In this document: piece after piece, positions 1-45,001 of the stretch
Numbering within the stretch: the stretch's first letter is position 1
Layout: each line of letters begins with the position of its first letter
Assembly: GCA_000934665.2 (NCBI GenBank)
Contig: JYFJ02003210.1
Coordinates: 1-45,001 of the forward strand
Source: Catajapyx aquilonaris
Lineage: Eukaryota
Reading direction: 5' to 3'
Length of the DNA: 45,001 nucleotides
The notes under the pieces: generated by a model
Told to the model about the DNA's origin: nothing
The model's input: the letters and a program-made list of their open reading frames with translations, nothing else
Database searches by the model: none
Translations under genes and position numbers: made by a program

Positions 1-290
1 CCCCCACACACACACACACAGACACAGAAATGATTCACTAATATTAATTAGTAATTAATGAGAAGCTTCATAATGATGCCACGACTTGTACCCGAGGGTC
101 AAATTGGAATGTATCGTTTAACTGCTGGAAATCTATAGAATTAATGATGAACTATTGTTTTTCTACTCGGGCCGGCCGCCTCTAAATTGCCACTTCCAAT
201 TGAAGGACCGACTGTGAGTGTAAAATGAGCGTAACTATGCCACAGAAAGAACTTTTTGAGCAAAGTGCGTAATATCTCGCTACTTCTTCT

Positions 291-3220
291 AGTCCAGGTG
301 CTAAGGGACAAATAATTTGACCAAAACTTTTCATTTTGTGACAAAAGTATGAAACTCGGTACACTTGTTCTTTGGACACTTCTGATCATATCTGGACGTG
401 GAGCCACGATGACCCGTGACCCCGGTGGAGGTCCATTTCGCAGGGTTGCCATAACTACCAGATGCAGCATCCTTTTTAGGACCTTGTATTGGGTGACAAA
501 AACATGAAACTCGCCACAATTGGTCTTTGGGCACTTCTGAACATGTCTGGATGTGGAGCCATGATGACTGACCCCGCTGTGGGTCACTTGCAGGGTTGCC
601 AGATCTAACGGACCAAACATACATCTCTGCGAAGATCATGTGAATTGGGAGCTTGCATATGGTGATAAAAACGTGAAACTCGGTACGGTAGTTCTTTGAA
701 CACATCTCAACATATCTGAACGTGCGGTCACAGTGGGTGACCCCTGGTGGCCTCGCCAGGGGTCACTATCGCGGAGTTGCCAAATCGAACATGTGTTGCA
801 CACCTTTACATGAAAAAGGGCCTTGCATTCGGTGATAAAACACTGCTAAAACATGAAACTCGCCCCCAATTGGTCTTTGGACACTACTGAACATGTCTGG
901 AAGTGAGGCCACTATGGATGACCCCGCTGGAGGTCACTCGCAGGGTTGCCAGATCTAATGGGCTCTCGAAGTCAACTATGTGAATAGGGAGCTTGCATTC
1001 GGTGACAAAGACGTGAAACTCGGTACAATATAGTTCCTTGCACACTTCCGAACATATCTGGACGTGGGGCCACGATGGCCCACCCCGGTGGAGGGCACTA
1101 TCGCAGGGTTGCCATATCTAACAGAATGAGCAACATGTGTTTATATTTGAATAATGAGCTTGCATTCGGTGGGTCATCGTGGCTCCACGTCCAGATATGT
1201 TCGGAAGTGTCCAAAGAACTAACGTACCTAGTTTTATGGCTTTGTCACCGACTGCAAGTTCCCTATCAAAATATAAACTCATGTTGCACAGTCTGTCAGA
1301 TATGGCAACGCCGCTATATAGTGCCCTCCACCGGGGTGCATATTGGCAAACCCCAAGTGGTCCCCGCAACCGGCCCTAATCCAGCCCTCCCATTGGCGGC
1401 ATCGGGTCCGTGACGTCACGCTCATTCACGACGTAGGGGGGAGCTCCATGTGACGTCATGGTTGCGTGACGTCATCCCTTCGCATGTCGAACAGGTGAGC
1501 ATTGCTCTCTTCCCGCAGAATTCTGTATTATACCGTACCTTTTTTAAAAGATACTTTTGCAGTGTGCAATGTCAAGGTCGAGTCAGAAGCGCAGTTAAGA
1601 GGTGATAAAACTAATAAAAAGGTATAATTTAAAACAGGCATAGTATGCATTGTAACAACTGCAGCAAAGCTAGGGGCAGGGGGAAACCCGATATTAGACA
1701 AATGAAATTACAAGTTTTTATTGATGAACAAACATTAGTGTAAGATAATTATTTACTATTACCTGTCACATTTATTACTGAGTGCCTTATGATATTAAAC
1801 ACCTACTGGCCCCAATCATTTTTTCCACAAAATGCTGGTATGACAGGTGGAATAAACAACTAGTTCACAACCCAGATAATAGTAATGTATAAGACCCTTA
1901 AAGTATACAACCCTTTCTTATTCCCTTTAGTTCCGACCTTTAGGACCCTTTAGTATACAAATAGTAATAAAGAAGGTAATTATTCCATCAAATATAAATG
2001 CATGCATCACATAGAGAATACCAAAAACAAACTGAGAAATTCTTTCATTTCAATGTGAAGCAGCATTAGACTGATTCTTCCCTCTTCCCTGTCAAATCGG
2101 CGCCAGGTTTTTTTTTTAATATCCCCCCCCCCCCCCCGGTCTACCCGTGTGCGAGCCAATAGGAACTCGCCATTCCAATGGCCAATTAATTTTGGAGGTA
2201 ATAAAGGTTTGCAGGTAGCAGAACGTGTTTTTTTATTAATAAAAAATAATTACACGACAATTTATATAATTTACGGTATTCAATTGTTCCTCATTCCGCC
2301 GTTCCGGCCTTTCACTGGCTGCACGCGAGTACATGACGTCACGAGAGTCCGTGACGTCACGGACACGATGCAGCCAATGGGAGGGCTGGATTAGGGCCGG
2401 TTGCGGGGACCACTTGGGGTTTGCCAATATGCCACCGGGGTGGGTCATCGAGGCCCCACGTCCAAATATGTTTGGAAGTGTGCAAAGAACTATATTGTAC
2501 CGAGTTTCACGTCTTTCTCACCGAATGCAAGCTCCCTATTCACATAGTTGACTTCGAGAGCCCATTAGATCTGGCAACCCTGCGAGTGACCCCCAGCGGG
2601 GTCATCCATAGTGGCCTCACTTCCAGACATGTTCAGTAGTGTCCAAAGACCAATTGGGGCGAGTTTCATGTTTTATCAGTGTTTTATCACCGAATGCAAG
2701 GCCCTTATATATTCATATAAAGGTGTGAAACACATGTTCGATTTGGCAACTCCGCGATAGTGACCCCTGGCGAGGCCACCAGGGGTCACCCACTGTGACC
2801 GCATGTCCGGATATGTTGAGATGTGTTCAAAGAACTACCGTACCGAGTTTCACGTTTTTATCACCATATGCAAGCTCCCAATTCACATGATCTTCGCAGA
2901 GATGTATGTTTGGTCCGTTAGATCTGGTAACCCTGCAAGTGACCCACAGCGGGGTCAGTCATCATGGCTCCACATCCAGACATGTTCAGAAGTGTCCAAA
3001 GACCAATTATTGTGGCGAGTTTCATGTTTTTGTCACCCAATACAAGGTCCTAAAGGATGCTGCATCTGGTAGTTATGGCAACCCTGAGAAATGGACCTCC
3101 ACCGGGGTGGGTCATCGTGGCTCCACGTCCAGATATGACCAGAAGTGTCCAAAGAACAAGTGTACCGAGTTTCATACTTTTGTCACAAAATGCAAAGTTC
3201 AACCCCTTAGCACCCGGACT
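291..3220. mobile_element. Foldback-type non-autonomous element with long inverted arms built from ~165-bp tandem repeats
   Basis: About 291-1420 is the reverse complement of about 2350-3220. Each arm holds about 5 diverged units (gtgacaaaa..gaaactcg..tctggacgtggagcc..cagggttgcc). The left arm has an extra segment (~1090-1335) that includes an inverted unit. The spacer is ~930 bp and AT-rich. Outer ends are approximate and no TSD was found. Confidence 0.75.
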
Positions 3221-3661
3221 ATTCAATGAAATATCATGCAAATTTCAGACCTTTTCTGCTTGCAAGGGTGTCTGCCTCTCTCTATGTCCTGCACAGAGCT
3301 TGGAGTTCGGGTGTGGATTTCTGTATGCTGGTTCGTCTCGCTGGCCTGTGCGGGTATTCCGGTCGTTTGGAGGATAATATTCTAGTCACTTGGAAGAATT
3401 TAACAGTTGCTGATTCCTCTTCCAGGGGGTGGGTGGGTGGGGGAATTTCTCAGCAAGTAGGCTACCGCGTTGCATAGTCGTGTAATATTTAAATATAAGA
3501 TTTAATATTGAGAGTTTGTCGTCTGAGATGGGCAGTGGTGGGGGGCCGGATGGGTGGTTTATAGGTTGATTTTTACAGGTTTTAATTTGGTTCATATTTT
3601 GGGTTAGCTTGTGACTCACGTCATCGCTGACTACCACTTATATACGGAAATGTCGTGATGC

Positions 3662-3707
<46 letters not shown>
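3662..3707. repeat. (TGT)n microsatellite
   Basis: Perfect run of about 15 tgt units. Confidence 0.95.
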
Positions 3708-4560
3708 AGATTAGTTTTATTGAAGGCCCTATACGGCTATACCCCGGTTGGCTGATCAGTGACTTTACATGAGGGCTCCCTCGTCGGTACATCCTTACAT
3801 GAATATTCCCTAACATGTCAATGTGTCACGTAATGTTCAGTTTAAACATATATAATCTATTATGGAACATCGGCCGACATTTTCCTAAGGGTAGAAATTT
3901 TCGGAACAGCGGGCCAAATCACGTTAATTGGTCCATTAAACTCTATACCTACCAAGGGATTGCTTTTATCACAATTTGCAGCTTTTGCTTAAAATACTGT
4001 ATTAGTTGAACCTCTTCCACTAATACGACTAGAGTGACTAGAAGACTATTATTATTAGCAGATTATTAGCCTCTGAGAAGGAAGGACCATAATTCAGCCG
4101 CCGACTAACAGATGGAGGGACGATCAGGCGCCACCAGCGCCACTAGGTGAACGGGAGTGGCGAGGGACGGAACTAACCCCTCCGACGCTGAATCGGGTAG
4201 GATTGCTGTGCATGGCGTGTACATTGGCTGCCAGGCAACAGATGGCACTAGTAGCAGAGATGACAGAGCCATTTCCCTGTAGACGGCGGAAGGGGGCTGA
4301 ACTAATCGTCACGAAATGTGCGAGGATAACGCGTGATGAACCATGGAGTGTATGATGACTGGGTGGCTCGGCATGCGCCAGATTTAAATAACCCAATATT
4401 GCACCATTACAATCATACTAATGAGTAATGTCCAACAACACCCCAAGCAGACAGTAGGCCTACCGTACATTCCATACAATCAGATAACTATAATCACCGA
4501 ATACATTCCTCACAGGCCAATTTATTACTTATCCTGACGGTATGGAAATAAATTCATTAA

Positions 4561-5450
4561 CCCTGTACTGCACACATTTAGGATTGTGGGAATAAAAAAA
4601 TTATAACGCCTTTTTCTCATCATATGCGACGTAAGGATGGGTTTTATTATGTTTTGGTCATCTCTGACCCAATGACTTTGAAGTTACACCGGGTGAGTCA
4701 AAAGTCATGGCGAGTATTTTTTTATTCAAAAATGGTAACACATACAGAGATGACCTTTGCTAAGTTTTGAAGGTCCGGTGATTACAATTTCATCTGATAA
4801 ATAGATGGCATCCATATCGCAAGGGGGTCCAGAAAACTAAAGGCGATCATAACCCCCACCCTTCCACCGTCTCATGCAGCTCGGGGGTGGGGGGTCACGA
4901 TCCCCTTTCGTTTACCGGCTCCCCTTGATATCTCGGGGCCATCTATATTCCAGTCCAAATTGTAATCGCCGGGGCTTTGAAACGTAGTAATGGTCATATC
5001 TGTACATGTTTCCGTTTTCGAATAAAAATAGTACAATGACTTAGGACTCAAACCTCAAGCAATATTGTGCCTGCGCCGCCAAAAAATTGTGATGAAATTG
5101 TGCTGGAAAAATTAGAATGGCCTCAAATGGCGACGAGAGAGCTACTCTTGCAGTGTTACACATGCAATTCGATATTTAATATCTGCACCTATATATCTAA
5201 TCAGCTCCAGAAACAATTGCTGCTTCAGCAAATTCAAATTTCGCGCCATTTTCAACGACCTTGGCTTCTCTCCGCCTCATACCATATCCCGATCGTAGGC
5301 CTATCATTGTCGACATTGCATGTCATCCAGCGGAAGCTAACGAACTAACGGTGACATCAAGCCACACTGTGGTTTCCAGGACCAATGTTGAAGCTTATGG
5401 CGCCTGCGCAAATTAATTGTTGCCCTCAGGCAACAATGCCCGCTACAGGG
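4561..5450. mobile_element. piggyBac-like MITE
   Basis: TTAA|CCCTGTA ... TACAGGG|TTAA termini; diverged internal inverted repeat at ~4695-4865 / ~4882-5049. Confidence 0.6.
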
Positions 5451-5869
5451 TTAACATACAATTCAGCACTACACGCTACGTTAATTGAATGTAATGTAGT
5501 CCAGCAGGCCTACCATCAAAACGGCGGATCCGTCCACGGAGCAGCCTGTGATCCACCCAGCTCCAGCTGCACCCGTTTGGGTACAATGGTGTGTCGTACT
5601 CGTACCCTACGTACTCGACTCATTTCTGACGGGTTCTGTGTGTGGTGATGTTGTAGTGGTATTAGTGGTATAGTGCCCGCAGCCCCAACCGTGGCTGGGT
5701 CATTCCACCTCAATTCAGGGAACGTGGTGGTTCGGCCAACTCCGAATTTATTGGAAATTTTCAGACAGGTTAACATGGGGGACACATGGAAAAACCCGAA
5801 TTTTTAGCTCCGTAGGACAATATGACGCCGAGATATGGCCGAGTCAAAAATGACGATTTTTGAGTTGTA

Positions 5870-6401
5870 GATTACTGCAATTACTTTTTTTTTTAAATCT
5901 CCGGAAGTAACACTCTCCACCCAATCAATTTATATATTTTCTCGGAGGTATTGGACCACAGAATCCAGGGAAATAATTCATGTACAGATATCTACTACCT
6001 ATCGGACACTGATAAATTAGCCAAATCTCTGTCAAATCTGCCGGCACTTTCAACAGCATTTGTCTGAACTCATTACATCGCTCTGGTGGGCCGAAACTGT
6101 ACGCGCTTCGTAATGTACCCTATATATCTGGGATTAAAATTGGAATGAGATAGGGGGGGGGGGGGAATCATAAATTCCGGGTTTTTCGCGAATTTCCGAT
6201 ATTTTGGTCCAAAATTTCGGCAGGTGTGACTGGATCGATTTTCGTTTTTTTTTGGCCTTAAAATGTGCATTACATCATGCTCTTTCAGGTCATAAGTGAC
6301 ACATTTGGTTTCCGACAGTGACAGGACAAGTACGTAGCGAAATTTTTAGTGACGCTCCCACTTCCACTTGTTGTGCTCCACCAGGCAGGGGGATCCCCCA
6401 T
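5870..6401. repeat. Dispersed repeat, copy 1 (~530 bp)
   Basis: Closely similar direct copy at ~7045-7593; both end in ccaccaggcagggggatcccccat. Confidence 0.85.
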
Positions 6402-6573
6402 TGTCGAATTGCGCGACAGATCTGCTAGGAAACTACAGCATATGTGTAGTCTCATAGCCTGTGGTACCTTTTCCGCAGATTAAAAATTACCAGGCATGTA
6501 TTTGAGCGGCCTACAAAAGTACAAATGCTACATAGTGACCAGTATCCCAATATTATTGTGGAAATGGAAGACC

Positions 6574-6793
6574 ACAATGCAATAAGGGCCCAATTGTGAA
6601 AAGTGAAAATGTTCGGGAAGCGAAAAAAAAGCTATTTATTTCTGTTTCTGTTCATGGTAGGCCATTGTGCTATAAACCTAATCACAGATATATACAACAT
6701 GAATACCTGACAGCACTTTCATCGAAATCGGCATGTAATTTATATTTTATTTAAATACTTTTAATGCTGAAAATTGGGCCCTTATTGCATTGT
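6574..6793. mobile_element. Small MITE-like inverted repeat
   Basis: acaatgcaataagggcccaatt ... aattgggcccttattgcattgt, a 22-bp inverted pair. Confidence 0.55.
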
Positions 6794-7044
6794 ATCGTTC
6801 CTTCCGTCCCAGGATAAAATTAATGAATGATATTATGATATACAGGAGACGTAGTATTCGCTTCAGAGAAATTACACATTATATTATTTTAATTATATTT
6901 AATGTGTTTTGGTCTCCCATGCCACCTAGCTAGGTCTACCTTACAAAGTAGCGGTCATTTTCCATGAGTTCCCCTTCATGCAAATGTTGTGAACTCACTC
7001 CTGACCTTATTTTTCGTCGCCTACTTGCGTTTTTCTTTCTTGCA

Positions 7045-7593
7045 GATTACTGCAATTACTTTTTTTTAAAAAAAATCTCCGGAAGTAACACTCTCCACCC
7101 AATCAATTTATATAATATTTTCTCGGAGGTATTGGACCACAGATTCCAGGGAAATAATTCACGTACAGATATCTACTACATATCGGTCACTGATAAATTA
7201 GCCAAATATCTGTCAAACCTGCACTTTCAACATAATTTGTCTTAAATCATTACATAGCTCTGGTGAGCCGAAACTGTACAAAGATTTGTCATATTGCTTC
7301 GTAATGTACCCTATATCTGGGATTAAAATTGGAATGAGATAGTCCATTTCATAAGGGGGGAGGAATCATAAATTCCGGGTTTTTCGCGAATTTGCGATAT
7401 TTTGGTCCAAAATTTCGGCAGGTGGGACTGGATAGATTTTCGTGTTTTTGGCCTTAAAATGTGCATTACATCATGCTCTTTCAGGTCATATATTATGATA
7501 CATTTGGTTTCCGACAGTGACAAGTGCGTAGCGAAACCTTTAGTGAGGCTCCAATTCCGCTTGTTGTGCTCCACCAGGCAGGGGGATCCCCCA
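7045..7593. repeat. Dispersed repeat, copy 2
   Basis: Direct repeat of 5870-6401. Confidence 0.85.
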
Positions 7594-8787
7594 TACACTG
7601 CAGTGACTCCCATTCAGCGAAATGAACGGGATTCCACACAAAAACGGGAGCTAGACGGAAGAGAAAAATAGGAAGACGACGCCAATAAATAAATTTGTAA
7701 ATAAAGTAAATAACTAACTAACCAACTAACTAAATAGTAAACAAGTAATGCACCCCATCCCTGCACGACGATCCGACAGTGCACCACAACCCGGCATGCC
7801 CACACCGAGCACGGCAACCCGGCACGCCCCTACCCTGCACCCCTTCCCTGCAAAAGGACCATCCAAAGGCACCCCACCACTGCACGATCCCGCAGTGCAC
7901 CCCATCCCTGCATATATGGACCATCCCAAGGCACCCCACGCATCCCTGAGGCATTTATCTGGATTTGCTGGCAAGCTCCTTAGCAATTAAAAATTGCGTC
8001 CCATGATTCCCTATTGGACGTGATGCCACACGCCACACCGTTCAACCATCATTTACTGTATTAATTATCAACTTAAATGCACAAAGCACAACTAATTGTC
8101 ATATGTGCAATTGCTGCAGAATTAGCCTATAAAGTCAAAATTATGGCAAGACTTCTGTGGCCATTTGAAAGGGATAGAAATTGCAAATTGCTCAACTTAC
8201 AAATGCATTTCCCCCCCCNCCCCCCCCCCCCCCCCCTAATTGGAGACATGCGCAATTAAAGACAGAGTTTCACTTTTTATATCATATAATTATTTAAAAC
8301 GCCCGTTAACATAAATGCATGTTGAGGCGTATACCATCACCCGATCATTTACTTTCACGTACGGTTCTCTGCCACTGCTGCTGATCGATGGATTCCTGCG
8401 ACAACACTCTGAGAGCCTGAAATAGCCTGCGCGATGTTCGTTGAAGATCCGGGGTAATGATATACTCTAGTTGCATCCAAAAATAAGAATAAAATGTATA
8501 CATTGCGGGCATTTGAAAAATCTGCCTGGCAGCAACAATTTTATTGCTCCATGTCGTGGAAGGTTACGCACTTGCAATTAAGCGGTATATAATTATGTAT
8601 ATAGTACACAATAAATCATCCAGCATAATACACAGTGTGACATGTCCAAACTCGGGATGCTTACATTTTCATTTTATTGCCCGTCTTCGTCGGGAATGAA
8701 TCCGCCATGAAGAGGTGTCACTGCAATAATTAATTCGAGGTACAAGTATATTGATGCACTAGTGCGGAAACACGACGCGCTGCATTA

Positions 8788-10269
8788 TTAGTCCGGATGC
8801 ACGCGAGTGACGTGTGCCTTGAGGTAGGAGCAGTGCTTGAAGGCCCTCGGGCAGAGAGGACACATGTACGGCCCCTGGTTCCTCTTCAGCGCCTGGCACT
8901 CTCTGCACATCCCTCCGACGCGTCCAGAACGCGCGGAAACGCGTCCGCACTGCCCGCACGGACCTTCCTCCGATTCATCCTCATCGTCAGACGCAGCAGC
9001 ACCCAGCACCGTCTGGACCAAGATGTAAGGCAGTGGCGGCGACGGAGACGGTCCTGGACTCGTCATCTTTCGGTCCAGGTCATCATCATCGTCATCATCA
9101 TCATCGTAGGGTAAGGAGGAGGATGAATCGGCGGCGGCTGCCTGCTGGAGGAGGCGGTGCTCTTCCTCCAGACGGTGCAGCTGCATGTGGTACATCAGCC
9201 CTGTCTCGCCGCTGCATACCTTGCCGCACTCGCTGCAACGACGCTTGCTGCTCCTGCAGTCCTCGTCGTTTACCGATGTTGCCACTGGCGGTGGCAGAGC
9301 AGCAGGAGTGGCCGCCGCGGGGGCTGACGGCCTCCGGTGGCGTCCAGCAGATGCCTTATTCGTCGTTAGGTCAATCGGCATCTCTGATGGAAGCAGCGTC
9401 GGGTAGCCCACTGATGTGGCAGGCAGCGTCGTCGTCACAGCAGGATGAGGAACAACAACCTGAGGCGTCGGAGATGCCGTGGGCGCGCCCACCTTCTCCA
9501 GGGCGGATATCAACACTCTGGCAGCTTCTGCGATGGGCTGAAGCACTGGCGACGGAACGACAGGAGTGCCCTTAATCGTTTCTGGCTGCATCGGCATGGG
9601 CAGGTCAGAAAGGATCGACGGCGTCTGTTCCCGCGGCGCCATCGGAGCCACCGTTGCAACCAGAGGCGTCGGAGGAGGAGTCGTGACCATCATCGGGGGA
9701 GTAATGGGCGCAGCATCAGCAGGAAAGGCCGTCGTCTTCCTGGGATGCTCCTCCCGCACGTGTCGTCGCAGCCGGTACGCATTGGCGCAGAGGACCCCGC
9801 AGTGACGGCACATCTTCTTCCTGTTCTCGTCGTGCCATCGACGGTGGCCCAGCAAGTCCTCCTTCCAGTCGAACTGAGCGTTGCAGATGGAGCACTGGTA
9901 CGGCTTAGACCCGATGAAGAAGAACGGCGTCATCTGCTGCTGCTGGTGATGCACCGGCGGGGGCGTCGTCACTCGCTTACTATTGTTAGCAATGGTCGTC
10001 GGCAGTGCCAGAGGGTCCTCCTGTTGCTGCGACTTGGCCGTACGAAGTAGCCAATCGGGGGTCGTCACCGTCGTTTCCTCCAGGTCCTCCGCATCGTCAT
10101 TACTATTGCCGCCGCCAACGCTGCTGTCCTGGTGAAGCCAAGGCAGGTCAATCACCAGCTTGTCGTCGTCGTCGTCAATGGTCAAGTCGTCGACCTCTTC
10201 CTTGACCACCACCCCGAACCCACCCAGTCCCCTTCCTCGGAACAGCATCTCGGCCACAGCTGCCGCCAT
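8788..10269 (-). CDS. C2H2 zinc-finger transcription factor (~493 aa, single coding exon)
   Basis: Four C2H2 fingers (CSIC..HRRWH, CRHC..HVREEH, CSEC..HMQLH, CPLC..HVTRVH), a PIDLT CtBP-type motif and a VKEE SUMO consensus. The start was placed at MAAAVAEM (10269); the in-frame stretch upstream looks intronic. Confidence 0.85.
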   Translation of the reverse strand: MAAAVAEMLFRGRGLGGFGVVVKEEVDDLTIDDDDDKLVIDLPWLHQDSSVGGGNSNDDAEDLEETTVTTPDWLLRTAKSQQQEDPLALPTTIANNSKRVTTPPPVHHQQQQMTPFFFIGSKPYQCSICNAQFDWKEDLLGHRRWHDENRKKMCRHCGVLCANAYRLRRHVREEHPRKTTAFPADAAPITPPMMVTTPPPTPLVATVAPMAPREQTPSILSDLPMPMQPETIKGTPVVPSPVLQPIAEAARVLISALEKVGAPTASPTPQVVVPHPAVTTTLPATSVGYPTLLPSEMPIDLTTNKASAGRHRRPSAPAAATPAALPPPVATSVNDEDCRSSKRRCSECGKVCSGETGLMYHMQLHRLEEEHRLLQQAAAADSSSSLPYDDDDDDDDDLDRKMTSPGPSPSPPLPYILVQTVLGAAASDDEDESEEGPCGQCGRVSARSGRVGGMCRECQALKRNQGPYMCPLCPRAFKHCSYLKAHVTRVHPD

Positions 10270-11918
10270 CCTACTCTGACTATCGTGACTGACTGACTGT
10301 CTGTCCGTCCTTCTCCGTCGTATCATGTTCAGCAAAATAAAAAAGACAAGCAGCATACGTGTCCTTATTACCTGCCAGCCAATGTCGATCGAGCATGAAT
10401 AAGTGACGAGTACGCGTGGCGGTCAAACGGCCACTGATCGATGGCATTGCCTCCTTATGCCCAACCATACCTGGGCCAACAGCACATTGTGTGTATACAC
10501 ATTCACTGGCCGACTGGCTTGCAATGCGTGTGTCTATGTGTGTGCAGAGGCAATCAGCTGGATGATGATGAGGGTGCAGGCCGACCCCAAACCCTTACTT
10601 TGCGCGCATTGCCTCCTCCACTATTCATGAATCAATTTCTAGTTTTATTCTTGGGCACTGTGATAGATAGATACACCTCCCGACAGTCCAAACCAAACGT
10701 ATCTCCCCCTCTACATATAGGCGGAAGTTGTCGCTTTCATTATTTGCAGCCAGCTGGACAACCCCCCACAACAATCGATTTGATTTACAAGGGTATATAC
10801 ACTCGCATGAAGAAACGCGACAACCGCAAGCAGACATGCGGATACGAATGTGTCCGGACTCCAAATAAATACAGGATAAAAATCCAGACAAGTCCTCTAC
10901 CAATGGACCACCTTATTGTCCGGCTAGGATACAACCTGATAATGCAATACATTTAGCTAAAATCTTGGTGATGTCAGCGATGAACAAGTAGAGCGATTTC
11001 ATCAAGACATCGCCAGCATGAAAAAGCGGTACCAAGGAAAATGGAATCCAAATATGTTGGCAGACTACTGCTGGACACTCAAGGGAGATATCCCACAAGC
11101 AAAATACAGCAGAAGGTCATCAATGGCTACTTTTTAATGGGTAATGCATATGTAACTTATATACCAGCTTCATATGTCTCCTTCAAATTTAAATTGTGTG
11201 TTACGTAAAAATCCTGCGTGATAGAAAGAAACTAATTACATATTTGAATTCAGCTGAAAAATAAAGTACTATTAGAATCACATATTATTCCCCGTGCTAC
11301 ACAAAAAAAGTTTATATTTCGTGCGGGGATGGGGTGCACATGTGGGCCGCGCTGGGTTGAGGGGACTTGCTTCAGCGTGCGAGAGAAAGGCCCACTTCGC
11401 CCTCAATTGTGTCACACGGTAGTATGTGAACGCGATGTAAAAAAGGCACACCGGTATGTTACTCATAAATGAGGACAAATAAAATCTTCACGAGACATAT
11501 GTTGAACTTGCATAAAAATCCAGTACTTTTCCACTATCGAACAATGGAAACTGATCCATAAAAAAAAAATTAAAAAAATGTATGGATTTGTCCTTCTTTT
11601 GAACAGCACAGACAGGTCATGATGTCCTGATGGCAAAGTCATGGTGCTGAATGCCAATTGAAAAGTTTTGCATAATTTAATTTAAAAAGTACTAGCACAA
11701 TTTCATATTTCATTAAACCTTTGAGGTCTATGAGCCTCATATGAGGTCCTGCAGGTTTCTGAACTGGGCGAGCTCGAGTTTAGACAGAAATGGCGCAGTT
11801 TGAGGCTCAAACTGCTCCTACCACCTCGTGGAAGGGGGCTCCACTACCACGGTGTATACTAATCAGTTATTCCGCCTCCCAGCATGAGCTACACATACCC
11901 CCTCCCATGGCGTCAGAA

Positions 11919-12225
11919 CAGGGTGTCCCGGAAGTCTGGACTCTTAGGAATTTCTCATAGTACAGTCCTGGTACAGTGTTTTAGTATTATTTTGTAACCC
12001 TAGTAACAATTTTATAGTGATTAAAAATTTATTTAATTAAATTATACATTTAGGCCCCTAGTCTGATGACCCGGGGTAAGCTATCCCGGGAGCAATCACC
12101 ATGGCAGCATATGTAAAAGGATAGCAGTAAACAAGCAGTTACCCCAGGGGGCAAGCTACCCCGGGTCACCAGACTATATACCTTAAAGTTAATTGCACTT
12201 TTTTTACAAATTCTGGAACACCCTG
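11919..12225. mobile_element. Tc1/mariner-type MITE (CAGGGTG termini) with a nested short inverted-repeat element at ~12053-12182
   Basis: cagggtgtcccgga ... tctggaacaccctg|TA; internal tagtctgatgacccggggta ... taccccgggtcaccagacta. Confidence 0.55.
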
Positions 12226-12826
12226 TAGATGAATTTTTTCGGAAATTGACATTCAAAAGGACCTTCATGAGTTAAAATGATAAATATAGGAGCATATTGT
12301 TTTCCATTAATATCACTCCTACAAATTTTGGTCAAGAAAAAAAAAGGCCCCAAAAAAATCCCGCCATCAATAAGGGTTAAAAATCATGTGTAGTGGACTT
12401 TCACCATCCACTCATGGGGAATGGAGACAGTCAATGATGTAAGGTAAACACTATTTGCATGATAAAGGTTGACAACCATGTGGCATTGCAGAAACAGGCT
12501 GTGCTTCATAATGCAGTAGTAGTTACGACACGTCTAAAATCAATATCTTCAGACCTGGTGTAAGTTCCATTAATTAAAGTAGACTGGCTCATTAAATAAC
12601 AACTTGGTCCGTTGAAAGTTTTATACAATAGTTGTCATACAATATGAACTAGCAGATACTCTATTCACAGGTAAGGTTGTACACAACTTGTCTGTTTAAT
12701 GCCTTTACCTATTTTAAAATACACTGCAAGGAAACCAGCAATCCAATGCATTAGCAGTGTAAAAGTTTGAATTAACAAATTACCCACCGAACTGTAAAAC
12801 AAAATTACTTCAAAAACTAAAATTGT

Positions 12827-15800
12827 CTAATTTTCATCTATTGACATGATTTTCTTTTTTGGCAACGTCTTCTTGGGTGACCCCTTCTGTTTTGGCAATC
12901 CCACCTTCTTAGGTGACCTCTTCCTTTTTGGTGACCCCACCTTCTTAGGCGACCTCTTCTTTTTTGGTGACGCCACCTTCTTAGGCGACCTCTTCCTTTT
13001 TGGAGACCCCACTTTCTTAGGTGACTTCTTCTTTGGCGAACCATTTTTCCTCCTCTGCCTTCGTCCTGATTGAGCTGTAGCCTGAAAGGTGATACAATTC
13101 TGGTCCAGAAAGTCCATCAGCTGACTTGTGGTGACACAAATGCCATTTGACTTCATTGATCCCCTCAGGTCTTCAAGTCCAATCACATCATATTCCAGAA
13201 CCCGACGGTACAGTGCACTGTCTGACGTAATGAACTGGTGCATTTCACTGGCCAAAGCTTCTGTTGCTGGCCCACTGTCCCCTTTGTCACCATCCTGTGT
13301 TAAAATGCGCTCTTCCTCCACAGAAATCTGGCTCGTGGACACGCTGCTACCTCAAAAGCAAGCAATCACAATCACCAATGGCAACAATTTCATAATCATC
13401 ATCTACAATGGAAAATATTGTGACTCCAGCCTGGAATTGCAGAAATATTTTAAAATGGCCATTAGGAGTCGCTGATCACGTATGTAATGCCAAGTGCCCA
13501 AGTCACAACACAACCCATTATTTCTTCTGCAATGCTCAAGAGTAACAACAAGAATAATTAAACATGTTAATTATAAGCTTTCTCACCTCTCCTGTGAAGA
13601 CAGGAATTCATCACTGCTGTCACGAGTATCAGCAGGACATTTATCATGTGGATCATCTGTTGTGGTGTCTGGGAGAGAAGAATGGGTCGCCTTGTAAATG
13701 TGCCTGAGAATCTTCTTGGCCTTGTTCCTCGGAAAAGGCTTCACTCCAAAGCTCTTCAGCTCCTTCTTCAGCTGGGGGGTTTCCATGGCACTGTAGTCTG
13801 CCAAAGGCGTTACTGGCGTTTCCGGACGCTTCTTGGACAATTTTTTGGGCCCATGCTTCTTGGCTGCAACAGGCGTCGACATGGTATCCATGACAGGTTC
13901 ATTTTCATCATGCCAAAACACACTGTCATTGAAATTATCGAGTCCTGCGGCGTGTTCTGGATTGCCCATGTTGTCCCACTCGTTAATGTTGTTCAAACTG
14001 GACGCATTGTTGCAATCAGCGTCAACAACTGCTGTGTTTAGTCCAGGACTGTTAGTGGCACTTGCCTTGCTGACAAGGGGCATTCTGGGGTCTGCCACAG
14101 CATTGCCAGCCCTGTTATCTGGATCTGCTCCTGATGACCTGCTGCTCTGGGTCAGGTCAATGGTATCTCCATCCTCTGCAGCCGCCACTTTTGGTTCCTC
14201 AGCTTCATCAAGCCAATTTTTCACAGCATCCATCTTTTCATCTCCTTTGGAAAGCAAGTCCTTGCCAAGAAACTTGTCATTTGCCTCCCACCGTTCTGCC
14301 TTGTTGCTGATCCGATGTGGAGTAGACGTCCCACTCCCTTGTGTTAGGTCAATCTCTTCAGGCCCGTCATTTTGCCTTGGTTGAAACATTAAGTATGAGT
14401 CATTAGATGCATGACTATGCTCAGGTGTCCTCTGACTTGGCTCAATGTGGTCTGACCACTCAATGTGATCAGGGATGTCCATGTCCCAGAATGAGTCATT
14501 CAAATGGTTACCTGGATTAATGGCTGCATCAGTTACATCATGCCTGGAGATGTTGGGACTGGTCTTCAGGACATCGTGGTTTTCACTTGAAGTTTCAGGC
14601 CCATCGTTGGGGGCATCTGGTGTTTTGTGTGGAATATCTGAATGCGTGGAGGATTTGCTGGAGTGGATGTGAGGAAGGTCTGGAGTTTTGGCAGGGGAAT
14701 GGGAATTATTTGAAGAGTACTTGGGAGTTCCGGAAGGTTCCTTGGGGCTACCATTTCCCCCAATTATGGAATCATTACTAATCTCCAGGAGGCAGACACT
14801 ATTTTCAACAGTACTGTCCAAGTCGCACTTCTGATTTTCTGGAGTCCCTGAAGGGAGTAACACTTCCTCCGAAACTGCTCGCTTTGGTGTGGAAGACTGG
14901 GACGACAACTTGGGAAAGTCAAGTGTCCAGTCGGCTGGGTTTTCTAAGCCTGAGCATTCAGGACTCTCTGCACGCATCCTCTTCACTTGAGACGATGTGT
15001 CCTCATTAGACTTCCTTTTATGGCTTGTCTTCTGATCCATGAACCCTCCTTGACTTGACTCGATGATATCTTCTTCCCCCTCAAGTTTGTTCCCACAAAT
15101 CAGCTCCTTGACACCGTAACGGACGGCCAATTTGGACAGCTCACCAGAATTGCGTGTATTGGTGATGGTCCCACAGTAGAGGAACTCCAGAAAAGTCCAA
15201 GCAGCATCCCGAGTGACTTCAGTCCAGAGAAGCATGTCCATGGTGCATCCTCCTGGAGCAGTCTCCTGGATCATGTCCACCAGCACCAAGTTACCAATTC
15301 GAGCAAACAGGACTACCTTGTGGGCTGGAATGTCTTCATCCTGATAATCACTGGTACGGATAGTGACATCACTGAGCTTTGAATTTCCCAGCAGGCTTCG
15401 CCAGGATTCAGACAATGCCGAGGAACCCAAAGTAATTCCAAGACTCTTCCTGCATTTGCTGGTTTTAATCTTCTTCCTGGATTCAAGGTGCTTGTCTCCT
15501 TTACTATCACTATTCTTCCCAGAATTTACCGAGCATTGGGCAGATTCTTCAGCAAGGATATCAAGCATAGTCTGTGTGTCAGGAACACACTCCTGGGACA
15601 GCACACGGCCAGGAATCTGGGACAAGTGCCGTAAGTGCTTTCCAACATCTGAGTTTTTCTGGACAGACACATACCCAGACAATTCAGGCGTGTAGTATGC
15701 CTCTGGAGCATCATCCTTCTGAGCTGCCTTGGTCCACAACTTGGCCTCAGGGCAGTGAAATGAGGCTAGAGAGTCAGACTGGATAGGAACAGAAACGCTG

Positions 15801-18358
15801 CTCAAACTTTGTGGTCCACTAACACAATCCTCAAGCACCTCAGCAACTTTCTCGGAAATTATCCTCTCCCGCTCCTCTTTCTTACGACTAAGTAGGACAG
15901 TTTCCTGTGTTGGAATTCGCTTCTTCCTCACTGGAACGGTCTGGAATACCTCCTGATACACTTTGGCAGGCTTCACCTCATTTGCAAGTCCTGCTTCAAT
16001 AAGAAATTGATTTTGACGCATCCTCTGCTGCTCCTCTGCCTCCTTCATTGACTCGGAAAGAGCCAGAGCGGTCTGGAAATCAACATCCTTTGGAACCTTC
16101 TTGGACCGTGGCTTGTTCACTGCTGCTGGTTGAGGCATGGGAAGCCCCAGGGCAGATCTCTCCTTTGCTTGCTTCTGCTGCAGGGCCACTGCATCCATCA
16201 ACTGGCAGGTGTCAATCCCATGGCGAGCAGCACATGATTTCAGGTGGGAGGAACGCCCAGAGGGAAGCGGCTTCCAACAGAGAGGGCACGGCAGTGAAGA
16301 TGAATTCACGTCACTTTGTTTCTTGTCCTTTAAAAAAAAGAATTGAAAAATTGTCAATCAACAAGCAATGTAGTGTGTGTAACAGACTATGAGCTCATAG
16401 CCACATCACAGGAAATCTTCAATTTCCCCTTACTACTATAAGAACCTATTTTTTCGAAGGCACGTTTGGTTTTTTTTGCGGAGTTTTTTTTGTACTCCTG
16501 AAAGGACCAAAATCGTTCTGAAGTAACTATACGAATTATGTTTCTGTGATGTGCATGCCAAATATTTTTCTAAATTTTCCTCTGATTGTTCCAAACCGAG
16601 GAAAATTTAGAAAAATATTCGGCAACATATTGTGCAAGTGGAAACTGGCTATAAGTGGTAATAGAGTCCAGAGCAAGTAATACGAGGGTCGTTCGGAAAA
16701 GATCCGCACTCGATTTATTGTCGCGGCATACGTGGCTGCACGAAGTTGGCATATGCCTCAACAGGGGAGGCCACTAGTACCCTACACTTTGTAAAAAGTT
16801 TGTCATATTCACCACATCAGGTCAGCGACAGTGCCACTTGAAACGCGGGAGGGTGTAGATTGGCGTGGACAAGATGGAAGGTGACTATCACGGCCAACGG
16901 TGGACAGCCTGGTTCTTGTGGAAAGAAGGTGCGACAGTTGCGGACATTCACCGTCGTCTTGTGGTTGTGTGTGAAGTCCTGGCTCCAGGCCGCAGAACAG
17001 TTTACGACTGGATCCAGGCATTCAAGGCAGGCCATGCCACAGTAGAAAAAGGGCGCGAAAGGTGTTGCTCCTGCACAACAACGCGCGGCCTCACACCAGA
17101 AGCACAACGACACAATCACTGCTCGAGCTCGGTTACACTGTGTTGTCACACCCACCCTATTCCCCGGACCTGGCACCTTCTGACTATGGACTTTTCGACA
17201 CGATGAAGGAACCCCTCCATGGACGAAGATTTGCCAATGCGCCGAGCTCCAAGGAGCTGTCCATGACTGGGTGGTGAGGGCACCAAAAGACTGGTTCCGA
17301 GAGACGATCATGAAGTTGCCAGGAAGGTGGCAGAGGTGCATAGACCTCGGTTGAGAATACGTTGAGGCAGCCCAAGTGTGATTCGGCCTCTGCAGGTGCA
17401 TGTAGTGGCCAAAAAAAATTCCAGTGCGGATCATTTCCAAACGACCCTCGTACTTGCTCGCACTTTTTGTCTTTTGCCCAAGTTTTGTGATTTCCGTCAG
17501 TTTATCACTGTTATTTGGTTTTTGCTATGGTTTGTGACCAAATATTTATACTTTAGGCCTATAAAATTCTTCAAGCTTTTTTTATTTTAGCTGTAACATT
17601 ATCCTCCATACTCCCGGAAAAGTAACAATTTTGTGTCTATTTGAGGTTTTTTCCTGCCTATGTAAGGGCCTATTTCGGAGTTTTTCCGTGCCTAAAAATC
17701 CGGACTCTAAGGATCACACACCGACATGTCCTGTTCACGTTACCCACACCCTTACTCTTCATACAAAACCAAAGTAATTGGTCAGTCATGTGGAGGTGAG
17801 CCTGCATTTAGTGCCGAATAACATTTTAATATAATGACTTGGAACCACAATAATAATACGGTAAATATTGTCTCGCAAAAAAGAACAAATCACACCAATC
17901 ACATACCATGAGGCATTAAAGTACTGAGTGGAACAAGTATTGGTCAGAACAGGACAGGTGAAGTCTTGGTAATTATTACTTACAGAGGATATGGCAGGTA
18001 GACTTCTCACCAAATCATCTCCACGTCGGGAATCAGAAGGAGCCCACAGCTTGGTGAATGAAGGTGAATCGTCCACTTCTCTTTGCAGAGGAGCTGCTGC
18101 CTTGGAGCCAGCAGCCGCCTTCTTTGAATGGTGGCTTCCTTTCCTCTTCAAAACAGGGGCCATTTTGAGTCTTGATTCGGATTCTACTGTCTTCCTTGTT
18201 GGCACTGCCACCTTCCCTGTCACACTGCTGGAGGAGCTGCCAATTTTCGGTGGTGAAGCCACACCTGCTGGCTTGCTGTTTTTGATGGCAGCCTTCAACA
18301 TAGCTGGACTGTCACTTGCATCAAAGTACTTGGAACCAATTTTCTTAAAATCTGCCAT
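12827..18358 (-). CDS. SLX4: Structure-specific endonuclease scaffold SLX4 (BTBD12/mus312), ~1210 aa, 3 coding exons
   Basis: Exons 18358-17984, 16327-13587 and 13343-12827, with GT-AG junctions and consistent phase (3633 nt). Domains in the expected order: UBZ finger (CPLC..HLKSC), MLR-like region (DFQTALALSES, LWTKAA..YYTPEL), BTB (SDVTI..AHKVVL..FLEFLYCG), SIM-like IDLT motifs, SAP (TPLADYSAMETPQLKKELKSFGVK) and SLX1-binding domain (LYRRVLEY..LMDFLDQNCITF). Confidence 0.9.
12865..13045 (-). repeat. Coding 33-bp tandem repeat encoding SPKK/SPKR motifs
   Basis: Repeated ggtgaccccaccttcttaggcgacctcttcctttt-like units, translating as SPKKVGSPKRKR. Confidence 0.85.
16683..17450 (+). mobile_element. 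Internally deleted mariner (DD34D) element in SLX4 intron 1
   Basis: TA|cgagggtcgttcggaaaagatccgcact ... agtgcggatcatttccaaacgaccctcg|TA. N-terminal HTH remnant (ADIHRRL..TVYDWIQAFKAG) joined to the C-terminal LLHNNARPH..HPPYSPDLAPSDY, with frameshifts. Confidence 0.92.
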
Positions 18359-18438
18359 GCCACTCTTCAATCGCTGGGGCCTGCCAGGAGTTGCGGTAGG
18401 GTTTGGAAGGGGCGCACAGAAAGTGGGATGCCAATGAC

Positions 18439-18708
18439 CTAAATGTTCATGTCTTTCTCCTTCTGGTTGGCCTCCCTGGCCTCAGCAGAAGTCTTGGTAA
18501 TATAGCCCTCCATCTTGTACTTCCACATCATCTCCTCCTCAGTTTTCTCACTGTTGTCTTGAAAATATGTCATCAATCGTTGGGTGGGACTCCAGAAGTG
18601 CCAGCAGGCACCAAGTACACCTGTGCCAGCCAGAACTGCCAATGCAAAGTAGTTGCGAATGCGGTAACTTGGGGTCCCCCTCAAGCGACGGGGCTTTGGT
18701 GTACCCAT
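18439..18708 (-). CDS. 89-aa predicted single-pass membrane protein immediately upstream of the SLX4 ATG
   Basis: ATG 4 nt after a clean acceptor (tttctttccag|tgcaATG). Basic N-terminus, hydrophobic YFALAVLAGTGVLGACWHFW segment and charged C-terminus. The stop lies 80 nt before the SLX4 ATG. Confidence 0.6.
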   Translation of the reverse strand: MGTPKPRRLRGTPSYRIRNYFALAVLAGTGVLGACWHFWSPTQRLMTYFQDNSEKTEEEMMWKYKMEGYITKTSAEAREANQKEKDMNI

Positions 18709-19021
18709 TGCACTGGAAAGAAACACAATTCATCGTTAACACAACACATCAATTCTTTCATAAAAGCTCACGTCCTTTGGTCACATAGCTTCACATTCAA
18801 TGCTATGAATGAAATGAGATGGGAATGTGACCATAATTTATAGTGTTTATCCCCACTATACTCACTTGTGACCATAGTGAACAATGCACGTTATTGTTGG
18901 CTCCCCTCACGGCAACACACCTTTTGTTGCTGCTTTGACAACACCCCACAACAAGGGGCTTCTGCCTGTTCTGTTTTCAGGCCAGACTGAAACCCACTGT
19001 GTTCTCAGCACCACAAGCAAA

Positions 19022-21851
19022 ATGAAGAACCCCACAGCGTGTGCCCCTTTCGCCCACCATCGCCTCGCCTATGCTCTCCCTGTGCTGGAGGTGGGCTCGG
19101 AGGAAGAGGCAGTGTCATTGGCCTTCCGGGTGGACAGGGGTAACCTTGACCTTTCCCACAGGCACATGAGGGTCAAGATAAGGACTGGAGGCCCCTCCCT
19201 CTTCAGGTTGCTCAGAAGCTCCAATTCACTGGTCAGTGAACACGTACAATGCAAAGCAAATCATGGTGTGGTAGTGTCATGCATGCCTACGATGATGCAA
19301 AACTGAATATGGGGCGCAATTTCTATTCTGCTGAGAGGGTTGCAGCTCAAAATAATTATGCCAATGCTGCAACTACGCTCCATTCCATTTTCAATATTTC
19401 TTTTTTCAGACCCGCCTGACCGTGGATGGATGCATGCTGGAATCCCTTCGTGACCTGGGCACATCCATGGAGCACCTTCAGGAGCTGAATGCCCGTGGTT
19501 GTGGTCTGCAAACCTTGGACGGCTCCTTTGGGCTGCCCTCGCTATTGTCCTTGGACCTGTCAGGAAACCTGATAGACGACGCAGGCCCCTGCGCAGCCTT
19601 GTCCAACCTGATCTTCCTGAATCTCTCCAGCAACCTGTTGGAAAACTTGGAGGCCATGGCCTTCCTCAATGCTTGTGACCAGCTGCAGGAACTCAAGATT
19701 GGGGGAAACCCCATATGCAATGAGCCGGGAATCAAGGAGGCCCTGGAGAAAATCTTACCAGGTCAGGTGAAGGGGCAGCACCTACAGCAGGTGGAAAAAT
19801 AACACACCACCACATTTGCAAGGGCTTTCAGGATGTTATAAATGCAGCTAGGGTAGTCAACTATTACATGCTGGTGTACTGTAAGCAGGGCGACATTGTG
19901 GCCGTGTGGCGAAGTGGTTAGCGCCGCAGCCTTCCACCTCTAAGGTCCCGAGTTCGATCCCGGGGTCGGACGGAGCATACTCATGTGGATAGAGTTTCGA
20001 TGGGTTCTCTCCATGCTCGGATGGGTTTTCTCGGGGTTCTCCCGTTTCCTCCCACGATCAAAATCCATCACAAAATAACAAATTAATTGCATTTTATAGA
20101 GTTCATACCATGAAATCTGCTTACAAATTTTATTACTTGTCCATTTGAGAACTTTCGTTTGGACACTCCAGAGTATATTTCTATTGGAAGTAATGGAAGC
20201 CTGTTCAGACAGAGAAATAGAAAGCAACACAATTCCGACAAGACTTCCCACATGTGAAACATATTCTCACCAAGTTATTTCTCGTGATACAGTGTAACAA
20301 ACACTACTGGTTAACATCCACGATTATTATTGCTGGGCAGTCACTTACATAAATTTGGCTGCGATGCTTGGCAACATGTGGACAGCAGCATAAAGGCCCA
20401 TACGCACAGGCGGCCGACGGTTTTGGTCTTTGGTCACGTTGACGCCGCGGACCAATCATGACTCATGTAAACAAGCTCAACACTTGGTTGCGCTTGTTGA
20501 TTGGTCCGCGGCGTCAACGCGACCAAAGACCAAAACTGTTGACCGCCTCTGTGTAAGGGGGTATGTCATTCTTCTTACGATTAGTTTCATTATACTATAC
20601 ATGCCGCACAGCAAGGGAGTAATTTGACCCCAGCTAAAAAACCTCCAAAGATGAGTCAATAAGTGATTGCATTGCAATAATCAAGTACTGGGTGTGACTG
20701 TTGCTTCCAGATTCATGTATGCTCTCATGGTTGCAATGGATCACTATACAGGGTGAAGGGAAACTCGCGGACAATCGCCAGGTAGACTGATAGTACTCGC
20801 GAAACTAATATAGGCTGTGCAATTAGTTTTGGGCGCCGCTACACAGTTAATACGTACAGCGCCATCAAAGTTTCGTGACATCACATCCCTTCCGCCAGCT
20901 TCAAAGAAGCAAAAGCCAGCTAGAGGGCCTCTGAATAATCCTGCCTTTGGTCCGTAACATATTGTCCATGTGCAATAGGCGATAAAATCCCGTCAGAGTA
21001 AGAATCCGGGTGCGCCACCCGTGCACTTTGTCATTTTTACCATCCGGCCATCTACACTTTAAATTAAAGGTGCTGTACACATTAACTACGCACTGGCGCC
21101 CAAAACTAATTGCACGCCCCTGCATTAGTTTCGCGAGTACTATCAGTCTACTTGGCGATTGTCCGCGAGTTTCCCTTCACCCTGTATGATTAAATTTAGC
21201 ATCACCATTTTTTGTTTGTAAGTGTGGTAAACCTACTCTCCATTCTCATACGAAGGAGCTTTTTTCTCCCCCTTTATAAGCCACTCAGCAGAAATGTGTG
21301 TTACACGTATGTGCCAGTAAAGTCACCTTTCCAGGGAAAAAAGGCTGGCTGTCCACAATAATGGGCAAAAGTCGCCCCTATGAGAATGGGGTTTACGGAT
21401 GAAAAAGGCCTGACGTTGATGTACGAGTATATGCACCGCAGTACCACATGCTTCAGGGTGCAAACAGCACAGTTCATAGTTACCATTCCCATTCAGGCAT
21501 ACACTGCACACACATGCCTGTGATACAAATGGATTGACATTCTGTTTAGGCGTGATCATTGACCTGGAGTCCGTATACACTGAAGAGGAACAGCCAAAAA
21601 AGAGTGAGGAGAAGGAGGAAAGCCGCAGCACAACCAACTTGTCATCCCGGCCACTCTCTGCACTGCTGAGGGAGAAGGCACAGGACTTTGAGGATGTCAA
21701 GGAACCCCCACCAGCAGTGATGGCCGAGAAGCCTTCAACTCAAGCATCCCCCGTGACACCTCTCATGATGAGTGGAAGCTTCGCAGCTGCTGTTGCCCTC
21801 AGTCGCCGGAGGGACGGGGCGAAGAGTGCCACTCCAGAAACTCAACCTTAA
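19022..21851 (+). CDS. LRRC56: Leucine-rich repeat protein 56 (ciliary), ~287 aa
   Basis: Exons 19022-19231, 19410-19761 and 21550-21851 are in phase. SLRDLGTSMEHLQEL..CGL..LDG..LPSL and the LRR cap GGNPIC match my recollection of LRRC56 (SLRDLGTSLGHLQVL). Confidence 0.8.
19900..20070 (+). mobile_element. tRNA-derived SINE with a V-domain-like central core
   Basis: A box tggcgaagtgg and B box gagttcgatcc, followed by gggttttctcggggttctcccgtttcctcccac, which resembles the V-SINE core; 3' end not determined. Confidence 0.75.
20395..20560. mobile_element. Hairpin MITE, probably PIF/Harbinger-like
   Basis: ~65-bp inverted arms (gttttggtctttggtcacgttgacgccgcggaccaatca / tgattggtccgcggcgtcaacgcgaccaaagaccaaaac). 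Confidence 0.7.
20749..21184. mobile_element. Tc1/mariner-type MITE with ~90-bp TIRs
   Basis: TA|cagggtgaagggaaactcgcggacaatcgcca ... tggcgattgtccgcgagtttcccttcaccctg|TA. Confidence 0.9.
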
Positions 21852-22599
21852 ATCCTACACACTGCACTGGTAAGAAAAAAAGCCCCCCTGAGGCTACGGG
21901 TTCTTTCTTTGTATTTTCGACTCTGGAGCTCATTGGGCTAATCTTTAACTTTTTAAAGAATAAAAAAAGGTGAACCTGTATGGTGTTGTTGCCTCCTTTG
22001 AGTTATACCCAGACGTGAGCGAGTGTCAGGTGGACACACCCCTGCACCGATAATAATCCCTGGAAGCATTTACCTATGGTCGTATGGCGGCACAGCCCGA
22101 CCCGATCCTTGGCAGTGCCGCCGCCACCTCCTCGTTGCCGTGTGGTCGTCCTCCTGTAGTTGTCCCCAAGCCTTCGGCCACCCCCACCCAGAGCCAAGGA
22201 GCAGTGCTGCAGGTGCCCCGAGCTAATCAAATGAAAGCTCGAGTCGAGGTCGCACAGGACGGAACAGAGAACCGCACAAGAAGGAAGGGAGCAGCCATCT
22301 TGGTTCTATCCACGGTTGCCAACTGGACCAGCGTTGCCAACCGAATTAACTGGTGTGTAGTACAACCTTCGTCACAAGTCGTGGAAGAATCCTTTTCAGA
22401 AAGGCTTTGTATGTAGTCATGCACTTGTAGGTCACTGATGGGATTTTTTTTTGCGGAGTTACCGGTACTTTTCTGCTGCTAATTGCGTCCCTGTTATGTG
22501 GGGTCCAGATATACCCCACGTCGTAGCCAATGTACATAATTTTTTTAGAGAGCACATCACAGCGCATCGAATTGTACTTTGTGTGAGTGTTGTTATTCA

Positions 22600-23660
22600 G
22601 CAATAAATATTGCTCGGAACTAAAATCTTGCAGACCCTGCAGCTGGGAATGTTTACGTTATAAGTCATTACTTACGGCATATCGAGCTGGAAGGCTACGA
22701 AGGTGCGATAACGGAGTTTCAAGTCCCTTATGACTCAACTAATGGTCACAGGAGATCGATTTTTTTTTTTTACACATACAGATGAGAATACAGGCCGAAT
22801 TTAGCGCGGAAGAATGGCTGTAGCCTGTAGTGCTATTAAGGCACATAAAAAAATTAAAAATAAAAACCGCTTGGGGTCGTGAAATACCCCACGTCGTAGC
22901 CAATGTGTGGCAGATTCACGTTGGTGGTTTAGTGTTAAACCAAGACGCCCTAGAGCATTTATTTGCATGTGTGCGGCAGATGGGAAGAACACATGAACAT
23001 CCAAATCCAGTAGAATTCAAAAACAGACTAAGGAATTTTTTCTGGCAAAACACACGGAGCTTGTGTCAGATAAAAATAACTCAACTTTTCATGTTACACA
23101 CGATTGTCTTCATGTTACACACGATTGTCTAGGACTCTAGGCGTTGGATGTTCAACAAAATGTTGATTAAGGCCAGCAGGGGTACAACTGCTTATCTGGT
23201 GAATTACTGGCCAGTTTGGCTTCTGAAAGTGTCAAAGAAAATGAACAGAGCCGATGTACTTTATCTCTGTTGAACGAAGCAGAACGGTTGGCTTATTTGG
23301 GTGGTGCAATAGCAAGGAAATTTTTTAAAAAGGTTTCCTGAATTAGGTTTTGTTTGCGAGGCTGGAGACAAGACATCGTATGCGAGTGAACCTTTTTTCA
23401 AGGGCGGTCTGCGGAAGCCAAGCGATGAGTTTTCGTGTCATTTGTGAGCAATGAACTATTTATTTTTGGTGTATCACGGAAAGACATTGCGCACTGGTGC
23501 CAACTGCTTTAAGGGTTTATGTCTATAGTGATGAAATGGCATGTCCCATATGCCCCTGAACCTGTGATCATGTACTTTATGAAATGCAGAACTTTTTTCC
23601 GACTGAGGCATCTCAATGTCTGCATGAGATACTTGAAGACCTGGAAGAAGTGGCGCAAGA
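22600..23660 (+). pseudogene. Decayed P-element/THAP9-family transposase, C-terminal part
   Basis: Motifs in order across broken frames: LNQDALEHLFACVRQMGRTHEHPNPVEFKNRLR, LAYLGGAIARKF, KGGLRKPSDEF, YFMKCRTFFRLRHLN. Boundaries are approximate. Confidence 0.8.
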
Positions 23661-24101
23661 TGCATAAGGTCGCTAATTGATGTGGGCCTATGCCTTGATT
23701 TGTAGACTATATGATGTACTAATGTACTGTATACTATCAACTGTTTGGGAATTACATGGTATTAATCATTGCGACATTTACCGTCTCGAAAAATGTTGAA
23801 AAGCATGCGAGCCGTGCCAAATCACACGTTACGAGAGGGAGAGGAAGAGCGCGCCATGCACCGAGTGACGTACGTGCGCGGGAGGGATGCGTTTTCGTCC
23901 CGCTCAGTGGCTGACCTGGTAGACTTAATGTAGACCTTGACTCACCTGGCATCCAGCAGACCAAGACACACTTGCAACACAGCCTAGGTTTGCGTGCGTA
24001 AACAACATTGTGGGTTCAAAAAAAAAGGGGAGTAATCAAGGTCAGATAAATCAATTTTTTAAATCCAGGATGTGCATTGCCCTTTATTTTCCTGAGCTCA
24101 T

Positions 24102-26325
24102 CTATTCCTCCTGTACCACATTTCCCTTCTCAGAGACATAGAGGCCATCCAAAAATTTTCGAATGTCCTTGTTGTGGACGGTTGTTGACTGCTGGATAAG
24201 GGCAGCTGTCAAATAGAATGGTCATTTTAGTCATCATTTCATGCTGCCAGCTCTTAGCAGGCTAGATAAATGGAGTAAAACTTCTATAAGTCGAACTTCC
24301 TTAAGTTGAAGAAAATGATGAGCTTGGTTTGTCACAATGTAAATTAATAGGAAATAAACTTCCCTAGCTCGAATTTCTATAACTCGAAGTGCATGCAGGG
24401 ACTTACAATGGGATATCAATGTATTTTCAGTCTCCCAAAGTCCAAGTTCATGTTGGCGAGTACAGAAAATTTTCTCATTTCCCAGCCGAAGGGTCGAGGG
24501 TAGTCACATATATAGAAAGGGTCAATTTCCTGATCTCCGTCTACCAGACGTACCGAAAGAAGTGTTTGACTCGATTGTGAAAATTGAATCCTTGAATCTA
24601 AGAGTAGGCAAAATGTTCACAATGGAATTTTTTTTACAACAAAACAATGAGGAACATTGTAAGTGTGATAGTGATAGTTATTTTTAAGTTTTGAACACCC
24701 TTCGTCGCTGGATATAAAGGTAGGCTTCCGTATCGAGTTCTATGCTTTAAAAAAATCCAAACTTCTCTAACTCGAATCTTCTACAACTCGCAAGTTTTTT
24801 TCCGGTCCCATGGAGATTCGACTTATAGAAGTTTTACTGTAAAATAAAACCACCAGACCATTCCTTGCACGACATTTCTTAGGCTGTGAGGCATCAAAAG
24901 GAACCAATTGAATGGCCCAATAGAACAGGGGCCCATGCCCATGGTGAAAAAAGGGTGGGGGGGGGGGGGGGCAGAAGTTAATTTTTAATTCCTGAACTAT
25001 TTGATGTATTAGAATTATTTATTGGAAATATGCCTTAAAGGGCCACACCAACACATTTTTATTTTGGCACATCAATGCGGTGCACTGGTTAGCTTTTATT
25101 CCATATTTTTAACCTTGGACTGGGCCCTAACAAAAGGCAGTCAGTATATCGGAGGTGAGTGATACATTAGCAGATATTAGCACATAATAAGGTTTATGGT
25201 GAACAGTTTACCTCAAATAGTTTAGGAAATTAATTTCTCCATCACCATCCCTTTTTGAACCCTGGACATGGGCCCTTGTTTTACTGGTCCATTCCATTGC
25301 TCTTCCAATGTGAAGTGTGCCCCACCATAAGTGACTCAAATGTATCAACTGTGTGACAAAATGCTTCCTGCATGCACAAAGATATGTGCAATACACTGCA
25401 TATACGGACACCTTCACCCCTGCTATCAATTTTGTTAAAAATTTTGTTAACCCTGGAACCGCGACGTGCTTGAAAGTTACGGCAACTGTGACATGGGGTC
25501 TTTTAGGACCCCATCCATATTTTTATTAATTTTTATATAATACTTTCCAATGTATTGAGTATATGCAATAATTCTTTGAAAAATGCCTAAAATGATCGCT
25601 AATTCAAAATAAACATGCACTTCCTGTTATACCCTTTCTTTAAATGGCAAATCATTTTAATTCCTTTGGGGTCCTAAAAGACCCCACGTCAGGGTTCCAG
25701 GGTTAAAAAGAAAAGGCGACAACCATGATCCAGCGCTCACTGAGCATGCGCCGATGAATGATAAGTTTTCATCCGCCATTTACCTGATCGTGAGACATCC
25801 TCAATGGAGTTTCCCTCAAGGATGAGCTCGTCCTTCTGCTTGGTCGAGTTCTGAACCGTCACCCCAGGCGCCATCTTGATTTGGCGCACATACTTCTCCC
25901 CGAGGAAGTTACGCACCTCCAGAATGCTGTTGCTTTCCGTCGTCACACAGTTGATTGGGAAATGGGCATACACAGCACGCATCTTGTACTGGAAACCTGC
26001 GCATTAAAAAAACAAACAACAAAACTATTGGTGAGATGGCTGCATCAAACGACTGGTGCTGTGCAATGTTACCTTTGGTGACTCCCAGGATCATGTTCTC
26101 AATGTGCGAGCAGACGGTCCTGACGGCAGCGATCTCCTTCCTGCCTCCAAACCACTTCTCCACCTTGAGGGTCTTCTTGTCGTCCACCCGGATGTCCATG
26201 GAGAGGTGGCGGAAGGAGCGGGTCAGCGTTCCCCTGGGCCCCTTCACCATCACCTTCCTCTGCCGGGCCTTCACCGTCACCCCCTCGGGAACCTTCACCG
26301 TCTGCGACACCAGAATCTGCTTCAT
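24102..26325 (-). CDS. RPL9: 60S ribosomal protein L9 (uL6), 189 aa
   Basis: Exons 26325-26073, 25996-25784 and 24205-24102 (570 nt): [51 protein letters not shown]. Non-coding exon 1 at ~26498-26452; AATAAA at 24088-24083. Confidence 0.97.
24273..24839. mobile_element. pogo/Tigger-like MITE in the RpL9 intron
   Basis: agtaaaacttctataagtcgaa ... ttcgacttatagaagttttactg|TA; internal ttctataactcgaa-like repeats. Confidence 0.75.
25451..25702. mobile_element. piggyBac-like MITE in the RpL9 intron
   Basis: TTAA|ccctggaaccgcgacgtg ... cacgtcagggttccaggg|TTAA; subterminal ggggtcttttaggacccc inverted pair. Confidence 0.85.
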
Positions 26326-26451
26326 CTGGAGGGGAATCCAAAGAGGAATGTGTTTCAGTGGGTTTCAGCCGTGGTGGGTGGGTGTGCCCCCCCTGGCCGG
26401 CTGTGTTTACTGTGCACACGGGGAGATCAGGTCCGCCGCCTTCTTCCTTAC

Positions 26452-26580
26452 CTCGACCGAGTTGATCTCCTCTCTCTGGCTTCCCTCTCAAATAAAGGCC
26501 GAATTCCCCCGACTCGACAACGACCACGCCAAATTGCAGGCTGGGCCTAACCGCAATATGGCCGACGGATGTGACGTATC
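26452..26580 (-). promoter_or_regulatory. RpL9 promoter and short first exon with a TCT-like start
   Basis: gcCTTTATTT pyrimidine start at ~26498; donor GAG|gtaagg at 26452/26451; CRE-like gtgacgta upstream. Confidence 0.55.
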
Positions 26581-26695
26581 CAACTCGCCCATGTGGAATA
26601 AATAGCACAGCTGCTGCTTGCCTCCCCCACTGTTAAAGCTGCTACAATAATTCGCTGCTACTTGAAATACAGCAGCGCTATATGCTCAGATCTGC

Positions 26696-26915
26696 TGCCG
26701 TCAGATATGAGAAGACCGTAACTCAATGTCCACTTCCCCTTACGGCGATAAAAAAAAGGAGTGGTACCAAAAGCACCCAACAGGTGGAGTTGGGATGCCG
26801 TTCCTTTTCCCCCCCTTCCCCCAACGCCACCTCTTGGATGCTTTCGGTAACACTTGCTTTCTTTTCTCGCCGCAAGCGAAGTGGATAGAGTTACGGTCCT
26901 CTCGCATCTGACGGC
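26696..26915. mobile_element. MITE remnant, same family as 32282-32394
   Basis: gccgtcagatatgagaagaccgtaactc ... gagttacggtcctctcgcatctgacggc inverted arms. Confidence 0.7.
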
Positions 26916-27267
26916 TGGGGTCACCTCCATTATTTTGAGCAGGTAAATGCAACGAGAGTAGTCTTTGAATTCAATTTCAACAGCAGTGGTTTATTTTAAA
27001 CACAGGAAGGGAGCGAGTGAGTGCATAAATGAATGACCAGGTGGCTTTCGGACTGGATCTTCTGTACACACCTCTTGACTGGTAGGGTGGTGACAAGCCA
27101 CCTGCCTCTGGTGCTAGTGTTTGCCTACGTAGTTCTCCTCCCACTCCCTCCCCACCCTGCTGCCCATCCAACCTCAGCATACAACAGGACCATTCGAGTT
27201 TTGTCCTGCAACTACTACATACAGCTCTTGGCGCAAGAGACCTCATTATTATTATTTTTCATCGTTA

Positions 27268-29313
27268 TTACTTCTTTGGAGACACAGGCTTGAACGCAAT
27301 CTTACGACTCTTGATCACCGACCACTTGTGCCTCTTCGCGTAGTATGACAGGGCAATTAGACCAGAGAAGATCATCAATGCCTGCAAGTAGACAAAAGGT
27401 ACCATCACATCATTTTCTCATTTGATTCGGCCCTTCCCAAGCATTCAACTAACAAGAAGCATCAGGTTCAAAACTGGAGCCATCAATTTTCCACTAGAGT
27501 TACATAATTTACGGCCACTTCACCAACAACACCCCAAGTCACTGGGCAGCAATTTTGTTACTCGAGCGTGTATCATGCCAGCTGAGTACAACTTGCCTTG
27601 AGTGCCATCCTCTTGCGCTCATCGTACTCTGGTTCCGCTGCCCACTTGAGGAAGGTGCAGACATCTTTTGCCAGCTGTGAGGCGGTGGCAGGGGTGCCAT
27701 CTGAGTACTCCATCAACTTTTGGGCAAGAGGAGGAAAATTAGCATCTGCATCAAACACAATACAGTCGAGTCTGCTTGCATTACACCCTGGATTGATAAG
27801 AAAATCGAGGACTGACAGTAATTTCAAAATACTGCCATGTAAAATTTTCTCACCATGGAGTAACACTACCAGGTTTCACGGTTTTAACCTGTACCAGACT
27901 GGAAGCACTTACCTCATTGTACAGGGCCTGTGCCATGCTGATGGCTCCACCAGCAAAGTATGGGTTGTAGTACTGGCCTTCTCTGAGCTGAATTCCAGCG
28001 GGAGCATCGCAATAGCCAGTGAGGAGCGAAAAGATGTAATCCTCGCCGCCATGTCTTGCGGAGGTAATATAACTGAGGTCAGGGGGGAAGGCCCCGTTGT
28101 TGGCAGCTCTTGCAGCTTCCTCGTTCGCGTAGGGACTGGGGAAGTAGTCGGACAGTTTTCCTGGACGCATGAACATGTTGCCATTTTCATCTGGTCCATC
28201 CTGCACCTGCACCTCCTCTGCCTCAGCCTTGGCTTCCACCTCCGTGTGGGACACCCCAATCAGATTGCGGTAGGCAATAAACCGCATGCTGTGACACGCA
28301 GCACACACCTGCTTGTACACTTCATACCCACGACGAACGCTGCAAAGAGGTTGGAATGAAATTATTGACACTATTCTGCTTAATTATGTGCCAGACACGG
28401 ACTTGTAACAAATCAATTGTAACTCATGCAGAGTCAGATGACAACACATAAAAAATAACACTCGACCCTTTTATGAACATCATCTAAATTTTACACCTTT
28501 CAGAAATCACTGGCCGGAAATTGACGCACATCATCTCTCTGCTACTCCTACCTACTAAAGAACTAAACCAACCAACATACCCACCTAGCATGGTCAAGGG
28601 ATTGGAAGTACCCGTTGTGGCTCCAAGGGAACTTTGGTGTGTGCAACTCCAGGTCTCCGGCACTTACTGAGCACTCCAGGGCACAGGCGACGCCTAGGGC
28701 ACCACCAGACAGAACACCCAAGGTTCCCAGGACCTGAAATCAAGTAGAATAATGCTAAGAATTGGGGAAAGTGCAGAAGAGAGGCACCAAAGACGATGGT
28801 ACTCACCACTTTCCGCGACCTGGACATGTGGCGAAGCATCCCAAATGCCGACTGGAAAGAAAAGGCACAAATTATGAAAACATTCCTTGAAGTGAAATTC
28901 ACACTTTCAGATGCATGAAAATTGAAGGTAACTGGAACGTTGAAAGAGGCACGCAGGGGTAAACATGCAGTTAATTAAATGAACCACCCCAGGGAATTCA
29001 GGTGCTCTGCTGTTGGGAGTTGGCCAGCTAACCGAACATGCCGAACATATAGAATTTACCCACCATTGTTGTAAATTACACCAGCTGCTGCTGCTGTCCT
29101 GGAGTAACAATTAATTATTATTTCCGAATGATGTTCCGAGAGGATCGGAGGGGCAGGGGAAGCGGCCCGCGCTGTTTGTGCCCTCTTTGTCTGTCCGCCT
29201 GGCCGGGTCTGGGGCAGTGGGTCGGACGGAGTTGAGGTGACCGTGAGCGGGGGGACCTACAGCTGCTGGGAAGATGAGGAGCCGATCCTGCCCCTGGAAC
29301 AGACGGCGGCCAT
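27268..29313 (-). CDS. CYC1: Cytochrome c1, mitochondrial complex III, ~323 aa
   Basis: Exons 29313-29261, 29098-29064, 28931-28903, 28851-28807, 28733-28585, 28339-27913, 27716-27597 and 27381-27268 (972 nt). Contains [16 protein letters not shown] (heme CxxCH), PPDLS, YYNPYF, GTPAT and KRHKWS. The two smallest presequence exons are inferred from phase. Confidence 0.95.
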
Positions 29314-29389
29314 CTTGCTTGACCGGAGAAGGAGGGAGGGGGGAGGGGAGAGGTTGAGGGGTGGGAGTGGGGAGGTCCAAGGAAGGAAG

Positions 29390-29545
29390 AAAGAGACCAA
29401 TCAAGTGACGGAACTGGTGCAATCTGACCAATCCAAGACAAGGCTGGACGTGGCACATGCGTAGAAATCCAAGCACGTATAAACAGTGTGGAGAGGAGGA
29501 GGAGGAGGTGGGGGAAGGAGGGGGGAGAACCGGAAATGACGTAAT
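29390..29545. promoter_or_regulatory. CYC1 proximal promoter, possibly bidirectional
   Basis: Two gaccaatc CCAAT boxes, an ETS-CRE-like composite ccggaaatgacgtaa, and a YY1-like aagatggccgcc over the ATG. Confidence 0.5.
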
Positions 29546-30532
29546 AACACAGCAGCTTATGTAATAGCTATTGTAAGCTGATATGAATATATTAAATCGA
29601 ATGTAGCTTCAAGAAGTAGCAGTTGCAACATTTGAATTGACATGAATATGGAAATGGGCTGCCCCCAAACCCTGTTCCCGTCCTGCAGTACAGAGCCCTT
29701 TGCTGCCCAATAAATTGGAAGATATATGCAGTGCAACCCTGTCATTATTATTGTTCGATCGGTTCCCTAGGCCACACACACCTATTTGTTATTATCCTCC
29801 CCAGACTTATTATGGTGCAGGTAGGGTGATGATTAATTTATACACCACATCCTTCTGCTGCAGCATCAGGCCAAGAGGTATGACCAGGAGGGAGTGAATA
29901 GCACCAAGGGCCAATAGTACATTTATTGCTGCACTCCTGATAAACAACCAAGGTCCACTGCTGGAAGAGGACTGGGAATCAGATCAATCGCTGTAATTTA
30001 CTCGCAAAAGGTACGTACTGTTTAATATACACATTGAATGCAGGAAGCCATTGCAGGCTTAGCTGCCACATGGGCTGCATTGTGGTATTAGATGTTTACT
30101 TCTTTGCACCTACACAAACACAAATTAATGTGGCATTATTGTATCAGGGTTTCCTGTTTTATTCTCATGCACATATGGTCAAGAAAAATCCTTTTCAATG
30201 TCCCTTATTGCAACTATTGCAGAAGGAGCATACAAAAATGACTAGTCAGAAAATACTGACATGTCATGACAGTCTGAAAAACTAGAGTGACCTTTTCAGG
30301 ATCTACAAAGTAACTTTGTCTCTATGATGAACTAAGATTAGGGAGAACGGTTTAGAAGCCTTGCTGCTTTGCTAGAATCAAACTCAAAATGTGGCCATGC
30401 ATTTCATGTCAAATCGTATCCCTCCCAAGTATTTTCCCACTCACCGCAAAGCCTACATGAGTCTGTTGTCAATGACGGACCTACATTATTTTGACTGGAT
30501 TCTGCCTTTTCCTCTAGGGCCAGTGGTCAGGC

Positions 30533-31375
30533 ATGGATGGGAAACAATTTAAAATCGCCAGACCACGCATGATCTGGGACCAACCCAAACCACCAGGCTG
30601 GAGTAAACCATGGAAACGGACCGTTTCCAGCACACCCATTGCCCCTCCCACCAATGCTTCACAAGTTAAGCCGATGTTAGTGCACAGAATCAATGCTAAG
30701 GAAGAGGCAGGCATTGGCGTGACGTTAGGAGTTACCACAAGGCCACCCCCCCGAGTGCCTGATGATGATGAAAGCAAAGAGAGCCAAGCCTTTGCTACGC
30801 AGCTCAGCAACATGTTGATAATCACCGGGGAGGCCGGTGAAGCTGGCAGTACAGGTGACTTCCAATCTCATTCAGCATCCGACTCCACCATCAGTGCTGA
30901 CAGTGGGACCTGCAAAAGACTACCCATCCGCAGCTCTGTGATGCAAGTACCAGTCACACAACGGATGGTCAGGCGCAAGTGGAACAGGCATGGTGAGCAC
31001 CAGTGCTACATAGGCATCCTCTTGGCTCTGGCAGATGGGAAGCTAATCCAGGGAAGGGCCAACATGAAGCAGAAAGATGGGGGTGACCCACAGCTGTGCA
31101 GATCTCCATGGCTGGACTTGCCAGAGATCTTTGCCCATATTGCATCATCACCATTGTCCAAAGACAAACCAACCAAGAAGTTGCTGATCGACATGAACCA
31201 CGGGCTGGAAATCACCCACAAAGATGGTCTAGTGAAATGCCACCATGACCCAAAGGGAAAATCTCTCTACGCCCTCACCAAAATAGGACAGGAAGAAGCG
31301 CAGCTGCTGATGGGTCAACCACCCAAGAAAACCTCTACCACTCAGGCTGGCAAGCTCGCTCAGTTCCGCGTATAA
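30533..31375 (+). CDS. Uncharacterised 280-aa protein with a probable C-terminal winged-helix domain
   Basis: Long intact ORF after the acceptor ctgccttttcctctag (30517); C-terminus YIGILLAL..GLVKCHHDPKGKSLYALTKIGQEEAQLL. The N-terminus may extend into upstream exons. Confidence 0.6.
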   Translation: MDGKQFKIARPRMIWDQPKPPGWSKPWKRTVSSTPIAPPTNASQVKPMLVHRINAKEEAGIGVTLGVTTRPPPRVPDDDESKESQAFATQLSNMLIITGEAGEAGSTGDFQSHSASDSTISADSGTCKRLPIRSSVMQVPVTQRMVRRKWNRHGEHQCYIGILLALADGKLIQGRANMKQKDGGDPQLCRSPWLDLPEIFAHIASSPLSKDKPTKKLLIDMNHGLEITHKDGLVKCHHDPKGKSLYALTKIGQEEAQLLMGQPPKKTSTTQAGKLAQFRV

Positions 31376-32281
31376 TGATCAGGATCAATGGAGCAGCGAG
31401 TGGCTTCCTTTCCATCTCGCCAGCCCATCTCGCCTGGAAACTGTCTGTGGGATGAAGGCAATACATTTATCACTGTGTGAACACTATTCGTTAGAATGTG
31501 CCCTATCCTAGGTGTCCCATGACCAATCACAAATCCAGGGCAAGTGGTTGGCCCATGCCATTTATGCAGAACTAACCACTTGTTCACTAGGTCATAGATT
31601 TTAAAACATATTTTATGACGGCATTAAAAATGAATTAATCAGATCCACTATATTTATTTGACATTAGACCATGAGCTACACTCCGGTAATGCCAGGTGAA
31701 GGGGAGAGTCGGTAAGAATTGGAGTCGGGTAGGGGTGGCAGATAAACCATGTAAATTAGTACTCCACTCGATTCAAGCAGCCCATCAATTTATTGAAATA
31801 TGGCAGCAAGGAAGAAATTCTGATGGCCAAACCGGAGTGATTTTCCCACAAATTATTGCAATTTCTGTGTGGACACTTTTCTACCTACTGCAGTAGAAAG
31901 AAAATCGAACATTTTAAACCATAAACAGGTACGTATTAATTTATTCAGAAAAAGTGACATTACAATTTTTGCACAAAAAATGGATGTTACGTTGAAGTCC
32001 CTATTTCAGCAAATTCAGACACCGCCTGATATTAATGGCACCCATGACCCATCCAATATCAACATTCATGTAGGAGTCCAAGTGCACATCAAGGACACTT
32101 GGAGCAACTCACCAGGAGCATGGCACGGTCTCAGGCCTCTATCTGCAGGACACAAAAGGAAGGGTCAAGCAAAAATGCAAAAGGCACCATCAACCTTGAG
32201 CTTTTAAACACGCAGATGGAACAAACATACAGCCCCCCCCCTCCGTGACCCAGACTCCCAAATTCTACAATCCCTTTGCTA

Positions 32282-32394
32282 CAGCCCTGCCGTCAGATGC
32301 AAGAAGACCATAGCTCAAAAACTAGTAACGGTGCAAGTCTTTCACCCATACTAGTTTTTGCGTTACAGTCTTCCTGCATCTGACGGCAGAGCTG
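32282..32394. mobile_element. 113-bp hairpin MITE with TA TSD
   Basis: TA|cagccctgccgtcagatgcaagaagac ... gtcttcctgcatctgacggcagagctg|TA. Confidence 0.85.
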
Positions 32395-32565
32395 TAATAA
32401 TTGCACATTCTCAATCACCCCTGTTTAAACAATGACAGTTTTAGCCAGCTGCCCTTAGCATGAAAATAACTCTAAGACCAAAATAAAGCACTCTCTCCTA
32501 CCACAACTCCATTGAAAAATAAGATCCCTCTTATGGTTTCTGACATGACATAGTCCAGCAAGTGA

Positions 32566-32647
32566 TGGCTCAGCAAAGTAATATTCCGGTAAAAGGGGTT
32601 ATAATCATTCATTTGATCATCCGGGCGAGGGTTTTGCATCACAGCCA
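32566..32647 (-). ncRNA. Box C/D snoRNA, target unrecognised, copy 1
   Basis: tggct-GTGATGC-aaaaccctcgcccgg-ATGA..TGAATGA..CTGA-gcca; terminal stem; paralogue at 33908-33991. Confidence 0.75.
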
Positions 32648-33510
32648 GTGCACAGAATATGTCAATACTACCCAACAATCACCTGGGTCATTTAGAGAAG
32701 TGTCGCAACAGCGTGCCTGGTCACTTCCACAGGGATCACAATAATGTAGGTAAAGCTACCGAGTGACAGCCAATAGCTTGCCACTATCATTCATTATCAA
32801 TTGTCAATAAATATGCAAATAAACAAATGACCCAAAAATTTCAATCCTCCTAATACAGGTAGTACCCGTTTTACGCCGGAAATTGGTTCCAGCAAAATGA
32901 TGTGCTTAGTGAAAAGGCATAAAACGAGACAAAATTATAATGAAAATGACATAGGTTCCAAGATTTCCAAAAAATTTCCCTCAGACAGTACTTAAATTGC
33001 TGTTTTAAATGCTTACTATTTGAAACATTTATTATGCACATTTTATGGGAGGTTCCAGGTTGAGGGTCATTGGGTACTGAGGCCTCTTTTCCCAAGAACT
33101 GCAGTAGACAATGACATTTAACAAATTTCAGGGAGTCCGGAGACCAACAATACGGTACTGTACTTATCGATAGACCCAGTCACAAGGCACCACGATATGG
33201 CCGTGTCTTCGGACTCTGCAGTCTTGCATGACGTGTTTATGTTCAGATTGTATTATCTTCACAATTTTTCAATTTTAAAAAGTCCTTTTCAAAGCGTTAA
33301 TGTGGAACTGCGTGAAATGGGCACTTCCTGTATCTATTCGGGCCTAGTTACCTCAATTCCATCAGTAGATGAGGTCCATTTCTCCTGCATCACTTCCTAA
33401 GATAAGAGAGAATCCAGGTGTAAATAACAGCCATATATGTCTACACAGGTAATCAGATTAATTAAATTCCCAGTCTAATGTTACAGGCATAGAATGACTT
33501 CATTTTAAGA

Positions 33511-33577
33511 TGCCTCAGAGGTTGTGTTATCTCCAACTTATACCTCAGAGATATGCTTGTTTTCACCGTCACAGGCA
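33511..33577 (-). ncRNA. SNORD27: Box C/D snoRNA U27 homologue (18S Am27 guide)
   Basis: tgcct-GTGACGG..ACAAGCATATct-CTGA..CTGA-ggca. The guide is complementary to 18S AUAUGCUUGU, in the same D'+5 register as U27. The C box is degenerate. Confidence 0.8.
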
Positions 33578-33587
33578 GAAAATGGAT

Positions 33588-33651
33588 AATTGAAGGGTGC
33601 AGTGCAAGAGGGGGCATGAGTCATGCCCCTCTTGCACTGCCCCCTTCAATT
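33588..33651. repeat. Near-perfect 64-bp palindrome
   Basis: aattgaagggtgcagtgcaagagggggcatga-g-tcatgcccctcttgcactgcccccttcaatt. Confidence 0.85.
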
Positions 33652-33907
33652 AACTAATTAACCAGATGTAGGGCCTAGTTACATAAAACTTTACTTAAAA
33701 TGATGTTCACCAAACATTCATCGAGTTACTTTGAGTAATTAAAACTCTGTTCTTCCTCACCTTTACACCCCAGTATTTGGTTGGATGAGAAGGCTGCAAG
33801 TTGTCATGATCATCAGTTCACATGGGAAGTCTCATACCTGATGGAATATGAGAAAGGTGGGTAGATACATACACATAAGGTTAAAAAATTCACCCTGAAC
33901 ACATGTG

Positions 33908-33991
33908 GTGGCTCAGCAAAAAATTGTTTCCGGTAAAAGGGATATAATCATCCATTTGATCATCCGGGCGAGGGTTTTGCATCACGGCCAC
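33908..33991 (-). ncRNA. Box C/D snoRNA, target unrecognised, copy 2
   Basis: gtggcc-GTGATGC-aaaaccctcgcccgg-ATGA..TGGATGA..CTGA-gccac; about 70 nt upstream of the acceptor at 33838. Confidence 0.75.
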
Positions 33992-34308
33992 TTATCCATA
34001 GAAATAGATTCAACTCCATACTACTTGTATCCTAGTATTTTGCACTACTGGGTCAACCAAAATCCTTCCAGAAAATACTTTAAACTCGGCACCCACTACT
34101 TTTCAACACCCAAGATCTCACAGTAGCCACTAAGAAATTACACCCTGCAAGATTTGTATCGTCAGAAAAACCACTCACCATGCATGCATCAGGCCAACAG
34201 GCTGGAAATTCCTTCAGCCTGCAAAACCAAACAAGTAGCTGAGTGGCAAAAAATCAACTGAGAAAACAATAATTATGTTCACTAGGAAGGACTGAAGGCC
34301 AGTTAAGT

Positions 34309-34389
34309 GGAAGCTCAGGCAATAGGGACGATCGTATATCTTCATCGTTAACTCCAAGCGAGCTGGGTATTTTTGTCATCACTGCTTCC
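34309..34389 (-). ncRNA. SNORD29: Box C/D snoRNA U29 homologue (28S guide), copy 1
   Basis: ggaagca-GTGATGA..ACCCAGCTCGCt-TGGA..CGATGA..tccctattgc-CTGA-gcttcc. The guide pairs with 28S GUGAGCUGGGU (D'+5 on the A), and tccctatt pairs with the adjacent AAUAGGGA. Confidence 0.8.
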
Positions 34390-34576
34390 AACTGCCCCCT
34401 GCCTCGAAGTGAATGTCAAGACACCCGAAGCCTTACCTGATATGACCGTCCCGGAAGTGCTCCATTTTCCTCCACACTCGCAGATGTCCACCAGAAACAT
34501 CTGAAAAGCACAATTATGTTTGGTTTTCCTTCATCTGACTTGTCAAGCATACGAGCAATAAGAGTCAAGAGAGGTA

Positions 34577-34642
34577 GCAGTCTCAGATAAACCTTTCTTC
34601 AACTATAATCAGACTGGGGCGGTAACTCTCATCACAGACTGC
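34577..34642 (-). ncRNA. SNORD31: Box C/D snoRNA U31 homologue (28S Gm guide)
   Basis: gcagtct-GTGATGA-gagt-TACCGCCCCAGT-CTGA..CTGA-gactgc. The guide is complementary to 28S ACUGGGGCGGUA and matches the U31 guide as I recall it. Confidence 0.92.
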
Positions 34643-34960
34643 ACCTCTGCTTCACCAAACACTGCTCATAGCTTTTACATTAGTGGATTTTTTTGTTTTG
34701 TTTGGCTACACTGGGCCAGGCAAAATGTAATGCTGAGAAATTTATGTTGCGCCTTTTCTTGTCCCGGGGAAATTACTTGAAAGTGACTTACCTATATTAC
34801 CAAATTCCTGGCCAACTCATGAAGGAGCATGTCCTCTACCACCGTGATGGAAAACCACTTTTCATCATATCGTTGCGAGCACCTGAAAGGTTCCAGTGCA
34901 TAATAAGTAGACTACCAATGGCGACATGCAACATTCATAGATGTATGCATCTGGAATGAA

Positions 34961-35031
34961 CTGTCTCAGATATTCAGCAGTCAGTCACAAGGGATATGCC
35001 AGGGATAACTTATTTTCAGCATCATGGACAG
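34961..35031 (-). ncRNA. SNORD1: Box C/D snoRNA snR38/SNORD1 homologue
   Basis: ctgtcc-ATGATGC..AGTTATCCCTGg-CATA (degenerate D')..GTGACTGA..CTGA-gacag. The guide is complementary to 28S CAGGGAUAACU. Confidence 0.75.
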
Positions 35032-35211
35032 ACTTCCAGAAGTAAAGCAAAGTCCATGCATATCGCAAATTTGGTCTCACCTGACCCTGAAATGGTCCTC
35101 TTGTTCAGCTGACCCAAAGTGAAGCTCCAGGTGCTCTTCCTGTCAATAAAAAATGCAATGTTGGAGAAATGTAAGTATTACTTCACAGCACCTCGGCTCA
35201 TCCCATATGTA

Positions 35212-35422
35212 CTCCCACGAGCATAACGATGGAGACGGCAGGCCCTTTTTTGACCTTGCTTTATGCGACTCAAATTAATGAACTCTTTTTGGACCGAGTT
35301 AGCTGCTTCAGTCGTGTCTTCGTGTATTTATGTCAGTATATTTGATACCGTAATAGCTGCAATTGGCAGAGCAGCCTGCCGAAGGTGAAGGCTTGCCGTC
35401 TCCATCTTTATGCTCGCGGGTG
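35212..35422. mobile_element. Tc1/mariner-type MITE with TA TSD
   Basis: TA|ctcccacgagcataacgatggagacggca ... tgccgtctccatctttatgctcgcgggtg|TA. The empty site (catatgtacaataa) is present in the duplicate at ~39112-39125. Confidence 0.9.
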
Positions 35423-35466
35423 TACAATAATTGGCTTCAGAAGATTTGCAATCTAAATTTGTTTCA

Positions 35467-36221
35467 AGAGCGCGCTCTAGGCTCCGCGTCCCATTGTTGC
35501 GGGCAGCCCGTCGCGGCCCGGCTCGTGAGTTTGATGCTTCTTCCTCTCACTGTCACGGTCGCAAATATGGAGGTATCGGCATGAAACAGGAGTATCTGGA
35601 CACAAAAGAGTTGCACTTTGAAATGGTGCGTTTATTTTTCTCCTGGGGCGATATTTGCGGCCGCCGTGGCCAGGTACAGTTCTTTATTTTGACCCGCAAT
35701 CACTCCTTTCCATGTCGGGACCTGTGAGATTCGAGCCCATGACAAGTTTTTACGCCGAATTACCGTAAGTGTGTGAAAGGGCACGAGTGTGGCAGTCTTG
35801 GTTTGGCCAAACTTTGGGACGAAAAATACCCCCCTCCATGAACAATAAGAACTCGCACGAAGAACTGGCAGAACTGGCGAATGATCTGGCAGCGCCGCGC
35901 TGACTGCCAGTTCCGTAACCACTGTGACTGAGATAAGGTAGAGCGCTAAGCACTTACACTTACGGTAATTCGGCGTAAAAACTTGTCATGGGCTCGAATC
36001 TCACAGATACCGACATGGAAAGGAGTGATTGCGGGTCAAAATAAAAAACTGTACCTGGCCGCGGCGGCCGCAAATATCGCCCCAGGAGAAAAATAAGCGC
36101 ACCGCCTCAAAGTGCAACTCTTTCGCGTCCAGATACTCCAGTTTCATGCCGATACCTCCACATTTGCCGGGCAGCGACTGGCTCCCCGCAACAACGGGAC
36201 GCGGAGCCTAGAGTGCACTCT
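35467..36221. mobile_element. PIF/Harbinger-like long-palindrome MITE, copy A
   Basis: agagcgcgctctaggctccgcg ... cgcggagcctagagtgcactct|TAA; arms of about 270-300 bp. Confidence 0.8.
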
Positions 36222-36789
36222 TAATGTCCCAATAATGACTCCAAACATATCAGCATTAAGGAGAAAGGACGAATAGACAATTTATCCTAAAATGGCAAGA
36301 AGGTACGTCTCAAGGTGTCATCACCCATTGCATGTTTTGGTGAAACAGCAGATGTGTACATGGAACAGTCTGCCTGTGTGAGAAAGTGGTCCCAGCGACT
36401 ATCCAAAAGCAGCGTAAGGAGAAAGGGCGAATATCCACAGGCATGCGACAAGGGTTATTCACTCATATTTTTTGAATACACAGACTACCCTTGGTGAACA
36501 ACTCCTGGTCCATGGTCTTTCCGGAGGATTTACATTACTAGCCTGATGAACTTGGCAACGCCGTACTTTATCGATACACAGCTGGGACCAATATCCATTT
36601 AATTTATTACACTTAACCCTCTCTCTGCCACTAGATTTGATGGTTTCTTAAATTGCAATTAGGGGGTGGGTGTCCTCCTTGAGCCTTATTTCCCCACGAA
36701 ATATTGCTTAGAATCCAATCAATTTGCTAAATTCCCAAAATTGAGCTAGTCTTCATACAACCTCTATCGTTGTGCACTAAGCCAGAATT

Positions 36790-38208
36790 GACCAATTTCC
36801 AGTTGCACGCCTCTCGCAGCCAATTTTGGCCTGCCATCAAAATGGCGGTGTTAGCTGTGCAGAGGCGGGACTTTCCTATCCCTGCCCATGTTAAATGGCC
36901 TCTGCTTGCTCGCATCTCGGGGTCTGGCCCCAGGGCAGATCTTGTTGACATCTTTTTTTGTGGAGTGAGGAGGTTCCTGGCCTGCCCTCACCAGGTTTCA
37001 GAAGTTAATTGGCCCCCGGGCGGACTGCCCCCGGAGTGATTTTGTGAATGGTGATCGCGCTTTTCTCATTGCTGTCCGGGCTCCGATTGTCCGCGTCTGG
37101 GGGTCAGGCCCCGGGGCAGATCTTGTTGACATATTTTTTTGTGGAGTGAGTATGTTCCTGGCCTGCCCTCACCAGGTTCGAAAAGTTAATTGGCACCCGG
37201 GCGGACTGCCGCCGGAGTGAATTTGTGAGTGCGAGTTTCTTATTACTAATATCCGGTCTCTTTATTGTCCACGTCTGATGGTTTGGTCCCGGGGCAGATC
37301 TTGCTGGTTACTTTGTTTTGGAGTGAACATAGACCGGACTTTACCAGGTGCCTGAAGTGAATCAGCCCCGAGGCGAAGTGCCCCCGGACCCGGAGTGATT
37401 TTGTTATAGTGACAGCACTTTTCTCATTATTATCTGGGCTCCGATTATCCGCATCTGGTGGTTTGGCCCTGTGGTAGATCTTGCTGAGCATTTTTTTGAA
37501 TGGTTCCACTAATTTCATAAATTACAGTGTCACATTACACTCCCAGCATAACAGAACTGTTGCAAAAATATGCACGTATACGGTACAATCTTATCGCAAA
37601 CATTCATTAGAACAAATGACAGATTTTTTTTAAATGAGCAAGCTACAAACTTACACAAACATAGTCAAAAGGGTTCATCCTCAGCAAGATCTGCCCCGGG
37701 GCCAAACTGCCAGACGCAAACAATCGGAGCCCAGATATACGTAATAATGAGAAAAGCGCGGTCACCTCTATGAAACAAAATCACTCCGGGTCCGGGGGCA
37801 CTTCGCCTCGGGGCCGATTCACTTCACGCACCTGGTAAGGGAAGGTCCGGTCTCTGGTCACTAAAAAAAACCCAGCAAGATCTGCCCCGGGGCCAAACCA
37901 TCAGACGCGGACAATAAAGAGACCGGATATTAGTAATGAGAAACTCGCACTCACAAAATCACTCCGGCGGCAGTCCGCCCGGGGGCCAATTAACTTTTGG
38001 AACCTGGTGAGGGCAGGCCAGGAACATACTCACTCCACAAAAAAATATGTCAACAAGATCTGCCCCGGGGCCTGACCCCCAGACGCGAGCAAGCAGAGGC
38101 CACTTAACATGGGCAGGGATAGGAAAGTCCCACCTCTGCACAGCTAACGCCGCCATTTTGATGGCAGGCCAAATTTGGCCGCGAGAGGCGTGCAACTGGA
38201 AATTGGTC
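36790..38208. mobile_element. Foldback-type element with AATT TSD (Sola1-like), arms of ~180-bp tandem repeats
   Basis: AATT|gaccaatttccagttgcacgcctctcgc ... gcgagaggcgtgcaactggaaattggtc|AATT. The empty site gccagaattgggtg is at 40351-40364. Arms ~36790-37500 and ~37683-38208 contain repeated ggccccggggcagatcttg units. Confidence 0.88.
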
Positions 38209-38296
38209 AATTGGGTGCTGATCCAAGCTGCAAATTAGATACTACCACTGAGTCAAACAGTGATGCAGGTGGCATCCATTTGGCAAAGTTTATTGA

Positions 38297-38386
38297 GAGG
38301 AAGCTCAGGCAATATCATGGGAACGATGGTTTATCTTCATCGTTATGAACTCAAAGCGAGCTGAGTAGTCTCATCATTGCCTCCTC
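38297..38386 (-). ncRNA. SNORD29: Box C/D snoRNA U29 homologue, copy 2
   Basis: gaggaggca-ATGATGA-gactACTCAGCTCGCt-TTGA..CGATGA..cgttccc..attgc-CTGA-gcttcctc. Confidence 0.75.
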
Positions 38387-38894
38387 TTTCGCTGACAACC
38401 GCCCTTTCTGATTGGGCCCACCAGTGCAACAAAGCCTGCGAAACTGACCTGATGAATGCCAGCCCTGCCAGGAGCGTTGTCTGCCCAGGGCCCGGCGCAC
38501 TGAGATTCCCAATGCACCTGCAGCAGGGTCCAAGTGCCAAACCCCATGCTCCTCACCCTGCATCCTCCCTGCCGTATTTCCTGTAATATTAAGAGAACAG
38601 CGCCATGCATATTCAGAGGCGTGGAATGCCAGCGGATGGGTCTGGCTGGGCCTAGATATGGCCGGATCCTCGTGGCCTGCACACAGTTCCCTCTCTCACC
38701 TTCTCGTCTCCTTTTGCGGTCCCCGGCTTGGGTTGGATGCTGGGGAAGGTGCCTGCCCCCAGTCCTTTCCCCGTGGCTTGACCCCGCTGACCAACCCCTG
38801 GGCTTGAGAGCGCTGGACTCGGGTGGATCACTTGGGACACTTCCGCACTCTTCGCCAGACCACTGCGGAAAAGGATGAAGAGGGTGGCTCGTTC

Positions 38895-38942
38895 GTCACA
38901 AGGGATATGCCAGGGATAACTTATTTTCAGCATCATGGGCAG
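38895..38942 (-). pseudogene. Truncated snR38/SNORD1 copy at the duplication junction
   Basis: C box and AGTTATCCCTG guide retained; the D-box end is replaced by junction sequence. Confidence 0.65.
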
Positions 38943-39161
38943 ACTTCCAGAAGTAAAGCAAAGTCCATGCATATCGCAAATTTGGCCTCACCTGACTCTG
39001 AAACGGTCCTCTTGTTCAGCTGACCCAAGGTGAAGCTCCAGGTGCTCTTCCTGCCAATAAAAAATGCAATGTTGTAGAAATGTAATTACTTCACAGCACC
39101 TCGGCTCATCCCATATGTACAATAACTGGCTTCAGAAGATTTGCAATCTATATTTGTTTAA

Positions 39162-39832
39162 AGAGTGCGCTCTAGGCTCCGCGTCCCATTGTTGCGGGGA
39201 GCCCGTCGCGGCCCGGCCCGTGAGTTTGACACTTCTTCCTCTCACTGTCACGGTCGCAAATATGGAGGTATCGGCATGAAACTTGAGTATCTGGACACAA
39301 AAGAGTTGCACTTTGAGATGGTGCGTTTATTTTTCTCCTGGGGCGATATTTGCGGCTGCCGCGGCCAGAAACAGTTTTTTATTTTGACCTGCAATCACTC
39401 CTTTCCATGTCGGTACCTGTGAGATTCGAGCCCATGACAAGGTGTTTACGCCGAATTACCGTGTGTGAAAGGGCACGAGTGTGGCAGTCTTGGTTTGGCC
39501 AAACTTTGGGATCAAAAATACCCCCCTCCATGAACAATAAGAGGCGTAAAAACCTCCTCATGGGCTCGAATCTCACAGGTACTGACATGGAAAGGAGTGA
39601 TTGCGGGTCAAAATAAAAAAAACTGTACCTGGCCTCGGCGGCCGCAAATATCGCCCCAGGAGAAAAATAAACGCACCATCTCAAAGTGCAACTCTTTTGA
39701 GTCCAGATACTCCAGTTTCATGCCGATACCTCCATATTTGCGGCCTTGACAGCAAGAGGAAGCGTCAAACTCACGGGCCGGCCCGCGACGGGCTCCCTGC
39801 AACAATGGGACGCGGAGCCTCGAGCGCGCTCT
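39162..39832. mobile_element. PIF/Harbinger-like long-palindrome MITE, copy B
   Basis: TAA|agagtgcgctctaggctccgcg ... cgcggagcctcgagcgcgctct|TAA. Confidence 0.82.
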
Positions 39833-39861
39833 TAATGTCCCAATAATGACTCAACATATCA

Positions 39862-39940
39862 GCATTCAGGAGAAAGGACGAATAGACAATTTGTCATAAA
39901 ATGGCGAAAAGGCATGTCTCAAGGTGTCATCACCCATTGC
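39862..39940 (-). ncRNA. Candidate box C/D snoRNA
   Basis: GTGATGA..ATGA..CTGA about 67 nt apart, with a weak stem. The paralogue at ~36253-36330 has CTTA in place of the D box. No target recognised. Confidence 0.35.
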
Positions 39941-40447
39941 ATGTTTTGGTGAAACAGCAGATGTGTACATGGAACAGTCTGCCTGTGTGAGAAAGTGGTC
40001 CCAGCGACTATCCAAAAGCAGCGTAAGGAGAAAGGGCGAATATCCACAGGCATGCGACACAGACTACCCTTGGTGAACAACAACTGGTCCATGGTGTCTT
40101 TCCGGAGGATTTACATTACTAGCCTCATGAACTTGGCAACGCCGTACTTGATCGATACCAATATCCATTTAATTTATTACACTTAACCCTCTCTCTGCCA
40201 CTAGGTTTGACGGTTTCTTAAATTGCAATTAGGGGGTGGGAGGTGTCCTCCTTGAGCCTTATTTCCCCACGAAACATTGCTTAGAATCCAATCAAATTGC
40301 TAAACCCCCAAAATGGAGCTAGTCATTCAACCTCCATCGTTGTGCACTAAGCCAGAATTGGGTGCTGATCCAAGCCGCAAATTAGATACTACCATTGAGT
40401 CAAGGAGTGATGCAAGTGGCATCCATTTGGAAGGGTTTATTGAGAGG

Positions 40448-40534
40448 AAGCTCAGGCAATATATCAATGGTGGAAGATAGTATCTCGTCATCGTTTTGAA
40501 CTCAAATATTGGCGGACTAGTCTCATCATTGCTT
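40448..40534 (-). ncRNA. U29-scaffold box C/D snoRNA with a replaced guide, copy 3
   Basis: aagca-ATGATGA-gactAGTCCGCCAATAt-TTGA..CGATGA..attgc-CTGA-gctt. Boxes and spacing are as in copy 2, but the guide differs. Confidence 0.7.
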
Positions 40535-40987
40535 TGGCTGCAGCTGACCCCCCGCCCTTCCTGATTGTGCCCACCTCCAGTGCAAACGAAGCCTGCGAAA
40601 CTGACCTGACGAGGAGCGTTGTCTGCCCAGCAGTCCCCCGCGTGCATCTCCAGCAGGGTCTAAGTGGCAAACCCCACGCTCCTCCTCACCCTGCATCCCG
40701 GCGTATTCCTGCAACAGAACAGCGCCATGCATAGACTGGAAGAGGTGTGGGACGCCAGCCAGCCAGCGGATGGGTCTGTCTGGGCCTAGATATGGCCGGA
40801 TCCTCGTGGCCTGCATGCCCGCAGTTCCCCCCACTCACCTTCTCTCGTCTCCCTCCCTTTGCGGTCCTCCCCGGCTTGGTTTGGATGCTGGGGAAAGGTG
40901 CCTGCCTGCCCCCAGTCCGTGGCTTGACCCCACTGGGCCTGAGCCACGCTTGACTCCCAGGGTGGATCACTTGCGACACATCCTCAC

Positions 40988-41105
40988 CCTTCGCCAGACC
41001 ACGCCGGAAAGAAAGAATAAAGGAAAAGGAAAGGCGAAAAGGGGCGGACGGAAGGTGGGTGGAGGAGGAGGGGCATCATCCGGTCCAATACTATCGATAC
41101 ATCGA
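40988..41105 (-). promoter_or_regulatory. Putative TCT/TOP promoter and first exon of the snoRNA host gene
   Basis: Minus strand ttCTTTCTTTCCggcg then donor agg|gtgagg; GC box ggggcgg at 41041; DRE TATCGATA at 41092-41099. Confidence 0.6.
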
Positions 41106-41904
41106 TCCCACATATCGGGCACGATGATCTCATCCTCTCTCCACAACAGCCCCATCCATCACCAAGCTCTTCCCAATGGTGGTGATGATAATGTCCTATT
41201 CCACAGCTGCAGCTCTATCAAGGCATCATCTCCACTCTCCAGCAGGAGGGACAACAAGCGGCCCCTGACCGGCGTGGCCCGTGTGCCTCCAAGCATATCG
41301 ACACTCATTGTTGAGTATCGATGTTTGTTCCTACAACGTTGCCACATTTTCAGGTGTTCAGTAGTTGGATGCAAACAAGATTGCATTTCAAATGCAGAGT
41401 CTGAAGAAATAACTGAAGAGATGCTGCTGTGCGGTGTGGACTCTGGTGTGTGGTGGATGCACCAGTGAGTATATAACATGCACTTGATAATCCAGACCAG
41501 GGCCCGGGTGCAACAACTCATCAGATAGTGAGATAGGGGGAATTATTCCGCGTTTATGGTTGGTACTATAGTTTCACCAAAACGAAGAGGCGCTGCGAGT
41601 ACGATACCTAGACGAAGCGGATGTAATAAATGAACACATAATTAGGATTTAATACAATGCATTACGTAGTAAAGTTATGCGAAAACCTAATAAAATATTT
41701 AAATTTGTAAACTGTTAGCGTAGTTCATAAGATACCCATGACGCCACAAGACACCTGTCACATCTGCCTGCCACTTTCAAATTTTGGTCAAATTTCATCT
41801 TGGAAATATGCCAGAAACCAGTATAGTTGGATCCACAGGGTTTCAACGGATCTTTGAAGAAAGGAACCTGCACAGCAGTCTCTTTCTTCAACAGAAGAAT
41901 AATC

Positions 41905-44049
41905 ATGCCCAAAAAGATCCCATCTAGGCACGTTTGCTATCTGAAAGGATGCAAAAACAACGACGCTACGGAGTGCACTTCAGCCAGGCTGTTCTACTTC
42001 CCAAGAAGTCAAGAAGTGTAAGTAATTTTTGAAACTCATAGAAGTCGTTGCTGGTCCTTGAGTTATTGCAATTTTATCCGGGTCGGCCCATTTAAAAAAA
42101 AAAAAAATACATTGTTGTATCCACCCACAGCCGTCTGTGGGCCAAGTTTCAGCTCTTTGTAGGTGACCTGGAAGTTCGGTACATAGCCCGGACATAATGG
42201 AAAAAAAAATCCTTTATACTTGCCCAGTATAGTTCGCCCTCCCCAAAAAAGTGAAGTGGTGGCGGGGGTAATAAACAAAATGTGACCACAAATTTCCATT
42301 ATGATTATCTGGACTTTAGAATGGATAATTATTGAATAGTAACATGGGAGTTAAGGGGATACAAAAGTTGAAGTTGATTTGACAGTTAACAACTGAAATA
42401 AATATGATTACACATTGGACAGTGAATTTCCGTAGGGTCAGGTAAAAATTGCTTCCATTACGTTTATGATACTTAGCAGCAGGATATCAATTTTATAATG
42501 AACCCCAGGGTCCACACAAATCTGAAGGCAGCATTAAAATTAATTACAAAAAAATCAACCACGGAAAAAGTCCGCGAGACATCCCTTTTTTAAATTCCGT
42601 AGTATATTTTTGTAATTAATTTTAATGCTGCCTTCTGATTTGTGTGGCCCCTGGAGTCCATCCTTAAAATTGATATGCTGCTAAGGAACATATAAACGTA
42701 GTGGAAGCAATTTTTACCGGACCCTACGGAAATTCACTCCCCAAGGTGTAATCCTATTTATTTCAGTTCTTAACTGTCAAATCAACTTCAAGTCTTGTGT
42801 CCACCTAACTCCCATGTTACGATTCATAATATTCTAAAGTCCAGATAATCATAATGATGATTTTTTATCACATTTTGTTTATTACCACACCACACCATTT
42901 TTTTGGGGGTGCGCGAACAACACTGGGGGTGGTGCAACCATTACATATGCTATGTAGGTGCAACCAACCCAGGGGTAGTGTTTGTTTAATGTGAATAATG
43001 TTCTTAATTGCTATTTCCAAGTAAATTTTCAGTGACAGCATCAGTCAAATGTGAAGTCATTATTAATGATTCACACTTAATGACAATCAGGAATCACTTA
43101 ACTTTGGTGAGACATGTACATTCCAGTTGAGCTGTACTACCTATCAGCACCTTTTTGTAATATATGACTAATGACTTTATGAAATTATTTTAATACTGAT
43201 GTAATTCTGAATAATGAACAGATAATAATTTAATGCTTAATTGCAATGAGTTTTTAATTACTTCTTTACCATTAACTACTGTTGATAACGTAACCATTAG
43301 TAACCAGAAATATACACCCAGTGTTTTTATTATTCAAAGTGATTATTTCAGTGTATAGTGTGCCTGCTGAGCTTAAATTGTCTGAGGTAAACAACTCCGC
43401 TACTAACAACTAGTGATACTGTCTTATTGTCAGCTACTTCATCATTGCGCATTTTTATTGCAGATTCTCACAGTGGCTGGCCTTTTGTGGCAACCCCACT
43501 CTCCATACTTCCCCTGAATCATTCAGGACTACACGCTTGATCTGCGGAGAGCATTTTGAAAAAAAATGCTTCACCAACAGCAAGGAGGACCAGCTGGTCC
43601 GAGGATCTATTCCTACTCTCCTGCCACAACCATGTCTGCAGGTGGATCCTCATCAGCTGGAGGCATATCAGGACCAAGGTCCATGCAGCAGCCGCAGCAC
43701 AACCCATCACAGTCCATCCAGCAGCACCGGCATGGAAGTCCTCCACGCCCAAGGTCCACCCAGCAGCAGCACAAGCCCAGCAATGGCTGATCCCATCAAC
43801 CTCCGGGCCTCTCCTAGTAGCTATGAGTCCATCTGCTCTCCTCCACATTCAGAGTCTGCATCAGCCCATCCAGAAACGCCTAAATCCAAATCACGCAGTA
43901 ATGTTGTGAGTTTGTCCCACCTGAAGATGACTCGCCTGTCCCAGTTCTGCAGCCCAACCACCAGGAGACTCTATCAAGAGGTCAAGAAGAAGGAGAAGGT
44001 ACTGCGGCAGGTGAAGAAGACATGTTTAGGCATGTTATATACTCTGTGA
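41905..44049 (+). CDS. THAP-domain protein (host gene or P-element-derived), possibly with further exons
   Basis: Exons 41905-42017 and 43464-44049 join in phase: C-YLKG-C..LFYFP..QWL..IC-GE-HF..SIPTL is the THAP C2CH signature. A further open exon-like segment lies at 44449-44602. Confidence 0.8.
42223..42927. mobile_element. ~700-bp palindromic MITE in the THAP gene intron
   Basis: Diverged ~340-bp inverted arms (cattatgattatctggactttagaat / attctaaagtccagataatcataatg; gaatttccgtagggtc / gaccctacggaaattc). Confidence 0.8.
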
Positions 44050-45001
44050 TCCAGACACTCGCTGCGCTCACCCCCTTCGCACCACAAAAAAAAAACCTTT
44101 TTAAAAAAAAAATCTGTGCAGTGTACTATCACCTGGTGAAGTCCCATTAGTCCTAACGTTCATAATGAGCCATCAGCTAGCCAGGATTTTCTGTCCACAC
44201 CTATTTTATTTCGTTCCTGGAAATGTACAATGACACCAAATTCCATTTTGACAGTGACAATCCATTCCAGACAATATTCAGGTCACCTTCAGCTAAGTCA
44301 GGCGTTTTTGGACTTGGTCAGTTTCGCCTGTATACCGATGATAATTATATTGCTTATAACTTTTGGCATTCAAAAGTGTGTCAGTGCTGGAAGAAATATT
44401 TGCAGTTTCTTTTTGTACCTCATGTGACGACATCATGCAATTTTTCAGAACCCACCCGAAGAAGTCACCGCAGCCCTCTCCGTGATTTTCCATCGGTTGC
44501 AGGAAAGCAAAGATTTTTGCGGGCCTGAGCTGGTTGCTCTGGGTAAAGCTATGGAAATGTTGCCGACACCAGAAGCAATGAAGTCTGGTTTGCATATCTT
44601 TGGTAAGGATGATGTTACATTATTGGAATTAACAATACACAAGATTTGAATTTACTATAACATCATAAGATAAAACCTTAAGGGATAACTTTAAAGCATC
44701 TGTTAAGATATTAGACTACTTCAACAATGTGTTTTGCATCACTTTCCAAATTAAATCGATCAAAATAATACATTCGTAACTTGACAGCTCCACAATGCCC
44801 AGAATATATTTCATGAGGCACTTTGTCTTCTGACTCCTCTTTAACCTGCATTTTGGTGGAATACAGTACAGTTTTCCCAATTCCATAAGTGACTATGGGT
44901 TGAGGCAAGAGCTAATAACTGAGAGCCTCCGAGTGCCCTATCCCTGCCGTATTGCTTGGTTCCCGAACCTCTCCGCGGAACTGGCGACTCCCCAGACGGG
45001 C

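Follow-up and report, generated by a model that had tools for sequence, protein, structure and literature searches.

A putative non-coding host gene for box C/D snoRNAs of the U27, U29, U31 and snR38 types resembling Drosophila Uhg1

The Drosophila gene Uhg1 (FBgn0045800) is a lncRNA hosting 16 box C/D snoRNAs, comprising U31 (four copies), U29 (four), U76 (two), U27 (three) and snR38 (three), with 28S-Gm3152 targeted by U31, Gm3348 by snR38, Am3478 by U29 and 18S-Am28 by U27 (PMC11014333 Table S6). Human SNHG1 (UHG, the U22 host gene) is described as the host of SNORD22 and SNORD25-31 (PMC7154078). It is placed in the TOP/TCT promoter class, polypyrimidine initiators being used by snoRNA host genes, and UHG RNA is reported to undergo nonsense-mediated decay (PMC6954239). 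An earlier note on the DNA analyzed here had invoked both genes: its statement that SNHG1 hosts U27, U29 and U31 agrees with the published account, and its list of U27, U29, U31 and snR38 for Uhg1 is correct but incomplete, as U76 is also hosted.

The DNA analyzed was a stretch of 45,001 nucleotides (45 kb; the window). A cytochrome c1 exon beside the snoRNA cluster has 92% identity to Diploptera punctata (cockroach) and 87% to Ladona fulva; the window was therefore assigned to an insect, and because of this assignment Uhg1 orthology is the natural reading. We consider it very probable that the minus strand between 31.6 and 41.0 kb carries a non-coding insect gene of the UHG/SNHG class that hosts snoRNAs, and that this gene is most likely orthologous to Drosophila Uhg1. 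The locus is real, though of an ordinary and already known kind, and it leaves current understanding standing.

As in Uhg1, a non-coding host of several predicted exons would carry C/D snoRNAs in its introns, with families in multiple copies. The guide specificities of U31, snR38, U29 and U27 are common to both, as is the 196-nt spacing between the U31 and snR38 sites. Of the five Uhg1 families the locus holds four; the fifth, U76, was not found in the window by Rfam or by an indirect search for the U76 guide. Both systems have U27 copies with a weak box C (the fly copies read GUGAUGU, CUGAUGA and UUGAUGA). A pyrimidine-type promoter like that of the fly gene, which Table S6 of PMC11014333 labels ‘dual-initiation’, is predicted here from motifs. 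The differences are that the locus holds five intact copies of known families against 16 in fly Uhg1, that it adds an orphan pair (F and H), a U29-like copy with an altered guide and a partial snR38, and that its introns are several-fold larger and transposon-filled. Whereas an E-box adjoins the start of fly Uhg1, a Myc target (PMC4430873), none lies near the predicted start of the locus (motif scan of 41400-40800).

SNHG1 and the locus are both non-coding hosts that contain SNORD27, SNORD29 and SNORD31. However, SNHG1 also carries SNORD22, 25, 26, 28 and 30, for which no independent Rfam match was obtained at E up to 10, and snR38 is present in the locus but is not one of the eight SNHG1 snoRNAs. 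The SNHG1 set is consequently not matched (three of eight families), and while the earlier proposal of an orthologous cluster stands for Uhg1 as the natural reading, its extension to SNHG1 involves three shared families only; shared descent of that U27/U29/U31 linkage is possible. GAS5, other SNHG/UHG hosts and the UHG-like clusters of Neurospora (PMC2780460) resemble the locus in that the introns are the product, with one C/D snoRNA each, and the exons of GAS5/SNHG/UHG-type hosts are likewise short, poorly coding and disposable. Their snoRNA sets differ from that of the locus, and homology is not claimed.

Both strands of the window were scanned with a plain pattern of box C, box D and terminal stem, which gave ten matches on the minus strand and one on the plus strand. 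Nine of the ten fall in 32570-40529; in 200 dinucleotide-shuffled versions of the region the matches averaged 0.33 and never exceeded 3. A degenerate box C (GUGACGG) kept the U27 candidate from being caught by the scan, although this RNA has a CUGA box D and a UGCC/GGCA stem. SnoRNAs A to F and H have box C/D architecture and terminal stems of 4-9 bp. The snoRNA features are as follows.

40450..40532, minus strand: snoRNA A, U29-like C/D RNA with boxes kept and D' guide replaced (sequence comparison); the acceptor 77 nt downstream is GG in place of AG
38895..38944, minus strand: truncated copy of snR38 in which box C and the guide persist but box D is lacking; severed at a duplication junction, its guide still pairing perfectly over 11 bp with the 28S site
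38300..38382, minus strand: SNORD29/U29 copy B; 11-bp guide (two G-U) to GUGAGCUGGGU; 9-bp terminal stem; box D end to acceptor AG, 77 nt
34959..35033, minus strand: snR38-type C/D snoRNA; 11-bp perfect guide to CAGGGAUAACU; D' degenerate (CAUA); box D end to acceptor AG, 83 nt
34577..34642, minus strand: SNORD31/U31; Rfam score above gathering score; 12-13 bp perfect guide, D' CUGA; box D end to acceptor AG, 82 nt
34310..34387, minus strand: SNORD29/U29 copy E; 11-bp guide (one G-U); box D end to acceptor AG, 96 nt
33905..33992, minus strand: orphan C/D snoRNA F; GUGAUGC ... CUGA, 5-bp terminal stem; box D end to acceptor AG, 75 nt
33511..33577, minus strand: SNORD27/U27-type snoRNA; 10-bp perfect guide, CU, D' CUGA; box C GUGACGG; box D end to acceptor AG, 118 nt
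32562..32649, minus strand: orphan C/D snoRNA H, paralogue of F (repeat D11; C/D scan)

Two of the nine pattern matches, at 39859-39933 and 36250-36324, are doubtful.

An Rfam search, as the earlier note had proposed, was made. SNORD31 (RF00089, 34577-34642) scored 45.0 bits, above its gathering score of 40, and the other four of the five family assignments lie below theirs: SNORD29 (RF00070, gathering score 48) with 36.8 bits at 38300-38382 (E 2e-4) and 31.4 bits at 34310-34387 (E 6e-3), snoR38/snR38 (RF00213, gathering score 45) with 34.6 bits at 34959-35033 (E 0.015), and SNORD27 (RF00086) with 21.7 bits at 33511-33577, far under its gathering score of 52 (E 9.3 with 12 kb searched, 1.2 with 1.5 kb). 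Each of these four is the top-scoring Rfam family at its position and, despite the sub-threshold score, has the correct boxes, terminal stem and guide, the U27 box C being degenerate; the D' boxes of snR38 and U29 are also degenerate. The putative SNORD27 assignment is based on the guide rather than on the Rfam model. SnoRNA A has weak Rfam matches to DdR11 and snR75, and orphan F matched neither an Rfam family nor a conserved rRNA target. Sequence comparison of the snoRNA paralogues shows retained bodies and diverged flanks; in F and H the conserved body includes 33 identical nucleotides on the 5' side.

Guide pairing was assessed against two independent rDNA loci (L030 and L048) that come from metagenome eukaryotes rather than the source species, with 18S and 28S delimited by Rfam. 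All four pairings quoted in the earlier note are present on both loci. The U31 guide forms 12-13 perfect base pairs with 28S and is followed by the D' box CUGA; the snR38 guide forms 11 perfect pairs with CAGGGAUAACU in 28S, and the U29 guides form 11 pairs with GUGAGCUGGGU, of which one or two are G-U. The U27 guide ACAAGCAUAU, followed by CU and then CUGA, pairs perfectly over 10 bp with 18S positions 25-34 in L030 and 26-35 in L048. By the fifth-nucleotide rule U27 selects 18S A27 (numbering of L030), snR38 selects a G 196 nt past the U31 site, which matches the human interval 4362-4166, and U29 selects an A 327 nt past it, which matches 4493-4166. Judged by this spacing, the selected 28S sites are the equivalents of human Gm4166 (U31), Gm4362 (snR38) and Am4493 (U29), in keeping with the targets first proposed; the spacing also agrees with that of the Drosophila sites (3152, 3348, 3478). 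Although the search pattern did not include the U29 target motif, 86 of 96 rDNA loci have it at +327 to +339, and two others at +419. Perfect 10-mers to conserved rRNA followed by CTGA number two on the minus strand of the whole window, namely the U31 and U27 D' guides, and zero on the plus strand. SnoRNAs A, F and H had no rRNA target among the 96 rDNA loci.

The promoter region was examined by motif scan, from which transcription is predicted to begin at C 41015 or 41011, where the earlier note had expected one (~41013).

41092..41099, no strand assigned: DRE-type palindrome TATCGATA, ~80 bp upstream of the predicted start
41006..41017, minus strand: two overlapping YYCTTTYY (TCT/TOP-type) initiator motifs

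Further motifs of the YYCTTTYY type occur at 41043 and 41030, and the palindrome is presumably a DRE. Exons were predicted from splice consensus only; like them, the start site and the poly(A) site are predictions from consensus motifs.

40988..41013, minus strand: predicted exon 1, short form, donor AGG|GTGAGG
to 40839, minus strand: predicted exon 1, long form, donor AAG|GTGAGT
40606..40708, minus strand: predicted exon 2, upstream repeat copy (short form ends 40690)
38992..39050, minus strand: predicted exon, upstream copy of the 35081-35139 exon (repeat family D3, 96% identity)
38700..38862, minus strand: second exon 1 copy, preceded by acceptor ccttttccgcag; possible internal exon
38449..38580, minus strand: predicted exon 2, downstream repeat copy (short form ends 38557)
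35081..35139, minus strand: predicted exon, first in the unique downstream chain
34792..34882, minus strand: predicted exon
34437..34500, minus strand: predicted exon
34179..34218, minus strand: predicted exon
33761..33837, minus strand: predicted exon
33352..33396, minus strand: predicted exon
32113..32142, minus strand: predicted exon
31635..31887, minus strand: predicted last exon, AATAAA at 31794-31789 and 31658-31653

The predicted internal exons have AG and GT borders in 14 of 14 cases, donors agree with the consensus at 7-9 of 9 positions, and the predicted introns are GT-AG with one snoRNA each. The short spliceable exons and the introns bearing C/D RNAs with terminal stems that had been noticed on this strand were thus recovered, with nine C/D matches against 0.33 expected. 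Four C/D RNAs had been placed ~70-90 nt from the acceptor; in four snoRNAs box D ends 75-83 nt before a working acceptor (77, 83, 82 and 75 nt). These distances fit the roughly 70-nt rule (PMC1821038).

The earlier view that the region holds no credible long ORF was upheld: none of the 43 stop-to-stop ORFs (>=70 aa, i.e., at least 70 aa) in or just beside the region matches Pfam, and in the predicted spliced core (the eight-exon downstream chain, 659 nt) each frame is interrupted by 10-12 stops, the longest ATG ORF being 24 aa. Of 17 indels that distinguish the two repeat copies, 12 have lengths not divisible by 3. With the GC-rich 5' exons in their long forms, the two repeat copies can together be joined into an ORF of 181 aa, which has no known domain.

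It is very improbable that genuine snoRNAs are hosted here by the 5' untranslated region of a coding gene, such as cytochrome c1 or one with an unrecognised coding exon. Cytochrome c1 does lie ~3 kb downstream on the same (minus) strand (exons at 27573-28383) and has another C/D-like element in an intron, and dUhg6, a supposedly non-coding Drosophila host, is reported to have proved part of a coding gene (PMC1821038). However, the predicted last exon contains two AATAAA signals that oppose run-on into cytochrome c1, the two genes are separated by an ORF of 285 aa on the plus strand, and the 31.6-41.0 kb exons lack coding signal by Pfam and ORF analysis. Most improbable is a set of independent transcription units or decaying snoRNA copies in a transposon-rich region, the exon-like pieces being chance GT/AG pairs. 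Decay is certainly evident in the truncated snR38, in the lost guide and acceptor of snoRNA A and in the transposon inside an exon copy, but the layout is regular, with one snoRNA per intron, four box D ends 75-83 nt from working acceptors and donors close to consensus; an intronic location is also described as prevailing among insect C/D snoRNAs (PMC11014333).

That leaves the likeness to Uhg1 and SNHG1, which could be convergent: old snoRNA families may have moved independently into a non-coding host that is analogous rather than orthologous. Over long periods, snoRNAs are reported to change introns and hosts (PMC6984369; PMC3511168), and the missing U76, the orphan pair and the limited overlap with SNHG1 (three of eight families) are all compatible with such movement. 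Convergence is nonetheless rather unlikely, as a single non-coding host from the same class as Drosophila (Insecta) contains four of five Uhg1 families.

Under the preferred reading, an Uhg1-like host, Pol II would initiate at the pyrimidine-rich (TCT/TOP-type) initiator near 41011-41015 and transcribe ~9.4 kb of the minus strand. Splicing of many short, stop-rich exons would free introns with one box C/D snoRNA each, located roughly 70-80 nt ahead of the 3' splice site; after debranching, exonucleolytic trimming would proceed until the C/D core proteins shield the snoRNA. The spliced host RNA would have no coding function and, by analogy with UHG and GAS5, is probably unstable.

A gene of a kind skipped by protein-based pipelines thereby gains a concrete annotation, one that Rfam-threshold pipelines would cut down to a single snoRNA. 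Four rRNA methylation sites are predicted for the source insect, and a hemimetabolous data point is added for persistence of the Uhg1 cluster. More tentatively, F and H may constitute an undescribed box C/D family, and the U27/U29/U31 linkage of insects and human may be bilaterian-ancestral. If so, the conserved 33-nt 5' half of F/H would guide a target outside the conserved rRNA core, for which an insect expansion segment, an snRNA or an mRNA are candidates, and the ancestral host would rank among the oldest lncRNA loci that can be traced, retained for the sake of its introns through a complete turnover of its exons.

The locus also illustrates several modes of host evolution at once: sequence is duplicated in tandem, a guide is lost or altered, a splice site has decayed and transposons have invaded. 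Its 5' part is tandemly duplicated, with the truncated snR38 (38895..38944) at the junction. The duplication event would have produced both this fragment and the guide-changed U29-like copy with its dead acceptor, and several transposon insertions in introns and one in an exon copy would have reshaped the locus further.

36786..38212, no strand assigned: 1.4 kb foldback-type transposon (repeats I1, I2, D4, D5 and D9)

This element has 265-nt inverted arms and internal repeats of about 180 bp, and it is confined to the downstream copy, where it lies within the exon-3 equivalent with AATT on both flanks. Elsewhere in the locus, several transposon insertions are found in introns.

The predicted snoRNA host gene occupies about 31.6–41.0 kb of the window on the minus strand. 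Its cluster was examined with Rfam, a check proposed in the earlier note, and SNORD31 was the sole family to pass the gathering thresholds in the entire 45 kb window (45 bits; threshold 40). A permissive search with E-value thresholds, limited to 30.5–42.5 kb, recovered two SNORD29 copies, snoR38 and SNORD27 by those E-values only; every additional C/D match was on the minus strand. The SNORD27 match has an E-value of 1.2 if the search space is taken as 1.5 kb. Units were also sought with a pattern comprised of box C, box D 55–130 nt on and a terminal stem 4 bp or longer, which returned ten units on the minus strand and one on the plus strand. Nine of the ten lay within 32570–40529, compared with a mean of 0.33 and a maximum of 3 in 200 dinucleotide shuffles of the region, in keeping with the intronic C/D RNA cluster that had been read from the minus strand. 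Seven of these nine were accepted (A, B, C, D, E, F and H). The U27 unit (G) was overlooked by the scan because its box C is GUGACGG; the Drosophila U27 copies in Table S6 of PMC11014333 also have weak C boxes. The snoRNAs of the locus are as follows.

40450–40532, minus strand: snoRNA A, U29-like (C/D pattern scan)
38300–38382, minus strand: snoRNA B, U29; SNORD29 (permissive Rfam search, 36.8 bits, E = 2e-4)
34959–35033, minus strand: snoRNA C, snR38; snoR38 (permissive Rfam search, 34.6 bits, E = 0.015)
34577–34642, minus strand: snoRNA D, U31; SNORD31 (Rfam, above threshold)
34310–34387, minus strand: snoRNA E, U29; SNORD29 (permissive Rfam search, 31.4 bits, E = 6e-3)
33905–33992, minus strand: snoRNA F, orphan paralogue (C/D pattern scan)
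33511–33577, minus strand: snoRNA G, U27; SNORD27 (permissive Rfam search, 21.7 bits, E = 9.3)
32562–32649, minus strand: snoRNA H, orphan paralogue (C/D pattern scan)

Two C/D-pattern units in a duplicated intron (39859–39933 and 36250–36324) were judged doubtful because their stems are weak, the candidate guide is unlike between the copies and no consistent target was found. The U27 unit is preceded, at a distance of about 10 nt, by a 29-bp near-perfect palindromic hairpin (33588–33651, both strands), with sub-threshold Rfam matches on both strands to several unrelated miRNA models (mir-550, 43.8 bits against 81). A generic hairpin or small insertion is the probable explanation, rather than a known miRNA.

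The guides were compared with 96 eukaryotic rDNA loci from metagenome contigs, which derive from eukaryotes other than C. aquilonaris. These loci were fetched by a pattern of the U31 target, a gap of 170–200 nt and the snR38 target, and the match counts for U31 and snR38 are circular because both motifs were used in the fetching; the U29 and U27 motifs were absent from the pattern. Two of the loci, L030 and L048, contain complete 18S, 5.8S and 28S genes as delimited by Rfam. On both, the U31 guide pairs perfectly over 13 bp, the snR38 guide perfectly over 11 bp, the two U29 copies over 11 bp with one and two G-U pairs, and the U27 guide perfectly over 10 bp (18S 25–34 in L030). The four specificities proposed earlier from guides to 18S and three 28S sites (U27, U29, U31 and snR38) were therefore found again in these pairings. 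The nucleotides five upstream of D′ are, in L030 numbering, 28S G2902, G3098 and A3229 and 18S A27. The selected 28S sites are spaced by 196 and 327 nt, exactly as human Gm4166, Gm4362 and Am4493 are in the table of PMC3511168, and this spacing equals within one nucleotide that of Drosophila Gm3152, Gm3348 and Am3478 in Table S6 of PMC11014333.

Of the 96 rDNA loci, 86 have the U29 motif at +327 to +339 and two others have it at +419; eight lack it, and most of those stop no later than about 340 nt past the U31 motif. The U27 motif was present 4.7–7.6 kb upstream in 37 of the 96, many loci being too short to include it. The whole window was also searched for perfect 10-mer complements to rRNA words common to L030 and L048 with CTGA no more than 2 nt on. 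This returned two sites on the minus strand, the D′ guides of U31 and U27, and none on the plus strand.

The exon chain was assembled by reading the minus strand and scoring splice consensus. The predicted exons are short, and every one is bounded by AG and GT; the unique downstream part of the gene would contain eight.

35139–35081, minus strand: predicted downstream exon 1 of 8 (splice consensus)
34882–34792, minus strand: predicted downstream exon 2 of 8 (splice consensus)
34500–34437, minus strand: predicted downstream exon 3 of 8 (splice consensus)
34218–34179, minus strand: predicted downstream exon 4 of 8 (splice consensus)
33837–33761, minus strand: predicted downstream exon 5 of 8 (splice consensus)
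33396–33352, minus strand: predicted downstream exon 6 of 8 (splice consensus)
32142–32113, minus strand: predicted downstream exon 7 of 8 (splice consensus)
31887 to about 31635, minus strand: predicted downstream exon 8 of 8 (splice consensus)

Introns 1–6 of this part hold one snoRNA apiece. Measured from where box D ends, the predicted acceptor AG lies at 75 nt for F, 77 nt for U29-B, 82 nt for U31, 83 nt for snR38, 96 nt for U29-E and 118 nt for U27, and the first four of these values agree with the earlier count of four snoRNAs at about 70–90 nt. PMC1821038 describes a placement some 70 nt before the 3′ splice site as the optimum in vertebrates and as also occurring in Drosophila, and the distances in the locus fit it. 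The long intron after snoRNA H contains an inverted repeat (32280–32396; 58-nt arms, 84% complementary, 1-nt spacer) with a weak match to mir-708 (23.7 bits, E = 0.83).

Joined, the eight predicted exons give 659 nt with 10–12 stops per frame and a longest ATG-initiated ORF of 24 aa. None of the 43 stop-to-stop ORFs of at least 70 aa on both strands, in or just beside the region, contained a Pfam domain; the single match in that search was a THAP domain at 43.4 kb, beyond the host gene. The earlier statement that the region has no credible long ORF is upheld by both results.

A motif scan upstream of the host found YYCTTTYY at 41017 and 41013, the palindrome TATCGATA at 41099–41092 and no E-box CACGTG in 41400–40800. 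Polypyrimidine initiators are reported in PMC6954239 as the start sites of snoRNA host genes, in agreement with the TOP/TCT starts given as typical of such hosts in the earlier note. At the predicted 3′ end, AATAAA occurs at 31794 and 31658. A candidate THAP-domain gene on the plus strand (about 41380–41468 and 43417–44049) is seemingly head-to-head with the host, the predicted start of which is about 0.4 kb away. Its second exon matches Pfam THAP (E = 1.5e-6, profile positions 28–86), and a CSVVGC motif was spotted by eye in the first. This arrangement suggests a bidirectional promoter region common to the two genes. On the opposite strand, just past the predicted 3′ end of the host, there is a 285-aa open frame (30518–31375, plus strand) in which no Pfam domain was found.

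In Table S6 of PMC11014333 (16 of 16 rows), the Drosophila lncRNA Uhg1 carries 16 C/D snoRNAs, divided among U31 (four), U29 (four), U76 (two), U27 (three) and snR38 (three). The contents given for Uhg1 in the earlier note were therefore correct, with U76 hosted too. Loss of Uhg1 is reported to affect five rRNA positions and to slow growth (PMC4430873). Four of the five Uhg1 families are present here in the same kind of host; U76 was not found at the locus in an indirect search. Human SNHG1 hosts SNORD22 and SNORD25–31 according to PMC7154078, as stated earlier for U27, U29 and U31, and three families are in common with the locus. Judged from its sequence, the locus is a UHG/SNHG-class non-coding snoRNA host with predicted exons. 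Because four of five families occur in a like host, it is a probable orthologue of Drosophila Uhg1, which supports the interpretation as an orthologous cluster; common descent with SNHG1 is possible. Among the papers covered by the literature search there was no description of Uhg1 orthologues in other insects, which is not proof of absence.

In a 111-column alignment, snoRNAs F and H show 86% identity and share an identical 33-nt run starting at box C; beyond the terminal stems they are unrelated. A retained body between unrelated flanks is what functional paralogues would be expected to show. No Rfam family fits F or H, and snoR117, the best match (16.9 bits, E = 2.5), is for H only. What we take to be the U76 target did not fit F or H. 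Targets for A, F and H were sought in the 96 rDNA loci using 10-mers with at most one G-U pair, binned by position, and using whole guides with up to two substitutions; neither search found one. RNAduplex energies against two rDNAs also gave no target, in a test that is non-discriminating because shuffled guides score as well as real ones. The changed D′ guide of A matched none of the 96 loci. An 11-mer of A opposite a conserved 28S site (88 loci) was attributed to chance; it needs four G-U pairs and overlaps box C.

REARRANGEMENTS The 5′ part of the locus is present in tandem, roughly as 41012–38895 and 38873–34984. The junction truncates a copy of snR38 after the guide (38944–38895) and puts a good acceptor ahead of the second copy of predicted exon 1. 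Divergence is uneven: identity over aligned columns is 72% in the first 0.7 kb, and later blocks are 93–98% identical. A 54-nt block (38628–38681 and 40762–40815) is 98% identical between copies in surroundings of about 72%. In the upstream copy, snoRNA A has kept U29-like boxes and its D′ guide has changed; the acceptor 77 nt past it is GG, and AG in the other copy. Taken in their long forms, the predicted GC-rich 5′ exons would permit a 181-aa ORF across both copies, which was given little weight because 17 indels separate the copies and 12 of these are not multiples of three.

The downstream copy alone contains a 1.4-kb foldback-type transposon (36786–38212) within its exon-3 equivalent, with 265-nt terminal inverted repeats, internal tandem subrepeats of about 180 bp and AATT on each side. 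MITE-like inverted repeats occupy the next intron in both copies (35466–36222 and 39161–39833), and an extra small inverted-repeat insertion (about 35238–35420) was seen by eye in the downstream copy only.

Neighbouring exons, spanning 8788–28383, encode uL6/RPL9, cytochrome c1, SLX4 (BTB and Slx4 domains), a C2H2 zinc-finger protein and an LRR protein; they are mostly on the minus strand, the LRR protein gene being on the plus strand. For the cytochrome c1 exon, identity is 92% with Diploptera punctata and 87% with Ladona fulva, followed by other arthropods; on this basis the window was assigned to an insect, probably a polyneopteran. A cytochrome c1 intron contains a further C/D-like unit (28434–28534, minus strand; AUGAUGU ... 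CUGA, 6-bp GCAGAG/CUCUGC stem), the box D of which ends 94 nt ahead of the acceptor. This unit had no Rfam match at E ≤ 1. The 11 nt before its box D can pair with 28S, with two G-U pairs, in 23 of the 96 rDNA loci, at a site about 22 nt past the point where the U31 target motif begins.

Follow-up and report, generated by a model that had tools for sequence, protein, structure and literature searches.

A U29-derived box C/D RNA with a changed D' element in a tandem duplication of Catajapyx aquilonaris

U29 relatives and guide divergence among snoRNA paralogues

SNORD29/U29 (RF00070, clan CL00051), of which yeast snR71 is presumably the counterpart, is the closest described relative of three box C/D RNAs, here called copies 1, 2 and 3, in a 45,001-nucleotide stretch of Catajapyx aquilonaris DNA (contig JYFJ02003210.1, positions 1 to 45,001; hereafter the window). 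Like U29, copy 3 has the same box arrangement, a GACT spacer after box C and a host-gene setting beside U31, but it is without a D' element for 28S GUGAGCUGGG, lacks the accessory element and scores 15.9 bits where SNORD29 demands 48. SNORD47/U47 (RF00281) offers a second comparison as UCCGCCAA in copy 3 complements the same loop of the LSU, immediately 3' of GGGAACGGGC; unlike SNORD47, however, copy 3 pairs over 8 bases, its D' box lies 3 nt further off and the rest of the RNA has no homology.

Several U29 isoforms are found in the Drosophila Uhg1 host gene. The non-coding Uhg genes of Drosophila have one snoRNA per intron, with 16 in Uhg1 (PMC4430873). Van Nues et al. (2011, PMC3116282) described extra base-pairing near the methylation site for many yeast and human snoRNAs, snR71 being one of them. 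Similarly, copies 1 and 2 have a second element (TCCCTATTG and CGTTCCC, respectively) for the rRNA directly 5' of the methylation site, which copy 3 has lost.

Paralogous snoRNAs with differing guides are described from three other lineages. Near-identical paralogues in Xenopus carry different and sometimes weak yet active antisense elements (Deryusheva et al. 2019, PMC6984369), Drosophila CD5a and CD5b/c have isoform-specific predicted targets (PMC13228274), and target switches are described in the fungal clans CD_5 and CD_19 (Canzler et al. 2018, PMC5824354). Like copy 3, these family duplicates retain their boxes and differ in their guides. In contrast to copy 3, which is known from its sequence alone, their new guides are matched to targets and according to the same sources some were verified by modification mapping. 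Since guide divergence in duplicated snoRNAs is already documented in frog, fly and fungi, copy 3 is one more case, from a lineage whose snoRNAs are little studied.

The host gene and its tandem duplication

The minus strand of the window bears an apparent non-coding host gene with SNORD31, a snoR38-like RNA and the three U29/SNORD29-like box C/D RNAs (Table 1). Scanning both strands of the entire window for C/D boxes returned six candidates, on the minus strand only: copies 1 to 3, SNORD31 and an unannotated pair (39939-39852 and 36329-36244). Copies 3 and 2 were returned at 40534-40448 and 38387-38296, in keeping with the sequence and coordinates of the preliminary description. Rfam matches to SNORD29 fall at 38300-38382 (copy 2) and 34310-34387 (copy 1) with 36.8 and 31.4 bits, and both of these scores as well as that of copy 3 are below the gathering score. 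The likely targets of the RNAs were assessed on 107 eukaryotic rDNA loci (357 kb in all) taken as a panel from metagenome contigs. Most of these loci are from microbial eukaryotes and most have a partial LSU, and 19 of the 107 carry an SSU motif. The guide target of SNORD31, CTGGGGCGG, is present in 23 of these loci and that of the snoR38-like RNA, AGGGATAAC, in 43.

Table 1. Positions of the snoRNAs, their elements and the duplicated units in the window
Feature	Position	Strand	Remarks
Copy 1, U29/SNORD29-like guide	34308..34390	-	ACCCAGCTCGCT, D' TGGA; copy-specific guide at 34357-34371; terminal stem 7 bp; outgroup
SNORD31 (U31)	34577..34642	-	Rfam 45 bits (gathering score 40); in the adjacent intron of the putative host gene
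snoR38-like box C/D RNA	34959..35033	-	Rfam 34.6 bits, gathering score 45
Duplication unit A1	34984..36790	-	self-comparison
Palindromic (foldback) insertion, ~1.4 kb	36786..38212	.	36786-37306 against 38212-37682, inverted, 80%
Duplication unit B1	38209..38871	-	bears copy 2; homologous to B2
Copy 2, U29/SNORD29-like guide	38296..38387	-	terminal stem 9 bp; Rfam SNORD29 36.8 bits
Copy 2, D box	38305-38308	-	CTGA
Copy 2, accessory element	38319-38325	-	CGTTCCC
Copy 2, C' box	38337-38341	-	GATGA
Copy 2, D' box	38351-38354	-	TTGA
Copy 2, D' guide	38355-38366	-	ACTCAGCTCGCT
Copy 2, C box	38371-38377	-	
Duplication unit A2	38895..40360	-	homologous to A1
Duplication unit B2	40356..41010	-	bears copy 3; homologous to B1
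Putative 3' splice site homologue	40375..40385	-	downstream of copy 3; CTAATTTGCGG
Copy 3, U29-derived box C/D RNA	40448..40534	-	terminal stem 4 bp, AAGC/GCTT; C/D-box scan
Copy 3, D box	40452-40455	-	CTGA
Copy 3, C' box	40488-40492	-	GATGA
Copy 3, D' box	40502-40505	-	TTGA
Copy 3, D' antisense element	40506-40518	-	AGTCCGCCAATAT
Copy 3, C box	40523-40529	-	ATGATGA

Self-comparison places copies 2 and 3 within a diverged tandem duplication with a unit of ~2.1 kb. The flanks of the two copies are homologous and can be aligned by both blastn and MAFFT, which bears out the earlier proposal that copy 3 arose by tandem duplication. Units A1 and A2 align in three pieces of 95.6%, 94.0% and 85.0% identity. 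Units B1 and B2 show 75% identity over 711 columns in blastn and a mean column identity of 84% in MAFFT, the latter alignment containing 107 substitutions in 614 aligned columns (17%) and 90 gap columns. The ~1.4 kb palindrome, which separates A1 from B1, is confined to the first unit and has therefore arrived after the duplication. Further long palindromic (foldback/MITE-like) elements are seen at 35421-36222, 39161-39833 and 42223-42927, and the first two of these occupy the equivalent place in both units, which indicates that this pair predates the duplication.

Unit A2 comprises a truncated 5' half of a snoR38-like RNA, a putative short exon, a MITE-like palindrome and one member of the unannotated C/D-like pair. 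The half-copy, at about 38895-38950 on the minus strand, has a C box (ATGATG) and the guide AAGTTATCCCTG, but ends after CCCTTGTGAC and runs into unrelated sequence without a D box. It marks one of the duplication breakpoints, which lies inside the snoR38-like RNA gene. A stretch of 7 kb contains the ancestral copy and the outgroup copy as well as the breakpoints of the duplication. The C/D-like pair of unit A (39852-39939 and 36244-36329, minus strand) is recognisable by GTGATGA, CTGA and a terminal stem of 4-5 bp. It belongs to no Rfam family, the best match reaching 14.2 bits (E 4.2), and no convincing recurrent rRNA complement was found for it in the panel, where GGAGAAAGG occurs in 10 of the 107 loci.

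Consensus-like splice sites are found in the short stretches between the snoRNAs, and an exon model of the host gene can be proposed from these motifs. The distance from the end of the snoRNA to the next AG is 76 nt for U31, 76 nt for the snoR38-like RNA, 50 nt for copy 1 and 68 nt for copy 2. Downstream of copy 2 the putative 3' splice site reads CTAATTTGCAG (38228-38238), its role being suggested by the motif and by a spacing of 68 nt as compared with 76, 76 and 50 nt. At the homologous place in the unit of copy 3 the AG is replaced by GG (40375-40376) and is therefore lost, with a possible substitute AG located ten bases beyond. Upstream of unit B2 (40999-41099, minus strand) there is a long pyrimidine tract, CTTTTCGCCTTTCCTTTTCCTTTATTCTTTCTTTCC, together with a GC box-like CCGCCCC and a TATCGATA motif (41092-41099), and this region looks like a TOP-type housekeeping promoter that could belong to the host gene. 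The homologous point of unit B1 is preceded instead by TTTTCCGCAG, a 3' splice-site-like motif (38860-38872).

Divergence of copy 3 and loss of U29 pairing

Copy 3 has the layout of a box C/D RNA with C and D boxes, a 4-bp stem, a C'/D' pair and a 13-nt single-stranded element upstream of D', and the alignable flanks as well as the three-way alignment of the copies establish its common descent with the U29 genes. Between copies 2 and 3 the four boxes are identical (C 0/7 positions changed, D' 0/4, C' 0/5, D 0/4; together 0/20), and this includes the D' box TTGA, which is a variant in both. The GACT spacer (0/4) is likewise unchanged and the D'-to-C' loop has a single change in nine positions. 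The D' guide, on the other hand, differs between ACTCAGCTCGC-T and AGTCCGCCAATAT by six substitutions and one indel over 13 columns (12 aligned bases), and the C'-to-D region by 11 substitutions and four gap columns out of 32. The latter region of copy 3 is also without the accessory CGTTCCC, and in all of these respects, i.e. shared boxes, switched D' guide and missing accessory element, the preliminary description was accurate. Changes are also found in the terminal stem, where the 3' strand is intact (0/8) and the 5' strand is altered in four of eight positions, which shortens the stem from 9 bp in copy 2 to 4 bp in copy 3 with no compensating change on the 3' strand.

It had further been suggested that the divergence is concentrated in the antisense elements, and this is borne out with some qualifications. 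The substitution rate of the flanks is 16% (85/524), the guide has diverged more than the flanks (Fisher p 0.008), and the boxes differ from the non-box interior (0/20 versus 18/53, p 0.001), the chance of 0/20 box changes at the flank rate being about 0.03. The 5' stem strand, however, has also changed, and because six or more substitutions are found in 28 of the 584 13-column windows of the flanks, the divergence of the guide is unusual but not extreme. In addition the Fisher tests overstate significance if the changes arose as a few clustered or multi-base events. The unchanged boxes fit with continued selection for snoRNP assembly.

The direction of change is given by copy 1 as the outgroup. 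The three-way alignment contains 11 changes specific to copy 3 as opposed to three specific to copy 2 (binomial p 0.057), and by this comparison copy 3 is the derived and faster-changing copy. The faster rate along its branch could be due to positive selection instead of a relaxed constraint. Replacement of the guide by templating from a donor in the window was considered and rejected: similar 13-mers occur only with two mismatches, in three matches compared to 0.8 expected, a number that is reached by 3 of 100 shuffles.

The U29 site, whose commonest form in the panel is AATAGGGAACGTGAGCTGGGTTTA, serves as a positive control for guide pairing. An 11-bp run that includes position 5 is formed on the 28S U29 site by copy 1 in 101 and by copy 2 in 102 of the 107 loci. 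The corresponding duplex energies are -21.7 kcal/mol for copy 1, -18.7 kcal/mol for copy 2 and -5.7 kcal/mol for copy 3, and the last forms no pairing run with LSU GUGAGCUGGG (A at position 5) that would identify it as a SNORD29 guide. The accessory elements differ between the copies that retain them. CGTTCCC of copy 2 is complementary to the GGGAACG that lies immediately 5' of the U29 site, and TCCCTATTG of copy 1 complements CAATAGGGA next to the same site, CAATAGGGA being present in 20 of the 107 loci. In copy 1 the element (34319-34327, minus strand) is situated directly upstream of GC-CTGA (box D), whereas CGTTCCC in copy 2 is further away from box D. The accessory pairing is thus shifted between the two copies, and in copy 1 TCCCTATTG is so near to box D that it could serve as a second guide. 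As had been proposed, copy 3 has lost both the U29 guide (-5.7 against -18.7 kcal/mol) and the accessory pairing, CGTTCCC being gone.

Candidate targets and the role of copy 3

The guide of copy 3 has no recurrent complement of at least 8-9 bp among the 107 rDNA loci, all from other eukaryotes. The best matches are G-U-rich runs in single loci and the commonest are 7-bp runs in no more than 26 loci. The full 13-mer complement does not occur in the panel within one mismatch, with three singletons at two mismatches, and Watson-Crick 9-mers from any part of copy 3 show no meaningful recurrence in the 107 loci. When metagenomes were scanned for the U29 scaffold with the guide left free (C box, spacer, 11-14 N, D', C'), there were 0 matches, and a full-text literature search did not return the rRNA motif and returned the guide 11-mer only in papers unrelated by title. 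As the panel consists of metagenomic loci from other organisms, it is possible that copy 3 has a target in this species in an rRNA segment specific to the lineage, in a spacer, or in an snRNA, tRNA or mRNA. Five Rfam families that resemble copy 3 (DdR11, snR75, snoU30, SNORD33 and SNORD47) were dismissed, with scores of 13-20 bits that are far under their gathering scores and reflect shared boxes; the likeness to snR75 and snoU30 stems from the chance resemblance of CCAUUGAU to CCAUUCAU.

A pairing of copy 3 with 28S UUGGCGGA, in the region targeted by vertebrate U47, had been put forward. The 8-bp complementarity exists but it is at chance level. On the same 7.9-kb locus eight Watson-Crick pairs including position 5 are reached by 388 of 1000 shuffled guides and by 386 of 1000 random 13-mers, and the match is therefore without statistical weight. 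It also depends on an rRNA variant of vertebrate type, whereas a protein-coding exon of the window has its best named matches in insects. This part of the LSU is covered by 20 panel loci, in which CAGCCAAGGGAACGGGCTTGG is followed by 7-8 variable bases and then by CAGCGGGGAAA, and the TTGGCGGA variant, with which copy 3 pairs over 8 bp (-14.3 kcal/mol), is present in one of them. In the loop after GGGAACGGGCTTGG the 7-8 bases between CTTGG and CAGCGGGG differ widely in the 20 loci and both sides are nearly invariant; bounded by GGGAACGGGCUUGG and CAGCGGGG, this loop is the region with which the SNORD47 guide pairs.

The start of the SNORD47 consensus, AACCAgUGAUGuaAUGAUUCUGCCAA, aligns without gaps to AAGCAAUGAUGAGACUAGUCCGCCAA of copy 3 (13.3 bits, E 4.3, gathering score 50), which places the 8-mer of copy 3 at the position of the SNORD47 guide. 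Copy 3 is nevertheless not a member of SNORD47 given this score, the 8 bp of pairing and the UAU between GCCAA and D'. SNORD47 presumably pairs through a D' guide of ~12 nt with UUGGC(A/G)GAAUCA, with D' directly after GCCAA, and its target is presumably the C located three positions 3' of the U that copy 3 would select. The UAU spacer before D' would accordingly direct copy 3 to a different base.

The reading favoured here, with modest confidence, is that copy 3 is a redundant U29 paralogue that is drifting, has lost its guide and most likely guides no modification. Duplication of the ~2.1-kb unit left copy 3 as a young tandem paralogue, apparently in an intron of the host gene. Copies 1 and 2 would keep guiding modification of the conserved 28S site GUG-A-GCU, in which the A faces the fifth base before D', and as they still serve this site copy 3 would be redundant. 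What is secure is the loss: the D' antisense element, the accessory element and half of the terminal stem of copy 3 have been destroyed, and the SNORD29 score has fallen from 36.8 bits in copy 2 to 15.9 bits. The strong divergence of the unit as a whole, with flank windows as diverged as the guide, also favours this reading. Since the C, D', C' and D boxes are intact, copy 3 may still assemble a snoRNP and persist as an orphan RNA. It may be inferred that copy 3 is transcribed within the host intron, enters such a snoRNP and lacks a function. The absence of a recurrent target in the panel, the chance-level match, the lost accessory element, the uncompensated decay of the stem and the change of AG to GG at the putative 3' splice site all count against a function. 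Of the retargeting after tandem duplication that was originally proposed, the duplication, the derived state of copy 3 (11 versus three changes) and the loss of the U29 guide have stood, but the gain of a new target has not, with no recurrent complement and an 8-bp match at chance level. Copy 3 as it is seen would represent the commoner outcome, in which a redundant guide loses its antisense element and the short protein-binding boxes survive for a while.

A new function is the foremost alternative and is given a minority probability, on account of the intact boxes, the concentration of change between them and the known precedents. Copy 3 would then be expressed and its new D' element would methylate a new and probably lineage-specific site in rRNA or in another RNA, the methylated base being the U that faces the fifth base before D' in a sequence such as AUAU-U-GGCGGACU. 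Such a role would agree with the retention of the boxes alongside changes in both antisense regions (0/20 versus 18/53, p 0.001; guide versus flank p 0.008) and with the faster change along the copy 3 branch, and the 4-bp stem is as long as the stem of the Rfam SNORD29 consensus (3 bp). UCCGCCAA is spaced from box C just as UCUGCCAA is in the SNORD47 consensus, and as the rRNA loop is variable among eukaryotes a longer match in this species is conceivable. Diverged guides in paralogues have precedents in the studies cited above (PMC6984369, PMC13228274, PMC5824354). However, no target of at least 9 bp recurs in the 107 rDNA loci, the 8-bp match is what 388 of 1000 shuffles achieve, and the base selected differs from the one assumed for SNORD47, which copy 3 matches at 13.3 bits (E 4.3) against a gathering score of 50. 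The accessory element that might have docked on GGGAACG is also lost, and the weakened stem is uncompensated. The more specific version, a fresh guide in which the boxes are under selection and the D' element was rewritten in 7 of 13 positions towards a lineage-specific site such as the variable LSU loop just 3' of GGGAACGGGC, where the ancestral accessory element could already dock, is somewhat less probable again. If copy 3 were expressed and directed a new methylation, it would specify a ribose methylation lacking in its relatives and would be a clean, datable case in which duplication within a multi-snoRNA host gene creates rRNA modification sites.

A smaller probability still, that of a distinctly doubtful reading, attaches to copy 3 being expressed as a box C/D RNP with a role other than guiding, for instance in chaperone-like pairing or as a source of shorter RNAs. 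The contrast between boxes and interior would be expected if the boxes were selected and the antisense elements free to change, and non-canonical roles have been described for orphan snoRNAs (PMC13228274), but the sequence indicates no particular role and no part of copy 3 has conserved complementarity in the panel. It is highly improbable that the duplication is an assembly error or that copy 3 is not derived from a snoRNA. The region is rich in palindromic repeats, which can trouble assemblies, though this yielded no positive support; the units show 5-25% divergence and are further set apart by a 1.4-kb insertion, which is not the mark of collapsed or falsely duplicated reads, and homology to copies 1 and 2 extends through both boxes and flanks.

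Elsewhere in the window, a near-perfect 63-nt hairpin at 33588-33650 matches mir-550 on the plus strand (43.8 bits, gathering score 81) and mir-1281 on the minus strand (34.7 bits, gathering score 70) and is more likely to be a small palindromic repeat than a microRNA. The open reading frames, which apart from cytochrome c1 are named from a reading of their translations, appear to include a C2H2 zinc-finger protein (8788-10422, minus strand), a long exon resembling SLX4 that contains lysine- and serine-rich repeats (13583-16357, minus strand), ribosomal protein L9 (25909-26364, minus strand), the start of a THAP-type protein (about 41880-42010, plus strand) and cytochrome c1 (27850-28383, minus strand). 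In a homology search the best named matches of the cytochrome c1-like exon were from the insects Diploptera punctata (92%) and Ladona fulva (87%).
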